DNA of 64,000 bases from Candidatus Woesearchaeota archaeon (lineage in GTDB: Archaea; Nanobdellota; Nanobdellia; Pacearchaeales; GW2011-AR1), in assembly GCA_964355135.1 (NCBI GenBank), contig CAYHCG010000008.1:423-64422 (forward strand). Direction: 5' to 3'. How positions within the stretch are numbered: the stretch's first letter is position 1; every line of letters starts with the position of its first letter. This document shows positions 1-64,000 of this stretch, piece by piece. Both the position numbers and the translations under genes were made by a program. Below the pieces are notes generated by a model, which had not been told where the DNA came from, ran no database searches, and saw only the letters and a list, made by a program, of their open reading frames with translations.

Positions 1-303
1 AGGTTGACAACTGCCTTGATTTTCTTTTCTCTCTCTTCGTCTCTGAATTCCTGAGTTTTTTGTACTTCGCCTGAAATAATAATTTTTTTAGCAATTTCAT
101 TAATGTCGCTAGTTCCGAAAGCGTCCATTAAATCTTTTTGTGCAGCTATATTTCCTTTTTTAAGATCGTAAAAAATCTGAGGGGATTGCAAGGCAGACAT
201 TATATCTCCTTTTCCGGCTTTTAATTTTAGAGCTGCATCTAAATCTACATCAATTTCATAATGCTTTCCTTTTGCCTTTATTCTTGCCGTAACATTGACC
301 ATG
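1..303 (-). CDS. SBDS-family ribosome maturation protein, partial. The N-terminus is in the window and the C-terminus runs off the window start.
   Basis: Reverse-strand frame starting at ATG 303..301 translates MVNVTARIKAKGKHYEIDVDLDAALKLKAGKGDIMSALQSPQIFYDLKKGNIAAQKDLMDAFGTSDINEIAKKIIISGEVQKT. This matches the SBDS N-terminal pattern (EV.VDP..A...K.G, F.D.KKG, AFGT.D...IA..I...GE.Q.T). Linkage to psmA is typical of the archaeal exosome/proteasome superoperon. Confidence 0.6.
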
Positions 304-490
304 AAAGGAAAAAATGATTAGAGTTAATAAAGATTATTGTTCAACTTTTAGAGTCAGCTCTCTGCAGTAAAGCTTAAATATACTATATTATAAGTTTAGT
401 TAGAATGTCAAGAATCGCTCGTTAAGTTGAGTACTTGATTCTTGAGCATACTCAAGAATTCTTAATTCTTGATATTTTGAGGTAAATAAA

Positions 491-1216
491 ATGGACATTC
501 CAGCAGAAATGCAACATCAGGCAATGGGTTATGACAGAGCAGCTACTATGTTCTCCCCAGATGGACATCTCTTGCAAGTTGAATATGCTGAGAAGACTGT
601 CCGACTTGGAAGCGCGAGTATTGGTATGGTCTGCAAAGATGGAGTTGTTATAGTTGCCGATAAAAGAATCAGAGATAAATTATTAGCTCCTGAATCTGCC
701 CATAAAATTTTCGAAATAGATTATCATATTATGGCTTCTGCTGCAGGAATACTCTCAGACACTAGAATTTTAGTAGACCATTCACAATTACAAGCGCAAC
801 AAAATAGAGTCAGCCTAGGCTCTCCAGTTGAACCTATTGTTATAATAAGAATGATTGCAGATAAAAAACAAATGTTTACCCAATACGGAGGAGCAAGACC
901 TTTTGCAGCTTCCCTTATTGTAGCAGGAGTAAGCAAGGGCAAGGCACACTTGTATACTTCAGATATAACTGGAAATTATTTTGCTTACAAGGCAAATGCT
1001 ATTGGAGAAAACGACGAGAAAATCAAAGAAATTCTAAGAAGAGATTACAAGGAAGATATAACCATTGACGAAGGAATTAAGTTTGCATTGAAAATATTCA
1101 AGGAAATGCTTGAGAAGAACTTTGATTTGAATAGATTTGAAGTGGGCTATATAAAACTCTCAGAAGAAAAGCTGAAGAGAATGCAAGGCGACGACTTGAA
1201 AAAGTATGTCAAATAA
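491..1216 (+). CDS. psmA: proteasome alpha subunit
   Basis: The N-terminus YDRAATMFSPDGHLLQVEYA is the canonical 20S alpha-subunit signature. Length 241 aa. Confidence 0.9.
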   Translation: MDIPAEMQHQAMGYDRAATMFSPDGHLLQVEYAEKTVRLGSASIGMVCKDGVVIVADKRIRDKLLAPESAHKIFEIDYHIMASAAGILSDTRILVDHSQLQAQQNRVSLGSPVEPIVIIRMIADKKQMFTQYGGARPFAASLIVAGVSKGKAHLYTSDITGNYFAYKANAIGENDEKIKEILRRDYKEDITIDEGIKFALKIFKEMLEKNFDLNRFEVGYIKLSEEKLKRMQGDDLKKYVK

Positions 1217-1263
1217 ATTTTTAATAAGCGAGACTTTAAAAATCTCCACCACTTCTATAAATT

Positions 1264-1629
1264 ATGGATTTAAAATGGTTCTTTGGAATTAAACCTTATG
1301 ATCCAAAAAAACGGTTTGGTCTTTTTCTTATATTTATATTTTTAATTCTAGCTATATTGATTATATTTAAGGGGAATTATGTATATGGGTTTGGCATAAT
1401 TGGATTAATGGTCTTTGGTTTTATCATTAATTTGTCTATTGCAAAAACTAGAAATCCTCACAAAAATATGAATATATTTTTTGTAATATTGGGGGCATTA
1501 TTTATTATCTTTGGAATTGCATTAATGACCATTGAATCTTTTATTGCGGGATTGAGCCCTCTTGTTCCAGGGATTTTAATATTCGCATATTCTTTAAACA
1601 ATTTGATAAAGAAGAATCAAAGAAGCTAA
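1264..1629 (+). CDS. hypothetical small membrane protein, 4 predicted TM segments
   Basis: ORF with several hydrophobic helices. No recognisable motif. Confidence 0.35.
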   Translation: MDLKWFFGIKPYDPKKRFGLFLIFIFLILAILIIFKGNYVYGFGIIGLMVFGFIINLSIAKTRNPHKNMNIFFVILGALFIIFGIALMTIESFIAGLSPLVPGILIFAYSLNNLIKKNQRS

Positions 1630-1678
1630 CTTTCTGAATTATAATAAAGATTATAAATTCCATCTTACTGAAGATGAT

Positions 1679-1933
1679 ATGGATAATTCTGTGCCTGATG
1701 ATGTAAAAAATATTATTGGAAATAAAAAGCTAAAGGAAGTTTCAATTAAATTAAAATACAAAAACTGGAGGGGAGAAGTGGGTGAGCGAGAAATCATTCC
1801 AATTTCAATTTATTTTGGTGAAACAGATTTTCATAAAGAAAAACAATGGCTAATGAAAGTCTATGATTTAGATAAAAAGGATTACAGAGACTACGCATTG
1901 AAAGATATTGAAGAGTGGGTTAAATTCCCTTGA
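1679..1933 (+). CDS. hypothetical protein
   Basis: ORF only. Confidence 0.3.
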   Translation: MDNSVPDDVKNIIGNKKLKEVSIKLKYKNWRGEVGEREIIPISIYFGETDFHKEKQWLMKVYDLDKKDYRDYALKDIEEWVKFP

Positions 1934-1935
1934 TT

Positions 1936-2640
1936 TTATTTTTTAGCTACTTTCCATAATAAATCGAAGTGTTTTTTATACATTACTGAGACGAGTTTTG
2001 AATGAATTAAGATGCATACTAAAGAAGGTTCCCAAATATTAATATTGACTTTATCTCCATAAATAAATGTCGCGACAGGCCCACTAAACTCTTCAGAAAC
2101 GTATCTAAGTTCTGTGTAATAAAACGGATCATTTCCTCTTATTGTATAAATTCCGTTATATTGCATTTTATTGTTTTTGACTTGACGCAACCACTGCTCT
2201 GCAAACACTGGCAGTTTCTCTCTGAGCTGGCCACGAACACCAAAAGCATAAAGAGGTTTCTTTTCACGGAGCATATCTCGGAATGCGGCTTTCATACCTT
2301 CTGCCCCTTTGAATATCTCTACTTTGATACCTTCTGATGAAGACTCATAGAGTTTTTTTAGTTCTGGAAATAGATTGTCGAGCAGCTCTTTTTTCTCGTT
2401 GATTAATTCATAGAAATTTATAGGGTCTGTTGAACTATATTTCATTACTTTCCCTTCCTGAAAATAAGTTACCAACCCTTTTTCTTTTAATTGTTCTAAA
2501 ATATCATAGATATTTGTACGATGAAAACCACTTTCATGGGATATCTGCTTAACTGTACAAGTTTTTAATTTGAGAACGGCGCGATAAATAATAACTTCTG
2601 TTTCTGTTAAGCCTAACTTTGTAAGTTCTCGAATTTCCAT
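1936..2640 (-). CDS. TrmB-family transcriptional regulator
   Basis: N-terminal wHTH (LTETEVIIYRAVLKLKTCTVKQISHESGFHRTNIYDILEQLKEKGLV) with a TrmB-like C-terminal domain. Confidence 0.6.
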   Translation of the reverse strand: MEIRELTKLGLTETEVIIYRAVLKLKTCTVKQISHESGFHRTNIYDILEQLKEKGLVTYFQEGKVMKYSSTDPINFYELINEKKELLDNLFPELKKLYESSSEGIKVEIFKGAEGMKAAFRDMLREKKPLYAFGVRGQLREKLPVFAEQWLRQVKNNKMQYNGIYTIRGNDPFYYTELRYVSEEFSGPVATFIYGDKVNINIWEPSLVCILIHSKLVSVMYKKHFDLLWKVAKK

Positions 2641-2724
2641 CTCTAATTTAATTATTAAAGTTATTTAAAGTTGTCTAATGTTAGACACACATTGTTTAAG
2701 TATCTTTCCTTTTGTCGTCACTTT

Positions 2725-3561
2725 ATGATAACGGATTATTCAGAAGGGTGGAATAAGAGAAATGTGCGTTATGAAGAAATCCATAACGTGCCATTAGAAG
2801 ATCTCGCATTAATGGTTCAGAGTCTGGACTTTCAAGACGGAGATATATTCGCAGATCTTATGTGCGGTTATGGCGCAGTGACCAAGGCAGCCCTAGATTA
2901 TTGCGCTTTGGAAGGCATTAAAATTAAACCTATTCTTGTTGATATGTATAAAGAACAGATTCAAAGAAGCTGTGCTGAACTTCCAGATACTCAAATTATT
3001 AGACTATGTGAAGATAGCCGTTCTTTGAGTTTGCCAGATAATTCTGCGGATAGAATTGCTATCAAAATGGGATTGCATGAAGTTCCTAGAAAAGATCAAT
3101 ATAGAGTAATTGCCCAGGTTTATCGTGCATTGAAACCAGGAGGAAAATTTGTTATTTGGGAAATAATGCCTAAAACACATATTGAACAATTATTATTTCA
3201 GACTATTGTCCGAGAAAAGGATCGTCTTTCTGGATTTCCAGGTCTTGCAGTTAATCGTTATTTGCCTAGAGAAGAAGAATTGAGAGTGTGCTTGCAGAAT
3301 GCAGGTTTTAGCGATATTGAATTAATTAAAGAAATGCGTTACACCCTCTCAAGCGAAAAGCGATTGTATGCAGAACTTGGGGGAGACGAAGGTAAACTCG
3401 AAGAATGGAACGAATTTATTCGAGCGATTGTTCCAGACAACGTAAAAGATGAAATTAATTTTTCAGATAAGGGCTATACTATAGAAGCTACTTTCCGTAA
3501 AGGTATCTTGAAGGCCGTAAAGCCTTACTCAAGTTCTAAAGATGAAAGGGGGAATATGTAA
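2725..3561 (+). CDS. class I SAM-dependent methyltransferase
   Basis: Motif I DLMCGYGAVT and post-II LKPGGKFVIWE. The most likely start is MITDYSEGW, an internal Met of the listed ORF. Confidence 0.6.
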   Translation: MITDYSEGWNKRNVRYEEIHNVPLEDLALMVQSLDFQDGDIFADLMCGYGAVTKAALDYCALEGIKIKPILVDMYKEQIQRSCAELPDTQIIRLCEDSRSLSLPDNSADRIAIKMGLHEVPRKDQYRVIAQVYRALKPGGKFVIWEIMPKTHIEQLLFQTIVREKDRLSGFPGLAVNRYLPREEELRVCLQNAGFSDIELIKEMRYTLSSEKRLYAELGGDEGKLEEWNEFIRAIVPDNVKDEINFSDKGYTIEATFRKGILKAVKPYSSSKDERGNM

Positions 3562-3802
3562 AATGGAATACCAACCAAAACAAATTGCTGATATGATCCG
3601 AGCATACGAATCTCTTGCTGGTTCAGTTAAAGAACTTGTTTTTTACACAGAACGAGGCCCTATTAAAAAACATGAGTGGTCTGCTCGGATAAACAGTGCT
3701 TTAGATACTTATAAGGCCCAGGTTCCTCAAGAAGTACAAGAAGATCTGAAAGAAGAGTTTAAAGGACTTATGGCAAGGTTGCAAGAAGATTCTTTCGATT
3801 AA
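3542..3802 (+). CDS. hypothetical protein
   Basis: ORF. The likely start is MEYQPKQ at 3563. Confidence 0.3.
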   Translation: MKGGICKMEYQPKQIADMIRAYESLAGSVKELVFYTERGPIKKHEWSARINSALDTYKAQVPQEVQEDLKEEFKGLMARLQEDSFD

Positions 3803-3829
3803 GTGCTATAGAGATTATTAATAAACGTC

Positions 3830-4258
3830 TTAAGGCAAATTGAAAACTTTTCTAAATATTAAGCTACTGACGAAGGCAGAACCTATGTAATACCAGATCC
3901 ATTTTCCACCAATGGCTGTTTCAGCGTAAATTCCTTTAATGAATCCGATGAGAAGAATTATTGGAATGAATGTGATTATCATCGGTTTGAAAGAATGTTT
4001 CATCATTTCCATTGTGTGAGACATCATTTCTTTATTTAACTCCATCATCTTAGCATGATTTCCTGCCTTTTGATGTTCTTTTATTTGCAACTGCAGCGCT
4101 TTCTGCTTTGCTTTTATCCCTCTGACTTTTTCTTTGTCAATGATAAAATAGTTTATTAAACTGATAAGGAAAGAAACTACAAATCCGATTATGATTATAC
4201 TTATTATGGGATTTAGTTGTATAAGAGAAATTATATCTACCATTTTTATAGAAGACAA
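3830..4258 (-). CDS. DUF106 / EMC3-Oxa1-like archaeal membrane insertase homolog
   Basis: Three TM segments with a coiled-coil KQKALQLQIKEHQKAG segment. Lies directly next to secY, as in archaeal secY-adk-DUF106-cmk clusters. Confidence 0.5.
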   Translation of the reverse strand: MSSIKMVDIISLIQLNPIISIIIIGFVVSFLISLINYFIIDKEKVRGIKAKQKALQLQIKEHQKAGNHAKMMELNKEMMSHTMEMMKHSFKPMIITFIPIILLIGFIKGIYAETAIGGKWIWYYIGSAFVSSLIFRKVFNLP

Positions 4259-4297
4259 ATAGTGTTTTTAAACCTGCTGAAAGATGGATCTTATACA

Positions 4298-5689
4298 TTA
4301 ACCCATCATCTTTCGCAGCGCTGGATGCATGTCTAATGCGTGTTGCTGGGCAATGCTCTGATATAACTGATAAATAATCATGACTGCAAGTAGAATGGAA
4401 GTTCCGCCTGTCAATGCCCCTAACAAGTCCGCGGTTGAGGCTAATAGGCCGACTGCGATACCTCCCATGATGGTTAAAGGCAGGACATATCTCTTTAGTA
4501 TTGATTCTAAAACTCTTGGATCTTTTCTAAATCCAGGGATTTGCAAACCTGAAGAAAGAATATTCTTTGCCTGGGAAGTTTCATCCATTCCAGAAGTCTT
4601 TACCCAGAATACTGCGAAAATTGCTGAGAATGTTGCATAGAATAGGATATGGATAACTGCCTGTAAGATGAAACTAGATTGAAGGCTTCCTCTTATTATT
4701 CCTTCAATGATGTTTGTGCTTCCTATCCAGAAAGCTAAACCTGACACCGCTGTTCCCTGAGAAAAGCCGCCCAAGAAAGTAGGATGACCTACCCAGTTTT
4801 GTATTAAGTTTCCAAATAGAGTTATATTGGCGACTAAAGCAGCTGCTAGAATAACTGGAATGTTAGAGGAATAGAAAAATGCTAAAGGCCATTTTACTCC
4901 ATAGCCACGTAGTCTTTCATAGGTAAGCGGGATCTCAACTTTAAGACTTTGCGCCCAGACGACAACTAAGAAAATCAAAATTGTCGCCGCAATTATCGCT
5001 CCGGAAGCTAATGCCTCTGTTGGCGCCCCGTTAATAAATGACTGCAAGATAACCAATACATGTCCTGAGCAAGGAGTGTTAGAGAAATCAAATAGGCAAT
5101 TTTCTCCTGTTGGGCCTATAAACTGGAATAAGCCTGCAAATAAAGATCCTGCCACGTTAGCTACTATAAACAAGGAGACTCCTGAACCGAATCCATATTT
5201 CTGCACAACTTCGTCCATGAATACTATTGCCAAACCGCCCAACATAAGCTGGAATATCAGAATGGTAGTATATCCTGGGACGGCCTGTAATCCTCCCATT
5301 AAGACGTACACTAATGCTTCAAATATGATGAAAAAGAATACTCCTACTTTCTGCAAACCTTGAAAATATTTCTTTCCTTCAGGAGTTTTTACGTCAATTG
5401 ATAAAATCCCTGATCCCACCAATAATTGAAGGATAATAGATGACATTACTATAGGGCCTATACCAAGGCTGATGATACTACCAAATTGAGAAGCGAGAAC
5501 GAGCTGCAAGAACTCAAGATTAACTAAAGCATTTGTGGACAAACCGTATAGGGAGATATTTCCTAAAACGAAGAATAAAGCAAGAATGGCCAGAGTCCAT
5601 TTTAATTTTGTATTAAAGCTTAGCTTCTTTTCAACTGGCTTTTTTACTTCCGGAATATTATAAAATATACTCTTTAAATCGAAAGGCAT
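4298..5689 (-). CDS. secY: preprotein translocase subunit SecY
   Basis: 463-aa protein with 10 TM segments. SecY plug/TM2 region GIGPIVMSSIILQLL. Start MPFDLKSIFYNIPEV. Confidence 0.9.
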   Translation of the reverse strand: MPFDLKSIFYNIPEVKKPVEKKLSFNTKLKWTLAILALFFVLGNISLYGLSTNALVNLEFLQLVLASQFGSIISLGIGPIVMSSIILQLLVGSGILSIDVKTPEGKKYFQGLQKVGVFFFIIFEALVYVLMGGLQAVPGYTTILIFQLMLGGLAIVFMDEVVQKYGFGSGVSLFIVANVAGSLFAGLFQFIGPTGENCLFDFSNTPCSGHVLVILQSFINGAPTEALASGAIIAATILIFLVVVWAQSLKVEIPLTYERLRGYGVKWPLAFFYSSNIPVILAAALVANITLFGNLIQNWVGHPTFLGGFSQGTAVSGLAFWIGSTNIIEGIIRGSLQSSFILQAVIHILFYATFSAIFAVFWVKTSGMDETSQAKNILSSGLQIPGFRKDPRVLESILKRYVLPLTIMGGIAVGLLASTADLLGALTGGTSILLAVMIIYQLYQSIAQQHALDMHPALRKMMG

Positions 5690-5785
5690 TAATTTCTTAG
5701 AAAAACAGGCTTTTTAAAAGTTAGGTATTTATTGATTTTTTATAAGTAGTAAATAATAAGCTAAAAACTTTGCAGAATCTGTAAT

Positions 5786-6031
5786 TTAATTACTGCTTTG
5801 CGATTTTATGAGAATTATTGTGAAGCCTATTATTCTGAAGTTTGTTTTCAGTTTTAGTTTCTCCTGAATTTCTAAAGCCATCTTTTCTATGTTTTCTCTA
5901 TTTCTGCCTGAAGAAGGCAGGACAGAAATCCTGATCTGCCTGTGATTTGCAAGAGCTAAAGCTAAAGACTCTATTACTCCGGGAGTTATCCCGTTTTTTC
6001 CGATCTGAAATTTTGTTAAATTTGTTTTCAT
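5786..6031 (-). CDS. CRM-domain (YhbY/CRS1-like) RNA-binding protein
   Basis: GKNGITPGVIESLALALANHRQIRISVL matches the YhbY GxxGxT..V core. Confidence 0.55.
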   Translation of the reverse strand: MKTNLTKFQIGKNGITPGVIESLALALANHRQIRISVLPSSGRNRENIEKMALEIQEKLKLKTNFRIIGFTIILIKSQSSN

Positions 6032-6606
6032 TTTTCTCTCACTATTGTAACTCCTCCGGGTGGAAGAGCAGACAGTATTTCATCAGGACTGAAATGCTCG
6101 TGCATACTGACTTGTAGTTTAAGAAGCATGCTGCTTTTATCTACTTTTCCTGGCCTTATTTTAATAGCATTTTTCTTAGAAGATTGAGGAACTGCTCTTA
6201 GTTTTCCTTCTTGTTTTGTCAAAACTAGCTGAAGAGGGACCATTTTCCTTTTAATCTCGCCTTTAACTCCCCACGTGCCTGATTTCATTGCAACAGTCTT
6301 GTAAAGTTGAGACAAATAAAAAATATCTATCACTGTAGTTTTCTTCATTTCTTTCCATGCTCTACTGAAACACCCTGTAAATATTGCTGTTTCTTCTATA
6401 TCTTGCTGGTCTACCTTTTCAATACTGTCGAGAATAATGCAGAAAGGACTTCCAGGAGAGGATGTATGCATGACTATAAATTCGGTATGGAGAGACTTTA
6501 CTTTTTTCAATAATTCATCATTTTGCAAAGAGGATTTTCCGCCCACCACTAATTTTGAAGATGAAGTGAAAAACCATCTATATTTTTTATAATCTATAGT
6601 GTTCAT
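6028..6606 (-). CDS. NFACT-R (DUF814) domain RNA-binding protein
   Basis: YRWFFTSSSKLVVGGKSSLQNDELL....HTSSPGSPFCIIL matches the NFACT-R / Tae2 C-terminal motif. Confidence 0.5.
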   Translation of the reverse strand: MNTIDYKKYRWFFTSSSKLVVGGKSSLQNDELLKKVKSLHTEFIVMHTSSPGSPFCIILDSIEKVDQQDIEETAIFTGCFSRAWKEMKKTTVIDIFYLSQLYKTVAMKSGTWGVKGEIKRKMVPLQLVLTKQEGKLRAVPQSSKKNAIKIRPGKVDKSSMLLKLQVSMHEHFSPDEILSALPPGGVTIVREK

Positions 6607-6658
6607 GAAAATTCTAGATTGGCGGCGTTTTTAAAGGTGCTTATTTAGAATAGAAAAA

Positions 6659-7255
6659 TTAGAAGAAACCCTTTTCTTGGATTTCAACGATGAAGTAATT
6701 GCCTGCGTAATAACTACTTTCTCCAGTCTCTTTTACTTCTATGTATACTTTCTGAGTACAAAGAGGGACTGCATCAGGAACGTTTAATTGTATGACTGCA
6801 AATGCCTGTGAACCCTCGAACTTGTCAAATCTTCTGTCTGGTGTTCCAAGAGGAGTAAGGAAGAGTTTCTCTGTTTCCGTATCCCCGTAAACTTGGTAAC
6901 AGTTGCCTGGAGTATCTTCATCCAGAGTTATCTTATATTTTATATCGTCTGCTGCTGTGATCGCAGAACGATCTGTTTTTCTTGCCCCTATGCCTACGCT
7001 AAAGGGTCCGGAATCCTGCTTTATTTTTGCTGTTTGGTCTGCTCCAAGCTTAACCACAATGTCAGATCCTTCATCAGAGAATAAAGAAGTTATCTCTTCT
7101 AAGACTTTATCGTTTGAAAGATCAACAACGCCTGTGGCTCCTTTGAATATGTTTCTGATAAGAGCTATTCCTAAAACTAACATCGACATAGCAAGAACTA
7201 TGATTACTACTGTTCCAATAGAGAGTTCAATCGCCGCTTTTTTATTTTTCTTCAT
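6659..7255 (-). CDS. pilin-like secreted protein with a class III (type IV prepilin-like) signal peptide
   Basis: MKKNKKAAIELSIGTVVIIVLAMSMLVLGIALI: a basic N-terminus, a hydrophobic helix, and a Glu near the cleavage site. Confidence 0.4.
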   Translation of the reverse strand: MKKNKKAAIELSIGTVVIIVLAMSMLVLGIALIRNIFKGATGVVDLSNDKVLEEITSLFSDEGSDIVVKLGADQTAKIKQDSGPFSVGIGARKTDRSAITAADDIKYKITLDEDTPGNCYQVYGDTETEKLFLTPLGTPDRRFDKFEGSQAFAVIQLNVPDAVPLCTQKVYIEVKETGESSYYAGNYFIVEIQEKGFF

Positions 7256-7259
7256 TTTA

Positions 7260-7538
7260 TTAAGGCAAATTTGCGCCGGGAATCAAATTAAGATTTTTAT
7301 AATAGAATACTGTAAGGATTATAACTATTATACTTAGAATTATTCCTATAATTGCCAGCATCTTGCCTTTTCTTCCCCATACGGTTGGATGACGGGACTG
7401 CTGTTTATTAGCAAATATCAAAGCGATGATTCCCAAGATTATTCCATTAATTGAAGCAAATACTATACTAAATATTCCTAAAACGACAGAAGCAATTCCA
7501 AAACTATTATCTGTACTTTTACTAACCTCTTTCACCAT
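7260..7538 (-). CDS. small membrane protein (two TM)
   Basis: ORF with two hydrophobic helices. Confidence 0.3.
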   Translation of the reverse strand: MVKEVSKSTDNSFGIASVVLGIFSIVFASINGIILGIIALIFANKQQSRHPTVWGRKGKMLAIIGIILSIIVIILTVFYYKNLNLIPGANLP

Positions 7539-7621
7539 TGAGTGTTAAAGAATATTGTTTTTATAAAGGTTTCTTTAGAAAGATAGAAAGATTTATATAT
7601 TATTAAATATTATATAATAAT

Positions 7622-7760
7622 ATGAAAGAAAAATTTGTTAAGATAGTAAGAAAGAATGGAGATAGCCTCGCGATCAATATCCCGAAGGAAGTGATAGATA
7701 TAATGAAGATAACTGAAGGAGATATAATCAGAGTTGAAATCGAGAAGGTTAAAGGATAAT
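7622..7760 (+). CDS. AbrB/MazE/SpoVT-type swapped-hairpin DNA-binding protein (antitoxin-like), 45 aa
   Basis: Translates MKEKFVKIVRKNGDSLAINIPKEVIDIMKITEGDIIRVEIEKVKG. Not in the ORF track because it is under 60 aa. Its stop overlaps the next gene's ATG. Confidence 0.5.
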
Positions 7761-8556
7761 GAAAAATTATGAAATCTTAAATAAATCTGACAGAAAAAGA
7801 CGGATAAAAATCCCTGAGAGACATAGTGAGCTTGCAGAGCTCCTAGGCATTTTAACAGGAGATGGTTTTATGAATTACTATCCTAAGAGACAGGCATATA
7901 TTATTGGAATTGCCGGAAACAAATTGAAAGATTTAGAATATCTAGAAAACTTTACCAGCAAATTAATTAAAAATTTATTCAATTTAAGCCCCAGATTATA
8001 TTTACATAAAAGCCAAAATACTGCAAGTTTAGTCTTTCGTTCTAAGAGCATTTTTTATTTTCTTGAAGAATGTGGTTTTCCGACTGGAAGAAAGGGAGAA
8101 ATATCAATTCCAAAATGGATCTTAGAGAATCCTGATTTCTTTAAAAAATTCATTAGAGGCGTATTTGATACAGATGGACACTTATGTTTAAAGAATAAAG
8201 AGGGTAAAAAATATCCTGTTATTGGAATAACTTCAAAAAGTAAATCTTTATTGTTTCCGATAAAAGAATTTTTAAATTCATACGGGATAACTTCTTATCT
8301 GGGGAGCCATAGGGCGGACACAAGTAATAAGAAATTTATCGTTAATAGGGTTCAGATAAGTGGTCAGAAAAATATAGGATTGTTCTTTGATCAGGTTGGG
8401 TCAAATAACCCAAGAAATTTAATGAAGTATATGGAAATGGCCCCGGGGGGAATCGAACCCTCTTACAACGAGCTTCAGTCGTTTGCATTCCCATTATGCT
8501 ACAGGGCCTCCTTGTCCTTGAAATTGAGAGAAGAGAAGACTTTTAAATGTTTTTAA
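7759..8556 (+). CDS. LAGLIDADG-family homing endonuclease (double motif). The 3' end may be read-through.
   Basis: Two motifs, LLGILTGDGFM and FIRGVFDTDGHL, both keeping the acidic residues. The last ~40 codons are antisense to a tRNA-Phe. Confidence 0.7.
   Translation: MKNYEILNKSDRKRRIKIPERHSELAELLGILTGDGFMNYYPKRQAYIIGIAGNKLKDLEYLENFTSKLIKNLFNLSPRLYLHKSQNTASLVFRSKSIFYFLEECGFPTGRKGEISIPKWILENPDFFKKFIRGVFDTDGHLCLKNKEGKKYPVIGITSKSKSLLFPIKEFLNSYGITSYLGSHRADTSNKKFIVNRVQISGQKNIGLFFDQVGSNNPRNLMKYMEMAPGGIEPSYNELQSFAFPLCYRASLSLKLREEKTFKCF
8438..8508 (-). tRNA. tRNA-Phe (GAA), no encoded CCA
   Basis: Hand-folded cloverleaf. Acceptor GGCCCTG/CGGGGCC (one G-U pair), D-stem GCAT/ATGC, anticodon stem AACGA/TCGTT, loop CTGAAGC (anticodon GAA, G37), T-loop TTCGATT. 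There is one A-C mismatch in the T-stem. A TATA-like ATTTAAAAG lies about 30 nt upstream. Confidence 0.5.
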
Positions 8557-8590
8557 ACAGATTTTTATAATGTAAAGAGCGTATGTAAGC

Positions 8591-9184
8591 ATGAAAACTA
8601 AGCTTATGTTTGAACTAAAAAGAAAGGCAGTTCATATTCTCGCCTTGCTATTTTTAGCAATCTATATTATCGTCCGGAGATATTCTGGGAAAGGCATTGC
8701 TTTATTATCTTTAACCTTGATTTTGATATTATTTTTAATTCTGGACTACTTTAGGATTATCAGAAAGAAAAAGATACCTTTCTTTCATATTTTCTGGAGA
8801 GAGAGTGAGAGAAGCAGATTAGGCGGCAATGTTTACTTTATAATGGGGACTGTAGTTTCTTTTGCGATTTTTGATTTTTGGATCGCTTTAACTGCCCTTT
8901 TGATGACTGTTTTTGGGGATACTGCTGCCGCGTTGTTTGGAATAAAATTTGGGAAGATATTTCTCAAAAGCAATAAAAACAAAACGTGGGAAGGCGCGAC
9001 CGCAGAGCTTGTAGTTAACTTACTTATCGGTTTATTACTGCTCCATAACTTAGCGGTCGCAATTGGCATGGCCTTGGCAGCAACTTTGGTTGAAACCTTC
9101 TTCACAAAGGTAGATGATAACTTTGCCGTGCCCATTATATCTGGATTTATTGGAGAACTTTTAAATTTGGTAATCAGATTATGA
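8591..9184 (+). CDS. CTP-dependent polyprenyl kinase / CDP-archaeol synthase-like membrane protein (CdsA/SEC59/CarS family)
   Basis: Multi-TM protein with a KTWEGATAE motif typical of the CdsA/dolichol kinase family. Confidence 0.45.
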   Translation: MKTKLMFELKRKAVHILALLFLAIYIIVRRYSGKGIALLSLTLILILFLILDYFRIIRKKKIPFFHIFWRESERSRLGGNVYFIMGTVVSFAIFDFWIALTALLMTVFGDTAAALFGIKFGKIFLKSNKNKTWEGATAELVVNLLIGLLLLHNLAVAIGMALAATLVETFFTKVDDNFAVPIISGFIGELLNLVIRL

Positions 9185-9258
9185 TAACTATGAAAAAATA
9201 CCTCCTGACGAGAAATAAAACTAACAAAGTTTAAATAAATGGAAATTGTCTTTTAATT

Positions 9259-10788
9259 ATGGCTGTCCAGATAAACCTTAATCCTGTTATTCCTCCACTC
9301 AAAAAACCTGAGGATAAAAAGAATGTTGATGTCAGATATGTTTTGATATCTCCTTATGTTTCTGTGCATATTTATTGGGACAAAAAAATCAGTGAGTTAG
9401 TGTACGAGCTTGAAGAGCCCCTTCTTGACGATTTTGAGAAAGAAATTCTTGAGAAACTTGAAAATGCTATGCTTGAGCTCATAAATGTTAATGTGGCTGT
9501 TGACAAAACTTTGGATGCGACCACTTCTTATATAGACCGAACAGCAAAATTGCTTATTGATGAATTGAATATTACTATTTCTGTAGAGAGTTATGATAAG
9601 ATTTTTTATTATCTTTTTAGAGACTTTATTGGATTAAACGAGATAGAGCCATTACTAAGGGATTATTTTATAGAAGATATTGAATGTAATGGTGTGGACA
9701 CTCCCGTTTTTATAATTCATAGAGTTTATAGAAATTTAAGGACAAATATAAAATACAATGATCTGGACAAACTGGCTAGTTTTGTAGAGAAACTGGCGCA
9801 ACGAACAGGAAGATATGTCTCTTATGCGCAACCATTACTGGATGGAACGCTGCCTGATGGCAGCAGAGTTAATGCAACCTTTACTAAGGATGTAAGTTCT
9901 CGAGGTCCAACCTTTACACTGAGAAAGTTTACCAAAATTCCTTGGACGCCTACACAATTGATTGCGATGAGAACACTCTCTCCGGAAATGCTAGCTTATT
10001 TCTGGATTTTACTAGAGCACAAGTCCAGTATACTCATTAGTGGAGGTACTGCCTCAGGAAAGACTACCTTGCTTAATGCCTTAGCTTTCTTTATTCCTCC
10101 TGAAGCAAGAGTTGTTTCAATAGAAGAAACGAGAGAACTTAACTTGCCTAGAGAGAATTGGTTGCCTAGTGTGGCAAGAACCTCAATAGGCGTAGGAAAA
10201 ATAGGTGAGATTGACTTGTTTGAGATATTGAAAAGCTCTTTTAGACAAACTCCGGATTATTTGATAGTTGGAGAAGTGAGAGGGAAAGAGGCATTCGTCT
10301 TATTTCAGGGAATGGCTTCCGGCCACTCTTCTTTAAGTACAATGCACGCGGACTCTGTAGATACTTTAGTAAGAAGGTTGCAAACTCCCCCTATAAGCTT
10401 ATCCCCGACACTGATAAATACCCTGGACTGTGTAGCAATAATGACTCATGCCGTGGTGAAAGGACAAGGCACGAGAAAATTAAGAGAGGTAGTAGAGATA
10501 ATTAACATTAATAATGATGGGAGCGCTTTGACTAATACTCCATTCAAATGGTCTCCTGCTCAAGACGTTTTTTATTCCAAGAACCACTTTAAAGTTTTAG
10601 AAAAACTATCTGCAAAAACAGGAATTCCTCCTGAAAAACTTAGTAAAGACCTATACGCCCGAGCGATGTTATTGTTTGAACTTTACAGAAGAAAAATATT
10701 TGGATTTTATGAGATTGGAACTATTATCAATGAATATTATAAAAACCCTGCAGAAGTATTGAAAAGGTTTAATGTAAAGAGCGGTTGA
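9259..10788 (+). CDS. type IV pilus / archaellum assembly ATPase (PilB/ArlI, VirB11-like family)
   Basis: Walker A ISGGTASGKTT, Asp box DYLIVGEVRG, His box ASGHSSLSTMHADS. The archaeal-type N-terminal domain is present. Confidence 0.85.
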   Translation: MAVQINLNPVIPPLKKPEDKKNVDVRYVLISPYVSVHIYWDKKISELVYELEEPLLDDFEKEILEKLENAMLELINVNVAVDKTLDATTSYIDRTAKLLIDELNITISVESYDKIFYYLFRDFIGLNEIEPLLRDYFIEDIECNGVDTPVFIIHRVYRNLRTNIKYNDLDKLASFVEKLAQRTGRYVSYAQPLLDGTLPDGSRVNATFTKDVSSRGPTFTLRKFTKIPWTPTQLIAMRTLSPEMLAYFWILLEHKSSILISGGTASGKTTLLNALAFFIPPEARVVSIEETRELNLPRENWLPSVARTSIGVGKIGEIDLFEILKSSFRQTPDYLIVGEVRGKEAFVLFQGMASGHSSLSTMHADSVDTLVRRLQTPPISLSPTLINTLDCVAIMTHAVVKGQGTRKLREVVEIININNDGSALTNTPFKWSPAQDVFYSKNHFKVLEKLSAKTGIPPEKLSKDLYARAMLLFELYRRKIFGFYEIGTIINEYYKNPAEVLKRFNVKSG

Positions 10789-10806
10789 AAGTTATTTAAA
10801 TGTATT

Positions 10807-10992
10807 TTGTTTGAGAAAGTAATGAAAAAAGAGGAGATTTCAGTTCTAGCCCAGCTTTTGACTGCTATGAGAGAATGCGTTGATAAACTAGAGCACGCTG
10901 CTAAGAAAAAAGACTCTGAAGAAACTACTGTTGCCAAAAATGAACTTCTTAATCTGCAGAGAAGAATGAAAGAGATGTTAAAAAATGATTGA
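10807..10992 (+). CDS. small hypothetical helical protein
   Basis: ORF between the ATPase and platform genes. Confidence 0.25.
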   Translation: MFEKVMKKEEISVLAQLLTAMRECVDKLEHAAKKKDSEETTVAKNELLNLQRRMKEMLKND

Positions 10993-12319
10993 TGAATTAA
11001 AAAAGAATATTGAGACTGAAATAGAAATCTTAAAGGAAATTTCTAATTATACTAGGGCTGTAGATTATTCTAGTGGAGAGGAAATTTCCTTGCTAAATGG
11101 GGCGATAGCATCCCTTCGAGAAGCTCTACTTATATTAAACGACTCAATCCCCCTTATCATCCAGGAAAGAGGGCCCGAGAGTGTCAAGATAGCTCAGTTG
11201 CCTCAATTACCGAAAAAGAGAGCGGTAGAAAAAAAGACTGAAGAAAAACTCGAAAAAGTGGAAGTGCAAAGAAACAATTCTGCAGTCAGAGTTTTACTAG
11301 ATAAAAAAGACAAAGAAAAATTCCTAAAAGAATTGACCATAAGCGAGGATTTTATAAAAAAGATTAGAAAGAGAAAGATCGGAAAAGAAGAGAGATTACT
11401 AGAGTTTAAGAAATCTCGCGGTTATTTAAAACTGGCAAATAAAATTTTTCTTGGACAGAGCGCTAAATGGATAAAAAAAGGATATTTTAGATCCTTAGCG
11501 GTAGAATTGAGAAAGGCCAATATTGACATTTTACTTGAAGTATATGTTGCAATGGTTTTCTTAAGTGTCCTTCTTTCTTTAGTCTCTTCCTTTATTTTAT
11601 TTTTAATCCTTATCTTTGTTGATATTAATACTACTGTGCCTTTTTTTACATTGTATAATGGAGATTTTTTCATAAGAATATTGAGAATAATCTGGATACC
11701 TATAGCAATACCTCTATTGACTTTTCTAGGATTATACTATTATCCTTCGAGCGAGAAAAAATCAATAGGTAGAAAAATAGACCAGGAGCTTCCTTTTGCA
11801 GTAATTCATATGAGCGCCATTTCGGGATCTGGGATCGCTCCTCTAGAGATCTTTAAAATAATAGGTCTTGGAAAAGAATACCCTTCCTTAAGAAAAGAGT
11901 TTAGGAAGGTTCTGAATCAGATTAATCTCTTTGGATATGATCTCATAACTGCGCTGAATAATTCTGTAAAAACAGCACCTAGTGAAAGATTATCTGAACT
12001 ATTCTCAGGATTGTCCACTAGTGTAACTTCAGGAGCAAGTTTGCAACAGTTTTTTGAGAAAAGGTCTGAATCGCTTCTTTTGAATTATAGACTAGAAAGA
12101 GAAAAATATACTCGCACAATTGAAACTTTTTTAGATATTTACATAAGTATAGTTATCGCAGCGCCCATGATTTTTATGTTGCTTATAGTTATGATTTTTA
12201 TTTCGGGCGTGGATATCAAACTTACCGCCGGACAGATAAGCTTAGTGTTTGTATTTGGAGTAGCATTATTAAATGTTGTATTCTTGATGTTCCTACAGAC
12301 AAAGCAGCCCGCATATTAA
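10985..12319 (+). CDS. type II secretion system F-domain platform protein (TadC/ArlJ-like), first half
   Basis: T2SSF-like region FAVIHMSAISGSGIAPLEIFKIIGL...ITALNNSVKTAPSERLSELFSGLSTSVTSGASLQQFF with C-terminal TM segments. Confidence 0.7.
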   Translation: MIDELKKNIETEIEILKEISNYTRAVDYSSGEEISLLNGAIASLREALLILNDSIPLIIQERGPESVKIAQLPQLPKKRAVEKKTEEKLEKVEVQRNNSAVRVLLDKKDKEKFLKELTISEDFIKKIRKRKIGKEERLLEFKKSRGYLKLANKIFLGQSAKWIKKGYFRSLAVELRKANIDILLEVYVAMVFLSVLLSLVSSFILFLILIFVDINTTVPFFTLYNGDFFIRILRIIWIPIAIPLLTFLGLYYYPSSEKKSIGRKIDQELPFAVIHMSAISGSGIAPLEIFKIIGLGKEYPSLRKEFRKVLNQINLFGYDLITALNNSVKTAPSERLSELFSGLSTSVTSGASLQQFFEKRSESLLLNYRLEREKYTRTIETFLDIYISIVIAAPMIFMLLIVMIFISGVDIKLTAGQISLVFVFGVALLNVVFLMFLQTKQPAY

Positions 12320-12322
12320 AAA

Positions 12323-13198
12323 ATGAAACTAAAAAAAATGCATTGGCTCGGAATAATCTCCGGAATTGTAATCGTCATTTTAGATTTGATCTTCTTTCTT
12401 GATAATACCAGGATGCTTTATTTTTTAATGGGTATCGCTTTTGGAATAATTGCCCTCCCATTTGTTATTGGCATGACTTTAGAAAATAAAAAAGAGCAAA
12501 AAATCAACGAAATGTTTTTGGAATTTTCCAGAAACTTGGCAGAAAGCGTGGCTACTGGAACTCCTATAAATAAAAGTATTGCAAATATGAAAAAAAAGAA
12601 CTATGGAGAACTCAATCCTTACATAGAAAAGCTCTCAAATCAAATTGAGCTTGGAGTCCCTATAAACAAGTCCTTAGAGAATTTTGCGGAAGATATCAAT
12701 AGCCCTGTAGTAAAAAGAGCGACTGCTTTGATAAGAGAAGCGGAGAAGGCAGGCGGAGAGATAGAACAAATACTTGACTCTACTGCAAAATCTGTTTCTG
12801 AAATAGAAAAACTAAAGAAAGAGAGAAAATCTGCAATTTACAGTTTAGTTGTGCAGGGATATATCATTTTCTTCATATTTATCGCTATTGTGATAGTAGT
12901 TGAATTCCAGATTTTGCCTTTGACTGTAGGAACTGGAGGATTTACTCAGTTTACAGGAGATATTAATAGCATTGATGCTGCGGCTTCAGGGGCCCAGGAA
13001 GATATGATAAGCCCTGAAGAACTAACCAAACCGTTTATATTTCTCCTTTTGACACAAGGATTTTTTGTAGGATTAGTTATTGGAAAGCTTACAGAAGGGA
13101 GTATCAAGGCAGGATTAAAACATTCTTTTATCTTGATGATGGCCGCATTTATAGTCTCTAGTGGAGCAAAGTTATTACTAACTCCTGTTAAGCCTTAG
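12323..13198 (+). CDS. type II secretion system F-domain platform protein (TadB/ArlJ-like), second half
   Basis: A second T2SSF-like domain (FSRNLAESVATGTPINKSIANM...VKRATALIREAEKAGGEIEQIL) with TM segments. Confidence 0.65.
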   Translation: MKLKKMHWLGIISGIVIVILDLIFFLDNTRMLYFLMGIAFGIIALPFVIGMTLENKKEQKINEMFLEFSRNLAESVATGTPINKSIANMKKKNYGELNPYIEKLSNQIELGVPINKSLENFAEDINSPVVKRATALIREAEKAGGEIEQILDSTAKSVSEIEKLKKERKSAIYSLVVQGYIIFFIFIAIVIVVEFQILPLTVGTGGFTQFTGDINSIDAAASGAQEDMISPEELTKPFIFLLLTQGFFVGLVIGKLTEGSIKAGLKHSFILMMAAFIVSSGAKLLLTPVKP

Positions 13199-14042
13199 CC
13201 TGATGGATTAGATAAAATATCTCATTTGGGATCGAAAATTTTTCAAAACTAAGGCCCTTTCTGAGAAGAAGACGCTCAAACCAGCCCCTCTGTGGATAAT
13301 TCATTGCCTTGCCAGAAAGTTTTTTTGTAGAAAAACTTACTAAGATATATTTTGACTCTACCGCCAGGATTATTTTCTCTGACAAAGCATGATCTTTTTT
13401 GTCTACTACATCAATTACCTTAAAAAGAATGCAGAGATCTGTTTTTGGCAGCGGGGAAGATAGTTTCCTTAAGTCAAGAGTAAAAGTTTTTCCATTAATT
13501 TTATTTTTTTTGAAAAAAGAATCTATGAGCGATAGCTCATCTTCCTTGATATCTGAAGCATAGTAGAAAACTTCGGGAGAGGCAAGAGCTAAAGGGTTTA
13601 AACCGCAGCCTAGATCCAGGATAGATTTTATTTTTAGTTCTTTTATTTTTTCTTTTATCAATGGGTAAAACGGAAGCCTCTCCGCAGTAGAAGAATGAGT
13701 TTTTAATAGCTGCATGAAATTATCTTCCTGTAGGAGTCTTGGACGATCTTTGAGGCTTTTCTGATATTGTCCTGTTAAAAATCTCAATTCTGAACGAATT
13801 TGCTTAGTGATTATTCTAAAATCTTGTTTTTTGAGATTTTTTAAGCTGATTGAGTGTTTTTTGAGATAATCGTGCAGGCAATCCTCAACTACTGCATCAG
13901 AGAGACCGCGGAGTTCTTTTTTTTCCTTAATCTCCTTACAGAGCATTCTGCTGAGTTTTTCATCTGATTTTGCAGAATCTCTGTCTAGGGAATTCTCATT
14001 CTTATTAACAGAATTCCCCATAATCAAGGCTGATTCGTCCAT
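13188..14042 (-). CDS. FmrO-family 16S rRNA (guanine1405-N7) methyltransferase homolog (ArmA/RmtB-like)
   Basis: LDLGCGLNPLAL, FKVIDVV, VSFSTKKLSGKAMNYPQRGWFERLL and IPNEIFYLIHQ align with RmtB LDIACGLNPLAL / FKLLPLL / VSFPTRSLGGRGKGM..NY..WFE / IGTELIYLIKK. Confidence 0.55.
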   Translation of the reverse strand: MDESALIMGNSVNKNENSLDRDSAKSDEKLSRMLCKEIKEKKELRGLSDAVVEDCLHDYLKKHSISLKNLKKQDFRIITKQIRSELRFLTGQYQKSLKDRPRLLQEDNFMQLLKTHSSTAERLPFYPLIKEKIKELKIKSILDLGCGLNPLALASPEVFYYASDIKEDELSLIDSFFKKNKINGKTFTLDLRKLSSPLPKTDLCILFKVIDVVDKKDHALSEKIILAVESKYILVSFSTKKLSGKAMNYPQRGWFERLLLRKGLSFEKFSIPNEIFYLIHQAKA

Positions 14043-14092
14043 GATAAGCTAATTATGAGAACTTATATAAACATAGTTATTTATTTTTGTAG

Positions 14093-14851
14093 ATGAGAAA
14101 AAGAGGGATGAGTCATATAGAAGTAATTTTGTCTTTTATGATTTTTCTTGGAGCTGTTGGATTTGCACTTTACTTTTTCAGCCCGACAAATACTTCTAAA
14201 CTTGTCGACACTTCTTTAGATTATGTAAGTAGAGAAATTTCCAACAATATAACTGTATCGGTGACTACTTATTCTGTGAAAATTAATAATAGTGATAACC
14301 AGGCTAACTCTGCGGGCTTTTTAGCGATTAACATTAGCGGAATGTGTGATAATGAAAATAATGTGGCGAGAGTTGAAAATCTCTCAGGGAGTATTTTACC
14401 TTCAAAAATAGGGCCTGGAAACAGCAAATGTAAATCCTCTAATGATCAAGTTTTGATTATAGCCAATAGCGAATGGAATGCCCCAGAGGATTTTATCTAT
14501 ATTAAAATAAGCGAGGATTTTAATGAAACGGGCGATGAAGTGACTGGAAGTCCAACACCCAATGAATATTTCTATGAAATATCCACAACTAACTCGGAAA
14601 TTGAGTTTTCAGAGAAGAGAATACTTATTTTGAATAAGTCCTATTATGAAAATTATTACGGATTAAAAGAGGACTTCAACTTGCCTGGAAGAGTTAACTT
14701 TGGATTTAGCTTTGTCTTTGCAGATAATAGCATAGTCTCTGAAAGAGAAGTGCCTAATGGATTAGATGTATATTCTAAAGTTGAAAGAGTTGAAGTTTTA
14801 AGAGAAAATGGTCAAGTGCAGTACGCTGATTTGGTAATTAAAGTATGGTAG
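14093..14851 (+). CDS. type IV pilin-like protein (class III signal peptide)
   Basis: MRKRG|MSHIEVILSFMIFLGAVGFALYFF: a Gly at the cleavage site, Glu at +5, and a hydrophobic helix. Confidence 0.55.
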   Translation: MRKRGMSHIEVILSFMIFLGAVGFALYFFSPTNTSKLVDTSLDYVSREISNNITVSVTTYSVKINNSDNQANSAGFLAINISGMCDNENNVARVENLSGSILPSKIGPGNSKCKSSNDQVLIIANSEWNAPEDFIYIKISEDFNETGDEVTGSPTPNEYFYEISTTNSEIEFSEKRILILNKSYYENYYGLKEDFNLPGRVNFGFSFVFADNSIVSEREVPNGLDVYSKVERVEVLRENGQVQYADLVIKVW

Positions 14852-15300
14852 CAAAAAAAGGATTTATGAGAATTATGGAAGCGACTATTGCAGTCTTAAT
14901 TATTTTAGGAGTGCTTTTTGTCATCGCCTCCCAACGGGAAGTTAGAAGTAATCAAGATCTAACTGAAATTCTAAGAGCGTTGCTTGATGAAATTGCAAAA
15001 GATCAAGAGTTAAGACAACAAGTTGTAGAATATAACTTGAGTGTGGCAAGAAATGAAACTCCTAACCGAGAGATATTGGGAAATCTGAGCGTATTTTTAG
15101 AAGAAAAAATAAAAAATCCTGCATTTAATCATTCAATAAGCATTTGCAAAGCAAACGAAACCTGCCCATTGCAAGTATCCTTTCCTGTTGAGGACCCTCA
15201 AGACATCTATGCAGCTGAAAGAATAATAACGACAACCCTTAGCCAGGGAGGTTCGCAAGAATTAAAAAAAATAAAATTATTTTTATGGAGAAGAGTATAA
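14845..15300 (+). CDS. type IV pilin-like protein (class III signal peptide)
   Basis: MVAKKG|FMRIMEATIAVLIILGVLFVIA. Confidence 0.5.
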   Translation: MVAKKGFMRIMEATIAVLIILGVLFVIASQREVRSNQDLTEILRALLDEIAKDQELRQQVVEYNLSVARNETPNREILGNLSVFLEEKIKNPAFNHSISICKANETCPLQVSFPVEDPQDIYAAERIITTTLSQGGSQELKKIKLFLWRRV

Positions 15301-15352
15301 CAATTAATTATCTGTCGATAAGGTTTATAAACTTCTTTTCTTTTTAAAAAGA

Positions 15353-17665
15353 ATGAAAAAGAGTGGTGTGGTTTTCTTATTATTAGCAATTGTTTTTATT
15401 TTTGGTTTAATGGGGGAGGCTCATGCTGCATGTACATGTTCGGATAGTGACAACAGCGGGACAGACCAAAGTGGGACAGATTATATTGCATCTCTTATGG
15501 TTAGTGGAAATGCAAGATATAAGTCTAGTCCAACTGCTGCATGGAATAATAACTATGATAGGTGCAAAGATAGTACTCATATTTATGAAAGACAATGTGC
15601 AAGCAGTAGTGCGTGTACAAGTATATCTGTAGGAAGTCCCCAATGTCAGAGTTTAACTCCATTTTGTTTAGAGGTGCCTGACGCAGGAGATAAATGTGTT
15701 ATGTGTACTTCTGATAATCAATGTTCTGGATCGCCCCATAACTTGGGCTCTTTATATGGGTGCGGTAGTTCAAATTTTTGTGTTCAGGAATGGTCTGATG
15801 TAAGAGTCGGAGTTTTAAGGGCAGGAACAAGTACTACGATAAAGGAAGCTACAGTAACTTTTAATCAGGACCCATACACTCAAGAAGAGAGCACTGGAAA
15901 TACTGGGATGACTCCTACCATGAGTGTAAGAGTCGGATCGAACTATGTAAGAATTGAAAAAGAAGGATATGCCGATTATACAAATACAAATTATCAGGTA
16001 TCCGCTTATCCTAGTACAACAGATTTGATTTTTCATCTTTCAATATGCACGAATGAATGTTCTCCTCGAAATAGTATAATGTGTACTACTGATGGGTCTC
16101 CTTATCATGATCAGTGTCTTAAAAGATTTGGGTGTTGGGTCTGGGTGGAAGATTTGCTATGTTCAACTGGAACAACTTGTGTAGGAAATGCATGTACAAC
16201 ATGTGATAACGATCCTAATTTGTGTACTTCTGGAACAAGATGTTCAGGAAATGGAGTTCAGACTTGCAGTGTGGATAACGATCGGGATTCCTGTAGAGAA
16301 TGGAGTTCTACAGTACCTTGCAATGCTGATAATTTATGTTCAGCTGGAGTTTGTGTCCCTTCCGAATCATGTGTAGATAGTGATGATGCCAATAGGGGCA
16401 GTCCAGCAAATGGAGATGTTACAACTACTCAAGCAACCAGTGCAACTAAGACGGGCTCTCCTACCATGACTGACGAATGCTATCAAAGCGCCCCGAATCC
16501 TGATACATTGTATGAAGCTTATTGTGCTAGCACTTTAGCAGATCCTGGACGAACAATTGTAAGTTGTCCAACAGATAAGCCTGTTTGTTCAAATGGGGCC
16601 TGTGTAAGTGCCTGCACTCCGAGTCTTGAAATATGCGATGGCAAAGACAATGATTGTGACGGAAGTGTAGATGAAAATGATGCCAATATTTGCGGGGATT
16701 GGATGTGTTTTCATCCTGGACAGTCGGATGCGAAATGTGTTTGTAATGATGATAATGATTGCAATGATAGTAATGTGTGTACTATAAATGATAGATGTAC
16801 TAATCCTGCGAGTAGCTCGGCCCTTTGTGCTTATACAAATAATGATGGGGCTTCTTGCACTATAAATTCAAATCCTGGAACTTGCCAGAGCGGAACATGT
16901 ACTCCTCCTAATTGTGGTAATGGAGTTATTAATTCTGGGGAGCAGTGTGATGGGGATAATAATTTAGATGGAAAAACGTGTTCGACCGTCCCGGGAGGAT
17001 ACAATGGGGGAGATTTAAAATGCAAAGCGGATTGCACTTTCAATACTGATGATTGTAGTATTGGGGGGGGAGAAGACTGTACAGATGATGATGGAGATAC
17101 ATATTCTGCAATATCAGCGGATTGTGAAACGGGAAATGATTGTGATGATACGAACGAGACTATAAATCCTGGGGCAATAGAGGTATGTGATGATGTGGAC
17201 AATGATTGCGATGTTCCTACAGAAGTAGATGAAGGAGGAGTTTGCACACAACCAGAACAATGCGCATTATATCTTCCTGGAACTGCATGTTCAGAACTGC
17301 TGCAGGGAGATTGTAGTGCGTGCGGAGGATCTGTTGGGCCGAACGATCCTTCTGGAGATGGTTTAACAAATAAATACTGCTATTGGGAGAGTGGCGTGTG
17401 TAAGTTAGGAGGAACTGACGCAGATGGAAATATCTGCAGTGTAGAAACATTATCTTATCAATGTGTTGGGGATCAAACTTCTACAGACATAACGTATAGG
17501 AATAGTTGTGAACCTGCTTGTAGCGGTATTGAAGGCTGCGTTAAAGCAAACGTGCCATGCCCTCAAGTAGTTGATTTGCCTTTCTTTGGAATGTTTGGAT
17601 TTGGACTTAGCTTAATTATTATTGCAGGAATATATGGTTATTTAATAATGAAGAGAAAGGAGTAA
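15353..17665 (+). CDS. large Cys-rich surface protein with EGF/laminin-like modules and MopE-type CDGxDNDCDG putative metal-binding repeats, plus a C-terminal TM anchor
   Basis: Signal peptide MKKSGVVFLLLAIVFIFGLMGEAHA. More than 80 Cys. EICDGKDNDCDGSVDEND and VCDDVDNDCD repeats. C-terminal TM FGFGLSLIIIAGIYGYLIMKRKE. Confidence 0.6.
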   Translation: MKKSGVVFLLLAIVFIFGLMGEAHAACTCSDSDNSGTDQSGTDYIASLMVSGNARYKSSPTAAWNNNYDRCKDSTHIYERQCASSSACTSISVGSPQCQSLTPFCLEVPDAGDKCVMCTSDNQCSGSPHNLGSLYGCGSSNFCVQEWSDVRVGVLRAGTSTTIKEATVTFNQDPYTQEESTGNTGMTPTMSVRVGSNYVRIEKEGYADYTNTNYQVSAYPSTTDLIFHLSICTNECSPRNSIMCTTDGSPYHDQCLKRFGCWVWVEDLLCSTGTTCVGNACTTCDNDPNLCTSGTRCSGNGVQTCSVDNDRDSCREWSSTVPCNADNLCSAGVCVPSESCVDSDDANRGSPANGDVTTTQATSATKTGSPTMTDECYQSAPNPDTLYEAYCASTLADPGRTIVSCPTDKPVCSNGACVSACTPSLEICDGKDNDCDGSVDENDANICGDWMCFHPGQSDAKCVCNDDNDCNDSNVCTINDRCTNPASSSALCAYTNNDGASCTINSNPGTCQSGTCTPPNCGNGVINSGEQCDGDNNLDGKTCSTVPGGYNGGDLKCKADCTFNTDDCSIGGGEDCTDDDGDTYSAISADCETGNDCDDTNETINPGAIEVCDDVDNDCDVPTEVDEGGVCTQPEQCALYLPGTACSELLQGDCSACGGSVGPNDPSGDGLTNKYCYWESGVCKLGGTDADGNICSVETLSYQCVGDQTSTDITYRNSCEPACSGIEGCVKANVPCPQVVDLPFFGMFGFGLSLIIIAGIYGYLIMKRKE

Positions 17666-17670
17666 ATAAA

Positions 17671-20385
17671 ATGGGGAAAAGAGAAATTTTAATTGTACTA
17701 GTATTATTATTAATGTTTAGCGCAGCAACTCAGGCTACTTCTACTATTAACACAAATTCCTCTACCATTGAAAAAAAATATGCAGAAGGAGAATATGTAA
17801 AAGGAAGAGTGAATATGAGTTTCACTGCGCAAGAGAATAAAAGATTTACGAGCAATTTCAGCGGAGGGATTTATTTATATGATTTATTAAGTAATTTGAG
17901 CGCTAACTTTTGGTGCAATCCAAAAAACTGCAAAGACACTTACAGTGCGCAAAGTGGAGCAGAAAGCAAGGAATTTAGTTTATTGAACAACAAGACGGTC
18001 GGCATGAGAATATCTGGGGGCAAAATTGAGGAAATACAAAACTTTGTCTTCAATATTTCAGATTTAAACTCTCAGACCAGTTGCACTAACCAAGTAAGGA
18101 TCGACCTTTTTGATGATGGAGTTATTGATTTTTATAATACTAAAGCCTCAGAAGAAGTTTGTCAAACCACTCCTAAAAAATATGGTTGCTTTGAAAGCAG
18201 CGAGGATTTGCAAATTTCAGATATAACTAAGTCTCCCTATTGTGAAAAAATTAACTTGACTGCTGCCCCTGGATATAAATTAGGAGCTAAAGTAAGAAAG
18301 ACTTCATCTGATGGAGACGCAAAAATAATTCTTGAATTGCATGATAAAAGGAAGGAAGGGCCTTCCTGTGAAATAACTAATATTGCTATTTCATCTACTT
18401 TTGAGGAAGTAACCTGTGATGTTGTTCATCCTTCGCTAGATGAATTCGAGGCATTTATATGCGTAAAATCAAATAAAGACGCTGGGAACTTTGAAATAAG
18501 AGAAGAGAGTAATGAAGTCTGTGGAGGAGCTGGAGAACCTACTCTTTCGCCTTCTTATTTGACTGCAGACTTTGAGATATTCGCTCAGCCGCTTAAATTT
18601 GCGCCCTTGAGCTCATTAGAACTTAATAAAGAAATTTATAAGACTATTACTGGAAGAGTTCTTTTCGCAGATGTTAAATCCTATATACAAACCAGCTATG
18701 GAGCAGATTGTACTGAAGAATGTATCATTCCTATAACCTTAAGCGGTTCGTCCAGCAGTGTTAAAATAGATGCTGCTAAAGTAACTTTCAAGAAAGTAGG
18801 GTCATCCACTACTTCTTCCCAAAGCCTATATGATCTGAGCGAGAAATCATATGAAATTAATCTTAATTCCACTCTGTTAGATATTGAAAAAATGAAATTT
18901 ATTGTTCCTGCAAAGAATGGAACTCATAAATTTTTGTTATGTTTTGATGAAAATGAATGTACTAGCGAGAATGACTTAATTTCTGAAAATATAAATGTTC
19001 TAGTTGGATTTGATTTTTCATTAGGCCCACGATCAGTTCTTGTGGGGCAAAAAACAATATTTGTCGTGAAATCTACAAAGAATTTAAGTTCTACGGTGTG
19101 GAAATTTGGAGATAATAGTTCTATTGTTAATTCTATGAACAACCAAGCAGAACACACATATACTAGAGAGGGAGAGTTTACTATTGAAATAACCGCTACC
19201 ACGAAGAGTGGCGAAACCTCAACTAAGAAGTTTAAAGTCAATGTAGGGGACGCAAAAAAGTCGGTTAATTTGACTATAAATAAATATAATCAGAGAATAC
19301 TTGATGTAGAAGCAGATATAAGAATTCTCCCTACTTGGATAAAAGATGAAGCTGAGAAAGACTTCAAAGTTACTAAAGATGAATTTGTCAGAATAAATAA
19401 CGAATATAAGAATCTTGGCGCGGATGTAAGTAATGAAGAATATATTTCTCTTATTGCCCGCCTATTAGATTTAAAAATGCCCTATGAAATAAGAGCTACA
19501 GAAAAAGGTAGCCTCCCTATGGCCATAGGATTCAATAATATCAACGCAGGTTATGTTAAAGAGATTTCAGGAGATGAATCAGGTGATGAAGAAAATTTAA
19601 AGCAATCCATTATTTCTTGGATCAATAAAAACTATGATGGAGACGTAGCATTTGAGACTTATTCTGCATTATACGATGATGGAAAAGAGGAATTGTTTAC
19701 AACATATAAAATAGAGTTGACTCCAAAGGCAAGTCATGGTGGAGAAGAATCTTATTTGTTCATAGACTACCCTGCAAGTAGCATACGCTTTAATGGAAAC
19801 TATGATGAGAAAAAAACAAATGACGAAGGCGCAGCCTATATTCCGATCGACTCTAGCGGGAAGCCGGATAGTGTTGAGTTTTTGATTAAGGGAGAAACCT
19901 TGCCTGAAATTGAAGAGCTAGGTATTTTTGTCTCACCGGAAACTAATAATTTAGATATAGAGTCTGATAAGCCTATTTCTCCTTACCCTTGGGTAGAAGA
20001 AGGAAAGATATTGTGGGGAAGACTACTTATTTCTTTGGCAATATTATTTTTAGTCCTGCTAGTAATCTATCTTTTATTACAACACTGGTATAAAAACTCC
20101 TATGAGAAACATTTGTTCAAAAATCCCGATGACTTGTATAACTTGCTTAACTTTATTTACAACTCCAGAAAAATTGGGATGGATGATAAGACAATTAAGG
20201 TCAAACTTGGGGAAAAGAACTGGAAAGGAGAACAATTAAGCTATGCCTTCAAGAAGATTGACGGGAAAAGAACGGGAATGTTTGAAATACCTTTATTCAA
20301 ATTCGTTGAAAATAAGAAAGTCAAACAGGAAATTGAGAAAAGGCAGAAAGGGCCTATAGATACAAGATATATTGGACAAAAATAG
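17671..20385 (+). CDS. PKD-domain surface protein with a C-terminal TM segment and a ~100-aa cytoplasmic tail
   Basis: Signal peptide MGKREILIVLVLLLMFSAATQA. PKD motif WKFGDNSSIVNSMNNQAEHTYTREGEFTIEITAT. TM LLISLAILFLVLLVIYLLL followed by a basic tail. Confidence 0.6.
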   Translation: MGKREILIVLVLLLMFSAATQATSTINTNSSTIEKKYAEGEYVKGRVNMSFTAQENKRFTSNFSGGIYLYDLLSNLSANFWCNPKNCKDTYSAQSGAESKEFSLLNNKTVGMRISGGKIEEIQNFVFNISDLNSQTSCTNQVRIDLFDDGVIDFYNTKASEEVCQTTPKKYGCFESSEDLQISDITKSPYCEKINLTAAPGYKLGAKVRKTSSDGDAKIILELHDKRKEGPSCEITNIAISSTFEEVTCDVVHPSLDEFEAFICVKSNKDAGNFEIREESNEVCGGAGEPTLSPSYLTADFEIFAQPLKFAPLSSLELNKEIYKTITGRVLFADVKSYIQTSYGADCTEECIIPITLSGSSSSVKIDAAKVTFKKVGSSTTSSQSLYDLSEKSYEINLNSTLLDIEKMKFIVPAKNGTHKFLLCFDENECTSENDLISENINVLVGFDFSLGPRSVLVGQKTIFVVKSTKNLSSTVWKFGDNSSIVNSMNNQAEHTYTREGEFTIEITATTKSGETSTKKFKVNVGDAKKSVNLTINKYNQRILDVEADIRILPTWIKDEAEKDFKVTKDEFVRINNEYKNLGADVSNEEYISLIARLLDLKMPYEIRATEKGSLPMAIGFNNINAGYVKEISGDESGDEENLKQSIISWINKNYDGDVAFETYSALYDDGKEELFTTYKIELTPKASHGGEESYLFIDYPASSIRFNGNYDEKKTNDEGAAYIPIDSSGKPDSVEFLIKGETLPEIEELGIFVSPETNNLDIESDKPISPYPWVEEGKILWGRLLISLAILFLVLLVIYLLLQHWYKNSYEKHLFKNPDDLYNLLNFIYNSRKIGMDDKTIKVKLGEKNWKGEQLSYAFKKIDGKRTGMFEIPLFKFVENKKVKQEIEKRQKGPIDTRYIGQK

Positions 20386-20390
20386 CGAGG

Positions 20391-20426
20391 TTTATGCAAT
20401 AATGCCTGGGCCAGGGGTTGCATAAG
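20391..20426. terminator. GC-rich hairpin after the PKD-protein gene
   Basis: TTATGCAA-taatgCCTGGGCCAGGggt-TGCATAAG is a nested inverted repeat followed by a T-rich stretch. Confidence 0.35.
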
Positions 20427-20473
20427 TTATTTAAATCCTTAAGTAATTAACTTAACAGAAATATAACAAAAAG

Positions 20474-21112
20474 ATGCTAAAAATACTAAAGAACTTTTCA
20501 AAAAGAGTGCTCAGTGGCTTGTTCAAGAGCAGGAAAACTTTGAAAATAGGATTTTATGGACCTCCCAATGCAGGGAAAACTAGCTTGGCGAACAGAATAT
20601 GTAAGGATTGGACAGGAGAAGAATTAGGGACGGTGAGTAATGTCCCTCACGAGACAAGGAAAGTACAAGTCAAAGAAGAAGTTAAGGTCAAATACAAAGG
20701 CAAAACACTGACTTTCAAGATGATAGATACGCCTGGGATAGCTACAAAAATAGACTATGAAGATTTTTTGAAATTCGGACTAAACAAAAGTACTGCAAAA
20801 AAGAGAGCAAAAGAAGCCACCCAAGGGATTATAGAGTCTATTCAGTGGTTGGATGATGTTGATGCAGTTATAATAGTTTTAGACGCTGCAGAGAACCCTT
20901 ATTCTCAGGTGAACATTACCATCATAGGCAATTTAGTTGCCCGAAAGATCCCCATATTGATAGCAGCTAATAAAATAGATTTGAAGAAGGCAGATATAAA
21001 GAAAATCGAGTCTACTTTTCCAGAATATGATGTAGTTGGAATATCTGCAAAGGATGGACTAAATATGGATGAATTTTATGAGTCACTATTTAAATTAACC
21101 AAAGGAATATGA
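20474..21112 (+). CDS. EngB/YihA-like small GTPase
   Basis: G1 GPPNAGKTS, G2 HETR, G3 DTPG, G4 NKID, G5 ISAKDG. Confidence 0.7.
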   Translation: MLKILKNFSKRVLSGLFKSRKTLKIGFYGPPNAGKTSLANRICKDWTGEELGTVSNVPHETRKVQVKEEVKVKYKGKTLTFKMIDTPGIATKIDYEDFLKFGLNKSTAKKRAKEATQGIIESIQWLDDVDAVIIVLDAAENPYSQVNITIIGNLVARKIPILIAANKIDLKKADIKKIESTFPEYDVVGISAKDGLNMDEFYESLFKLTKGI

Positions 21113-21510
21113 AAATGAAAAAAATATTAAAGAAACTAAGTGGGCTAAGTCTTCATGTGATACCCTTTTCTGAAGTAAAGAATTTATCTATATCAGAGAG
21201 AGTTAAAAAAATATTAAATCTTGTGCTTGGGAATAAGATAGTCATTTTGCATGGCAGATTGAGACCTGAAGAGGAGGCTAGGCTAATAGAAGATACTATG
21301 GCTCTTGTGGACCATGTTAAGGACTTTAGAGGCATAGAACTTGCTGTAATAGAGCCAAATCTTAAAGAAGAGAATGTCTTTGTTAAAATGAGGTATGGTT
21401 TGGCAAAGAAACTTATTGGAGACAATAGTGCCTTGACTATCATTGGACCCGCCTCAGTTATAAAAGAGATAAAGAGAGATCCTAGAAAGCTAGAGTTGTT
21501 GCTTAGTTAA
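21109..21510 (+). CDS. DUF2073-like archaeal protein (GTPase-associated)
   Basis: ~130 aa. Position and size fit the GTPase-DUF2073-Zn-ribbon triad. The family call is from memory. Confidence 0.35.
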   Translation: MKMKKILKKLSGLSLHVIPFSEVKNLSISERVKKILNLVLGNKIVILHGRLRPEEEARLIEDTMALVDHVKDFRGIELAVIEPNLKEENVFVKMRYGLAKKLIGDNSALTIIGPASVIKEIKRDPRKLELLLS

Positions 21511-21581
21511 AAACGTTTAACCGAATAAGTAGTGTTTTAGAGTTAGCAAATATTTATTAATCTTTCACGACACCAAGTTTA

Positions 21582-21974
21582 ATGCCCTATAAGTGTGTTC
21601 ATTGCTCGAAAATTTTTGATGATGGTTCTACTCAAGTGCTAACTGGATGCGATAACTGCCAGCATAAATTCTTTTTCTATATTAGAAAAGATCAGCTAGA
21701 GAAGATAAAGGAAAGTGAGAAAGAAAATGTTGAACTCACTAATGTAGAGAAAAAACAAATAGAGAAGGACATCAGAGATATTGCGGGTATTGAAGATGAA
21801 GAAACCCCAGTCTATCTTGATTTTGAAAGTATAAAGATCATCAAACCTGGAAAGTATGTTGTCGATTTAGGAAACTTATTTTCAGTCAATAAACCTAGGG
21901 TTTATAAAATTGAAGACGGGAAGTATGTTGTCGATTTGTCTTCCTTAAGGGGACATCATAAGAGTACTATTTAA
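21582..21974 (+). CDS. Zn-ribbon protein (DUF2072-like)
   Basis: N-terminal CVHCSKIF...CDNCQHK zinc ribbon. Third member of the triad. Confidence 0.4.
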   Translation: MPYKCVHCSKIFDDGSTQVLTGCDNCQHKFFFYIRKDQLEKIKESEKENVELTNVEKKQIEKDIRDIAGIEDEETPVYLDFESIKIIKPGKYVVDLGNLFSVNKPRVYKIEDGKYVVDLSSLRGHHKSTI

Positions 21975-21998
21975 AAGCTTAGAAAACTTAATCATTCT

Positions 21999-23276
21999 AT
22001 GAAGATAAATGAGGCATTAAAGAAACTAGATTTTTCGGTAAATAAGGAAGAAATGAATTCTATAAATAAGGAAACTAAAGTGTTTATAGACTGCTTAAAA
22101 GAAAATATAAAAAAGAAAAAAATCAATGCAGAGGTCTTTATTGGGGGAAGTTTTGCCAAGGGGACTCTTGCTGCTTCGGAAGAATACGATATTGATGTAT
22201 TTGTAAGATTTGACTGGAAATATGAGGACTTGTCGAGATTGTTAGAAGATGTATTGAACGGAGTATCTAAAACCTTAAAATTAAATTTAACTAGGATGCA
22301 CGGAAGTAGAGACTATTTTAGGATTGAAAAAGATAAGAAATTAACTTTTGAAGTTGTTCCTGTTCTTAAAATAAAAAAAGTAAAAGAAGCCAGAAATGTC
22401 ACAGATCAAAGCTATTTTCATGTGAATTATGTTAAGAGAAACTTGAACGATAAAATGCGCAGGGAGATACTGCTACTGAAGAAATTTTGTAAAGCAGCTA
22501 GAGTGTATGGGGCAGAGTCGTATATTAATGGTTTTTCCGGGTATGGAATAGAATGCTTGATCATTCAATATAAGACTTTTGAAAAAACACTTAAGGAACT
22601 TATAAAAGTAAAACTCGAAGAGAGATTGATTCTAGACCCCGCTAAAAGTTATAAGAATAAGAAAGATATCTTTCTTAATGTTAACGAAAATAAGATCCGT
22701 GGCCCCGTTGTATTGATAGACCCCACATGGAAAGAAAGGAATATTCTATCGGCTCTGAACTGGATAACTTTAAAGAAGTTTCAGGAGAGTGCGGAGGAAT
22801 TTCTCAGAAAGCCAAGTGAGAAATTCTTTTACGTGAAAGAATTTGACGAGAATACTTTTAGAAATAAAGCAAAAAACCACGAGCTCTTAAAGATAAGGCT
22901 CGAGACGGATCGACAGGAAGGGGACATAGCGGGCACAAAACTAAAGAAATTCTCTAAATTTTTACTAGTTGAAATAAAGAAGTATTTTGAACTAATAGAA
23001 GAAGAATTCGTGTACGAAGGGGAAAAAGAGGCTAACTTACATGTAATATTGAAAAGTAAGAAAGAAATTGTAAAGATGGGGCCAGCTCTAGAAAGAAAAG
23101 ATGATGTTAAGGCATTTAAAAAAGTCAATAAAGATACTTTTGAGAAAAATGACCATATACATGCAAGAAAAAAGATTGATTTTACTGCGCGGAAGTTTAT
23201 AGAGAATTTTGCAAAGGCAGAAAAAAAGAGAAAACTCAAAGAGATGGGAATTATTGAAATGAGTATTGAAAAATAA
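21999..23276 (+). CDS. cca: archaeal class I CCA-adding tRNA nucleotidyltransferase
   Basis: GGSFAKGTLAASEEYDIDVFVRF nucleotidyltransferase motif. ~425 aa archaeal CCA architecture. Confidence 0.8.
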   Translation: MKINEALKKLDFSVNKEEMNSINKETKVFIDCLKENIKKKKINAEVFIGGSFAKGTLAASEEYDIDVFVRFDWKYEDLSRLLEDVLNGVSKTLKLNLTRMHGSRDYFRIEKDKKLTFEVVPVLKIKKVKEARNVTDQSYFHVNYVKRNLNDKMRREILLLKKFCKAARVYGAESYINGFSGYGIECLIIQYKTFEKTLKELIKVKLEERLILDPAKSYKNKKDIFLNVNENKIRGPVVLIDPTWKERNILSALNWITLKKFQESAEEFLRKPSEKFFYVKEFDENTFRNKAKNHELLKIRLETDRQEGDIAGTKLKKFSKFLLVEIKKYFELIEEEFVYEGEKEANLHVILKSKKEIVKMGPALERKDDVKAFKKVNKDTFEKNDHIHARKKIDFTARKFIENFAKAEKKRKLKEMGIIEMSIEK

Positions 23277-23278
23277 AT

Positions 23279-24133
23279 TTACAATGCTTTACTAGCTACT
23301 TTGCTTTTTAGCTCTTGAGCAAGAGGCTTTAAGTCTAAGGCTTTGATATTTGCATTTCCGCTCTTAAGATTATTTTCTACTATTAAGGATAAGGAATTTG
23401 CGAAAAACTGTGAATTAAGCCAGACTCCTACTTCTTCGTCTGAATTCTCAGCAGTAATCATGAATAATGCTTCCTGCTTGTCTGAAATGAACAATCTTGC
23501 TTCTGAAGTAGTTGTTGATGCTTTAATATTGAACTTAGAAGTGATTTTCTTTATTTTTTCAGGAGCGCCTGAAAGAGCAATTTTGACTCTAACATTGTTT
23601 TTAATTGCCTGCTCTATTGCTGGAACTAAAACTCTGCTTTTATCTTCAAAGTCTAGAGCTGAAGTTGATATAAAGACTTCTTTCTTAGCGTTTTGTATTA
23701 ATTCTCTTACTCTTGAGATAACATTAGATCTGCCTTTTAATGATCCTGTAATTTCATGAGTCTTTATAGGAGATATTCCAGTATTGTGTAACTTTTCAAG
23801 CTCTTCATACTCTGCAGTCTCCTTTAGAGTGGAAAGGTTCTTTACTTTATCCTGAGCGTCCTGCATTGTCTTTAACTTCATTTTTTCTAAGACTTCAACC
23901 GGCTTTACTGCGATGTATTTGACAGGCTTACCTATTTTAGTTATTGCAAAACCTCTTTTCTCAAGGCTTTCTAAAACATCATATGTTCTTGAACGTGGAA
24001 CGCCTGAAATAGTGGCAATTTCTCCTGCAGAGGCTATTCCTCTGGAAAGTAAGGCGATCCATACTTTGGTTTCATAAATATTAAGATTGAAATATTCTTT
24101 TATTCTCTTTACTAATTCTTGTTTTATTATCAT
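23279..24133 (-). CDS. TrmB-family transcriptional regulator
   Basis: wHTH IALLSRGIASAGEIATISGVPRSRTYDVLESLEKRGF. The likely start is MIIKQELV. Confidence 0.55.
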   Translation of the reverse strand: MIIKQELVKRIKEYFNLNIYETKVWIALLSRGIASAGEIATISGVPRSRTYDVLESLEKRGFAITKIGKPVKYIAVKPVEVLEKMKLKTMQDAQDKVKNLSTLKETAEYEELEKLHNTGISPIKTHEITGSLKGRSNVISRVRELIQNAKKEVFISTSALDFEDKSRVLVPAIEQAIKNNVRVKIALSGAPEKIKKITSKFNIKASTTTSEARLFISDKQEALFMITAENSDEEVGVWLNSQFFANSLSLIVENNLKSGNANIKALDLKPLAQELKSKVASKAL

Positions 24134-24242
24134 GAAGTTACAACACATCAGAGCCTATTTAAACTTTTCGGTTCTGTTATGACTAGTGAATGACACAACA
24201 ATTTAGAATAAAAATTGAGTTAGAGAGTAGTAAAATGCTTCA

Positions 24243-25244
24243 TCAAATTAAATAAGCGATTGCAAGGCCGATAAACGCCCCTACAGTTATGAAAGGCATT
24301 GCTGGATAGAATTTCCCTTTCTCGGAAATATAAAACAGAAACGCAAGAGCTATAGTGGAAAATAGAGACACTATTAAGGCTTGAAGCAATCCCCAATGAT
24401 TGAACACTACTCCGGCCAATATTAATGGAAATACGACATCGCCTCCACCTAAAATTGCTAAACTAACCTTTACTTTCTTGTTTTTATTCTTTGAGAGTTT
24501 TGCTTTTGCCAATTGATCTCTTTCCTTCTGGCCTAAATAAGGGACAAAGAAACCTGTGAAGATCTTTACTTTTTCGATCTGGTATTTTGCCATCTTCTGC
24601 ATAAACCCTGCATGCCAGACTGCATACATATCGTATAATGAAATTAAAATTAGAATTGCGGATATTGCAATAATACTCCATGCACTTGCCGAAAGACCAA
24701 AATATTCATATAATTTCCCAAAATACTTGCCGCTTGATAATGCCTTATCTGTAAAATTGAATAGAACCACGAAAATTGAAGCGATACCTGGATAGATTAA
24801 TAACTCCGAAATATTGTGGACGATAATGTTTCTTTTGAAAATTTTAAAAATAGCTATTGGGAGGGCGATTATCAAGGCTATTAAAGGAGAATAAGGAAAG
24901 TTAAGCAATAAAGAATTGAATGTTATTCCAAGCGCTAAAGTAACTACGATAAAAAACCATGTTCTGAGTATAGTCTCCGCTTTAAATTTCATTAATGTCA
25001 GCATTAAGAAAACTGCTATGGCTATTGCGATAACTATGGAAACTAATGTTCCCTGAGGCGTAACGTCCTCTGGAGGATCCATCCCATAAGGAAGATTATA
25101 GGAAGTTACATTGGTTATGGTTCCATTCTCATCAGCAACCTGACTTATTTGAGGCGAATACTGACTTATAACAAACAATCCGATTAATTGTGTAATGAAA
25201 AACATGCCCAAGAGAAGTAATGTTATTTTTATTGCATGCTTCAT
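24243..25244 (-). CDS. presenilin / signal-peptide-peptidase family (A22) intramembrane aspartyl protease homolog
   Basis: Multi-TM protein with YD (ISLYDMYAV), GxGD (LGGGDVVFPLILA) and PAL-like (YPAMPF) motifs in the correct order. Confidence 0.6.
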   Translation of the reverse strand: MKHAIKITLLLLGMFFITQLIGLFVISQYSPQISQVADENGTITNVTSYNLPYGMDPPEDVTPQGTLVSIVIAIAIAVFLMLTLMKFKAETILRTWFFIVVTLALGITFNSLLLNFPYSPLIALIIALPIAIFKIFKRNIIVHNISELLIYPGIASIFVVLFNFTDKALSSGKYFGKLYEYFGLSASAWSIIAISAILILISLYDMYAVWHAGFMQKMAKYQIEKVKIFTGFFVPYLGQKERDQLAKAKLSKNKNKKVKVSLAILGGGDVVFPLILAGVVFNHWGLLQALIVSLFSTIALAFLFYISEKGKFYPAMPFITVGAFIGLAIAYLI

Positions 25245-25365
25245 AATAGCAATTAGTAAATTGGGTTTTTATATGTTGGTAGTTATATTGATACTGAATA
25301 TGTGAATGATTGTTGAATGTTTGAAGTCAAAGAAATCTTATAAATATGGACCAGATATTTAATAT

Positions 25366-25626
25366 ATGAAGAAATGGGTAATTCTGTCTATTGTTGTTTT
25401 AATTATTCTTGCAGGAATTTATTTTTATTTTGGTAAAAGTTTCTCACCTAATCCTCATGAGGCATGCATTCAAAGAGTTCAAAGAGAAAATTCATTTTGT
25501 GCCACGGTAGAAGAAGAGCAATGTAAATATTATCATAATTATTCAAATTCCATACCTGGAGGCGGAAACTGTTATTGGTCAGAAGAAATGTCATCGTGTA
25601 GTGGAGAGACACGAGGTTGTGATTAA
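25366..25626 (+). CDS. small secreted Cys-rich protein
   Basis: Signal-anchor MKKWVILSIVVLIILAGIYFYF. Six Cys. Confidence 0.3.
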   Translation: MKKWVILSIVVLIILAGIYFYFGKSFSPNPHEACIQRVQRENSFCATVEEEQCKYYHNYSNSIPGGGNCYWSEEMSSCSGETRGCD

Positions 25627-25638
25627 TTAAAACAAACT

Positions 25639-27531
25639 TTACTTCAGCCTAATTGTTTCTAAGTTTCTTGGAACAACGGTTTCTATATTATTTGAACGAT
25701 ATAGTGTTGAAGCAAGGTCTAAGGACTTGGAGACTTCACCATGATTGATGATTATCTTTTTAGGTCGAGGAGACATACGGCTTACATACTGTAAGAGCTC
25801 GTTTCTTCCAGAATGAGCTGAAAATCCTGACAATGTTTCTACTTTCATCTTGACTTCTACTTTTTCATTTCCATAGTCTTTACCAAGATGGACCTCTTTA
25901 TTACCTTCCTGAATCTGTCTTCCCAAAGAACCAATTGATTGATAACAACTGAAGGCAATCACATTGTTAGGGCTATCTGCAAGATTTCTGAAATACTCTA
26001 CAGATGCTCCTCCAACAAGCATACCAGAAGTTGCAATAATTATGCAAGATCCGCCTTCAATAACTTCCTTTCTTTCGGTTGGGCTACCTATTCTCTTGAA
26101 TATATCAGAAACAAAAGGATTGTTATCCTGGAATATCTGTGAGCGTACTGAAGCGCTTAGAAAGTCTGGATAGGCCGTATGAATTGCATTAATATCCCAA
26201 ATCATCCCATCAATATAGACAGGGATCTTGGGTATTTCTCCGTTTCTTACTGCTTCTTCGACTCTAAGCATTGTTTCCTGGGCGTGGCCTAAACCTAGTT
26301 CTGGAAAGAGAACTTTTCCATTTTTCTGGATAGCTTCATTAACTAACTGGATAAACCGATCTTCTGCTTCCTTTCTAGGAGGCAGGATATCAGCTTTGCC
26401 GCCATAAGTAGATTCCATTTGCAGAGTCTCCACGCGAGGAAAACGATTGACTGCAGGGTCGAGAAGGCGGGATTTTGCATATTTTGTATCTGCGCTGTAA
26501 ACAAAATTGTGCAAGCCATTACCTATATTTACATGCACCTGGGCAGAGCCAAGAACGTGCCCTGCATTATAGAAGGTGATTCTAATGTCTGGAGTGATGT
26601 CTGTGACCTCTCCGTATTCTAAACATACTGAATGCCTTACCATTTCCTTGATATCTTCTGCTTTGTAAAGTGGAAACTCTGCTTTTTTATATGCTACTCC
26701 GATTAAGTCTAACTGTAATAAGGCAGATACGTCACGAGTTGGAGAAGTCATATAGATTGGGCCGCGATAACCCATTTTGAAAATATAGGGGACAAGGCCG
26801 CTATGATCTAAATGAGCGTGAGATAAGACTATTGCATCTATGCTATTGATGTCTCCTATTTCTGCAACATCAAGATAAGGAAATTTTTCAGGGCCCTCTG
26901 ATATCCCCGGGTTGATTCCGCAATCTAACAAGACTTTTGAATTTGGAGTGTGCAACAGTAAACATGACCTTCCCACTTGTCTCCCGCTACCCAGGAAAGT
27001 CAGTCTTACCCAGATATCTTTTTTCTCAGGATTCCAGTCGTTGTATATTTTCTTTCCAATTTCATGAAGAAATTTTCTCCTATAATTGTTATTTGCATAA
27101 AGAACTGAGCGGATCTTTTCAGTTATTTTTGAAGGAATGACGGGACTTCTTTGCACAACTGCCGACCAAAATGTGGATTTGCGAATATCTGAGAGAATGG
27201 AACCCTGTTTGCCTATTACAAGCCCAGGTTTTTTTGCTTCAATGATGACTGTGCTTCTTTGCACGTCAAAAATGACATTAATGATCTCAGCTTCAGCCTG
27301 AACAAGGGCGCGAATGGTTTTTTCTGTTTCTTCTTCGGTTGCCAAAATGCTTCTATCTGCCCTTAATTCAACTCTCTTTTTTATTTTGGAGACTACTTTT
27401 TTAATGCTCTCCTCTCCTGTCTTAAAAAACTCTTTATTGTTTGTGTAGAGAACTATGTTTGCGCCTTCAAATATGGCATCATTGATTACGTTAGGCAAGT
27501 CGTCCTTAATTGTCTTTAAAATGTCGCTCAT
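25639..27531 (-). CDS. aCPSF1/FttA (KH + metallo-beta-lactamase + beta-CASP ribonuclease; transcription termination factor)
   Basis: N-terminal KH region, HAHLDHSG MBL motif, beta-CASP region. 630 aa. Confidence 0.85.
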   Translation of the reverse strand: MSDILKTIKDDLPNVINDAIFEGANIVLYTNNKEFFKTGEESIKKVVSKIKKRVELRADRSILATEEETEKTIRALVQAEAEIINVIFDVQRSTVIIEAKKPGLVIGKQGSILSDIRKSTFWSAVVQRSPVIPSKITEKIRSVLYANNNYRRKFLHEIGKKIYNDWNPEKKDIWVRLTFLGSGRQVGRSCLLLHTPNSKVLLDCGINPGISEGPEKFPYLDVAEIGDINSIDAIVLSHAHLDHSGLVPYIFKMGYRGPIYMTSPTRDVSALLQLDLIGVAYKKAEFPLYKAEDIKEMVRHSVCLEYGEVTDITPDIRITFYNAGHVLGSAQVHVNIGNGLHNFVYSADTKYAKSRLLDPAVNRFPRVETLQMESTYGGKADILPPRKEAEDRFIQLVNEAIQKNGKVLFPELGLGHAQETMLRVEEAVRNGEIPKIPVYIDGMIWDINAIHTAYPDFLSASVRSQIFQDNNPFVSDIFKRIGSPTERKEVIEGGSCIIIATSGMLVGGASVEYFRNLADSPNNVIAFSCYQSIGSLGRQIQEGNKEVHLGKDYGNEKVEVKMKVETLSGFSAHSGRNELLQYVSRMSPRPKKIIINHGEVSKSLDLASTLYRSNNIETVVPRNLETIRLK

Positions 27532-27575
27532 TTTCTGTTTAAGATATCGAGTTTAATAGATGATGTGAATGATGA

Positions 27576-28229
27576 TTACTTGTATTGCGGGATAATTTCT
27601 TCGGATACTACTTGATTTACCCCATCTTTCGTAATACTAATAACATCTATTCCATTCCCTGATGAAACGTCTCTTTGTGTAGATGCTTTTATACACTCCT
27701 TGGAGAGTTCTATTGCTTCCTTGACCGTAATATCTTTCTTATACATTCTCTCCATAAATCCTAGTATATATGGCATTCCTGAGGAGAAATTAGCATCATA
27801 TTCTTTAACTTTGTATACTCCTCCGGCAGGTTCTATGGTATAGAGTTCGGCAGTTCCATCTTCATTATGTCCGCCGATGAGCAGGCCCACTATGAAAGGG
27901 ACCATGGTCGGAGTACGAATGTTTCTGTAAAGCATCATGCCAACAAGATTTGCTGCTTCCTTAACCGTGGGCCTTGACTTGTTTCTTAATTCCTGCAACC
28001 TTAATTCTGCAGCTAAAACTTTTTCTGAAATTATTGCGTCTGCAGCTCCTCCAGTTGTTGCTATAACAATGTAGTCGTTAACCTTTTTTACTTTTCTTTC
28101 ATCTTTGCTCATGATTATCGTTCCAGCTGTAACCCTTCTATCTGCAGCCATTACGACTCCGTCTTTACAAACAATTCCCACTATGCTTGTGTGCGATTTC
28201 AACATTTTGTCAGAAATTTCTTTATTCAT
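27576..28229 (-). CDS. psmB: proteasome beta subunit
   Basis: Propeptide followed by TSIVGIVCKDGVVMAADRR (catalytic Thr1). Confidence 0.85.
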   Translation of the reverse strand: MNKEISDKMLKSHTSIVGIVCKDGVVMAADRRVTAGTIIMSKDERKVKKVNDYIVIATTGGAADAIISEKVLAAELRLQELRNKSRPTVKEAANLVGMMLYRNIRTPTMVPFIVGLLIGGHNEDGTAELYTIEPAGGVYKVKEYDANFSSGMPYILGFMERMYKKDITVKEAIELSKECIKASTQRDVSSGNGIDVISITKDGVNQVVSEEIIPQYK

Positions 28230-28665
28230 TTTGAGAGAATGATATAGCCTAAAGAGGCGTTTACTATTTAAACTTTTTGGTAGATTTATTTTTAAATTCT
28301 TTTTAGAAAAGTTTTTAAAACAATAATGAATATAATAAATAAGATAAATAAAATGTCAGATAGATCCGAAATTGTTGGGCTGATGTATGATCAAGAAGAT
28401 TTAGATGCGGAAGTTCTTGAACATGGAACCCATATAGTAGAAAATCCTCAGCCCCTTGGCAGAAAGGCATTAGATGATAAAGCATGAATTCTGGCATGTG
28501 CCCAATCTGCAAGAAAAGGAGTTCTAGACTTACCTATGCATATAGGAGGCTTAAGAGGATTATTGGAAAGGGCCGCTCAAACGGGATATCTCGAACCTAA
28601 CAGTGTTTTGTCTTATGCAGCCCAATATAATGGAACAAGAAGGGGAGGTTTAACTTCCTCTGGAT

Positions 28666-30723
28666 TCAGAGATTATTGGTTTTAACTATGGAGACATCTC
28701 CTTCTTTTGTCGTCTTAAACACATTATCTACAAAACTTTCTATTTTTTGTTCGTGACTGACAATTATGAGTTGTTTCGCATTTAGTTCTTCTAGGATGTC
28801 TCTAATTTTGCTAATCTGCTCTTCAGAGAAGCCATCTGTAGGCTCGTCTAAAATTATTATGCCGCGAGTTTTTATTTTACTCATAATGGAATTAATAATC
28901 TGATTGAGGGCGAGCCGATAGGCTAAAGCTACTGCTGTTCTTTCTCCCCCTGATAAGAACTCGTAATCCATTTCCGTTTCCCTTTGCAAGATAATTGGTG
29001 TAAAGTTCTCGTCTATTCTTATGTCTAGGGAGTTTTCTGCTACTAGCATTAAGAACCATTTTCTAAGCAAGGAAGAAAACTCATTTCTAAGCTTTAGAAG
29101 GACATTTCTTTCAGTGAAATCAATTAATTTGAGGAATTGAGTTGAGAGCCAATCTATCAATTCATTCATTTGATAGAGTTTTTTCTTTGTTTCCTCCTTT
29201 TTTTGAATATTTCCCTGTAAAAGGGAGATTTCTTGTCCGCTTAATTGTAACTCTTTTTTAAGTTCTGCAACTACTATCTCCTTATTTTTTTCCTCTAAAA
29301 GAGCTTTTTCCACTTCTACAAATCTTATCCTGTAGTGATTCTCAAAAGTCGTGAATTTTAAGATGTCCTCTTTTAGACTTTCCATATGTTTGATAAGGAA
29401 AGAAATGTCTTTTTCCAGACTGAGTTGCGATTTTTCCAGTTCGGAAAGCTTATGTGAGGAAGCTACTATGAAGTCCTGGCGAGACTTGGCTGTTTCCATT
29501 CCTACTTTTTGATCTTCGAGTTTAACAAGCAGACTTCTTTGACTTTCAATCTGTGCCCTTACTTCTATTTTTTGGGACTCAGATTGCCCTATTTCCTTTT
29601 CTACGAAGTCCAACTTTCCCTTGGATTCATTTAAAATGGCATGTTTGTGGTTCTCTGAGACGACCTGAAAACAAATAGGGCAAAGATCTATTTTAAGGAG
29701 TTTCTCTTTTTTAGATAGCGACTCTTTTTTCTCTTGCTGGAGATAATTTATCTTGCTGTCTAAGGAAATATAAAGAGAATTGAGACTTTCTAATTTTACT
29801 TTTAACCCTTTTACTTCCTCACTTACCTTGGCATATTCTACCTCGTTAAAGATCTGAGAATCTTTTACTATGCTTTGGAGGTATTCTTTTTCTTTCTTTA
29901 CAGTATTTAAGGAGTCTCTCTTTGTAGAAACGAATATCTTTGCCTTCTCGAGTTCATTAGCAAAATTTTTCTTTTCCTCTATCTTAACTTCTAAAGATTT
30001 TAATTCTGACTCTAGAGATTCTCGAATAGCTTTCTTCTCTCTAAATGCCTCTTCTTGGATTGTTATGTTGGCTGCAAGCACACTTAACTTTTCTTTTCTT
30101 AATTCTAGACTTTGAAGATCTTCTTCGAGAGTCTTTATTTCTCCTTGCATTAATTTTGACTCTGATTTTAGGTTTGTAAGCAGAGTGGAGAGATTATTTT
30201 TAATTTGCTTGTATTTGTCAATCCCGAAAATGTGTCTTAGAATATTGAGCCTTGCTTCGGCATCCTCAAGGATAATCTGTTTCATTTGTTCTTGAGGAGA
30301 AAAAACAGTATATCTAAACAAAATATTATTCTTTTTTATGAATTCTTCCGGATAACCTAGTAATTCAACGATTTTTGACTTTATTTCTGTAACTGAAGAT
30401 TCGAACTTTTCACCATTTATTGTTATCGAAGAATATTCATTGCTCACTCCTTTAGGGCTCCTCTTAAGTTTTCGCTCGATTATCAGGGACTTGCCTGCTA
30501 AGTCTATTTCTAGAACTACCTCTGCAACATTTTCGCGGTTTCTTAGTAATGAAGTTCCCTTTTGCCCTGGCTGCAATCCAAATAGAGCGTATTCTATTGC
30601 TAGTAGAATTGTTGTTTTGCCCGAACCTATATCTCCTGAAAGCAAGAGAGACCCTTCGGGAAATTCTAATTCCTGCTCTTTGTAAGAACGGATATTTTTT
30701 ATTTTTATTTTTTTAAATCTCAT
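28666..30723 (-). CDS. rad50: Rad50 DNA double-strand break repair ATPase (short coiled-coil form)
   Basis: Walker A LLSGDIGSGKTT, zinc hook CPICFQ, signature LSGGERTAVALAYRLAL, Walker B IIILDEPT. Confidence 0.85.
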   Translation of the reverse strand: MRFKKIKIKNIRSYKEQELEFPEGSLLLSGDIGSGKTTILLAIEYALFGLQPGQKGTSLLRNRENVAEVVLEIDLAGKSLIIERKLKRSPKGVSNEYSSITINGEKFESSVTEIKSKIVELLGYPEEFIKKNNILFRYTVFSPQEQMKQIILEDAEARLNILRHIFGIDKYKQIKNNLSTLLTNLKSESKLMQGEIKTLEEDLQSLELRKEKLSVLAANITIQEEAFREKKAIRESLESELKSLEVKIEEKKNFANELEKAKIFVSTKRDSLNTVKKEKEYLQSIVKDSQIFNEVEYAKVSEEVKGLKVKLESLNSLYISLDSKINYLQQEKKESLSKKEKLLKIDLCPICFQVVSENHKHAILNESKGKLDFVEKEIGQSESQKIEVRAQIESQRSLLVKLEDQKVGMETAKSRQDFIVASSHKLSELEKSQLSLEKDISFLIKHMESLKEDILKFTTFENHYRIRFVEVEKALLEEKNKEIVVAELKKELQLSGQEISLLQGNIQKKEETKKKLYQMNELIDWLSTQFLKLIDFTERNVLLKLRNEFSSLLRKWFLMLVAENSLDIRIDENFTPIILQRETEMDYEFLSGGERTAVALAYRLALNQIINSIMSKIKTRGIIILDEPTDGFSEEQISKIRDILEELNAKQLIIVSHEQKIESFVDNVFKTTKEGDVSIVKTNNL

Positions 30724-31865
30724 AGTAATATCTTCCTCACTTCTGAAAGAAGGCGGTCTTCGAAACCTAATAAAGTTTCACCTTCTAACTTTTCTATTTG
30801 GAGAGTCCTTATTAGATCAGGTATGAAAATGTTAAATTTGCTTTGATTTGTCTCTTCAAATTTCCCTATGATGTGCGACTCTAAATCTTCTGAGTCCGTA
30901 AGTTCTATTTTAACTTCGGATTCTGCCATATGGAGTTTTGAAGTGCTCCTTAATAATACGTAGGCTCCTTTTTCTCTTAGATTATTCTCTATCTTATTAA
31001 AATCGATGTCTGAGATTTTACCCCTATCTAGAATTCCTGAAAGGCGAATTACAACAATTTTATCTTTCACAGACTCGTTTTTCAATAAATTAATTATTTC
31101 ATCTGTGACCGTTAGAGAATTATTGATTTCTAGATGGATTGAAAAAACATCTTTAATTTTTATTTGCTCTTTTTTGATGTTTCCATCTTCGTATATGAAA
31201 AAAGATCCTCCTTTGAGCTCCTCTAGTTCTGAAATAGTATTGGGGAAAAGAGGTCCAGAGTACACCGTTGATCCTTTTTTATAATTTATATGCAGGTGTG
31301 ATAAAGCCAGATAGTCTACTTTAGGAAGATATCTTTCATCCACGGCTTTTACAGGAATGTCTCCAATTGCGTCTCTTATAGTGGTGTGCAACATCAATAT
31401 CTTGAATAAGCCGGGACTGTCTTGTAATTTGATCCTCTCTACTTCGTCTACTTCTAGGCCTGATTTTTTTCCTGGGAAGCCATAGATGGCTACATTTTTG
31501 TGAATTGTGGGCTCTAGTAAAATTTTTCCATTTTTTTCTTCATATTTTACGACATTCTTGCAGAATCCTGCCCTCTCGAGAACATCTAAAAAAGTTTTGC
31601 CTGAGACAGAATAATCATGACTTCCTGCAATAATAAATACAGGTATATTGGCATCTTTTAACTTGCGAAATTCTTCAAATGTCTGTTTGAGAGTATCGAT
31701 TGGAGGATAGGAATTATCAAATAAATCTCCGCTAATTAAAACAAAGTCTGGCTTAAACTTTATACTTCTTTTTACAGCTTCTACGAAATGCTGAAAATTC
31801 AACTCTTTTAATTCAGGCTGACGCCATCCTCCCAGATGGCAATCTCCCATATGGATAAATCTCAT
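30720..31865 (-). CDS. mre11: Mre11 nuclease
   Basis: Phosphoesterase motifs HMGDCHLG, ISGDLFD, AGSHD. Overlaps rad50 (ATGA). Confidence 0.85.
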   Translation of the reverse strand: MRFIHMGDCHLGGWRQPELKELNFQHFVEAVKRSIKFKPDFVLISGDLFDNSYPPIDTLKQTFEEFRKLKDANIPVFIIAGSHDYSVSGKTFLDVLERAGFCKNVVKYEEKNGKILLEPTIHKNVAIYGFPGKKSGLEVDEVERIKLQDSPGLFKILMLHTTIRDAIGDIPVKAVDERYLPKVDYLALSHLHINYKKGSTVYSGPLFPNTISELEELKGGSFFIYEDGNIKKEQIKIKDVFSIHLEINNSLTVTDEIINLLKNESVKDKIVVIRLSGILDRGKISDIDFNKIENNLREKGAYVLLRSTSKLHMAESEVKIELTDSEDLESHIIGKFEETNQSKFNIFIPDLIRTLQIEKLEGETLLGFEDRLLSEVRKILL

Positions 31866-31919
31866 ATTTTTGAAATTAGAGAGGATTATTTAAGGATTTA
31901 TATGTCAACAATAATGCCC

Positions 31920-32402
31920 TCAGTAACAGAAAACTGGTTGAGTGGCAATATTTTTACAGAGTAGTGTTGATCTCTTCTCGGACATGACTGCTGGCTGAAC
32001 TTCTACAATGTGGTCACCTGCACGGTAATTGAATGGGATTTGGAAAGAATACAATTTTGTGTCAGAAGGAGCAAGAGGTTGCGGCAAGAGCTCTGTTTTG
32101 TTATTGACTTGTTGCCTTACCGACCTTGACTCATTTCCTAGTCTGACAAAAATCATTGAAACATTAAATAAACCTCTATTTGAAATGGTCACGTTTAATT
32201 GCCCGCGAAAACAGACTGCGTTTTCTATGACCAGATTTATATCCTCCGGGCATTTTTCCTTTGAAGAAGGAAGATACAATTTGAGATAAGCATATACTGC
32301 AACGCTCAGACTAATCCCGATTACTATAAGCAATACATATGCTACCATCTGACTGTCTGCTTTTTTATTTATCATTTTATCTATGAGCCTGACACTGACC
32401 AT
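31920..32402 (-). CDS. hypothetical membrane-anchored protein
   Basis: N-terminal TM segment. No motif. Confidence 0.3.
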   Translation of the reverse strand: MVSVRLIDKMINKKADSQMVAYVLLIVIGISLSVAVYAYLKLYLPSSKEKCPEDINLVIENAVCFRGQLNVTISNRGLFNVSMIFVRLGNESRSVRQQVNNKTELLPQPLAPSDTKLYSFQIPFNYRAGDHIVEVQPAVMSEKRSTLLCKNIATQPVFCY

Positions 32403-33204
32403 TATTCTTACAAGTGTAACTTATTCCCTCCTCATTAAATTGATCGCAGTAATTTCCTGTACAGGACTCGTAACACTTTTGCTCTTCCTGTCCGCTTAGT
32501 TTATAACATATGAGGTTCTCTTCGCATTTATCGCTTGTAGGACAACACAACTGATTTTTTCCACCACATTGTGCGCATATACCTTCTTCATCACAGAACA
32601 AGTTTTCAGTGTTACATGATGGTCTGCCTTGCTCAGGGGAGCAGCACTCTTGGTCAGAATTTCCGCATTGCTCTAGATCTTCACCTTTTTTTGAAACAAA
32701 GATATCTCCATCTCCTTCTTTCTTCAAAACTAAAAAGAAGTTCTGACCTTCTTCTTTTACATCGAACGTGTATGTTGTAGTGCCGAAAGTGACGGTTGCC
32801 TGATTTCCGACAACTTCTTCCGTTCCCTTCCAGATATTCCCTTCGGCTATAGGCCAGCAGCTATTATCTGTCAAGCAAGGACCTCCAATGTTAGTTAAAT
32901 TATAGACTAGCCAAGTCAGAGTCGTTTTATTTCCATAAACGATGACTATTTCAGTTTGAGGATATGATTGTGCATAAACTTGAATTAGATCTGAAAGATA
33001 ATTGTCAATTTCTTCTGAGGATAGGGCATAGAACGACCCACTGTCCAGATATTGTAATATCTCATAATTTATTTCATCAGATAGATCATACACGGAGACA
33101 TCTTCTTCTGAAACTTGAACATTGTTATAAACTGTTGCTAAGCTTGCAACTACTGCGATTATTACTAGTGCTGCTACTAAAAAGAACTGCCCTCTTTTTT
33201 TCAT
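32377..33204 (-). CDS. secreted protein with a Cys-rich C-terminal domain
   Basis: Signal peptide MKKRGQFFLVAALVIIAVVASLA. About 22 Cys in the C-terminal 100 aa. Confidence 0.35.
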   Translation of the reverse strand: MKKRGQFFLVAALVIIAVVASLATVYNNVQVSEEDVSVYDLSDEINYEILQYLDSGSFYALSSEEIDNYLSDLIQVYAQSYPQTEIVIVYGNKTTLTWLVYNLTNIGGPCLTDNSCWPIAEGNIWKGTEEVVGNQATVTFGTTTYTFDVKEEGQNFFLVLKKEGDGDIFVSKKGEDLEQCGNSDQECCSPEQGRPSCNTENLFCDEEGICAQCGGKNQLCCPTSDKCEENLICYKLSGQEEQKCYESCTGNYCDQFNEEGISYTCKNNGQCQAHR

Positions 33205-33259
33205 ATTGTAAAAAAGCAGAAGAGGTTTTTATATCTTGTTAATGTAAAGAGAAATTAAA

Positions 33260-33523
33260 GTGGTGCAGACGGGGAGTTAGCTTGGATTGGGACTTTTAGT
33301 TCCCTCTTGATCTTCTCGGTTCTGCGACCCTACAAGCACCATACTTCCCATTTAGGGCTGCTCCGATCAAGGCCTGACCCATTTCACAAGAGTACGATCG
33401 AGTAGGACAAAACCTCATAGTTGAGCAAGAGACCAAAAACCTTAGGCCTCACGCCCTCCTTTGAGTCCGCCTTAAAGCCCGTTTGCGAATAGCGCAGGGC
33501 TAGCGCGCCGACTCGTCCGCACC
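33260..33523 (-). ncRNA. signal recognition particle RNA (7S / SRP RNA)
   Basis: GC-rich island in an AT-rich genome. The minus strand reads GGTGCGGACG...GGGTCAGGCC...GGAGCAGCC...CGTCTGCACC. The 5'/3' ends are complementary (helix 1) and there is a domain IV GUCAGG/AGCAGCC motif. Confidence 0.65.
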
Positions 33524-33758
33524 AGAAAACGAAGATAAAGAGGTTTTATAAAGGTTTTTACTCCATATCTATTTGCTTCTTTATTTTGCTTATATCTTCC
33601 TTAATTGATTTTTTCTTTTTCTTGGTCTTATTATTGGGTTTGAAAGAAAACATTAACAAAACTACAAGTGAAATAGTTAAGAATATGCCCGTAATTAATA
33701 AAATAGTTATCATCTCCATATCTGAAATTGCTTTAATAGGTTTTTAAGAGTTTTGATT

Positions 33759-35429
33759 TTACATTTCTTCCAAAGGTTCTATTGAAAGGAGTTTGAGAGC
33801 ATTTTTTAACACTTGCGAAAATGAGTCAACTAAACTAAGCCTGAAAAGTTCATTTTCAGAGCCTATGACTAACTGGGCATGATAAAATTCATTGAAGGTT
33901 TGGGCAAGATGGAATGCATAATTTGCGATTATATTTGGGGCAAGAGAGGCATAGGCCTGCTGAACTATTTCTGGAAATTTAGAGAGCTCAACTATTATGG
34001 ACTTTTCTAATTCACTTAACTGAGGAATTAAAATGGATTTAGGCCTAGAGTACTTTGCTTTTCTTATAATGCTTTTTGCGCGGGCATAGCTATAAAGCAA
34101 ATAGGGACCAGTGTTGCCTTCGAAAGAAATAAAACGATCTATATCAAAAATTACGTCACTTGAACGATGATTCTTTAAATCTCCATAAAAGATTGCAGCC
34201 AATGCAATTTTATGGGCCCGAGAGTTAAGTTCTTTTTCCCCAAGTTTCTCTCTTTTCTGGATTTCTTTTTTTGCAAGATCTTGAGTTTCCTGTATGATTC
34301 CTTCCAGAAATATTGTCTTTCCATGGCGGGTAGCGAATTTCTTTCCATCTGTATCTAAATAAAGGCCATGGTCTATATGCACGCAATCTTTTGCCCAAGT
34401 ATAACCCATCAATTCTAAAACTTTAAAGAATTGTTTAAAATGAAGCTTTTGCTCCTGGCCAACTTCATAAAATAATCTATCCGACTTATACTTTTTTTTA
34501 CGATCTATTGCTGCCGTAATATCTCTTGTCGCGTACAGTGTTGCGCCATCAGACTTCTGGATAAGACACACTCCGAGATTATACTTTTCAAGATTTACCA
34601 CTAAAGCTCCCTCGCTTTGCTGAAGAAGATTCTTTTCTTTTAGCTCCTTAAGCGTAGAGTTCATTTTATTATTATAATAAGACTCGCTGGAAATAACATC
34701 AAATTTGATATTCAAAATCTTGTAAAGTTTGCTAAATTCTTTAATGCTTAAGGCTTTGAATTGCTTCCATAGTTTGATTGCCTCTTTATCTCCATCCTCA
34801 AGTTTTTTGAACCATTTTCTTCCCTCTTCTTCTAGATTCTTATCTTTATTGGCTTCCACATAAAGACTGTAGAGATAATTTATTGGATCTTTTTTCAGCT
34901 TTTTTTGGTCGCCAGATTTTTTATAACTTGCCAGGATTTTTCCAAAAGGAGTTCCCCAGTCCCCCAGATAATTTAATTTTACTACCTTGTATCCTTGAAA
35001 TTGTGAAATATTGGCCATAGCATTTCCAATTATTGTAGATCTTAAATGACCTATTCCGAACGGTTTGGCGATATTTGGGGAAGACATATCTATGACTATC
35101 CTTTTTCCTTTGCCTTCTTTAGAAGAGCCGTATTTCTCTCTTTCATTTAGGATTGCGTTTAGAGTTTTTTTAGCAATGTTGTTTTTGTTAATGAAGAAAT
35201 TGATATACGGGCCTTTTGCCTCAACTTTTTCCAAATTTTCTGAATGTAGCTTTTTTGATAAATCCAAAGCTATTTCGACTGGATTCTTCTTAAATTGCTT
35301 TGCTAAGGAAAAACATGGGAAGGCAAAGTCTCCTAATTCAGGAGAAGGAGGAATTTCGATTAGGGAGAGGATGTCTTCTTTTTTAATTGAAAACTGTTTT
35401 GATAAAAGTGCTGCTATTTCTTCTTTCAT
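33759..35429 (-). CDS. argS: arginyl-tRNA synthetase
   Basis: PFGIGHLRSTIIGNA (HIGH region), class I architecture, C-terminal ...EPLEEM. 556 aa. Confidence 0.9.
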   Translation of the reverse strand: MKEEIAALLSKQFSIKKEDILSLIEIPPSPELGDFAFPCFSLAKQFKKNPVEIALDLSKKLHSENLEKVEAKGPYINFFINKNNIAKKTLNAILNEREKYGSSKEGKGKRIVIDMSSPNIAKPFGIGHLRSTIIGNAMANISQFQGYKVVKLNYLGDWGTPFGKILASYKKSGDQKKLKKDPINYLYSLYVEANKDKNLEEEGRKWFKKLEDGDKEAIKLWKQFKALSIKEFSKLYKILNIKFDVISSESYYNNKMNSTLKELKEKNLLQQSEGALVVNLEKYNLGVCLIQKSDGATLYATRDITAAIDRKKKYKSDRLFYEVGQEQKLHFKQFFKVLELMGYTWAKDCVHIDHGLYLDTDGKKFATRHGKTIFLEGIIQETQDLAKKEIQKREKLGEKELNSRAHKIALAAIFYGDLKNHRSSDVIFDIDRFISFEGNTGPYLLYSYARAKSIIRKAKYSRPKSILIPQLSELEKSIIVELSKFPEIVQQAYASLAPNIIANYAFHLAQTFNEFYHAQLVIGSENELFRLSLVDSFSQVLKNALKLLSIEPLEEM

Positions 35430-35459
35430 AGATAATGGATTAAGAATTAATTAATAAAG

Positions 35460-35747
35460 TTATTCCTTAAGTTTGGTGCCGCACTCTGTACAGAATTTCT
35501 CAGTTTCATCAATTGGTTTTTTACATCCCGGACAGTTTGTTAAAGGAACGACCATTTTTCCGCCGCATTGGGGGCAGAATTTTTGATCTATATCCCCGCC
35601 TCGACCACATCCGCTGCATTTCGGAGGGACTTTCTTTCTTTCTATTACAGTTTTGTAACCTATTTTTCCTCCGGAAACTATTTTTGAAAAAGCATCCTGG
35701 ATAGCATCCCCATCCTGATATTTCCTTAGATCTAAGCCGCTGCTCAT
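35460..35747 (-). CDS. multi-Zn-ribbon protein
   Basis: Four CxxC pairs (CSGCG, CPQCG, CPGC, CTECG). Confidence 0.4.
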   Translation of the reverse strand: MSSGLDLRKYQDGDAIQDAFSKIVSGGKIGYKTVIERKKVPPKCSGCGRGGDIDQKFCPQCGGKMVVPLTNCPGCKKPIDETEKFCTECGTKLKE

Positions 35748-35865
35748 TTTCCTCTTTATTTAATCCTCTTTAACTAGTAGATAAGATAAAGTTTTTAAAT
35801 ATTTTGATAGTTTTGAGAGTTACAGAGAATTTTGCGGTTTAGCTTTAGGTGCAAAATCTCTGTCT

Positions 35866-35908
35866 GGAGAATTTATAAACAGTGTAATCGGTAGAATTCT
35901 CCATATCT
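35866..35908. promoter_or_regulatory. inverted repeat flanking a TATA-like box upstream of padR (candidate PadR operator)
   Basis: TGGAGAATT-tataaacagtgtaatcggta-GAATTCTCCA is a perfect 9-bp inverted repeat enclosing TTTATAAA. A second imperfect palindrome, AGAGAATTTTGC...GCAAAATCTCT, lies at 35826-35860. Confidence 0.35.
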
Positions 35909-35921
35909 TTATATATATCGG

Positions 35922-36242
35922 TTGCCCAATAAAACTATGAAAAAGGCAAAAAAAGAGGTCTATTGCTGCGATATGCGGGGATTTTTGTCGTTTTTGGTCT
36001 TATTCTTATTATCTAAACAGTCCATGAATGGACAGGAGCTTGCAAGAGAGCTAGAAAAAAGAAAGGGGGAAAAGCCTAGCCCTGGGACTATCTACCCTGC
36101 TTTGAAATCCTTAAAAGAAGAGGGATTGATACAGGAGAAAAAAGAAGGAAAGTCTATTTCTTATACTTTAACATCTGAAGGCAAAGAGAGCTTAAAGATT
36201 GCAAAGGAAAGATTCTGCAGGACTTTTGTCGATTTATTGTAA
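35922..36242 (+). CDS. PadR-family transcriptional regulator
   Basis: SMNGQELARELEKRKGEKPSPGTIYPALKSLKEEGLI is the PadR wHTH signature. Confidence 0.7.
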   Translation: MPNKTMKKAKKEVYCCDMRGFLSFLVLFLLSKQSMNGQELARELEKRKGEKPSPGTIYPALKSLKEEGLIQEKKEGKSISYTLTSEGKESLKIAKERFCRTFVDLL

Positions 36243-36641
36243 ATCAAATATTTTTAACACCTTAAACTCTTCACAAACAATCAGAGTATTCTCATCAAAT
36301 TTTCTTTTCATTTTCTCTAGTCTTTTTTCGAAGAATTTTTTATGCGCTTTTCTCCAGTAAGCGAGAGATCTGTCGCCTTCACCCTCTTTAAAGGCAAATG
36401 CGGCACTAACTTTACTAAAGGGTTTGTGTGAAGCTTTTGTTGTTATAATCGAGCATCTCTTTCTTCCTTTAGAATCCAATATGACGTTCTTATCTCCTAC
36501 TTTAGGCAAGGGCATTTTTTTATCCAGATAAGATTCGTACAATGAAGAGGTAGCGGTTTTCTTTCCAGAGATAACAAGTCCCTGCAGGTAGTCTGCTTCT
36601 TTTTTTGTATCTCCAAATTGCCAAGAAGGAATTTTTTTCAT
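36234..36641 (-). CDS. ASCH-domain protein
   Basis: MKKIPSWQFGD...LQGLVISGKKTATSSL resembles the ASCH GxKTxTxR core. The listed ORF start at 36710 overlaps the tRNA, so I trimmed to the internal Met. Confidence 0.4.
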   Translation of the reverse strand: MKKIPSWQFGDTKKEADYLQGLVISGKKTATSSLYESYLDKKMPLPKVGDKNVILDSKGRKRCSIITTKASHKPFSKVSAAFAFKEGEGDRSLAYWRKAHKKFFEKRLEKMKRKFDENTLIVCEEFKVLKIFDLQ

Positions 36642-36674
36642 AACTCTATAAATTTCTAATTCTATAAAAATATA

Positions 36675-36746
36675 AGCCTCTACCGGGATTTGAACCCGGG
36701 ACCTCTTCATTACGAGTGAAGCGCTCCACCACTGAGCTATAGAGGC
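36675..36746 (-). tRNA. tRNA-Thr (CGT)
   Basis: GCCTCTATAGCTCAGTGGTGGAGCGCTTCACTCGTAATGAAGAGGTCCCGGGTTCAAATCCCGGTAGAGGCT. Perfect cloverleaf, anticodon CGT, no encoded CCA. TATA CTTTATAAAT lies about 25 nt upstream. Confidence 0.85.
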
Positions 36747-36817
36747 TTATCTTCGAGAAGAAGATAAGATTTATAAAGATGTTTTATTTCAAGTTGGTAT
36801 ATTATAGTGATAAAAAG

Positions 36818-39800
36818 ATGTTGAAGAAAAGGGTTATTTTACTATTGCCGGCGATCCTAATATTAATTTTCTTGCAACTCAGCTTCTCCTCCGCTTTGCT
36901 GGCTAATTTTACTAATGTTACTGGCAGTATAGAAAGATCGTTGAGTACAATCTCATCAACAAACATTATAAATTTTACAATTGGGGCAATTAGTGAAAAC
37001 ATTACGGAAATAAAATTTATTTTAACTGGAAGCCAAAATACAGACCCCGATAAATTTGTTATAGATTCTAACGGCACCAACGCTCCATCCGTGGCATTTT
37101 CTAATGTCTCAATAACAAATGCTAGTATGCCTGGAGGATCATTTACATTAATACTGACTTTCACAAACAATTCCGGAGCAGGTATAATTCCCAATGGGAC
37201 CACTAGAAATTTCTGGTTCAATATTAATTCTAGGAGTACAACTTCTTCTTTAATAAGCGTTTTAGTTAACGCTACGGGAGTTTCAAATACCATTAATCAG
37301 TCGAGTGGAGGCAATAGTATGAGTTTTCCATTTAGCTTTAGATTTAGCGGATATGTTAAAAATGAAAGTGGAGGTTTACAGAATGCAACAAATATTACTA
37401 TGTATCAGTTCACAAACGTCCCGATGGGCCCCCCAATTGAAACGCCGGTTTCTTCTGTTTTGAGCAATGAAAACGGCTCATTCACGTTTACAGGCCTAAG
37501 TTCTTCTGGAGGAATCATGTACACTATGAAAATGATTTATTACAATGCGTCTGGGGTAGCAACAAAAATAGGAACTATCTTGCCCCCATTCCCTGCCGAA
37601 ATGTACTATCCTCAATCTTTTAGCGGAGGCGGTGAACCTGCATATGAGTTCATGAAACCTCCAAGTTTGAACGGCTCAACATTCTATTTGGGGCCTGCGG
37701 CGACAATTTATATTAACGCAACTAATGGGACCACCCTCCAGAGATTTGGTTACATGATTATGGATCAAAAAATAGGTCTTCAGATGGAGAGTAATATGTT
37801 TGGGAATGTAAGTAACATGTCTGCAATTGTACCAATTAATAAAAGATATACTGTGATGCTTGTAAGAGCAAATCAGCAATTTGGAATGTATGCTACATGT
37901 GGCGGAAGTTTTATGAATGATACTGCTTGCAACACTCCTCCAAGATCAAATTCGACTATTTATCCTACCGTTGCAGGGCAAATAACTAATGTTCAACTCA
38001 ATCTTGCAATAAACAGGGTGCAGATGTATGGGTGTATTGAAGTTAGTGGAAATTCCAGCCAGATAACAAATATTACTTCTATTCTACCAAAAATGTTGCC
38101 CTGGGAAGGATTTGTACCTCCTATGAGGCCAGACAACCAAGATATTAATTTGTCTAGTACTGCCCAATTAAATTATTCGGACTCGAGATGTTCTGGGAAA
38201 ATTGCATGGTATAATATAAGCCTGCTAAACTCTAATTATCTTGTAGAATTCTATGGGGCGAAGAATGCAAGCACAAGCAACTCTTCAGAGCATGTCGCGG
38301 CATTTCAAAATGTGAGTTATAGTGGGTTAAGCCAAGGAAATAATACTATGCAAAATATTACTCTTAAACCTCTTGCAGGGGCTTTTGTTGCTGAAGGAAA
38401 CGTGAATACTACAAAAATTAGAATAAATATACAAAATTCTACTGGGGGAGCTATTACACAGGATACGCCGCATGTCGACTTGTTTGTAAGAGATACTACA
38501 ACATTTGGCGAATTGACTTATATTATGGACAATCCAACAAATGGAACTTTTTATATTACCCTGCCTGCAAATTCTACTGCAAAAGTTAAGATATTCTCCA
38601 ATAACGCCCCTCCAAAAGAGAAGACATTGAATTTGAGTTTGTCTGAAACAAATGTAACTTTAATAAGTATGACTGGGGGAGATGGAGGATTTAGAAAAAT
38701 TAATTCTAGCGGTGGAATGGAGGCAATGAATATAACTTCTTCAACTTTTGCAATGCAGATGAAATTCATTAAAGCTGGGGGGAATTGTGACGGACTTTAT
38801 CCAGACAATAGTAGTTGTGTATTAACAAGCACTACTGCAAGCGGGTTTAATCCTATGAGTGCGATGGTTGCGGGCACTATAAATATGGAAATGAAAATGA
38901 CTTCGTCTAATACTTCTATAACTTTCTATAACTTTGATATGCTTGCGGCAAAACAACCTCCGATGGAGAGCGTTTTGAATGATCAAAAATCAGGCGGTTC
39001 GGCAAATGCCCCTGAATGGCAATTTGGAAGTTTTGTCCCGGCTGATGTGTATGATTATGCGATAGTTGCAATGCCTTATTCCGATACAAACATAAACGAC
39101 TCTGCACAAATAAATATTTCTATGTCTAATTTGTATGATGAAAACTGGAATGTCGTTTGGAACTCTTCTAGAGGAGATACTGCGGCAAATTTCACAAATA
39201 ATGTTGATGAATATTTAGGAAATTCTAACAATAGATCTTATAACTCTACGGGATATAGGAACTTTACAGTTAGTGGAGGGGTTGCCTGTAGCACTAGCGA
39301 TTCAAATTTGAACGGAACAAGCCCGAGCGCTTATTGTTTTATCAATACTTCTTCAAATATCATGTATATGCGAGTGCCTCACTTTTCTGGAGTTGCTCCC
39401 TTGATTACAGCTACTGCCCCGGCGACTGCTGCTGCGGCTTCTGATGACGATGATGATGACGATGATAGCTCGAGCAGTTCTACCGCCGGATATTGGAGCA
39501 GCACCTTTAACTTTGCGGATGAGGAGTTTAGTAAGAAAGAAACAATAATAAAGGAAGTAGGAAAGAAACAAAGAATCAAATTAAAGATAAGTAGTGCAAT
39601 ACATTACGTAGGAGTCATTGACCTCACAAGTACCACAGTTACGATAAATGTTTCTTCTATTCCCCAACAAGCAATTCTAGGGATTGGAGAGGAGAAAAAG
39701 TTTGAGATAGATGAGGATGATTTCTACGATGTTTTAGTTAAACTCAATAATTTTGTTAATGGTCGAGCTAATTTAAGCGTGTCCTATCTACATGAAGAAA

Positions 39801-40048
39801 CTCCAACGCAGCCCTTGCCTCCTGCCGAGAATTCTACCTTGGGTAGCAATGAAACAGCAGCAGATACAAATAATGCAAATTTGGACGGGAACACTGCAGA
39901 GTCGGGAGAAGGCACTAAAAGTAGGAGATGGATTTGGATTTTAATAATTATCGTAATAGTGCTCGCTGCGGGCGGGATAATTGGATATAGATATTTGAAG
40001 AAAGAAAGCTATAAATATCATCGCCACTCGGGTTCTTTTTATGCCTAG
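36818..40048 (+). CDS. large surface (S-layer-like) glycoprotein with a C-terminal TM anchor
   Basis: Signal peptide MLKKRVILLLPAILILIFLQLSFSSA. Ser/Thr/Asn-rich with dozens of N-x-S/T sequons. A DDDDDDDDSSSSS linker. TM WIWILIIIVIVLAAGGIIGY and a basic tail. Confidence 0.55.
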   Translation: MLKKRVILLLPAILILIFLQLSFSSALLANFTNVTGSIERSLSTISSTNIINFTIGAISENITEIKFILTGSQNTDPDKFVIDSNGTNAPSVAFSNVSITNASMPGGSFTLILTFTNNSGAGIIPNGTTRNFWFNINSRSTTSSLISVLVNATGVSNTINQSSGGNSMSFPFSFRFSGYVKNESGGLQNATNITMYQFTNVPMGPPIETPVSSVLSNENGSFTFTGLSSSGGIMYTMKMIYYNASGVATKIGTILPPFPAEMYYPQSFSGGGEPAYEFMKPPSLNGSTFYLGPAATIYINATNGTTLQRFGYMIMDQKIGLQMESNMFGNVSNMSAIVPINKRYTVMLVRANQQFGMYATCGGSFMNDTACNTPPRSNSTIYPTVAGQITNVQLNLAINRVQMYGCIEVSGNSSQITNITSILPKMLPWEGFVPPMRPDNQDINLSSTAQLNYSDSRCSGKIAWYNISLLNSNYLVEFYGAKNASTSNSSEHVAAFQNVSYSGLSQGNNTMQNITLKPLAGAFVAEGNVNTTKIRINIQNSTGGAITQDTPHVDLFVRDTTTFGELTYIMDNPTNGTFYITLPANSTAKVKIFSNNAPPKEKTLNLSLSETNVTLISMTGGDGGFRKINSSGGMEAMNITSSTFAMQMKFIKAGGNCDGLYPDNSSCVLTSTTASGFNPMSAMVAGTINMEMKMTSSNTSITFYNFDMLAAKQPPMESVLNDQKSGGSANAPEWQFGSFVPADVYDYAIVAMPYSDTNINDSAQINISMSNLYDENWNVVWNSSRGDTAANFTNNVDEYLGNSNNRSYNSTGYRNFTVSGGVACSTSDSNLNGTSPSAYCFINTSSNIMYMRVPHFSGVAPLITATAPATAAAASDDDDDDDDSSSSSTAGYWSSTFNFADEEFSKKETIIKEVGKKQRIKLKISSAIHYVGVIDLTSTTVTINVSSIPQQAILGIGEEKKFEIDEDDFYDVLVKLNNFVNGRANLSVSYLHEETPTQPLPPAENSTLGSNETAADTNNANLDGNTAESGEGTKSRRWIWILIIIVIVLAAGGIIGYRYLKKESYKYHRHSGSFYA

Positions 40049-40285
40049 AAATAAATCGGGAATTATCGGATTGACAAATATAAGAAATTATGATAGAATC
40101 CCTCCATTATTTTTATTTGTGTTTTTATCTTTTATTCTTTTTTTAGTAGGTCTTCTAATTAAAATAAACCTGCTCTGGCAATTGACAGGATTTTTCCTTT
40201 TTGTTTATGTTGCAGCCATAGTTGTTTGGATAAAAACAAACGTATAGTCCGCTAAATTTAAATACTAAATAAGGCATTATTAAAT

Positions 40286-40711
40286 ATGGTTTTAGAAAAT
40301 ATCGATGTAAACTATTTCGCAATTCTTATTGCCGCTATTGCTTCTATGATTATCGGAGGACTGTGGTATTCTCCTATTTTGTTTGGAAACATCTGGATAA
40401 AACTTTCAGGATTCACTAATAAAGAAAAGGACAAAGCCAAACAAAGGGGAATGGCAAAATTTTACATTATAGCCCTTATTGGTTCTTTAGTAACTTCCTT
40501 TGTTTTAGCGCATTTTGTTAAATATATGGGAATTACCAGTATAGGCGGAGCATTACAACTAGCATTCTGGATTTGGGTAGGTTTTATTGCTACGGTAATG
40601 CTAGGAACAGTAATCTGGGAAGGAAAACCTGTAAAGTTATATTTGATTAACGCCGTTTATCAACTAGTCTCTTTCTCAGTTGCAGCTGTAATTCTTACCC
40701 TCTGGGCTTAA
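40286..40711 (+). CDS. DUF1761-like membrane protein
   Basis: INYFAILIAAIASMIIGGLWYSPILFGNIW pattern. 4 TM segments. Confidence 0.4.
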   Translation: MVLENIDVNYFAILIAAIASMIIGGLWYSPILFGNIWIKLSGFTNKEKDKAKQRGMAKFYIIALIGSLVTSFVLAHFVKYMGITSIGGALQLAFWIWVGFIATVMLGTVIWEGKPVKLYLINAVYQLVSFSVAAVILTLWA

Positions 40712-40713
40712 AG

Positions 40714-41343
40714 ATGTTTAGTAAAGAAGAGCTAAAGATAATAGAAAAATTGAATACTCCTAAGAAGATTCAAGATTTCTTGAATGCTTTGAAAACAAAT
40801 TTTGAAGAAATGGGAGATACTTGCATGTCTCCACGCAAAGTTCTGCGAGAAAGAAAAGCGCATTGTGTTGAAGGGGCCGTTTTTGCTGCTGCTGTGCTAA
40901 ATGTGCACGGATTCAAACCTTTAATTGTGGATTTAGAATCAAATAATAAAGATTTCGATCATGTAATTGCGGTTTTTAAGAGAGGATCACACTGGGGAGC
41001 ACTCAGCAAAACCAATCACGCAATTTTACGTTATCGAGAACCAATTTATAGCTCGATAAGAGAACTTGTTATGTCCTATTTTCATGAATATTTTTTAGAT
41101 AATGGTGTAAAAACACTAAGAAAATACAGTTTGCCTGTAGATTTATCTAAGTTCGATAATAAAGATTGGATGACTAGCGAAGAAGACATCTGGTATATTC
41201 CAGAGCACTTATTAGAAGTTAAGCATTTTGACATACTTAATAAATCGCAGATAAAATATTTAAGAAATGCTGATTCTCTTGAAATTAAAGCAGGAAAACT
41301 AGTTGAACAAAAATCAAAGAAAAAGGATGTTTGGAAAGGATAA
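40714..41343 (+). CDS. transglutaminase-like Cys-His-Asp fold protein (putative cysteine peptidase/acyltransferase)
   Basis: AHCVEGAVFAAAVL ... DHVIAVF spacing is consistent with a Cys-His-Asp triad. Confidence 0.3.
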   Translation: MFSKEELKIIEKLNTPKKIQDFLNALKTNFEEMGDTCMSPRKVLRERKAHCVEGAVFAAAVLNVHGFKPLIVDLESNNKDFDHVIAVFKRGSHWGALSKTNHAILRYREPIYSSIRELVMSYFHEYFLDNGVKTLRKYSLPVDLSKFDNKDWMTSEEDIWYIPEHLLEVKHFDILNKSQIKYLRNADSLEIKAGKLVEQKSKKKDVWKG

Positions 41344-41382
41344 CTTTGCAAAGTTTAAATATAGTTAATTCCTAAGAAATAA

Positions 41383-41697
41383 ATGGGCAAAGGTAATGGA
41401 TTATTGATTGCAGGGGCAGTGTTATTAATAATAGGATTTTTCCTTATTTTGGCTTCTGTATTCTCCTTTTATGGTGGTGCGATGATGGGCGGAAGTGTTG
41501 GAATGATAATAACTTTTCCTCTACTTTTCATAGGCGCTGTTCTAATAATTGCAGGCATTGCAAAAAAAGTTTATTCCAATATTGATAAATTGGGAGAGGG
41601 TTTAGCTAAGAAAACAGCAAAGTCAACTGAAATGAGATATGAATCTCTTGGTAAAGGATTGGGTAAAGGTCTGAAAAAAGGACTCTTTACAAATTAG
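41383..41697 (+). CDS. small membrane protein with a Gly/Lys-rich tail
   Basis: Two TM segments. GKGLGKGLKKG tail. Confidence 0.3.
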   Translation: MGKGNGLLIAGAVLLIIGFFLILASVFSFYGGAMMGGSVGMIITFPLLFIGAVLIIAGIAKKVYSNIDKLGEGLAKKTAKSTEMRYESLGKGLGKGLKKGLFTN

Positions 41698-41735
41698 GGG
41701 CTGTTTGGACAGCTGTTTAAAACAGCCGTTTATAT

Positions 41736-42473
41736 TTAAGCAGGGCATTCGCCTTGAGTATAATATAGAACATCCTCGTTTGAACATCCAACACAACTAT
41801 TTGAATAAGTTTGAGCACATGGATAACGTATGCATTGTATCTTTTCAGGATTAAACCAACCGCACACAGGTTGATAAATAGCGATGCAGGCTTGTGCGTT
41901 TCTGTTTTCTGCAGCACAGTAGATTCTTTCTTCATTTTCTCCGCCTTGTCCTGAAATTAGAGAGATTAAACTGTTAAGATCTTCTTCTGTTTGAACATCA
42001 ATATTTAACCTTCTTCCCGCGTTTTCTATAAGCATTTCAATCCCTTCATCAGTCAAAGTGCCGTCTGCAGAAGTTATTTCATTACTAGTTTTTATGAATT
42101 GAAGATTATTATTTTGGAATTCCCATCTTCCGCCAATTGCTTGAGCATTGTCAAAATCAGCATCAATTAAACCTGGGAAAACACCTTGGTAGAGTGGCGG
42201 ATCGAATCCTTCGATAGGCATGGCTACTGACTTCTCGATTGCTTTCTGTCTAAATAGTTCAACAAGTGAAGAATCAGTTGAAATATCTTCTGTGAAGGTC
42301 TGGCCATTTGCTCTGCATTGTCTTGGATAACTTTCCATAATAGGATATCCTGCCGCAGAACATTCTTCAAAATTAGTTATAATAGCTCGCGCAGGTAGTA
42401 AAAAATAAATGATAATTCCCAATATAATGGCCAAAATAGCTGCGATTGGGATTATTGGAGCCTTATTTTTCAT
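41736..42473 (-). CDS. membrane-anchored secreted protein with a C-terminal Kazal-like domain
   Basis: C-terminal CIAIYQPVCGWFNPEKIQCIRYPCAQTYSNSCVGC resembles the Kazal C..Y.PVCG....TY.N.C..C pattern. Confidence 0.4.
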   Translation of the reverse strand: MKNKAPIIPIAAILAIILGIIIYFLLPARAIITNFEECSAAGYPIMESYPRQCRANGQTFTEDISTDSSLVELFRQKAIEKSVAMPIEGFDPPLYQGVFPGLIDADFDNAQAIGGRWEFQNNNLQFIKTSNEITSADGTLTDEGIEMLIENAGRRLNIDVQTEEDLNSLISLISGQGGENEERIYCAAENRNAQACIAIYQPVCGWFNPEKIQCIRYPCAQTYSNSCVGCSNEDVLYYTQGECPA

Positions 42474-42562
42474 TAAATTAATAATACAAACTTATATTTA
42501 AACTTCTTGTTGAATTCAATCGAAATTGAAGTAAAAATGCAAACAGTTAAAAAGGATATTTC

Positions 42563-43006
42563 TTGGTTTATAAAATGATTAAGAAAGGCGACAAATTAAA
42601 AGTAGATTATGAAGGTCGATTTGAAGACGGAGAAGTTTTTGATTCTTCAAGTCATGGCGATCACTCGCATCCTTTAGAATTTACTGTTGGAGAAGGTCAC
42701 GTAATTAAGGGCTTTGACGACGCAGTTATTGGAATGAAAAAAGGAGAGGAGAAAGAATTTGAGATTGAAGCACAAGACGCATACGGCGAAGTAAAAGAAG
42801 AATTAAAGCAAAAAGTGCCTAGAGCAGAATTAGGCGATTTGCCGGAACTAAAAAAAGGAATGGTTTTGATGTTGCAAACGCCTGACGGGCATAAAATGCC
42901 TGTGAATGTTGCAGACGTCGATGCAACGACAGTAACTTTAGATTTAAATCATCCTTTAGCAGGGAAAAAACTTATTTTTAAGATAAAAATTGTTGATATT
43001 GAGTAA
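42563..43006 (+). CDS. FKBP-type peptidyl-prolyl cis-trans isomerase
   Basis: KGDKLKVDYEGRFEDGEVFDSS...FTVGEGHVIKGFDDAVIGMKKGE matches the FKBP core, with an inserted flap domain. Confidence 0.85.
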   Translation: MVYKMIKKGDKLKVDYEGRFEDGEVFDSSSHGDHSHPLEFTVGEGHVIKGFDDAVIGMKKGEEKEFEIEAQDAYGEVKEELKQKVPRAELGDLPELKKGMVLMLQTPDGHKMPVNVADVDATTVTLDLNHPLAGKKLIFKIKIVDIE

Positions 43007-43298
43007 AAGAAAGATTTAAATTTCTAATTTTTAACATTTATGTATGAAAATTTTTGAAAAAGAGGCCAAAGACATCTATATCGGGGAAATGATAGAAGGA
43101 GTGAATGAACATCTAAAGAAATACAAAAATAGGAAGATGAGCGTTGTTGATCTAGATGCTCTGTTTAGATAAAGATACAAAAATTTAAGGCATGATTTGA
43201 GCGAGCTGAAAAGAGTTCATATTGATGGCAGTTTTGTATTAATATTTAAGGTTGATTTGGCCCATAATTATTGAATTTTGAATTAACGATTTAATAAA

Positions 43299-43574
43299 TT
43301 AAGGAAAAAGGCCTCTAGAAGAATCTTCATTTTTTCTATAGTCTCTTGAATTTCCTGCTTCGTCCATTTCTGATCCTCTATCGTGCATCGGATTATATAT
43401 TGCGATTATCTCTAAATCATTTCTGCGCCTTTCTTCAACTTTTTCAAGAACATATGCTGTTGCACCTAACATTATTGCCCCGGCTACTAATCCGGGCAGT
43501 ACTTCAGGTAATAATTCAGCCACCATAAATCTTCTGTATCGTGTCCGTGCACTTATTCTTCTTTCATCTAGCAT
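43299..43574 (-). CDS. hypothetical protein (island ORF)
   Basis: ORF with composition atypical for this genome (Arg/Glu-rich, higher GC). Confidence 0.3.
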   Translation of the reverse strand: MLDERRISARTRYRRFMVAELLPEVLPGLVAGAIMLGATAYVLEKVEERRRNDLEIIAIYNPMHDRGSEMDEAGNSRDYRKNEDSSRGLFP

Positions 43575-43703
43575 GTTTAAACCAAGGATTGCCCTATTAT
43601 AAACTTTTCTTAGTATTAAACGAACTCTTGTGCTAGGCTCAAACTTGTTAGAGAAAGCTGAAAGGTTTAGCTTTGGGTAAAGGTTTAAATAAGAAGAAAA
43701 AAC

Positions 43704-44150
43704 TTGATTTTTATGGAAAATGTAAGTAAATATCGACAGTTAAGGGGAGAAGTTGCTGCATTGAGATTTATCAATGAACAAACAGGATATGATTTAGATA
43801 TTAGAAAAACTATAGAAAGAAAATATATATTTGAGAAAATTTTTGATAAAGAAGGATCAATTAACGAGGGAATAGGTATTGGATTAACAATCGCAACTAT
43901 GGGGTTGCCGATGTTGGCAGGTCTTGTTTCCGCGGCAGTCGCTCTAAAAGGATTTGTTTCGCCTAAAGTGTCCGGTTTAGGGGGGGCAGTCCTGGGTTTG
44001 ATTACGGGAGGTTTCCTACATCACTACACTTTAGGGAGATGGGAGAGATCTTATTCAATGGTTAAAAAAGCTAAGGCCTATAAGGGAGTATATGACTCTG
44101 AAGGCATTGAAGGATTGATAGCTAAAGATATGGGATTCGATAAATTCTAA
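43704..44150 (+). CDS. hypothetical glycine-zipper membrane protein
   Basis: GIGIGLTIATMGLPMLAGLVSAAVALKG. Confidence 0.3.
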   Translation: MIFMENVSKYRQLRGEVAALRFINEQTGYDLDIRKTIERKYIFEKIFDKEGSINEGIGIGLTIATMGLPMLAGLVSAAVALKGFVSPKVSGLGGAVLGLITGGFLHHYTLGRWERSYSMVKKAKAYKGVYDSEGIEGLIAKDMGFDKF

Positions 44151-44263
44151 ATTTGTAGAGCTTCTAATCAAGTTTTATTAAAAGAATTCAGATTCGTTCG
44201 TTTAATTCGATTTTTAGGCTCTAAAACTTCGGGTAATCAATCTTGTGCGAACTCTTGTTAAAT

Positions 44264-44749
44264 TTAACGTAAAAGATTCTTTCTTTTTGCAAATAATCTC
44301 GAACTTCTGTCCAAATAATAAGGCAAATCTAGTTTTTTTGCCTGTTCGAGTAAAGGAACCAGGTTTGACCCATAAAAGTTTATTTGTCGATCATCTTCAA
44401 ATAGAGTATTTGGACATGTTGGAATCGTGATTAAAACTCCTTTATTTCCATAAAACAATGTGCTTACTATATCGCGGCCCCAAGGACCCGTTTTACGAAG
44501 CGATCCATTTTTAAGTTTATTAATAGCAGATTCATATGCCTCCGTAGTAACATGCCCGTTGAAACCGTAAGGGACATCTGGTAAATCGTGTTCGGGACCT
44601 CTCCAAAATTCTATTTTCGAGCTAGACGGTTTTCTAGGATTAAACATCAATTGGATTACTGGCCTTTTCATAAAAACCCTACTTTTAATCCATATAAAAA
44701 CCTTTCCCTTTGTTGTTCCCGCAGGAGATAACATATACCGAGCGAACAA
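44264..44749 (-). CDS. hypothetical protein (island ORF, atypical composition)
   Basis: ORF with no recognisable motif. Confidence 0.3.
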   Translation of the reverse strand: MFARYMLSPAGTTKGKVFIWIKSRVFMKRPVIQLMFNPRKPSSSKIEFWRGPEHDLPDVPYGFNGHVTTEAYESAINKLKNGSLRKTGPWGRDIVSTLFYGNKGVLITIPTCPNTLFEDDRQINFYGSNLVPLLEQAKKLDLPYYLDRSSRLFAKRKNLLR

Positions 44750-44768
44750 CGTCGATCTAATAAACTTA

Positions 44769-45071
44769 TTAATTGTGCGAACTCTTGCGATTTTTACCTT
44801 GAGTTTTTTTAGATAATGGGGAAATATTTACTATCCGGTAAGCATCTTTACCAATAGATATAGATTCTACACTTATCCTATCGCCCGATGATATGTTTTG
44901 ATGATCAGTGCCTCGATAATCAATAGATGTTGAACTCCAAGGTACAGAAATAGACAAAATTCTCATTGGTGGACCATCATATACCTGTCCCCCTACAATA
45001 AAGGGATCTATATATGTCTGCCCTACCACCCTACCTTCGTCCGTTCTTCTTTGAGCCGCAGGATAATCCAT
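44769..45071 (-). CDS. hypothetical protein (island ORF)
   Basis: ORF only. Confidence 0.25.
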   Translation of the reverse strand: MDYPAAQRRTDEGRVVGQTYIDPFIVGGQVYDGPPMRILSISVPWSSTSIDYRGTDHQNISSGDRISVESISIGKDAYRIVNISPLSKKTQGKNRKSSHN

Positions 45072-45117
45072 GAAAATCCTACTTTTTCCCAGTATAAAAA
45101 CCTATCTTTTTGATACC

Positions 45118-45144
45118 GAGCGCGTTCGGCGCTTCGCGCCTCAC
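45118..45144. repeat. GC-rich hairpin repeat GCGTTCGGCGCTTCGCGCCTCAC (copy 1). Copy 2 is at 46586-46613.
   Basis: Two near-identical ~70-bp intergenic segments. The GGCGC-ttc-GCGCC stem-loop stands out in an AT-rich genome. Confidence 0.7.
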
Positions 45145-45230
45145 TCTTTAGTGCAGCTAATTTTTTTAATAGGGGCGGAAAAATGTTGTTTTGGAATTTT
45201 GATAGATTAAACGAACTCTTCTGTCCTCAA

Positions 45231-45644
45231 TTATGCGGCAAAGTGAGACATTTTTTCTCGCTGAAGAGCAAGAGATATAGCTCTTTCTCCGACGTAGCTT
45301 GTAGGTATGGGTCCAAATTGTTCAGAAATATGGCCCCTTAATCTTTCGATAGCATTTTTAGTCACCCCATAATCACTAATTTCCTCGGAAAAATAAAGAT
45401 TTATCAAATCGCTAGGTGTTCCGTATAATGTTCTTTCTATAATTTTATCTTTGCAACGCCTCGTCCAATGCCTGAATTTCTGATCTATTTTTAAAGCAAG
45501 ATCTCTTCTCTGTTCTTTTTCTCTCTTATCTAAGTGCGAATATGCTCCTGCTAAGATATCTAGCCCTTCAGTAGTTTCATCCTGGAATGGGAGAAACCTT
45601 GGATTTTCGTCAATATCTTGATCTATAGTTAATTGAAATGTCAT
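45231..45644 (-). CDS. hypothetical protein (island ORF)
   Basis: ORF only. Confidence 0.3.
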   Translation of the reverse strand: MTFQLTIDQDIDENPRFLPFQDETTEGLDILAGAYSHLDKREKEQRRDLALKIDQKFRHWTRRCKDKIIERTLYGTPSDLINLYFSEEISDYGVTKNAIERLRGHISEQFGPIPTSYVGERAISLALQREKMSHFAA

Positions 45645-45750
45645 AAAAAGTCCTGCTTGTGACCCTATAAAAAGCTTTGCTTTTTCTCGATTAAACGAGC
45701 TCTTGCCCCTAGATCAAATATTTAAGAGATGCTAAGAAGTTTGAGCATGA

Positions 45751-46002
45751 TTATTTCTTGTAAATTCTTTCTCTATGGCCGATTTCAATAACGTAGATAA
45801 CTAACTGCATATCTTTAATATCTAAAATAATCCTATAATCGTCGACTCTTGCCCTATAATAATTACTGTTATACAAGCGTTTTACAAATTTATGAGGCCT
45901 TATTTTTATTCTTTCTATAGCAGAACCAATCCTATTTCTGATTTCTTGAGGTAGTTGGATTAGTTGATTTTTTGCCTCATTTGTAAAAATAATCTCATAC
46001 AT
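45751..46002 (-). CDS. RelE/ParE-family toxin
   Basis: MYEIIFTNEAKNQLIQLPQEIRNRIGSAIERI...YRARVDDYRIILDIKDMQLVIYVIEIGHRERIY. Overlaps the upstream antitoxin by 8 nt. Confidence 0.6.
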   Translation of the reverse strand: MYEIIFTNEAKNQLIQLPQEIRNRIGSAIERIKIRPHKFVKRLYNSNYYRARVDDYRIILDIKDMQLVIYVIEIGHRERIYKK

Positions 46003-46219
46003 CGACGTTCAACTCCTTTTTAACGTCTTCCCATTTGTGAATTCTGCCTTTCTTTATGTCCTCTTCGGATTTTGCAATACTCTTTTTAGTTTCTTCACTC
46101 AATTCTTCTCTGTCCCCTATTAAATCCCAAATTAAGTCTTCATAGCTTTCTTTCTCAGAAAGTTTAAGATTTTTAAGCTTGCTTACTAATTCCTTGCTTA
46201 TTTGTATTGTCGTATCCAT
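45995..46219 (-). CDS. antitoxin partner of the RelE-like toxin
   Basis: 74-aa acidic protein immediately upstream, translationally coupled. Confidence 0.5.
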   Translation of the reverse strand: MDTTIQISKELVSKLKNLKLSEKESYEDLIWDLIGDREELSEETKKSIAKSEEDIKKGRIHKWEDVKKELNVDV

Positions 46220-46299
46220 AGCAATACTATAACTTGCTATGGTATTTAAATTTTTCTCTTGTTGAGCGTATTAAGAGAGGCTAAGAAGTTTGAGCATTG

Positions 46300-46542
46300 T
46301 TATTTCCACGATTTGGAAGCCTCTGCCAATATTTCCAAATCTTTTTTAGTCATAGAAATAACATGTTTATCATGAAGATGCCGTAAAATATGCATATCTG
46401 CCTGCGCGTTTCCAAAATCAACTCTCATCGTATTATTATCTAAAGAATATGAACCGACCGAGTATCTTTTGCCATCGGAAGCAAGATATATTCTGCCCTT
46501 GGGTCCATCTTCAGTAAAAATATGATCATATAAAGTTTCCAT
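46300..46542 (-). CDS. hypothetical protein (island ORF)
   Basis: ORF only. Confidence 0.25.
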   Translation of the reverse strand: METLYDHIFTEDGPKGRIYLASDGKRYSVGSYSLDNNTMRVDFGNAQADMHILRHLHDKHVISMTKKDLEILAEASKSWK

Positions 46543-46657
46543 AATTACGACAGAGAATAAGGGTTTTTAATATTTATTGTGATGTCAGCGGCGTTCGGCG
46601 CTTCGCGCCTCACACTCTAATGTGGCTATTTTATTTTAGATTTGGGACGGATTTTTA

Positions 46658-46906
46658 TTATTCTTTAACAAAGTCGTCTAAAGCCGTTTCTAGCCTTCGA
46701 TCTTTACTATCTCCTGGTGCAAAAACAGAAACAGAGAATCTTGCGTGGGGAGTGCCTACGCCGATATATCCAATTGCCCCACAATATATGCCATTATCAT
46801 ATATCCTTTCTCCATCAAATTCAAACTTTTTGCCAGATAAATATTTCTTAATCTTGTCAACATCTTCTAATTCTTCTACTGTGTACAAAACACTTTCTCT
46901 TATCAT
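46658..46906 (-). CDS. hypothetical protein (island ORF)
   Basis: ORF only. Confidence 0.25.
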   Translation of the reverse strand: MIRESVLYTVEELEDVDKIKKYLSGKKFEFDGERIYDNGIYCGAIGYIGVGTPHARFSVSVFAPGDSKDRRLETALDDFVKE

Positions 46907-47043
46907 CGAGTCATATTAATAATTTAGTATAAAAATCTTTCTTTTTTATGAATTAAACGTACTTTTCTCCTTTAGAGACCCGAAAACTTCGTACAAGTAC
47001 TATTAAGCGAAGTCTTGCTCTATGAAGAAATTGATGGATTTAT

Positions 47044-47400
47044 TTAAGGTTCTGCTCGTTTGATAACTTCTACTGCATCGGGGTTAGATATGAGATTACT
47101 AGAAGGATCGTTATTAAAATTTTGAAGAATATTTAAATTTAGCCTGACTCTATCTCCTTTATTAATTTTACTATCTACTGCTGCTGCATACTCGTGATGT
47201 ACTGAATAAGTGAATTCAGAAGTATCTGTTTTTACGGTGAATGCATAAGGATAATAGGATCCAGCATTATTAGTTTGCACTTCATTAATAATTATGCCTC
47301 GAATATAATTTGGAGGAAGAGGTTTTTCTTCTTCAAACAAATCACAACCTGCAGCACTAAGAGAAATTGCGCCAGCCATTAAATATTTTGATAGACTCAT
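47044..47400 (-). CDS. small secreted/lipoprotein-like protein
   Basis: MSLSKYLMAGAISLSAAGC is a lipobox-like ...AAGC motif. Confidence 0.3.
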   Translation of the reverse strand: MSLSKYLMAGAISLSAAGCDLFEEEKPLPPNYIRGIIINEVQTNNAGSYYPYAFTVKTDTSEFTYSVHHEYAAAVDSKINKGDRVRLNLNILQNFNNDPSSNLISNPDAVEVIKRAEP

Positions 47401-47497
47401 AAATTTGTCAGTTATTTGTCATATTTAAACTTTTTGATTGATTAAACGAAGTTTAAGGTCATGCTGAAAGATGTTGGAGAAAGCTGAAAGATTGAGC

Positions 47498-47725
47498 TTA
47501 ATTTTCTAATTGGATATTTTTTACTTTAACGCTTTGAAGGAAGTCTTTAGGGATTTGCTTGCTTACGTCAAGGATTTCGATGCCCAAGGTTTTTCCTTCC
47601 TTGTCTAAGTCTACGTTTATATTTTTATTTAGAGAGATTGTTTCACTTACTTCTCCGGCTTTTATTTCCTTAAAGTATATGTATGCAGCATCTGCTTCTT
47701 TATCTATTTCAATTTTCATTTCCAC
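47498..47725 (-). CDS. DUF2283-family antitoxin-like protein
   Basis: MKIEIDKEADAAYIYF......GKTLGIEILDVS matches the DUF2283 pattern. Confidence 0.5.
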   Translation of the reverse strand: MEMKIEIDKEADAAYIYFKEIKAGEVSETISLNKNINVDLDKEGKTLGIEILDVSKQIPKDFLQSVKVKNIQLEN

Positions 47726-47928
47726 ATAAGAGTTATTATCTTTATATAATTATCTTTTTCCTCGTAAATTACTTTGAGAGTTTTATTTGATATTTTCTTG
47801 TAAATCTCGACTTTCCCTTCTTTCCTAACAGAATACTCTGAAAAGTCAACCGCTTCTTGAACTTGTGAAAAGGAAATATTTCTCTCTTTCATCCTCTTTT
47901 TTGCATGATCTGAAAGAATAATTTTCAT
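47716..47928 (-). CDS. DUF4258-family toxin-like protein
   Basis: MKIILSDHAKKRMKERNISFSQVQEAV. Overlaps the DUF2283 gene by 10 nt. Confidence 0.5.
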   Translation of the reverse strand: MKIILSDHAKKRMKERNISFSQVQEAVDFSEYSVRKEGKVEIYKKISNKTLKVIYEEKDNYIKIITLMWK

Positions 47929-48025
47929 GACTTAATCAGTTGAGATCTACTAATAAATTTATCGTTATCGAAGATAAAACAGCTGTTTGGACAGGTGTTT
48001 GTGTTGTTTGAGATGTTTTAAACAA

Positions 48026-48274
48026 CTAACCTAATGGAGAAAGACCGATGTATCCACCTAGAAGGCCCAAGATACCTACTAAAATAAGATAGATGCCTAC
48101 AAAGTAATTTAGAAATCTAGGCCAGACTAAGATAAGAATTCCGAAAATGATGGCTAGAACGGCTGTAATTGTAAATGTAAGTGCCATGATATATTGAAAG
48201 CTCGCAAGTATATAAATGTTACTTGTTTTGCTCAGACTGCTTATTGGCCCAAGCGGTAATAATAAGAATTGCAA
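48026..48274 (-). CDS. DUF3096-like small membrane protein
   Basis: ITAVLAIIFGILILVWPRFLNYFVGIYLILVGILGL. Confidence 0.4.
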   Translation of the reverse strand: MQFLLLPLGPISSLSKTSNIYILASFQYIMALTFTITAVLAIIFGILILVWPRFLNYFVGIYLILVGILGLLGGYIGLSPLG

Positions 48275-48518
48275 CTGCGCCGATTAATGTAACTATTAAG
48301 GCTGTGTAGAGATCTGCCAGATAGGGATGATAGAGTAGAATGCCTTTTTTGGGAACACCATCAACTATTTTTTTGATGACAGTTTGCCAGGAGAGAGCAA
48401 TGACTAAGCCAAATGCTGCAATTAATGCAGTCGTAGTTTGCTTCTTAAATTCGAGCTTTATTATTGATGCCCTATTAAGTAACTTGGTTTTCTGATTTGG
48501 AGGAGTCACTTTTTCCAT
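48219..48518 (-). CDS. small membrane protein
   Basis: Two TM segments. Confidence 0.3.
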   Translation of the reverse strand: MEKVTPPNQKTKLLNRASIIKLEFKKQTTTALIAAFGLVIALSWQTVIKKIVDGVPKKGILLYHPYLADLYTALIVTLIGAVAILIITAWANKQSEQNK

Positions 48519-48584
48519 GTTTACTTGAATATAACTTTAGATGTTTATGATAATTAAAAAAATAAAAATAAATAACTTTTGTGA

Positions 48585-48815
48585 TTATTTCTTGAATAAT
48601 CTAATTATTTCCCATATACCGGCTAGACCTACTAAGGCATAGATTATGGTGGTTACAACACCTAGATTTCCTACTACGTTTATACCCCAAATCATTAGAC
48701 CCCAATTTAGCGCGCCGATTATAACAAGAATTCTTGCTATCCAGTCGATTGCGTTCATTTGACTTATTTCACAACCTCCTTTCAACCTCTTTAGTAGAAT
48801 ACCTAAAATATGCAA
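48585..48815 (-). CDS. DUF378-like small membrane protein
   Basis: IDWIARILVIIGALNWGLMIWGINVV...IYALVGLAGIW. Confidence 0.45.
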   Translation of the reverse strand: MHILGILLKRLKGGCEISQMNAIDWIARILVIIGALNWGLMIWGINVVGNLGVVTTIIYALVGLAGIWEIIRLFKK

Positions 48816-48855
48816 ATAGAGTTTAAATATGTTTCCATTTTAGAATAGGACTAGC

Positions 48856-49218
48856 CTAGTGTTTTTTATCCATATAATAAACACCAAGGCTAAACACTCC
48901 TATGACGAGATGCACGATGGTTGTTTTAGTGTTTATATTGAGCATGTTTAATAAGAGAGTATTAATCTCAGGAATGAAACCTAATACTGCCAGAAGGAAA
49001 AAGATCCATCCTATAACCTGATTATATCTTATTCCCTCTCCCTTTGTGCCAATATAGATTCCCATCACTCCGCAGAGTATATAGAAAATGCTGAGATAGA
49101 GACTGGTGCTAAACAATCCCGAATTGCCTATGAGAGGATTATTAAAAAAATATGCGGCTCCTGCTAAAAGTAAAAAAATGCCTAAAACTAATGAAAGAGT
49201 CTTTTGTTTGTTTGCCAT
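48856..49218 (-). CDS. small membrane protein (DUF4383-like)
   Basis: Four TM segments. Confidence 0.3.
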   Translation of the reverse strand: MANKQKTLSLVLGIFLLLAGAAYFFNNPLIGNSGLFSTSLYLSIFYILCGVMGIYIGTKGEGIRYNQVIGWIFFLLAVLGFIPEINTLLLNMLNINTKTTIVHLVIGVFSLGVYYMDKKH

Positions 49219-49547
49219 TTTATTATTTTTTAGCTGAAATTTTCTATTATGATAAGCAAACAGCTGTTTAAATACATTTTTGTTTAAAGAAAAAAGACTG
49301 TGAGAAAAAAGATTAAAGACCGATGTAAAAAATTCATTAATGGAGAGATTTATTGAGGATAATTGGGGCTGTTTAAGCTGTTTAAACAGGTGTTTGTTTT
49401 AACTCTTATGGTGTTTTCCAAGCACTCCAGGTGTTTAGAAGGGTGTTTGAGCTGTTTGTTTTATAGATTGAAGGGTGTTTTTTTACGAATGGTTAATAGA
49501 GGAGAGCTAACGTAATATTTAAATAGTCAAGCTGTTTAAACAGTTTT

Positions 49548-50180
49548 ATGTTTGGATGGTTTAAGAAAAAAGAGTTAAGGGATTTGGAGAAAAAAACTCA
49601 AGAAGGGTTTGGTTCTGTTAAAAGAGATATTGATGCGGTTGGAAAGTGGATCAAACACCTTGACAAGCAAGACAAACAGCTGTTTGATTTAATAAATTTG
49701 TTAAAAAGCGATTTGTCGTATATAAGAGATGAGCTAGATAGTTTGAGAGAAGGTGTTGAAGAGATCTCAGAAGAACGAAAAGGCAAACAGCTGTTTAAGA
49801 AATTACCTGTTTTAGGCAAACAGACAGCTGTTGAGGATGTTCAAGAAGCTGTTCAAACAGCTGTCCAAACAGGTAATTTTTATGATATTTTTAAAAGATT
49901 GTCTGCTAATGAGAGGGCGGTAATTATTACGTTGATGAATAGTGAAATGAAGTTGAGTTATGAGGATTTGGCACTATTACTTGGAAAAGAGAAGTCTACA
50001 GTAAGGGGTCAGATCAATTCCATAAAACAGAAAAGTGAAGGATTGATCCTGGAGATGATCGAGAAAAATGGCAAAAAAAGGGTCTATGTACCTGAAGAAA
50101 TTAAGGAAAAAATGCAAAAATACGCAAAAGTGAGGGTTGGAAAGGGTAAAAAGAACAAGAAAAAGGATGAAAATGAGTAA
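49548..50180 (+). CDS. coiled-coil + C-terminal winged-HTH DNA-binding protein carrying KQLF repeats
   Basis: C-terminal LSANERAVIITLMNSEMKLSYEDLALLLGKEKSTVRGQINSIKQKSEGLILEMIEKNGKKRVYV. Paralog of 50609..51403. Contains 4 AAACAGCTGTTT motifs in frame. Confidence 0.45.
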   Translation: MFGWFKKKELRDLEKKTQEGFGSVKRDIDAVGKWIKHLDKQDKQLFDLINLLKSDLSYIRDELDSLREGVEEISEERKGKQLFKKLPVLGKQTAVEDVQEAVQTAVQTGNFYDIFKRLSANERAVIITLMNSEMKLSYEDLALLLGKEKSTVRGQINSIKQKSEGLILEMIEKNGKKRVYVPEEIKEKMQKYAKVRVGKGKKNKKKDENE

Positions 50181-50224
50181 AAATAGGCTCCAAAACGTAA
50201 AAGTGAGAGTTAGGAAGTGAAAAA

Positions 50225-50458
50225 ATGGCAAAAAAAGATGAAAAAAACTGGTTGAAAGGGGTAAAAGACCTCAAAAATAGAAAAGTGAGAGTTGTGGAAA
50301 GAAAAAAATTTGATAGGTTTATGGAAAAATGTAAAAAAGAGAGTGTTTTGGACAATTTTTTGACTTTTGAGATTGGACATTACAAAAGTGAGAGAAACAT
50401 CTTCATGAGTGTATCTGAACAAAACATCAAAAAGGGGGGAGTTGAGGAGGATATGTGA
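50225..50458 (+). CDS. doubtful small ORF overlapping the direct-repeat array
   Basis: 77-aa Lys-rich ORF spanning the AAAAGTGAGAGTT repeats. May not be coding. Confidence 0.15.
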   Translation: MAKKDEKNWLKGVKDLKNRKVRVVERKKFDRFMEKCKKESVLDNFLTFEIGHYKSERNIFMSVSEQNIKKGGVEEDM

Positions 50459-50608
50459 AAATTTATGAAAATGGGGGAAAAAGGAGAGAGTTTTAAGCGA
50501 ACTTTAGCCGTAAAGAATTGATGAAAGGTTTAGGGAGAAGTTAGTGAAAGATACCCGTTTAAACGAATTACTCAAAGTTTAAGGGCATTTTGTGAGAGAT
50601 TTACGATT

Positions 50609-51403
<795 letters not shown>

Positions 51404-51445
51404 TTATTTTTGAATAAGAAGAAGTATAAAAATTTATAGATCAAA

Positions 51446-51718
51446 TTAAAGTTGCTTTTTGGAATAGATATTATAGACTTGTGAAGATAGACGCCATCTC
51501 TGCCTTCGCGTATATACTGTTCCCTGGGAATTCTTTTTGACTTCTACTACGAAGTTCTTTTTCTGTAAGTGGAGGAGAAGGCTTTTAGTAAATTCTTCGT
51601 CACGCGCAGTTTCCTCTGCTATTTTATTTGTAAAGGCTGCTTCAGGAGAGATCGAGAAAAGGTAATGTAAGATCTGCTCGGATATTTTGTCTTTTTTCTG
51701 TTGAGATATCTTTGGCAT
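51446..51718 (-). CDS. small hypothetical protein (possible winged-helix)
   Basis: ORF only. Confidence 0.25.
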   Translation of the reverse strand: MPKISQQKKDKISEQILHYLFSISPEAAFTNKIAEETARDEEFTKSLLLHLQKKNFVVEVKKNSQGTVYTRRQRWRLSSQVYNIYSKKQL

Positions 51719-51827
51719 GAAGAGTTAAGGAAAAGTGCATATAAAAATATTGAGTTTGGAGAGAGAAGATTTAAAAAGAATTCTTAAGAATGTTTAGATA
51801 CTAGTTTGGACTTATTTTCTAGTTATA

Positions 51828-54431
51828 TTGGAGAACTTAAATACAATGGCAGAGATAAAATATATTGAACCTTATGGAGAGCAAGAAACAAAGGATATGC
51901 TTAATCCCTTAGTTAGAGAATGGTTCTTTTCCAAATTTAAAGCATTCTCTAAGACTCAGCTTTATGGAGTTAAGGGCATCCATAGTAGAAGAAATATCCT
52001 AGTAAGCGCTCCTACTGGAGGAACTAAAACCTTAACTGCCTTTCTAAGCATTTTAAATTATTTAGTTGAACTGGGGCTAAAAAATGAGCTAGAGGATAAG
52101 ATATATGCTATATATTCTAGTCCCTTGAAAGCGCTAAGTAATGACATTGCAGTAAATTTGATTAATCCTTTACAAGAAATTAAAGAACTAGCTGAACAAA
52201 AAGGATTGAAATTGCAGGAAGTTAGAATTGGACTACGGACTGGAGATACGGAGACTAAAGATAGAGTAAAGATGTTGAAAAAGCCCCCCCATATTCTGGT
52301 GACTACTCCTGAAACGTTGGCTATTGTATTGACTAGTGGAAAGTTTGTTGAACATATGAAAAGACTAGAGTTTGTGATTGTGGACGAGATTCACGCCATG
52401 ACTAGTAAGAGAGGAGTTTACATGTCTTTGACTCTGGAGAGATTGCATGAAGTAAGCGTTATCGAACCTGTAAGAATTGGATTAAGCGCGACTATATCTC
52501 CACTGGATGAAATTGCAAAGTTTTTAGTTGGGGGGGAGAGGGACTGCGATATAGCAGATGTGAAACTTGATAAGCGGATTGAGATCGACTTAGATTTTCC
52601 CGGCAAAGATATTATGGAATCAGAAATGCCTGATAATCAGAAAGAATTGTATAGGATGTTAGATGAGATTATCCAAAAGTATCGAACGACCTTGATTTTT
52701 ACTAATACTAGAAATGCAACGGAGAGAATTGTGCATTATTTAGAGGAGCATTATCCTGGAAACTATGCAGGCTTGATTGGAGCGCATCATAGTTCTATGA
52801 GTAAAGACAAGAGATTTGAGATTGAAGATAGATTAAGAAAGGGAGAACTCAAAGTTGTGGTCACTTCGACTAGTTTGGAACTTGGGATTGATATAGGGAG
52901 TATTGATTTTGTTGTTTTACTTCGGTCTCCTAAGAGCGTTGCAAGAGCAATGCAGAGAATTGGAAGAGCGGGACATAAACTCCATGAGAACCCAAGGGGT
53001 ACATTCATTGTTTTGGAAAGAGATGATTTGGTTGAGTGTGGTGTTTTAATGAAAGAGATGATTGAGGGAAAAATTGACAGGACAGAGATTCCCAAAAATC
53101 CTTTAGACGTTTTGGCGCAACAAATCTATGGGATGGCTATTTCTAAAGTATGGGATATTGATGATATGTTAAGAGTTATACGAAGAAGTTATTGCTATAG
53201 TGAACTAAGCAAGGAGGACTTTTTATCTGTTGTTAGTTATTTGGCAGGAGATTATGCCTTAGAACATAGACATGTATATGCAAAGATCTGGTACGACACT
53301 CAGACTAAGCAAATAGGAAAACGTGGTAAACTTGCAAGAGTGATTTATATGACTAACTTAGGAACTATTCCGAGCGAGAGCTTCATTAAAGTATCTATAC
53401 GCACTCCTGCATCCAGGCAAGGAGAAACTGTTGGAAAGATTGATGAAGGTTTTTTAGAAAGGATGAAGCGGGGAGATGTGTTTGTACTAGGCGGACAGAA
53501 ATATCAGTATTTGTATTCGAAAGGTATGACTGCTTTTGTGGGCGCGGATGTAACAAAGAGTCCCACTATCCCGAGTTGGTTTTCAGAAATGCTGCCTTTG
53601 AGCTTTGATGTTGCCTTAGATATTGGAAAATTCAGAAAACTCGTTAGTGAGAGAGTTAAAAATAAGAAAGAGTGCTTGGCTTTTATTAAAGAGTACTTGT
53701 ACTGTAAAGATAAAATCGCAGAAGTGATTTATGAGTACTTCAGAGAGCAGGATGCGTATGCAGAGATCCCACATTCTGAGAAGATTGTTGTTGAAAAATT
53801 CAAAGAAAACAAGGAATATCTTGTTTTTCATACTCTTTATGGGAGGAGAGTTAATGATGCTCTATCCAGAGCGTATGCTTTTGCAGCTGGTCGGGTACGA
53901 GGTAGGGATGTAGAAATTGGGATTAATGATAATGGGTTTTTTATTGCTGGAGATAGTCTGGATGAAGAGAAGATCATAAAGTGGGTTAAGAGTAAAGATT
54001 TGAAAGCTATCTTAAAAGAAGCTGTTGAGAAGACTGATGTATTAAGAAGAAGGTTTAGACATTGCGCGGGCAGGTCACTGATGATACTGCGCAACTATAA
54101 AGGCATAGAGAAGTCTGCTGGTAAGCAGCAGATCCATTCTGAATTTTTGTTTACTGCTGTGAAGAAGATAAGTAATGAATTCCCAATACTGCGGGAAGCA
54201 AGAAGAGAAGTGATGGAGGATTTGATGGATGTAAAGAGTGCGGAGAAGGTACTAAACTGGATTGAAGAAGGGAAAATAAAGATAAAGGTTGTGAGACGGC
54301 CATTGATTTCTCCTTTTGGAGTTAATTTGGTTATTCAGGGAAGAAGCGACTTGATAAAAATGGAAGACAAGGTTAAATTCTTAAAGAGAATGCATGAATT
54401 ACATAAGAAAGTTATTGAAGAAAAAGCTTAA
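51828..54431 (+). CDS. Lhr-type (Lhr-core) ATP-dependent DEAD/DEAH-box helicase
   Basis: Motif I SAPTGGTKT, motif II VIVDEIHA, motif VI QRIGRAGH, with a C-terminal Lhr WH/DUF1998-like extension. 867 aa. Confidence 0.8.
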   Translation: MENLNTMAEIKYIEPYGEQETKDMLNPLVREWFFSKFKAFSKTQLYGVKGIHSRRNILVSAPTGGTKTLTAFLSILNYLVELGLKNELEDKIYAIYSSPLKALSNDIAVNLINPLQEIKELAEQKGLKLQEVRIGLRTGDTETKDRVKMLKKPPHILVTTPETLAIVLTSGKFVEHMKRLEFVIVDEIHAMTSKRGVYMSLTLERLHEVSVIEPVRIGLSATISPLDEIAKFLVGGERDCDIADVKLDKRIEIDLDFPGKDIMESEMPDNQKELYRMLDEIIQKYRTTLIFTNTRNATERIVHYLEEHYPGNYAGLIGAHHSSMSKDKRFEIEDRLRKGELKVVVTSTSLELGIDIGSIDFVVLLRSPKSVARAMQRIGRAGHKLHENPRGTFIVLERDDLVECGVLMKEMIEGKIDRTEIPKNPLDVLAQQIYGMAISKVWDIDDMLRVIRRSYCYSELSKEDFLSVVSYLAGDYALEHRHVYAKIWYDTQTKQIGKRGKLARVIYMTNLGTIPSESFIKVSIRTPASRQGETVGKIDEGFLERMKRGDVFVLGGQKYQYLYSKGMTAFVGADVTKSPTIPSWFSEMLPLSFDVALDIGKFRKLVSERVKNKKECLAFIKEYLYCKDKIAEVIYEYFREQDAYAEIPHSEKIVVEKFKENKEYLVFHTLYGRRVNDALSRAYAFAAGRVRGRDVEIGINDNGFFIAGDSLDEEKIIKWVKSKDLKAILKEAVEKTDVLRRRFRHCAGRSLMILRNYKGIEKSAGKQQIHSEFLFTAVKKISNEFPILREARREVMEDLMDVKSAEKVLNWIEEGKIKIKVVRRPLISPFGVNLVIQGRSDLIKMEDKVKFLKRMHELHKKVIEEKA

Positions 54432-54750
54432 AAAAGACTCTTGGAGCTTATTTGATATGGACGAAAACTATAAGGTAAGAATGAAAAACCAGGGCAGCAT
54501 AGGACGTTTGAGAGAAGATATTGCTTCGGTTGTGACTGGAGGGGTAGTTGGTTTGGGGATGGGCGCTTTAGGGAGGGCAGTAGGTATGAACCTAGATAGA
54601 GAAACCATATTAGTGTATGCAGGATTTGTAAGTGGGGCCTATTATTTTACACTAGATAGAAAAGATGTAAAAAAGAATTATTTTCTTGAGAGTTTAATTA
54701 CTGGGACTAGTTTTGCGATAGGGTTAACATTTAACAGACTAGTTTTTTGA
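54394..54750 (+). CDS. hypothetical small protein
   Basis: ORF with a Gly-rich hydrophobic segment. Confidence 0.25.
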   Translation: MNYIRKLLKKKLKKDSWSLFDMDENYKVRMKNQGSIGRLREDIASVVTGGVVGLGMGALGRAVGMNLDRETILVYAGFVSGAYYFTLDRKDVKKNYFLESLITGTSFAIGLTFNRLVF

Positions 54751-54778
54751 TTGGGGAGGCTTGAATAGGAAGACTTAA

Positions 54779-55552
54779 ATGGGGAAGTATTTTTCTGTAA
54801 GGATGTTAGAAGATGAAAACATACAGTTTGTTGGAAAATGTTTGTATATTGAAGAACATAAGCAGAAGATTTTGGTAATTGGAGATCTGCATTTAGGATA
54901 TGAAGAAGTATTGAATAGGGGAGGAGTTTTCATTTCTAGAGCGATGTTTAAGGAAATGATTGCGTATTTTGAAAGAGTTTTCGAACGTGTGGGGAAGGTG
55001 AATAAGATTGTTTTATTGGGAGATGTTAAACATGCTTTTGGAAATATTATGGAACAGGAGTGGGATGATGTGCTGCGGTTGTTTGATTACTTAAAGAAAA
55101 AGCTCTTAGAAAATGGGAAGATAATAATTGTGAAGGGAAATCATGACCGGATACTAGAACCTATTGCGAAACTGCGAAATATGGTTGAACTCAAACCGTA
55201 TTTTATTTTTCACGAGTTCTTTTTTATGCATGGAGATAAAGATTTCTTTGAGAACTATGAAAAGAAAATAAAATATTGGATTATTGGACACGGTCATCCC
55301 GCTATAACTATAAGAGACCCTGAAGGCATAAAGGCGGAAAAATATAAGTGCTTTTTAACAGGGCATTATAAGAAAAAGAGAATTATAGAAGCAATTCTTG
55401 TACCCTCCTTCTTTGCTTATACTGAAGGTAGTGATCCAAGAGAGAATGATTTAGGATTTCCTTGGAAATTTGACTTTGAGAGATTTTTTGTACATGTGGT
55501 AGGAGACAGTCTAGATGTACTTGATTTTGGAAGGCTAGGAAAGTTAAAGTAG
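54779..55552 (+). CDS. calcineurin-like metallophosphoesterase (Lhr-associated MPE-like)
   Basis: VIGDLHLG, LLGDVKH, GNHD, IIGHGH phosphoesterase motifs. Confidence 0.6.
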   Translation: MGKYFSVRMLEDENIQFVGKCLYIEEHKQKILVIGDLHLGYEEVLNRGGVFISRAMFKEMIAYFERVFERVGKVNKIVLLGDVKHAFGNIMEQEWDDVLRLFDYLKKKLLENGKIIIVKGNHDRILEPIAKLRNMVELKPYFIFHEFFFMHGDKDFFENYEKKIKYWIIGHGHPAITIRDPEGIKAEKYKCFLTGHYKKKRIIEAILVPSFFAYTEGSDPRENDLGFPWKFDFERFFVHVVGDSLDVLDFGRLGKLK

Positions 55553-55557
55553 ATGAT

Positions 55558-55995
55558 TTATTCTTTAGGACGAAGCTGAGGGATTTTGAGGTAAGGTGAA
55601 GGTAGAGAAAGATCTTCCTGCAATATTATCGCTTTGGACGAACATTTTCGTAAAATGAAATTGTAAAGAGGAGCTACTGCGTTTTTAGGAACTGCTTTCT
55701 TTTTCCAGGAAGTATGAAATTCTTTTGCTTCTTCTGGTGTTGCTGAAAGAACAAGAAAACCCTCAAAGGCTATCTCAGCTTGTCTATCTTTCTCTTTTGT
55801 TAGCTCCGGTTTCTCTACATCACCATAGAGAAGAGAGTATTTGAAAGATATTTTTAGAGCTTCTGTGTCTTTTAGTAGGCTCACTGTATCTTTTTCAACA
55901 TTTGAGAAATCAATATTGTTATTTACTCCTGCTCTTGAGAAACTAGGCTTTTTTTCACCGTGTATTTTTGTTAGATTGAATCCTATGATTTGCAT
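55558..55995 (-). CDS. hypothetical protein
   Basis: ORF only. Confidence 0.25.
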   Translation of the reverse strand: MQIIGFNLTKIHGEKKPSFSRAGVNNNIDFSNVEKDTVSLLKDTEALKISFKYSLLYGDVEKPELTKEKDRQAEIAFEGFLVLSATPEEAKEFHTSWKKKAVPKNAVAPLYNFILRKCSSKAIILQEDLSLPSPYLKIPQLRPKE

Positions 55996-56050
55996 GTTGT
56001 GTATTATTAAGAGTTATTTTTAAATGTTGTTGTAGTGTTGTTTAGGAAAA

Positions 56051-56311
56051 TTACATTAAGTCTTCTTCAGAGACAACTACAAAATCGCCAATAGCTATTA
56101 TTGAATTGTAAGGAACTAGAGCTTCCCCTTTATTTGAGGATTCTAAGGAGAGGTTTTTTGTATATGGAGTTGAATCTTTAAGAACTAACTGGATTAATTC
56201 TCCTGTTCTTGTTTCAAAAGTAATGTCTTTGACGAAACCTAATCTCTTGCCTTCCTTGGTAACCACGAGCTTTCCCATGACATCTCTTAGAGGCTTTTTT
56301 TCTAGTACCAT
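56051..56311 (-). CDS. PRC-barrel domain protein
   Basis: RDVMGKLVVTKEGKRLGFVKDITFETRTGELIQLVL. Confidence 0.5.
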   Translation of the reverse strand: MVLEKKPLRDVMGKLVVTKEGKRLGFVKDITFETRTGELIQLVLKDSTPYTKNLSLESSNKGEALVPYNSIIAIGDFVVVSEEDLM

Positions 56312-56379
56312 CAGTTCTGTAAATATGTATGATATTTAAACTTTTCTTTGGTGGAGTTGTGTATTGAGGAGGAAAAGAA

Positions 56380-56916
56380 CTTTAAATTGAAGAATTATTC
56401 AACTTTCTTCTTACCCCCGCCCCCCATGGTTTCGTGTGGAGATAGGATATTATTATAGTGAGACTGAGATATTTTTCTTCTTCTAATTTTCATTTATAAA
56501 TATTTATATTATATAATATAGATATAATAACTATTTTGTTGATATTGATAGATTAGTTCTTTTAATATGAGATATAGATAGTTGTAACGATATAATTGAT
56601 TGTTATGATTAATTCATATTAATAGACCATATTATTGATTAAGAGAAGTATTTTAACAGAGTAGTACGGTTAATTAAATTAAAGTGAATGATTTGATAGT
56701 TATACTTTCATATAATAGTTCTGTCTAATTATAATTTATTTTTATGTAGTAGATATCTATTTCTCCAGTGGAAATGCTGGTGTGGGTGCGTGATTTGATT
56801 TTTTCTTTTTATGATCATTTTTCGTCGATCTTTCCCCATTAACACAAGAAATAAGGGTTAAAGAATAGATAAGTTTAAATTGGAGGGATAGTAAATATAT
56901 TTGAGGTGAAAAAGAG
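56380..56916. promoter_or_regulatory. chromosomal replication origin (oriC): two inverted ORB elements flanking an AT-rich DNA-unwinding element
   Basis: ORB TCTCCAGTGGAAATGCTGGTGTGGGTG at 56762..56790. Inverted degenerate ORB ACCCCCGCCCCCCATGGTTTCGTGTGGAGA at 56413..56446. About 300 bp of more than 85% A+T between them. Directly upstream of orc1/cdc6-polD. Confidence 0.6.
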
Positions 56917-58128
56917 ATGGATAAACTTGATCAGATTTTCGATTCTTTTGCAGCAACCAGCTTATTCAAGAATAAAAGTGTGCTGCAGTCAAATTATGCC
57001 CCCGATAGTATTTTACACAGAACTGAACAAATAGAGTCAATCGCTTCTATTTTGGGTCCAACTCTGCGGGGAGACAAGGCCAGTAATCTATTTCTTTATG
57101 GGAAAACCGGCAGCGGCAAGACCTTAAGCATGCAACATGTAGGAAATAAATTAGAAAGCAGAACAAAAGAGCTCAATGGCAATAAAATCAAGTTTTTATA
57201 TATAAATTGTAAATTAAGGAAAGTTTCTGATACAGAATATAGAATCATCGCAGAATTAATAAAAGCCCTGGGGGAAAAAATACCTGCTACAGGACTTCCT
57301 ACCGATGCAGTTTATTCAAAATTTGTTGAAATTATAGATAATGAAAAACAAGTTGTTGTCCTAGTACTAGACGAAATAGATCAGGCCGTTAAGAAAATAT
57401 CTGATAATTTTATTTACACATTAACAAGGATGAATTCAGAACTAAAAAATGCTCAAATAAGTCTAGTTGGGATAAGTAATAGTTTGACATTCATGGATAA
57501 CTTGGATCCTCGAGTCAGAAGCTCTCTAGGAGAAGAGGAAATTGTTTTTCCACCTTATAATGCATTGCAATTAAGAGATATATTAAAGAAAAGGGCAGAA
57601 TCCGCATTCAATGAGGACTGTCTGGGAGAGGGAGTTATTGAAAAATGTGCGGCTTATGCTGCAAGAGAGCATGGGGATGCAAGAAGAGCTTTAGATTTAC
57701 TAAGGGTTGCGGGGGAGATAGCGGTTAGAGAAGGAAGCAAGAAAGTGTTACTTAAGCATATTGATGTTTCAAATGAGAAAATCGAAAGAGATAAAATGCT
57801 CGATGTTATTGAAAGCGAACCTGCACAGTTCCAACTTGTTTTATACGCAATAATGAATTTAAGTGATGAAGGCAAGGGCATTAAAAATATATTTACTGGA
57901 GATGTTTTCAATGTTTATCAGGAACTTTGCGAGAAAACCAAGAGCGAAGTTTTAACCCAGCGGAGAGTCTCGGATATTATCGCAGAGTTTGACATGTTAG
58001 GAATAATAAATGCAAGGGTGATAAGCAAGGGGAGACAGGGAAGGACCAGAGAAATAAAATTGATGCTATCTAAAAACATAAAAGAGAAAGCAAAAGAGAT
58101 CTTAGAGAAAGCTTTAGATATAAAATGA
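56917..58128 (+). CDS. orc1: Orc1/Cdc6 replication initiator
   Basis: Walker A LFLYGKTGSGKT, Walker B VLVLDEID, C-terminal winged helix. Confidence 0.9.
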   Translation: MDKLDQIFDSFAATSLFKNKSVLQSNYAPDSILHRTEQIESIASILGPTLRGDKASNLFLYGKTGSGKTLSMQHVGNKLESRTKELNGNKIKFLYINCKLRKVSDTEYRIIAELIKALGEKIPATGLPTDAVYSKFVEIIDNEKQVVVLVLDEIDQAVKKISDNFIYTLTRMNSELKNAQISLVGISNSLTFMDNLDPRVRSSLGEEEIVFPPYNALQLRDILKKRAESAFNEDCLGEGVIEKCAAYAAREHGDARRALDLLRVAGEIAVREGSKKVLLKHIDVSNEKIERDKMLDVIESEPAQFQLVLYAIMNLSDEGKGIKNIFTGDVFNVYQELCEKTKSEVLTQRRVSDIIAEFDMLGIINARVISKGRQGRTREIKLMLSKNIKEKAKEILEKALDIK

Positions 58129-58131
58129 AAA

Positions 58132-59676
58132 ATGGACAACGAAATTTTGAATCTGATAAGAGAAAGAGGATTATTACTAGAGAAGGAAATATTCGATTTA
58201 GTTAATCAGATTAAGGATGTAACTATCGCTAAGAACTTCTTAGAACAAATTGAGAGATTATCTGGAAAAAAACTCATAACTCGGAACGTTCTTGGAAGCA
58301 ACATGGAATATGTGAAAAGCTTTATGGGTACTTTAGGAGACAATAGCTATGTTGAGAGAGTTTTTGTGAATCTTGGTATAAGTCTTGAAGTAAGAAGAGA
58401 AGTACTCAAGGAAGAAAACAGAAAGCAGGAATATAAGATCCTGTATGCGAATACGACGGTTGACAAAAAGATTGAAGTAAAAGACTTTGTGGGTCATTTT
58501 AGGTCGCGCTTTGCGCAATTACAAAGAATTCTTATGTCACGGCCGGAACTTCAAAATAATTTGATTTCTATAAACAAAATACAATCCGAAAGAGCTAATT
58601 TAAGCATTATAGGAATTGTGAAAGAAAAAAGAATAACAAAAAATAAAAACATGATCTTGAGGCTTGAGGATTTAACTGGAGAGATAGGGGCCTTAGTTAA
58701 ATTTGATAGGGGAGAAGTATTTGAGAAAGCTGACGAATTATTATTAGACGATGTAATAGGGGTCAAGGCATCTGGAAATAAAGATCTCTTGTTTGTGCAG
58801 GATATATTTTATCCTGATTCAATGATATTTGAGAAAACTAGGTTTGAAAATGAAGATTGCATAGCCTTTCTTTCTGATTTACATTGTGGCAGCGATAGAC
58901 ACTTAAAAAAGAGCCTAGCGAGATTTTTGGAGTGGATTAATTCAGATGACGAAACTGCAAAGAAAATAAAATATATCTTTTTTGTAGGAGATAATGTAGA
59001 TGGGGTGGGAATTTTTCCAGGGCAGGAAGAAGTTTTAGAAATGAAAAGCATGAAACAACAGTATCAACTATTAAGCCATTATTTAAGACAAATTCCCAAG
59101 CATATTACCATGTTTATGTGTCCGGGACAGCACGATGCGGTAAGAGTTGCTGAACCTCAACCTGTTATAAGTAGAAGATATGCTCCTGAATTATACGAAA
59201 TTGAAAATTTAAATTTAGTGAGTAACCCTAGTCTTGTGAAGTTAATAGAAGGAGACAAAGAGTTTAAGGTACTAATGTATCATGGAGCAAGCATTCACAG
59301 TTTTATTAATGAAATTAAGACGTTAAGACTTATGAAAGCACACAGATGTCCTGCAAAAGCGGTTGAACAAATGCTCAAAAGAAGACATTTGGCTCCAACA
59401 CATAGCGAAGTGGTCTATATTCCAAATGCAGAGATCGATCCTTTAGTTATTAACGAAGTTCCAGATATTTTATGCACTGGTGAAGTTCACAGATTGGACA
59501 TTTCTACTTACAACGGCATCTTAATTATGACTGGCAGTTGCTGGCAGGCACAAACTCCTTTTGAAGAGAAGGTTGGGAATATTCCCGATCCTGCAAAAGT
59601 ACCTGTTTTTAATATGAAAACAAGGGAGCTAAAGATTTTTGATTTTAGCGCCACGGAGGAACTGAAAAAAAGATGA
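58132..59676 (+). CDS. DNA polymerase II (PolD) small subunit DP1
   Basis: Calcineurin-like phosphoesterase (Mre11-like) core with an OB domain. Gene order orc1-DP1-DP2 as in Pyrococcus. Confidence 0.85.
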   Translation: MDNEILNLIRERGLLLEKEIFDLVNQIKDVTIAKNFLEQIERLSGKKLITRNVLGSNMEYVKSFMGTLGDNSYVERVFVNLGISLEVRREVLKEENRKQEYKILYANTTVDKKIEVKDFVGHFRSRFAQLQRILMSRPELQNNLISINKIQSERANLSIIGIVKEKRITKNKNMILRLEDLTGEIGALVKFDRGEVFEKADELLLDDVIGVKASGNKDLLFVQDIFYPDSMIFEKTRFENEDCIAFLSDLHCGSDRHLKKSLARFLEWINSDDETAKKIKYIFFVGDNVDGVGIFPGQEEVLEMKSMKQQYQLLSHYLRQIPKHITMFMCPGQHDAVRVAEPQPVISRRYAPELYEIENLNLVSNPSLVKLIEGDKEFKVLMYHGASIHSFINEIKTLRLMKAHRCPAKAVEQMLKRRHLAPTHSEVVYIPNAEIDPLVINEVPDILCTGEVHRLDISTYNGILIMTGSCWQAQTPFEEKVGNIPDPAKVPVFNMKTRELKIFDFSATEELKKR

Positions 59677-62600
59677 ACATACAAGCTTATTTCAATGAAA
59701 TTGATGAAAAAGTAAAGCATGCTTACGCTATTGCAAATAAAGCGAGAGCTTTGGGACTCGATCCTGCAGATACCGTAGAAACCCCTATTGCAACAACCCT
59801 AGCTGAAAAGACTATAGGATTAATCTCTGTCGTTTATCCACAATTAAATAACAAAGAAGTTATAGAGAGAATTTTAGAGCTGGAAAAAGAATACGGACAA
59901 CTTGATACTACAGTTGCATTTAAGATTGCAGAGGAAGTCGCAAAAGAGAAATTCTGCAAATTTAAGGACTTAATGGAATCTATGGATGCGGGAATAAGGG
60001 TAGGTTTTGCCTATATTACTTTGGGTGTTGTTTCAAGTCCTATTGAAGGATTTACGGGACTTAGGGTGGGGAAGACTAGAGAAGGTAAAGATTACTTGAT
60101 GGCTTATTTTTCAGGCCCCATAAGAAGCGCTGGAACTACTGCTTCGTGTGTAGTGTTAATGCTGATTGATTATTTACGAGAGACTTTTGGATTTGCAAAA
60201 TTTGATCCAGACGAGAATGAAGTTAAAAGATATGTTACTGAAAATTATGATTATCATGAAAGAGTAAACAATTTGCAATATTTACCCACTGAAGAAGAAA
60301 TTGCATTCCTAGCAAAGAATTTGCCTATCCAGATTAATGGAGAGGCGAGTGAAGATCGAGAAGTTTCCAATTATAAAGATCTGGCAAGGGTAGAAACTAA
60401 TTTTATTCGCGGAGGGATGTGCCTTATTTTTTCAGAAGGATTAGCTCAAAAGGCGCAGAAAGGACTTAGACTTTTGAAGGGAGTAAAAGAGAAAGGATTA
60501 AAATCTAGCGGATGGGACTTTCTGGATGAGTATATTGTATTGCACAAGAAGAGAGAAAAAGGAAGCGCGGATACAAGTCCCACATACATAAAAGATATTG
60601 TTGCAGGCAGACCTGTTTTTGGACATCCTTCAAGATCGGGAGGATTCAGGTTTAGATATGGGAGAAGCAGAACGGGCGGATTTTCTGCAACTGCTATAAG
60701 CCCTTTAACTATGGGCATATCGAATCAATTCTTATCTTCTGGAAATCAATTAAAAATAGAAAAACCTACGAAGGGATGCGCAATAACAGTATGTGATTCT
60801 ATAGATGGCCCGGTTGTAAAACTAAAAGACGGAACGGTAAAGAGAATGAAAACTTTTGAAGAGACAAAAAAGCTTTACAAAGATGTTGAAGAGATTTTAT
60901 ATTTGGGAGACTTGCTGTTTTCATTAGACGATGTAATTAATAGGAATTATGAGTTACTAAAATCAGGATATGTTGAAGAGTGGTGGGACTTGGAATTAAA
61001 GAAAGCGGCAGGAGAAGATAATCCGGACACAAAACTAGATAGTTTTAATGTGGTTTTTGAAAAGGCAGTAGAACTTAGTGAAAAATATAAAATACCTCTG
61101 CATCCTTCTTTTATTTATTATTGGACGCAAATAGATTATGATGGATTTTTGGCATTAATTGATTGGACCGCACATGGAGATCTCAGAGAAGGCAAGCTTG
61201 TCCTGCCTTATACTAAAGTTGATAGAGAACGATTTGCGAAAGGCAAGAGGACTATGGAATTAATTGCATGTGAGCATTTAGTTGGGATAGAGAATGTCAT
61301 TTTAGAAGAAAAAGATACAAAACCTTTTTTACTTAATCTAGGATTTGATGTTGAAAATCTAACTATGGAGAGTTTTGAGGCAAAATTAGATGAGCTTTCT
61401 TTAGTAGTGAAGGAGAAAGGAAACGTATTAGAAATTATAAATAAACTTTCCAAGTATAAAATTAAAGATAAGGCAGGAACATTCATTGGAACGAGGATGG
61501 GTCGACCAGAAAAAGCGAAACTGAGGAAGCTTACTGGCAGTCCGCATGTTTTATTTCCTGTAGGAAATGAAGGAGGAAGATTAAGGAGTTTTCAGGCAGC
61601 CTGCGATATAGGAAATGTGACTAGCGAATTTGCTAATTACTATTGTAATACTTGCAAGGGCGATAAGATTTATAGAAAATGTGAAACTTGCAGAGCAGAT
61701 TGCGAACTCAAAGAAGAAGAGCAAGGGTTTGGCAAAAGAGGGAAAAGAATAGATATTAAAGAGTATTTTGAAAGCGCAAAAAAACTCTTGGGAGTGAGGG
61801 GAGAAGAACTGCCTGTTGTGAAGGGAGTTAGGGGAATGTCAAATAAAGATCACAGCATAGAGCCCTTGGCGAAAGGGATATTGCGGGCAAAGCATAACTT
61901 GAATGTAAACAAGGACGGGACTATCAGATACGATATGACTGAAATGGCTTTCACTCATTTTAAGCCTGGAGAAATTGGAACGAGCCCAGAGAAATTAAGG
62001 GGGCTTGGATACGAAAAAGATATTGAAGGAAATCTACTCGAGCGTGATGACCAAATCTTAGAATTATTACCTCATGATATTATCTTGCCGTCATGTCCTG
62101 AGACTCTAGATGAAAGAGCAGATGACGTTTTTTTAAGAATATGTAAATTTATTGATGACGAACTAGAGAAATTGTATAAATTAGATAAGTTTTACAATGC
62201 CAATACGAAAGAAGATATCATAGGCCACTATGTTGTTTGTATTGCACCTCATATTTGCACTGCAACTGTGGGGAGAATCATAGGGTTTTCAAAGATACAG
62301 GCTTTACTAGCAAGTCCGTTCATGCATGCAGCGATGAGAAGAGACTGTGATGGTGATGAAGCTGCAGTAATGTTGCTTATGGACTTACTGCTCAACTTCT
62401 CGAAGAAATTTTTGCCAGCTCATAGGGGGGGAACTCAAGATGCGCCTCTAGTATTGAATACACATATTAGCGCGGGAGAAGTTGATGACCAAATCCTTGA
62501 CTTTATCATGGGAGCATACCCTTTAGAACTTTATGAACTAGCAGAGCAAGGCAAACATTCTTCCGAATTAAAAGTAGACAACGTAAAAAAGAGGTTGAAA

Positions 62601-63092
62601 GATGGAAAGGACACATTTACCGGGATAAAATTTACTCACGGTTGCTCTGATTTCAATGCGGGAGTTGTGAATTCTTCCTATAAGCTTTTGCCTACAATGC
62701 ATGAAAAAGTAAGCGCGCAGATGGATTTATGTAAAAAAATACGGGCAGTGGATGTCGAAGATGTTGCTCGATTGATCATTGAGAGACACTTCATAAGAGA
62801 TACTAGGGGTAATTTGAGAAAGTTTTCAATGCAGGTTTTTAGATGTGTGGGCTGTAATGAGAAATATAGGAGGCCTCCTTTGATTGGCAAGTGCGGCAAG
62901 TGCGGAGGGAGATTGATATTTACGATTTCAGAAGGAAGTATTCTCAAATATATGCAGCCGGCACTAGATTTAGCGAGAACTTACAATTCTAGCCCATATC
63001 TATTGGAATCACTAGAACTTACTGAAATGTATATTCATAGTATATTTGGCAAAGAGAAAGAGAAACAAGAAGGACTTGGGAAGTGGTTTTAA
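59673..63092 (+). CDS. DNA polymerase II (PolD) large subunit DP2
   Basis: 1139 aa. C-terminal Zn-binding CVGCNEKYRRPPLIGKCGKCGG. No intein. Overlaps DP1 (ATGA). Confidence 0.9.
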   Translation: MNIQAYFNEIDEKVKHAYAIANKARALGLDPADTVETPIATTLAEKTIGLISVVYPQLNNKEVIERILELEKEYGQLDTTVAFKIAEEVAKEKFCKFKDLMESMDAGIRVGFAYITLGVVSSPIEGFTGLRVGKTREGKDYLMAYFSGPIRSAGTTASCVVLMLIDYLRETFGFAKFDPDENEVKRYVTENYDYHERVNNLQYLPTEEEIAFLAKNLPIQINGEASEDREVSNYKDLARVETNFIRGGMCLIFSEGLAQKAQKGLRLLKGVKEKGLKSSGWDFLDEYIVLHKKREKGSADTSPTYIKDIVAGRPVFGHPSRSGGFRFRYGRSRTGGFSATAISPLTMGISNQFLSSGNQLKIEKPTKGCAITVCDSIDGPVVKLKDGTVKRMKTFEETKKLYKDVEEILYLGDLLFSLDDVINRNYELLKSGYVEEWWDLELKKAAGEDNPDTKLDSFNVVFEKAVELSEKYKIPLHPSFIYYWTQIDYDGFLALIDWTAHGDLREGKLVLPYTKVDRERFAKGKRTMELIACEHLVGIENVILEEKDTKPFLLNLGFDVENLTMESFEAKLDELSLVVKEKGNVLEIINKLSKYKIKDKAGTFIGTRMGRPEKAKLRKLTGSPHVLFPVGNEGGRLRSFQAACDIGNVTSEFANYYCNTCKGDKIYRKCETCRADCELKEEEQGFGKRGKRIDIKEYFESAKKLLGVRGEELPVVKGVRGMSNKDHSIEPLAKGILRAKHNLNVNKDGTIRYDMTEMAFTHFKPGEIGTSPEKLRGLGYEKDIEGNLLERDDQILELLPHDIILPSCPETLDERADDVFLRICKFIDDELEKLYKLDKFYNANTKEDIIGHYVVCIAPHICTATVGRIIGFSKIQALLASPFMHAAMRRDCDGDEAAVMLLMDLLLNFSKKFLPAHRGGTQDAPLVLNTHISAGEVDDQILDFIMGAYPLELYELAEQGKHSSELKVDNVKKRLKDGKDTFTGIKFTHGCSDFNAGVVNSSYKLLPTMHEKVSAQMDLCKKIRAVDVEDVARLIIERHFIRDTRGNLRKFSMQVFRCVGCNEKYRRPPLIGKCGKCGGRLIFTISEGSILKYMQPALDLARTYNSSPYLLESLELTEMYIHSIFGKEKEKQEGLGKWF

Positions 63093-63481
63093 GCAGCTAC
63101 AGAATATTCTTTTATTTTCCAGACATTAAATCTCATTTCTCTATTATTGCCTGCTCTTGCAACAAGATCTTCTCGATGCCTTCCTAAAACGCTTACATTA
63201 TACTTTCTTCCATCATCAAGAGTTATTTCTGCTCTCTCATAAACTCCTTCTTGTTCAGAAACTCTTGGAAAAGTTTGAAGAAGATGAGGCGCGTTTGCTA
63301 AATGAAGCTCTCCGGACTTGCTGTGATAGTAGAGAGGTTTAATTCTTATAGGTTTAAATTTAGATTTTTTATCTGGTTTGGCTGGACGAGATATCGGTAG
63401 AGCATATCTCACAGGATCATCATATCCTCCTGTCTGCTCCATCAATCTTGCTACCTTCATTATGTATTCGAGCGTTAGCAT
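63089..63481 (-). CDS. hypothetical protein
   Basis: ORF only. Confidence 0.3.
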   Translation of the reverse strand: MLTLEYIMKVARLMEQTGGYDDPVRYALPISRPAKPDKKSKFKPIRIKPLYYHSKSGELHLANAPHLLQTFPRVSEQEGVYERAEITLDDGRKYNVSVLGRHREDLVARAGNNREMRFNVWKIKEYSVAA

Positions 63482-63569
63482 TTTACTTTAAAGATGAAGT
63501 CTTATTTAAAGATTATGAGAATATTGTGTAAGGAAAGGTTTTTAACAGAGCGTTTTTTGAGTTAATTAA

Positions 63570-63642
63570 GCCTCTATAGCTCAGTGGTTAGAGCATTAGT
63601 TTTGTAAACTAAGGGTCGAGGGTTCAACTCCCTCTAGAGGCT
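63570..63642 (+). tRNA. tRNA-Thr (TGT)
   Basis: GCCTCTATAGCTCAGTGGTTAGAGCATTAGTTTTGTAAACTAAGGGTCGAGGGTTCAACTCCCTCTAGAGGCT. Anticodon TGT. Followed by TTTTTG. Confidence 0.85.
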
Positions 63643-64000
63643 TTTTGATCCCAAATTCCAAGAAGCCTTTCTCTCCAATATTCTTCTTTAGGAATCGGAG
63701 GATTTAACTGATATGTTCCTAAAAAGTTTGGCCTCCTTATAGAAAAATTTGTCAAGACTAGACCTTCTACCCCATCAACTCTAGTGAAAGTGAAATCGTC
63801 TCTGAGCATTATATTTCCTTGACCTATCACGCTCCTATATTCCTCGGAGTTATAAGCGATAACTACTCTCCCATTGTCCACTGCAGTATTAAAAAGAAAG
63901 GCATAATATTCATCTCTATTTTGTTGGGAATGAAATTCTTTGTGAGAATCACTTTTGCGCATAGTTCCTGGAATCCAGATCAAATTAATCTGTCTTGCTT
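63624..64000 (-). CDS. hypothetical protein (possibly truncated by the window edge)
   Basis: ORF. The last 6 codons are antisense to the tRNA-Thr 3' end. Confidence 0.25.
   Translation of the reverse strand, partial: ARQINLIWIPGTMRKSDSHKEFHSQQNRDEYYAFLFNTAVDNGRVVIAYNSEEYRSVIGQGNIMLRDDFTFTRVDGVEGLVLTNFSIRRPNFLGTYQLNPPIPKEEYWRERLLGIWDQKASRGS

Follow-up and report, generated by a model that had tools for sequence, protein, structure and literature searches.

A candidate autoregulatory operator array within and upstream of the gene for a predicted coiled-coil/winged-helix protein in Woesearchaeota

INTRODUCTION

Intragenic or downstream auxiliary operators are known from Escherichia coli, where they occur for PurR in the transcribed or coding region of its own gene, for lac as O2 in lacZ, and for gal as OI in galE. 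These operators cooperate with sites at the promoter, several of them by DNA looping, and PurR controls its own gene in this manner. In Bacillus subtilis, a parS site resides inside spo0J (parB), close to the replication origin. Arrays of 7-11-bp direct or inverted units surround the promoters of the plasmid-borne ribbon-helix-helix proteins omega of pSM19035 and ParR (parC), which bind them cooperatively, and these arrays lie outside coding sequence. Regulators of the MarR, Lrs14 (AbfR2) and ArsR-SmtB types are dimers that bind palindromes and often regulate their own expression. The binding sites of lambda O are located in the part of its gene that encodes the region between the two protein domains. 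Lambda O is a dimeric DNA-binding protein whose adjacent dimers form a DNA-wrapping complex on these repeated sites in its own gene (PMC3985674).

In the current study, we describe a locus from a Candidatus Woesearchaeota archaeon, found in a stretch of 64 kb (hereafter ‘the window’), in which copies of a short DNA motif lie both upstream of and within the gene for a 210-amino-acid protein with a predicted winged helix-turn-helix (wHTH) domain. We propose, with a probability of roughly 0.55, that this motif family serves as DNA-level operators of this one gene, which most probably are bound by its own coiled-coil/wHTH product to bring about negative autoregulation. The closest analogues are lambda O/ori-lambda and intragenic operators. 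A literature search found nothing relevant on the 210-amino-acid protein or on the motif in DPANN archaea.

The locus shares features with each of the systems named above. As in lambda O/ori-lambda, repeated sites are present within the coding sequence of a DNA-binding protein, in its inter-domain part. However, the gene resides on a cellular DPANN chromosome rather than in a phage, it carries a second array and a promoter-proximal site upstream, and the array is not the origin, because a canonical Orc1/Cdc6 origin is present 7 kb away. The candidate operators lie within coding sequence like those of PurR, lac and gal, but those systems have one intragenic site, whereas approximately nine half-sites over 220 bp are found here. 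This array also is conserved over an order-level clade, visibly shapes the protein sequence, and accompanies an archaeal TATA promoter that is probably leaderless. The embedding of a candidate site in a DNA-binding protein’s own gene near an origin resembles parS in spo0J, although an array takes the place of a single 16-bp site, the protein has no ParB fold or CTPase, and no ParA partner is encoded nearby. The predicted structure of residues 111-196 has the wHTH fold of MarR, Lrs14 and ArsR proteins, but the protein scores above no family HMM threshold (Pfam, NCBIfam or PDB profile), its dimerization would use a 70-residue N-terminal helix, and it contains a conserved repeat linker. Omega and ParR likewise have arrays of short direct and inverted units around a regulator’s promoter; in contrast, the present protein is of the wHTH type, its gene is chromosomal, and the array also extends into coding sequence. 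Finally, protein-binding DNA in coding sequence biases codon and residue choice in ‘duons’, where the effect is weak and statistical, whereas here it is near-absolute, local, and found in the regulator’s own gene.

RESULTS AND DISCUSSION

A half-site motif concentrated at one locus

Motif analysis of the window defined the repeating unit as a 7-bp half-site, G[C/G]TGTTT, which can be paired as AAACA[G/C][C/G]TGTTT or as GCTGTTTAAACAG. The palindrome AAACAGCTGTTT is present in four exact copies per 64 kb (at 47977, 49258, 49674 and 49785), whereas no exact copy arose in 100 dinucleotide shuffles. Allowing at most one mismatch, AACAGCTGTT was observed nine times versus 2.5 expected, and all nine matches fall within 41708-49865. 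When a cluster is defined as at least two copies of G[C/G]TGTTT within at most 40 bp, a scan of the window yields clusters at 41700-41726, 47977-48000, 49258-49269, 49368-49480, 49653-49685 and 49785-49796, compared with 0.15 clusters expected in shuffled sequence. The cluster at 49368-49480 is composed of eight half-sites, all eight of which are on the plus strand. In total, region 49258-49545 carries ten half-sites, and codons 36-109 of the gene carry approximately nine more. A further pair at 6368 probably occurs by chance.

An earlier note on this DNA had proposed that a palindrome family is clustered around the wHTH gene and is nearly absent elsewhere, and had called for a count against expectation. 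The excess over shuffled sequence makes the clustering real, and stronger than was claimed, and the clusters are confined to 41.7, 48.0 and 49.3-49.9 kb apart from the chance-like pair. The copies that had been placed at two gene boundaries were seen as mini-arrays at 41700-41732 and 47977-48000, and no comparable arrays were found in the window beyond these and the 49.3-49.9 kb locus. An extended 14-mer form, GCTGTTTAAACAGC, has no exact match; instead, two copies of the 13-mer GCTGTTTAAACAG are present, at 49377 and 49531.

The distal mini-array (P1, GCTGTTTGGACAGCTGTTTAAAACAGCCGTTT, 41700-41732) is situated in a 38-bp gap between the ends of two convergent genes (41383-41697, plus strand, and 41736-42473, minus strand), a location that runs counter to a promoter role. 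The mini-array at 47977 is contained in a second upstream module, TATCG..GATAAAACAGCTGTTTGGACAGGTGTTTGTGTTGTTTGAGATGTTTTAAACA (47960-48025), between the 3ʹ end of a run of genes for small membrane proteins and the start of gene 47716-47928 (minus strand), and comparable P2+P1 modules reside 0.8-1.4 kb upstream in other species. The second palindrome, P2 (TTATCG[A/T]CGATAA), is real in many orthologues, both upstream and at codons 56-59, and is degenerate in the window. The GC skew of the window tracks gene orientation and is uninformative.

The orthologues come from uncultivated archaea, their loci are taken from metagenome-assembled genomes (MAGs), and counts are given per species-level locus (73-75). 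In a metagenome scan for GTGTTTNNACAGSTGTTT, 20 of the 22 matches with at least five half-sites carried the gene for the 210-amino-acid protein, and in one further such match a contig end truncated the homologous upstream region. The remaining 90-odd matches comprised isolated chance occurrences in unrelated contigs, most of them richer in GC, together with an unrelated 12-bp microsatellite in locus L099. A regulon-wide motif was considered and rejected, given that arrays were seen at this gene only. The scan pattern represents the composite form of the motif, and therefore isolated single operators elsewhere would escape it. A dispersed mobile repeat of the REP or MITE kind was likewise rejected, as was the related suggestion of a highly iterated palindrome, since the copies are confined to one locus and their positions are fixed in 73-75 species.

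The upstream array and the promoter

The upstream array (49366-49480, plus strand) was delimited by the window scan and by comparison with orthologous arrays, and includes GCTGTTTAAACAGGTGTTT. Its eight half-sites start at 49368, 49377, 49389, 49410, 49430, 49442, 49451 and 49474. Farther upstream, a perfect AAACAGCTGTTT palindrome (49258-49269) is located 40 bp upstream of the start of the divergent DUF4383 gene. A TATA box, TTTAAATA (49519-49526, plus strand), lies 22-29 nt before the ATG, and the promoter profile of 75 loci shows T at -29 in 98%, T at -28 in 99% and A at -33 in 96%. The distance between TATA box and ATG implies a leaderless transcript. Between TATA box and start codon lies the palindrome GCTGTTTAAACAG (49531-49543), in a repressor position that overlaps the core promoter region between the TATA box and the predicted transcription start site. 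Of 75 loci, 31 have a half-site at this location (-17/-16), and in one locus (L001) the promoter-proximal site has undergone a symmetric double change to GGTGTTTAAACACC.

Comparison of orthologous loci, which the earlier note had suggested as a check, revealed the array at -200 to -100 in 73 species-level loci from Woesearchaeota and Pacearchaeota MAGs, where the half-site is enriched approximately 100-fold and is strand-biased. In this interval, G[C/G]TGTTT occurs 253 times on the plus strand versus 46 times on the minus strand, relative to a background of 0.014 per 50 bp per strand. At least three upstream half-sites are found in 71 of 74 loci (median six), and the distance from array to ATG is constant while the intergenic length spans 285 to 1000 bp. 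Spacings between half-sites peak at 10, 21, 31-32 and 42-44 bp, which places the sites on one helix face; an additional peak occurs at 12 bp. Because the array is 5ʹ of a conserved TATA box and at a fixed distance from the ATG, it is outside the mRNA of this gene.

An intragenic array that constrains codon choice

Additional sites reside within the gene itself (49548-50180, plus strand). AAACACC (K-H-L) is followed 21 nt on by AAACAGCTGTTT (K-Q-L-F) at codons 36-46 (49653-49685), and AAACAGCTGTTT (K-Q-L-F) recurs together with CCTGTTT (P-V-L) at codons 80-89 (49785-49812). In most species, the site at codons 80-83 is AAACAGGTGTTT, which encodes K-Q-V-F. A linker array at codons 91-109 (49818-49874) begins with AAACAGACAGCTGTT (49818-49832, K-Q-T-A-V) and ends with GCTGTTCAAACAGCTGTCCAAACAGGT (49848-49874, A-V-Q-T-A-V-Q-T-G). 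From a half-site at codon 87, others follow at codons 94, 101 and 105 at intervals of 21, 21 and 12 nt, and the nucleotide profile of the linker array is 99-100% conserved among orthologues. Four intragenic copies encoding K-Q-L-F had been reported previously; two of these stand (49674 and 49785), whereas the other two correspond to the K-Q-T-A-V and A-V-Q-T-A-V-Q-T-G segments of the linker array. Half-sites at 49653 (AAACACC), 49806 (CCTGTTT) and 49867 (AAACAGG) had gone unreported.

Codon choice at the motif is highly specific. H37 is encoded by CAC in 92% of cases versus a background of 28%, L45 by CTG in 51 of 56 (91%, versus 8%), V82 by GTG in 40 of 40 (versus 15%), P87 by CCT in 91%, and A101 and A105 by GCT in 100% (versus 35%). 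Among glutamine codons, Q44 and Q81 are always CAG (65/65 and 63/63), and Q103 and Q107 are CAA without exception. The motif positions use codons that neighbouring genes seldom employ (CTG 8%, GTG 15%, TCG 9%), and the mean codon-usage divergence is 0.95 bits for 28 motif codons versus 0.32 for 134 others (Mann-Whitney P = 1.3e-9). Among orthologues, variation at motif codons affects the first and second positions, and the third positions are invariant; for example, codons 101 and 105 have T at the third position in 100% of cases, even though the residue can be A, G, P, V, T or S. Residue exchanges match the degeneracy of the motif (L/V as CTG/GTG, Q/H as CAG/CAC, and A/G/P as GCT/GGT/CCT), and therefore amino-acid variation tracks the variation that the DNA motif permits. 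The motif, strictly conserved in 75 species, thus seems to prescribe some of the residues of the protein.

These patterns support the proposal that a candidate operator doubles as a codon block, and generalize it to more than 70 species with nucleotide-level constraint in the coding sequence. In 75 orthologues, which share 50-84% identity, the intragenic copies are found in frame at the same codons. This constancy indicates that they are ancient parts of the gene rather than insertions, and it contradicts repeated invasion of the ORF by a recombination site. An overlapping or antisense gene was considered as the cause of the synonymous constraint and was rejected, because the five alternative frames over +90 to +340 contain stop codons in 74-75 of 75 species.

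The encoded protein and its neighbours

An architecture of coiled coil plus wHTH, as had been noted from the sequence, was seen in an AF2 model and in Foldseek matches. The model comprises a helix at residues 4-75, a low-confidence linker at 75-109 and a wHTH domain at 111-196 (H-H-H plus a two-strand wing, pLDDT 77-88), and the protein ends in a basic tail. Values of pLDDT are below 50 over the linker array region. Residues 111-196 match MarR-, AbfR2- and ArsR-type wHTH structures (MepR, AbfR2, SmtB and CadC) with E-values of 4e-4 to 5e-3 and TM scores of about 0.5 on the target. The presumed recognition helix, STIRGQINxIKQK, is nearly invariant among orthologues, and the long N-terminal helix of the model would be suited to dimerization. 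Profile searches with the protein produced sub-threshold matches only: DUF3489 in Pfam (17 bits versus a cut-off of 29.5), sigma70 region 4 and Sta1 far under cut-off in NCBIfam, an Lrs14-like PDB profile (E = 0.44), and HTH matches in PHROGs.

A divergent run of small membrane-protein genes (48026-49218, minus strand; 82 aa, DUF5654, DUF378 and DUF4383 by Pfam) is bracketed by two P1 modules. The same families adjoin orthologues of the gene, and these neighbours are possibly co-regulated. Two other conserved neighbours, within 2 kb of the gene, encode alternative candidate binders of the motif, namely a distant paralogue with coiled coil, repeat linker and HTH (50609-51403, minus strand) and a 90-amino-acid putative wHTH protein (51446-51718, minus strand). 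TrmB, encoded elsewhere in the window, is a further candidate of the HTH type. The linker of the paralogue has xxQT repeats as well as TDRQ repeats encoded by (GACA)n. We considered whether the same operator principle applies to the paralogue and rejected this, as repeats are present in its coding sequence only and none are found in its promoter. A repeat linker alone is therefore no proof of operators.

A proposed autoregulatory mechanism

In the mechanism that we favour, a dimeric coiled-coil/wHTH protein, most probably the gene’s own product, would recognize G[C/G]TGTTT in three settings: phased direct repeats 90-200 bp upstream, the palindrome between TATA box and start codon, and the array in the first half of the coding sequence. 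With both arrays and the promoter-proximal site occupied, the promoter would be shut through occlusion, looping or wrapping. The result would be negative autoregulation, perhaps with control of the divergent small membrane-protein genes as well. Retention of the intragenic sites would fix codon choice, such that the sequence of the unstructured linker (KQ[L/V]F, KQTAV, VQT[A/G/P]VQT) would be largely dictated by them. A self-recognition site was among the explanations offered in the earlier note, and we regard it as the most probable of these. From sequence patterns, we infer that the sites are bound by protein, that the binder is the 210-amino-acid protein, and that the effect is repression. 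Autoregulation is favoured because arrays are present at this gene only, which is the usual signature of such control. As counterpoints, the promoter-proximal half-site is missing in 44 of 75 species, and the main array, at -90 to -200, lies farther upstream than is usual for simple repression in archaea.

Alternative explanations

The sites might instead be operators bound by another regulator, such as the paralogue, the 90-amino-acid wHTH protein or a global factor, with the gene serving only as a target. Two further HTH proteins are indeed conserved directly downstream, and across the most distant orthologues, changes in recognition-helix residues were not cleanly matched by changes in the half-site. 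However, arrays occur at this gene only, the presumed recognition helix of its product varies as little as the TGTTT core does, and the HTH and linker of the paralogue are far more variable, which makes a different binder unlikely. A comparably improbable reading holds that the array is an origin-proximal, chromosome-organizing or centromere-like site, with a large nucleoprotein complex extending over -200 to +330. Its main task would be to segregate or organize the oriC region, and autoregulation would be a by-product, as for parS in spo0J/parB. A canonical oriC lies 6.5-7 kb from the gene, not only in the window but also for two orthologues that share 65-71% identity; each genome has one private array; extra sites occur within 8 kb on the same side (all P1 clusters of the window are 7-15 kb from oriC, on one side); one site lies at convergent gene ends rather than at a promoter; and the protein combines a long coiled coil with a basic tail. 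Nevertheless, no ATPase of the ParA/SegA type was found among the genes called in the 10 kb to each side, and the protein has no ParB-like or ribbon-helix-helix centromere-binding fold. A role in transcription control is indicated by the constant arrangement of the sites with respect to TATA box and ATG and by the site at the repressor position, and gene order around oriC may have been conserved simply through inheritance. In a bolder and still more doubtful version, the array from -200 to +330 would nucleate a novel origin-proximal, centromere-like chromosome organizer of Woesearchaeota and Pacearchaeota, wherein the protein would coat and bridge its own gene beside oriC and the linker would be a ‘passenger’ peptide translated from the sites. 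That the array could itself be an origin, with iterons inside an initiator gene, is suggested by the phased, iteron-like repeats upstream and in the linker-coding part of a gene for a DNA-binding protein, a layout that is the same as in lambda (PMC3985674). This reading is largely refuted by a canonical archaeal oriC at 56.4-56.8 kb, 7 kb away, where inverted ORB elements (CTCCAGTGGAAAT plus G-string) flank a very AT-rich stretch that spans about 290 bp in the window. This oriC is directly upstream of orc1/cdc6-polD in all three genomes examined (the window, L211 and L212), and the 210-amino-acid protein has no helicase loader or AAA+ domain.

Two other readings do not invoke DNA-binding sites within the gene. 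Intragenic conservation might act in RNA, through hairpins, pairing between palindromes, or a site for an RNA-binding protein that affects translation or stability. Although RNA elements also would be expected to show synonymous constraint, and the palindromes could form short hairpins such as GCUGU-UCAA-ACAGC, these stems would have just 4-5 AU-rich pairs. Potential stem bases do not covary (33 observed versus 31.9 expected, P = 0.42; and 17 versus 17.5), the commonest combination at sites 1 and 2 (CTG/GTG) creates a G-G mismatch, and Rfam returned no match at E up to 1 across 41-52 kb. Moreover, the main array is 5ʹ of the conserved TATA box and has 10.5-bp phasing, and we regard an RNA-level role as very unlikely. 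The remaining possibility is that the DNA has no function within the gene, such that the pattern reflects a conserved repeat peptide with codon bias, or invasion by a mobile palindrome or recombination element. The peptide motifs are highly conserved and an xxQT repeat linker is found in the paralogue as well, but this explanation is contradicted by position-specific codon choice that is opposite among glutamine codons (CAG at 44 and 81 versus CAA at 103 and 107), by the use of rare codons (CTG, GTG and TCG), by third positions that are conserved above first and second positions, by fixed in-frame copies in 75 species, and by the lack of dispersed copies elsewhere.

Implications

The locus offers a concrete candidate regulator-operator pair for the DPANN Woesearchaeota and Pacearchaeota, and the first testable regulator in these lineages. 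It would represent an extreme case in which selection at the DNA level overrides selection at the protein level, and in which the underlying DNA accounts for the conservation of a protein segment that is apparently disordered. Embedded binding sites of this kind can mislead both the inference of peptide motifs from conservation and dN/dS analyses, and caution is therefore warranted. If the 210-amino-acid protein does bind these sites, then the locus would provide a natural model for the co-evolution of an operator array with a coding sequence, and it may also bear on origin-proximal chromosome organization in very small genomes.

The wHTH gene and its product

The ORF at 49548..50180 encodes a 210-aa protein for which the earlier note proposed a coiled coil plus wHTH architecture. 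The AF2 model agrees with this view, predicting a single long helix (residues 4-75), a low-confidence linker (75-109, pLDDT <50) and a wHTH domain (111-196, pLDDT 77-88). Foldseek matched the protein to MarR/MepR, archaeal Lrs14-type AbfR2 and ArsR/SmtB domains. However, no Pfam family scored above threshold, and profile comparisons against PDB, NCBIfam and PHROGs returned HTH matches only, all sub-threshold. Thus, although the fold resembles that of MarR/Lrs14 proteins, every family-profile test failed, and we do not file the protein under these families. There are 2210 homologues, the best 120 of which are 63-100% identical and derive from Nanoarchaeota, Pacearchaeota and Woesearchaeota metagenome bins; the identical protein is present in Hainich groundwater assemblies. 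The peptides DKQLFD, NKQ[V/L]FKK, KQTAV and VQTAVQT are invariant or almost invariant among orthologues.

Half-site arrays upstream of and within the gene

A palindrome family had been described around and inside the wHTH gene, and the sequence of the window matches that description. Across the 64 kb there are four exact copies of AAACAGCTGTTT (at 47977, 49258, 49674 and 49785), whereas 100 dinucleotide-preserving shuffles produced none. Allowing one mismatch, the 10-mer core has nine copies versus 2.5 expected, all of them within 41708-49865. A longer 14-mer, GCTGTTTAAACAGC, is absent in its exact form, but its 13-mer is present twice. Of the four intragenic copies said to encode K-Q-L-F, only two do, whereas the others encode K-Q-T-A-V and A-V-Q-T-A-V-Q-T-G.

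Counts of shorter words reveal a half-site of 7 bp, G[C/G]TGTTT, as the true unit, and it pairs either tail-to-tail (AAACAG-CTGTTT) or head-to-head (GCTGTTT-AAACAG). Ten copies lie on the same strand between 49258 and 49545. Cluster analysis of the window located groups at 41700, 47977, 49258, 49368-49480 (eight plus-strand copies), 49653-49685 and 49785; the only group elsewhere is a pair at 6368 that is probably due to chance. Shuffled sequence yields 0.15 clusters.

Gene order is kept across seven loci found by exact protein look-up and 80 species-representative genomes: small membrane-protein genes on the minus strand (DUF5654/DUF378/DUF4383), a long intergenic region (285-1000 bp), the wHTH gene, a small ORF, a distant paralogue with a coiled coil, repeat linker and HTH (BLASTP E = 0.027), a 90-110-aa protein, and an Lhr helicase with a metallophosphoesterase. 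Rows of G[C/G]TGTT(T) precede the gene in all of the first seven loci. The comparison of copy number among orthologous loci that the earlier note proposed yields at least three upstream half-sites in 71 of 74. Between -200 and -100, relative to the ATG, 73 loci carry 253 half-sites on the plus strand and 46 on the minus strand, with a background of 0.014 per 50 bp per strand. The distance from array to ATG is constant despite the variable intergenic length, and successive half-sites are helically phased, with spacings of 10, 12, 21, 31-32 and 42-44 bp. Several species carry extra small modules 0.5-2 kb upstream, among the small membrane-protein genes, as does the window at 47960-48025. In one compared locus (L003), an rve-family integrase (IS element) has inserted at 2439-3290, in the long stretch that precedes the array, leaving array and promoter intact.

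A metagenome scan with the composite pattern GTGTTTNNACAGSTGTTT returned 120 contigs, 27 of which carry the wHTH gene, with the match 100-240 bp upstream or about +240 to +330 in the coding sequence. Five or more neighbouring half-sites accompany 22 matches: 20 lie at the wHTH gene, one (L184) belongs to the homologous upstream region where a contig end truncates it, and one (L099) is an unrelated microsatellite. The remaining matches are isolated chance ones, and therefore the arrays are private to this locus. The L099 repeat, a tandem 12-bp unit (CAGGTGTTTTCA)n at the end (5827-5887) of a contig of 41% GC, matched the search pattern and has no link to the wHTH gene.

The core promoter is strongly conserved: positions -29..-22 read TTWAWATA, and 96% of loci have A at -33. 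Because it keeps a fixed distance from the ATG, the transcript is probably leaderless. A half-site overlies -17/-16 in 31 of 75 loci; the window is one of them, with GCTGTTTAAACAG at 49531-49543, and a symmetric variant, GGTGTTTAAACACC, is found in the compared locus L001. Directly 5' of the TATA box (-47..-31), most orthologues (e.g. L010-L040) conserve GGCCTTAAAANCGCAAG, which may be an extended BRE or the site of another factor; the window matches it poorly (49498-49518).

Selection on DNA within the coding sequence

Codons in 75 aligned orthologues were compared with usage in 74 neighbouring ORFs. Choice is fixed precisely at motif positions: K43 is AAA (67/67), Q44 CAG (65/65), L45 CTG (51/56; background 8%), F46 TTT (63/63), Q81 CAG (63/63; 39%), V82 GTG (40/40; 15%), H37 CAC (92%; 28%), A101 and A105 GCT (100%; 35%), Q103 and Q107 CAA (74/74 and 75/75; 61%) and T108 ACA (74/74; 45%). 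Thus, one residue, glutamine, is locked to position-specific codons. Mean divergence from background is 0.95 bits at 28 motif codons versus 0.32 at 134 others (Mann-Whitney P = 1.3e-9), and is 0.32 bits for wHTH domain codons.

Residue variation tracks the degenerate positions of the DNA motif ACA[G/C][G/C]TGT, with L/V as CTG/GTG, Q/H as CAG/CAC and A/G/P as GCT/GGT/CCT. Codons 101 and 105 end in T in 100% of species, whereas their first two bases are only 71-80% conserved, an inversion of the usual coding constraint. From codon 87 to 94, 101 and 105, the intragenic half-sites follow one another at 21, 21 and 12 nt, exactly those intergenic spacings divisible by three, and the intergenic GCTGTTTAAACAG becomes in-frame GCTGTTCAAACAG, avoiding a TAA stop. 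The intragenic array explains the high conservation of the linker, which ranks with the best-conserved parts of the protein despite its predicted disorder; the linker sequence is largely a translation of putative operator repeats. It is very improbable that peptide conservation alone, or invasion by an element, accounts for this. Neither the alternative frames nor the antisense strand contain an ORF that stays open across species, and an overlapping gene was rejected.

Other repeats and neighbouring genes

In 22 of 73 loci a second palindrome, TTATCG[A/T]CGATAA, directly adjoins the 5' side of the upstream array (-178..-193). It is also present within the coding sequence, where codons 56-59 encode L-S-[S/T]-I via rare TCG/ACG codons (S57 is TCG in 92% versus 9% background). 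Both copies are degenerate in the window (49247-49257 and 49713-49725). A third repeat, AAAGTGAG[A/G]GTT, is restricted to the plus strand (50127-50138, 50200-50211 and 50282-50293), and in orthologous loci lies at the 3' end of the wHTH gene and in the 150 bp that follow. The C-terminal K-V-R-V is encoded by one copy (V195 GTG 72/72; background 15%), and one to three more lie just downstream, partly within the small ORF. Restriction to one strand may reflect an RNA-level or directional signal.

The paralogue (50609..51403, minus strand) contains T-D-R-Q peptide repeats encoded by a (GACA)n tetranucleotide at about 51109-51290. Across 70 species, DRQT is GACAGACAGACA in 75 of 85 cases, and NQQT and NKQT are (RACA)n variants. 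Such repeats are confined to the paralogue coding sequence, its promoter lacking them, and could be prone to out-of-frame slippage. The Lhr-type helicase (DEAD, Helicase_C, WH_Lhr, DEAD_assoc) at 51828..55552 is followed by the metallophosphoesterase, and this pair adjoins the wHTH cluster in all loci examined. Elsewhere in the window, an ORF with a LAGLIDADG_3 domain (7759..8553, plus strand) overlaps the opposite-strand tRNA-Phe (8438..8508).

Possible functions of the arrays

Genes for Orc1/Cdc6 (56917..58125), PolD DP1 (58132..59673) and PolD DP2 (59673..63089) lie nearby. Directly upstream of orc1/cdc6, the region 56410-56790 is a canonical archaeal oriC: an ORB-like element CTCCAGTGGAAATGCTGGTGTGGGTG (CTCCAGTGGAAAT plus G-string; 56763-56788) and an inverted one with a C-string (about 56415-56443) border ~290 bp of very AT-rich sequence. 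Two orthologous loci (65-71% identity) share this layout (L211, 16.4-17.0 kb; L212, 16.7-17.1 kb). Since a separate oriC lies 6.5-7 kb from the wHTH gene in all three, an origin embedded in the array is highly unlikely. The array is nevertheless consistently origin-proximal in these loci, and a centromere-like organising role is a minor possibility. An 86-aa PRC-barrel protein adjoins oriC in L211 (16107-16367) and L212 (16263-16523), and an unannotated ORF occupies the equivalent place in the window (about 56058-56312, minus strand).

Helical phasing, placement 5' of the TATA box, a palindrome at a repressor position and privacy to one gene together indicate that the motif copies are probably protein-binding DNA sites. 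Action at the RNA level is given little credence: an Rfam search over 41-52 kb yielded no match, bases that would pair in a hairpin show no covariation (33 observed versus 31.9 expected), and an RNA duplex between the two K-Q-x-F sites, in their commonest combination, would contain a mismatch. A neighbouring regulator could bind the sites, though we consider this rather doubtful. The most likely binder is the gene's own product, given the privacy of the arrays, their palindromic symmetry, a coiled coil suited to dimers and an invariant presumed recognition helix. Negative autoregulation is the most likely function, and would be mediated by the two arrays on either side of the promoter.

In function, the closest analogues are autoregulated repressors that use auxiliary operators inside genes, with PurR, lac O2 and gal OI as examples. 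A further analogue is parS, which sits inside spo0J near oriC. Lambda O/ori-lambda has a comparable layout, with repeated binding sites inside the initiator's own coding sequence; the initiator binds four iterons there and wraps the DNA (PMC3985674). Compared with these systems and with MarR/Lrs14 proteins, the wHTH locus differs in the number of its intragenic sites, in their conservation throughout the clade, and in that its DNA motif is visibly imprinted on the protein sequence.

Follow-up and report, generated by a model that had tools for sequence, protein, structure and literature searches.

Helically phased direct repeats beside a pair of paralogous winged-helix genes on a Pacearchaeota chromosome: a probable protein-binding array near the replication origin

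Between two convergent paralogous genes for wHTH proteins, the 64-kb stretch of DNA that was analysed (the window) carries an array of short direct repeats, which are called boxes here. The boxes are phased with the DNA helix, they stay linked to the gene pair in related loci, and they are separate from the canonical replication origin (oriC). Sequence comparisons make it probable that they form a protein-binding DNA array that is cognate to the adjacent wHTH pair. As to its role, an architectural "handle" that organizes or anchors the origin-proximal chromosome in the manner of a centromere is tentatively preferred, and ordinary promoter control is less favoured. The following features of the window are referred to below:

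49532 to 49543, no strand assigned: palindrome CTGTTTAAACAG, between a TATA-like box (49514-49525) and the ATG of gene A210
49548 to 50180, + strand: gene A210, coiled-coil/MarR-like wHTH protein, 2210 homologues
50100 to 50608, + strand: whole array zone, a purine-rich gap between the convergent genes with helically phased A-tracts
50126 to 50138, + strand: box 1 (AAAAGTGAGGGTT), overlaps the 3′ end of A210 and encodes K-V-R-V
50199 to 50211, + strand: box 2 (AAAAGTGAGAGTT), non-coding, 21 bp past the A210 stop codon
50281 to 50293, + strand: box 3 (AAAAGTGAGAGTT), exact copy
50335 to 50347, + strand: degenerate box-like site (AAAAGAGAGTGTT), 2 mismatches, kept in relative L086
50384 to 50396, + strand: box 4 (AAAAGTGAGAGAA), intact core, degenerate 3′ part
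50480 to 50504, + strand: composite conserved block, box-like AAAGGAGAGAGTT and then a second motif, TTAAGCGAACTT (50493-50504)
50556 to 50567, no strand assigned: near-palindrome CGTTTAAACGAA, 42-53 bp past the B264 stop codon
50609 to 51403, - strand: gene B264, paralogue of A210, 2401 homologues
51446 to 51718, - strand: gene C90, small wHTH-like protein, syntenic only in arrangement 1 (see below)
56413 to 56789, no strand assigned: canonical oriC, ORBs at 56413-56441 (- strand) and 56763-56789 (+ strand) flanking an AT-rich DUE

The exact sequence AAAAGTGAGRGTT occurs three times in the 64 kb, compared with 0.01 expected occurrences; none of 100 shuffles reached three, and every copy (50126-50138, 50199-50211 and 50281-50293) is on the + strand. 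A fourth, degenerate copy, AAAAGTGAGAGAA, is found at 50384-50396, and weaker box-like sites are present at 50335-50347 and 50480-50492. The start-to-start distances between the boxes are 73, 82 and 103 bp, and four of the seven occurrences of the 8-mer AAAGTGAG on both strands of the window fall inside 266 bp. The repeats and the spacings of 73-103 bp that had been noticed in the original prediction are thus real. In four close relatives, box 2 has an invariant core and diverging flanks, and the composite block at 50480-50504 forms about 30 nearly invariant nucleotides; the TTAARCGAACTT motif was seen again in many loci, in either orientation. A-tracts precede box 1 at about -10 and -21, and the + strand of the array zone (50100-50608) consists of 68% A+G. 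The near-palindrome family has the consensus TTCGGTTAAACGAA, with the enriched k-mers TTAAACGA and TCGGTTAA, and in the 12 loci listed, of which the window is one, it is located 8-58 bp past the stop codon of the B264-type gene. A segment of about 20 nucleotides, GAAAAATGGCAAAAAAAG, is also duplicated in the window.

The array is conserved in more than 100 related loci. All of 34 syntenic loci contain at least one box, 29 of them at least two and 22 at least three. In 16 kb of A/B zones the AAAGTGAG core was found 97 times on the + strand and never on the - strand, compared with 49 occurrences on both strands of the 1.32 Mb outside these zones. Its density is therefore about 300 times higher in the A/B zones than in the surrounding 1.3 Mb, and it is always confined to a single strand. 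The extended consensus is aAAAAnnGnAAAAGTGAGRGTTA, with one to six or so direct repeats per locus, and a core of 8-13 nucleotides is kept across loci whose proteins are just 25-84% identical, while the flanks diverge. The box is not a regulon motif, since further boxes were found neither in the remainder of the 64 kb nor in the sequences that flank 80 loci. The repeats are not missing at homologous loci, and the module of wHTH gene, repeats and wHTH gene recurs widely, so that the prediction also stood in this respect.

The boxes stay with the same paralogous gene pair in three gene arrangements, and at times they are located inside other genes. When arrays were identified by the DNA pattern alone, 79 of 120 had an A210 homologue immediately upstream. 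Among the remaining 41, HMM searches revealed that divergent A-like or B-like genes adjoin 17, and these comprise two further arrangements (arrangements 2 and 3), which can be written as <-A' [boxes] <-B and <-B' <-A' ... [boxes]. An RsmE-like or METTL5-like gene contains boxes in its 5′ half in arrangement 2, and boxes also directly precede this gene.

The boxes are a DNA-level feature. Box 1 is in frame (K-V-R-V) within the last 18 codons of the gene at 49548-50180. Because 73, 82 and 103 all equal 1 modulo 3, every later copy is shifted by +1 frame, and thus the claim that the copies sit in different reading frames was verified. Box spacings modulo 3 are uniform and have no triplet periodicity, an in-frame ATG exists for just 19 of 71 downstream boxes, and the ORFs over boxes are no longer than in controls. 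The doubt that had been cast on the small ORF was justified: the 77-aa ORF at 50225-50458 had no tblastn match in 80 loci, and the small ORFs of close relatives have nothing in common except the box itself. The identical box is read as KVRV or KSES depending on the genome (KSES represents another frame, in L059), and at box-type KVR sites of relatives the valine codon is GTG in all 24 listed cases, compared with a genome usage of 13.5%. Boxes inside a methyltransferase gene occupy two reading frames, and their spacings are still 64, 95, 84, 63 and 73 bp. Taken together, the frame analysis, the unconserved ORFs and the codon evidence rule out a coding explanation. A structured or known RNA was ruled out as well, because Rfam matched only three tRNAs and nothing in the array, and the RNA fold of the array was not significant (z = -0.73).

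The box spacings in the loci cluster at about 34, 44, 54, 64, 73, 83, 94 and 104 bp with nothing between the clusters, and an independent metagenome set of 108 arrays agrees with this result, with spacing peaks at 73-74, 84 and 95 bp. Overall, the distances fall into helical-turn classes of 43, 53, 63, 73, 84, 95 and 104 bp. The spacing is thus quantised at about 10.5 bp in more than 140 loci, the statistics being inflated by the common ancestry of the loci. A-tracts recur every ~10.4 bp, with autocorrelation peaks at lags of 10, 20, 31 and 42, also when the boxes were masked. In a wedge model, which can serve as an illustration only, strong curvature was predicted for the array, more than for its flanks and for 100 shuffles. 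Several helically phased direct repeats, as they are characteristic of iteron-type elements, are therefore present in the window, namely three to four boxes.

The wHTH domains of A210 and B264 are homologous (hhalign probability 96.7%, E 4e-10) and the genes are convergent, as the original prediction had it. In A210, a conserved M-F-x-W..KK motif at the N-terminus, here MFGWFKKK, is accompanied by a long helix (4-75), a Q/T-rich disordered linker (77-108), a MarR/Lrs14-like wHTH (111-193) and a basic tail. B264 has an N-terminal helix (4-47), a disordered linker of about 100 residues with a conserved STGNEGVPTDRQTDRQTD, and a MarR-like wHTH (152-263); its family yielded weak, sub-threshold matches to DnaD_N and HTH_36 and also a weak one to HTH_11. 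For both proteins a MarR-like winged helix is predicted by structure models of medium confidence (mean pLDDT 68 and 73, 80-96 in the wHTH region), and Foldseek retrieved MarR, MepR, MexR and AbfR2 at E 1.6e-4 to 5e-4, with ST1889 also among the top matches. PDB sequence searches with the profiles of both proteins gave chance-level matches only.

The palindrome at 49532-49543 probably serves the A210 promoter as an operator. Sites of the related form AAACAGCTGTTT occur at 49258, 49674 and 49785, and the positions of the promoter palindrome at about -15 and of a copy at about -150 are kept in relatives. The recognition helix of the A-type proteins and the promoter-side repeats covary by lineage (AAACAG, TGGGAAT, six copies of CTGTGACTAGT, GGTTCGA), and this pattern suggests that the A-type protein recognises, at its own promoter, repeats that are specific to the lineage, in the window the AAACAG palindromes. 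The B-type wHTH is better conserved and the box is invariant, and the conservation of the recognition helices makes the B264-type protein a more likely box reader than the A210-type protein. The evidence leans this way, but the picture is not clean: the B-type recognition helix varies (LSESSIRDYI, LSEHCIRSHI, ISESLIAQYV, LPNYLVNEYL) while the box core is constant, and therefore an unlinked factor could be the box reader. MarR-like dimers mostly read palindromes, and the box is asymmetric; the AAAAGTGAGRGTT boxes differ from a MarR-type palindromic operator in this asymmetry and in their location at the 3′ ends of genes. A wHTH regulator is among the Nanobdellota-specific universal markers (2026 preprint 10.64898/2026.05.13.725050), and it may or may not be of the A210/B264 type.

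The window contains genes for the proteasome, SecY, ArgRS, Rad50/Mre11, Lhr, Orc1 and PolD. Because the neighbours are housekeeping genes, it represents a DPANN (Pacearchaeota) chromosome and not a plasmid or a virus. This context and the lack of A210 homologues in PLSDB, INPHARED and IMG/VR are incompatible with the plasmid or viral nature that had been suggested. Three IMG/VR matches to the two-box pattern turned out to be unrelated; the two that were inspected are long tandem repeats with the 12-mer by chance, and one of these two is GC-rich.

The suggestion that the repeats might be an origin was not supported, either. The canonical oriC is located 6 kb away, directly upstream of orc1/cdc6 (56917-58128) and PolD (58132-63092), and both of its ORBs, which are inverted around the DUE, have the consensus CTCCAsWsGAAA and the G-string. 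An AT-rich unwinding element is absent from the array, with a GC content at genome level (27-38% over 50100-50600) as compared to 16-22% in the true DUE at 56.5-56.7 kb. The GC skew has no switch at the array, and by eye no sequence resembling the local ORB was detected in the boxes, which flank no DUE. On these findings a replication origin at this site was rejected. In the main Pacearchaeota lineage the array is 2-10 kb from oriC. In arrangement 1 the distance from the orc1 start to the A210 stop is 2.3-3.9 kb in 13 loci without Lhr and 5.6-9.9 kb in four loci with Lhr, and genome loci agree with this pattern. In arrangements 2 and 3, orc1 was not near within the 6-12 kb sampled; origin proximity is thus lineage-specific, which weakens an origin-related role.

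Pfam scans, which covered almost every ORF of the window with a length of 100 aa or more, did not reveal any ParA/SegA, ParM or TubZ NTPase, and no partner NTPase was found among the neighbour genes of L092 and L093. With respect to an SMC-type partner, the window contains nothing beyond Rad50/Mre11. A scan for bacterial-type promoters and terminators was uninformative, since the host is an archaeon. A description of a DPANN origin-region repeat, centromere or iteron was not found in the literature.

Which protein binds, how the complex is arranged and what it does in the cell are inferred as follows. The array would be the binding-site platform of the paralogous pair, each member of which combines a coiled coil at its N-terminus with a long flexible linker and a winged helix of the MarR-like type. 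The boxes would share one face of an intrinsically curved, A-tract-phased segment, and coiled-coil dimers or A/B heterodimers would bear two flexibly tethered wHTH heads, which could dock on neighbouring boxes. The long linkers would accept any box spacing from ~43 to 105 bp, provided that the same side of the helix is faced, and the outcome would be a single large nucleoprotein complex at one chromosomal locus. A further-reaching idea, which must be regarded as doubtful, is that the module serves archaea of the DPANN/Nanobdellota as a centromere or chromosome anchor without a motor, and that it is unrelated to ParABS and SegAB. In this case the A-type N-terminus, with its aromatic-basic motif M-F-x-W-x-x-K-K followed by the coiled coil, would bind the membrane or a partner, the A-type and B-type paralogues would clamp the phased boxes on bent DNA beside oriC, and the clamp would tether the newly replicated origin region.

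Several other explanations were weighed against this platform. It is rather unlikely that the boxes serve purely local gene regulation, as operators of the wHTH pair at its own locus and with no architectural role. In such a case, a roadblock, termination or transcript interference could act where A210 and B264 are transcribed towards each other, or, in arrangement 2, the downstream gene could be controlled. The MarR-like folds of both proteins are typical of repressors and A210 has a palindromic operator at its own promoter, which would both be in line with this explanation. In addition, the A-tracts of the + strand are T-tracts on the B264 strand, and oligo-T tracts are archaeal termination signals. 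Arrangement 2 would also fit plain gene regulation, because the boxes near or in the 5′ half of the RsmE-like or METTL5-like gene overlap the promoter and the 5′ coding region. However, in the dominant arrangement both genes have their 3′ ends at the array, which leaves no promoter for it to control, and up to six or seven phased boxes, 43-105 bp apart on bent DNA, are far more than an ordinary operator contains. Simple repressors do not typically have coiled coils or long linkers with conserved motifs, and no output would come from a nearly universal core module if all it regulated was itself. An action at the RNA level is very unlikely, whether the boxes belonged to the 3′-UTR of the A210 message, to a transcript that is antisense or reads through, or to a non-coding RNA that lacks an annotation. 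The boxes are strictly strand-specific and could be, e.g., sites for an RNA-binding protein; in arrangement 1 they are on the A210 sense strand from its 3′ end onward, and the first + strand T-run past the A210 stop is at 50358, so that boxes 2 and 3 may be transcribed. But a phasing of 10.5 bp is meaningless for single-stranded RNA, in arrangements 2 and 3 the boxes precede the A-type gene or are in antisense orientation to it, extensive helices are impossible because of the 68% purine content, and neither the fold (z = -0.73) nor Rfam gave any indication of an RNA element.

An iteron-type origin, i.e. a second, Orc1-independent or captured plasmid origin with one of the wHTH proteins as a Rep-like initiator, is highly improbable. 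Phased direct repeats on bent DNA beside a winged-helix gene with an inverted-repeat operator in its promoter are a layout that is comparable to pPS10, F and R6K, and the weak DnaD_N and HTH_36 matches of the B264 family point in the same direction. Against it stand the GC content of the array (27-38% versus 16-22% at the true DUE), the unchanged GC skew, the complete canonical origin 6 kb away, the absence of a helicase loader, a helicase and Rep domains, the lack of homologues in plasmids and viruses, and the location of boxes within coding sequence in some lineages. Because the genomes have a size of only ~0.74 Mb (preprint 10.64898/2026.05.13.725050), it is not plausible that two origins would be as close together as 6 kb. 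It is hardly credible that the boxes are decaying duplications, that is, functionless remnants of tandem duplications of the A210 C-terminal tail (KVRV) or of small KVRV peptides, although KVRV is encoded by box 1 and, within short ORFs, is a possible reading of boxes 2 and 3, some A210 tails have two KVRV motifs, and the ~20-nucleotide GAAAAATGGCAAAAAAAG is duplicated as well. Decay would not explain that the 8-13 nucleotide core is kept while the flanks diverge between loci with proteins of 25-84% identity, or that boxes remain where the A210 tail has no KVRV (L043, L047 and L053). Triplet periodicity is lacking, the ORFs are no longer than controls, and a synonymous-site constraint exists.

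The preferred reading, a protein-binding platform of the wHTH pair, concerns a field in which we know of no insight into the chromosome organisation, segregation or replication timing of ultra-small DPANN archaea, and of no segregation or organisation system in this phylum. Recognisable SegAB or ParABS cassettes were not present in the DPANN region studied here. The locus is a deeply conserved cis-element with a defined geometry at a single place per sequence stretch examined, and it comes with two protein families that are abundant and conserved and have no annotation, each with over 2,000 members. The module of the main Pacearchaeota lineage has a fixed place beside an origin that is readily recognised as ORB-DUE-ORB. 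Should the proteins bind the array, they and their sites would constitute a new family of protein-site pairs and a landmark for the annotation of Nanobdellota origin regions. Even under the conservative reading as an elaborate autoregulatory nucleoprotein switch, the locus exhibits a coding-overlapping array that constrains synonymous codons, a box spacing that evolves by whole helical turns, and an apparent covariation, in which the recognition helix of one paralogue changes together with the promoter repeats of the respective lineage.

The plasmids pPS10 (RepA), F (RepE) and R6K (pi) have iterons and Rep initiators of the winged-helix type. The locus resembles these systems in its asymmetric, helically phased direct repeats on A-tract-bent DNA beside a winged-helix gene, the promoter of which bears an inverted-repeat operator. 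In contrast to plasmid iterons, it is chromosomal and belongs to a core gene set, it has no adjacent AT-rich DUE, DnaA boxes or ORB boxes, and its boxes are 43-105 bp apart, whereas iterons are abutting units of 19-22 bp. Instead of the two-wH Rep fold its proteins have a coiled coil and a MarR-like domain, and a canonical origin is 6 kb off. Partition centromeres made of direct repeats beside the gene of their binder are exemplified by F sopC/SopB, R1 parC/ParR and pNOB8 AspA. Here, too, a repeat array adjoins the gene of its presumed binder (in this case downstream of it), at one locus per replicon, and this adjacency was found in all three arrangements, the binding by the neighbours being putative. 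A higher-order complex would be expected as well, and the origin-proximal position in the main lineage is reminiscent of bacterial parS. The differences are that a ParA, ParM or TubZ motor gene is absent from the cassette and from the window, and that the binder would be a MarR-like wHTH with an N-terminal coiled coil rather than an RHH or ParB-HTH protein. RacA of Bacillus subtilis also combines an HTH domain and a long coiled coil in one protein, and it binds the origin-proximal cluster of short ram sites and tethers this region. However, its HTH is N-terminal and MerR-like and its coiled coil C-terminal, it is a bacterial, sporulation-specific protein of unrelated sequence, and the ram sites are GC-rich inverted repeats over ~600 kb.

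SegB is an archaeal chromosomal site-specific binder, the sites of which cluster around its own locus, many of them in coding sequence, and it forms a chromatin-like higher-order complex (PMC8682754, PMC12284271). It is a ribbon-helix-helix protein with a ParA-type partner, SegA, and binds the 13-bp palindrome TCTAGA-S-TCTAGA at ~40-50 genome-wide sites (PMC8682754, PMC12284271). The present locus differs in having a wHTH instead of an RHH, asymmetric direct repeats at one locus and no SegA; by its fold, the missing ParA and the unrelated asymmetric box it does not belong to SegAB. With archaeal ORBs, which are bound by Orc1/Cdc6, the array shares repeated boxes in an archaeal origin neighbourhood, protein binding to the boxes being putative here. 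It differs from them in that the boxes at 50.1-50.4 kb have no ORB similarity and flank no DUE, and the attributes of an archaeal oriC are lacking at 50.1-50.6 kb and are present at 56413-56789. Regulators of the MarR/Lrs14 type have the predicted fold of both DNA-binding domains, and the AAACAG palindrome at the A210 promoter resembles a classical operator of such proteins. The proteins described here go beyond them with an extra N-terminal coiled coil and a linker of 30-100 residues with conserved motifs, and their putative sites are asymmetric boxes outside promoters that form a long phased array.

The 13-nt repeat AAAAGTGAGRGTT, called the box in the following, was found exactly three times in the 64-kb window, compared with 0.01 copies expected from dinucleotide-preserving shuffles. 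Together with a fourth copy that has an intact core, these are the repeats at 50100-50400 that the original prediction had described. They begin in the tail of gene A210 (49548-50180, + strand) and continue into the gap to the convergent gene B264 (50609-51403, - strand). The two genes are indeed paralogues, because the winged-helix regions of the two protein families were aligned in a profile-profile comparison (96.7% probability, E 4e-10). The following elements were localized:

50126, 50199 and 50281, + strand: starts of the exact boxes
50335 and 50480: starts of two weaker box-like sites
50384: start of box 4, core AAAAGTGAGAGAA intact
50493-50504: TTAARCGAACTT, a further conserved gap motif
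50556-50567: palindrome TTCGGTTAAACGAA, a further conserved gap motif

The motif TTAARCGAACTT occurs in both orientations, and at times an inverted pair brackets part of the array. In 12 listed loci, including the window, the palindrome TTCGGTTAAACGAA is situated 8-58 bp past the stop codon of the B264-type gene.

For comparison, 80 loci were collected via the neighboring Lhr helicase. The three-part module of two winged-helix genes with repeats in between was recovered in 33 of them, in the order A210 (forward), a gap of 114-882 bp, B264 and C90 (both reverse), and Lhr (forward), which is called arrangement 1. The repeats were not absent from any of these homologous loci: at least one AAGTGAG box was present at or after the 3′-end of A210 in 34 of 34 loci (window counted), at least two in 29, and at least three in 22. 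All 97 occurrences of the 8-mer AAAGTGAG in 16 kb of array zones were on the + strand, versus 49 occurrences on both strands of 1.32 Mb outside the zones, an enrichment of about 300-fold. In four relatives with 78-100% identical A210 proteins the boxes were invariant islands, while the rest of the gap was divergent and contained indels. A position matrix yielded aAAAAnnGnAAAAGTGAGRGTTA as the repeat unit, in which A-tracts occupy the box itself and positions around -9 and -20. No further boxes were found in the window or in the flanks examined. The array is thus a single place per stretch of sequence examined, and the box is not a regulon motif. The loci of two close relatives have perfect hairpins with a 10-bp stem in the A210/B264 gap (L081, ~1790-1815 and ~1850-1870; L084, ~3700-3725 and ~4045-4075). 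They consist of GAGAAGTTTG-CAAAAAT-CAAACTTCTC and variants, are missing from the window, and could represent terminators or small palindromic elements that are mobile.

The box spacing evolved by whole helical turns only. Distances between boxes in the 34 genome loci were 33-35, 41-45, 53-55, 63-65, 72-74, 81-85, 92-95 and 103-106 bp, the ranges 66-71, 75-80, 86-91 and 96-102 bp were empty, and the mean phase was zero at a period of 10.5 bp. An independent set of 108 distinct metagenome arrays, retrieved by DNA pattern alone, exhibited a matching comb whose maxima at 73-74, 84 and 95 bp were separated by troughs. Within the array zone the A-tracts have a periodicity with lags of 10, 20, 31 and 42 bp, which persists when the boxes are masked and is weak in the A210 coding DNA. 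Phasing of A-tracts is the classical source of intrinsically curved DNA. In an illustrative wedge model, the mean end-to-end/contour ratio of the array was 0.909 versus 0.976 +/- 0.005, far below the flanking genes, oriC and shuffles. Taken together, the asymmetric boxes form a deeply conserved, helically phased array on curved DNA, and the quantized spacing and the phased A-tracts place them all on the same side of a bent double helix.

The differing reading frames had been taken as a sign of a DNA-level feature, and the further analyses agreed. Box 1 lies in frame in the A210 tail and encodes K-V-R-V, and each subsequent box is moved by one frame. The spacings were spread over the three residues modulo 3 without a triplet bias (21, 21 and 28). 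An in-frame ATG was present for only 19 of 71 downstream boxes, whose open frames were barely longer than those of random controls. The 77-aa ORF 50225-50458 had no tblastn match, and small ORFs predicted for close relatives had only the box itself in common. Where the A210 tail runs over a box it mostly reads KVRV, but KSES in locus L059, and boxes are still present downstream in lineages with a tail devoid of KVRV. The first valine of the coding copy is GTG in 24 of 24 box-type KVR sites listed, while GTG makes up 13.5% of the valine codons in the respective genomes. The missing triplet bias, the unconserved ORFs, the KVRV/KSES frame switch and the fixed GTG led to the rejection of a coding explanation. 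RNA structure was likewise rejected, as the + strand RNA across the array had no significant fold (z = -0.73) and Rfam matched three tRNAs and nothing else in the window. An mRNA-level role is unlikely, because the position of the boxes relative to genes varies (3′, 5′, antisense or internal) while they stay next to the gene pair.

The window is chromosomal and derives from a DPANN archaeon of the Pacearchaeota/Woesearchaeota type; the GC content is about 35%. It encodes the proteasome alpha subunit, SecY, a type IV pilus ATPase, the CCA-adding enzyme, FttA, Rad50/Mre11, ArgRS, Lhr, Orc1/Cdc6 and both PolD subunits, and the closest loci are all from Pacearchaeota, Woesearchaeota or Nanoarchaeota MAGs. 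The A210 protein had no homologue in IMG/VR, plasmid or phage collections. The proposed plasmid or viral nature therefore had to be abandoned. Elsewhere in the window a LAGLIDADG homing-endonuclease ORF (7759-8556, + strand) overlaps the opposite-strand tRNA-Phe (8438-8508, - strand).

The proposed origin function was not confirmed either. Neither an AT-rich element nor an ORB-like sequence was present in the array, which lies 6.0-6.7 kb to the left of a canonical oriC, and the GC skew did not switch at the array. The oriC region contains:

56051-56311, - strand: PRC-barrel ORF beside oriC
56413-56789: oriC, with the textbook archaeal layout, directly upstream of an orc1/cdc6-polD operon
ending at 56441, - strand: ORB CTCCACACGAAACCATGGGGGGCGGGGG, also written CTCCACACGAAA...
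56763-56789, + strand: ORB CTCCAGTGGAAATGCTGGTGTGGGTGC
56917-58128: orc1/cdc6
58132-59676: PolD DP1
59673-63092: PolD DP2

The two inverted ORBs bracket about 300 bp with a GC content of 16-29% (minimum 16-22% at 56500-56699), and the ORB core occurred 13 times per 23 kb upstream of orc1 in related loci, versus 44 times per 1.4 Mb. The array is separate from this origin and adjacent to it in the main lineage. In arrangement 1 orc1-DP1 follows downstream in every genome locus of sufficient length. In metagenome loci the orc1 start is 2.3-3.9 kb from the A210 stop without the Lhr-phosphoesterase insertion (n = 13) and 5.6-9.9 kb with Lhr (n = 4). The module of arrangement 1 is thus a fixed origin neighbor.

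The array is genetically linked to the paralogous coiled-coil/winged-helix gene pair. Among 120 metagenome arrays found by a two-box pattern, 79 had an A210 homologue directly upstream, and the iteron-like character of the repeats and their tie to the winged-helix pair are the part of the original prediction that stood, in contrast to replicon type and origin function. About a dozen of the 41 others were unrelated repeats with a higher GC content. For 17 of the 41, HMM searches revealed divergent A- or B-type genes as neighbors, in two other layouts:

Arrangement 2 (L095, L100, L170, L143, L162, L208): B′ (reverse), A′ (reverse), lineage-specific repeats, boxes (forward)
Arrangement 3 (L094, L104, L205, L106): A′ (reverse), boxes (forward), B (reverse)
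L143 1786-2190 and L208 3900-4225 (both reverse-complemented into array orientation): boxes inside a METTL5-like coding sequence

Neighbors in arrangements 2 and 3 are ribosomal-protein genes, ArgRS and Lon, and no orc1 was found in the 6-12 kb sampled. In L143 and L208 the array extends into the 5′-half of the METTL5-like methyltransferase gene, where helical-turn spacings of 64, 95, 84, 63 and 73 bp are kept and two reading frames are used (KVRV, GKVSV, ESEY). Because the boxes stay beside the A/B pair despite the changed gene context, a cognate site-and-protein relationship would be the simplest account.

The A210 protein (210 aa, 2210 homologues, best matches typically 63-84% identical) is predicted to begin with a long helix (4-75), which is followed by a disordered linker rich in Q and T (77-108), a winged helix (111-193) and a basic, likewise disordered tail; Foldseek matches were MepR, MexR, AbfR2 (Lrs14-like), SmtB and ST1889. 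B264 (264 aa, 2401 homologues) has an N-terminal helix (4-47), a disordered linker of about 100 residues with the conserved motif STGNEGVPTDRQTDRQTD, and a complete, MarR-like C-terminal module (152-263); HTH_11, HTH_36 and DnaD_N matches of family members were all sub-threshold. The linker also contains TDRQ repeats, encoded by a (CTGT)n tract at 51125-51160, (ACAG)n on the gene strand, and two tandem 25-nt repeats at 51224-51273 (- strand). Tracts of 12-36 nt were present in 22 of 34 homologous B264 genes, with the peptide STGNEGVPTDRQTDRQTD conserved, and this coding tetranucleotide tract could be slippage-prone. An aromatic-basic N-terminus (MFGWFKKK, MFWSSKKR, MVFWLFKRK, MSFWFFKRK), possibly a membrane- or partner-binding motif, is common to the A-type proteins of all arrangements:

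49548-49571, + strand: A210 residues 1-8, M-F-x-W-(F/L)-x-K-K, aromatic then basic; homologues in L094, L100, L104, L143 and L205

Literature searches retrieved no description of the array element or of the A and B families. The Nanobdellota-specific universal markers of a 2026 preprint (10.64898/2026.05.13.725050) include a wHTH regulator, which would fit a core role if it were one of the A- or B-type proteins.

Further repeats were found near the A-type promoters (coordinates in array orientation, L143 and L208 reverse-complemented):

window 47977-47988, 49258-49269, 49384-49395, 49532-49543, 49674-49685, 49785-49796: AAACAG/CTGTTT half-site palindromes (AAACAGCTGTTT, CTGTTTAAACAG)
L104 2985-3050: six tandem CTGTGACTAGT
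L094 1800-1900: many GGTTCGA/TTCGAAC
L100 1380-1650, L143 1300-1480, L208 3500-3690: TGGGAAT/TGGGACT, about 15-20 copies

The six palindromes compare with 0.37 expected, and their positions are kept in relatives. The TATA-like box and the start codon of A210 have one palindrome between them, another is situated some 290 bp before the start codon (relatives have a copy at about -150), and several are within the coding sequence, where the encoded KQLF and KQTAV use CAG and CTG, which are rare codons. They are probably the operator of one winged-helix protein. The recognition helix of the A-type protein varies between the arrangements in parallel with these repeats, which resembles a natural series of co-varying proteins and sites and suggests that the A-type protein reads the promoter-proximal repeats. 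As reader of the boxes the B-type protein is tentatively favored. Its winged helix is better conserved, yet not invariant, and an unlinked factor is a less likely alternative reader.

The array is thus a putative binding-site array for the adjacent DNA-binding proteins. The boxes would be bound by the A/B pair, most likely by B with A as partner. Coiled coils would dimerize the proteins, and the long linkers would enable two winged-helix heads to reach neighboring boxes, so that the spacing would be free from about 43 to 105 bp, in whole turns only. The end product would be one large nucleoprotein complex. Such a complex might serve plain autoregulation by the winged-helix pair, but this is less favored, since the dominant arrangement places the array at the 3′-ends of both genes and the array is far more elaborate than an operator. 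An architectural role, i.e., organizing or anchoring the origin region, is preferred for the same reasons, and also because boxes elsewhere in the window and flanks, and hence a regulon, are missing and the proteins have scaffolding-type features. Its probability stays below one half, as no partner NTPase was found in the window and the origin proximity is lineage-specific. If it is true, and the chance is considerable albeit a minority one, the array marks an undescribed chromosome-organizing module in DPANN archaea.

Membership in known classes was rejected for an iteron origin (no DUE, no clear Rep), an oriC (no ORB) and a partition cassette (no motor ATPase). SegAB systems are characterized by the RHH protein SegB, a palindromic SegB motif and SegA (PMC8682754, PMC12284271), all of which are missing here. 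Likenesses do exist: as in plasmid iterons and in direct-repeat centromeres (sopC/SopB, parC/ParR, AspA), the repeats are placed beside the gene of their, here presumed, binding protein, and the proximity to the origin in the main lineage resembles the origin-proximal anchor of RacA-ram.
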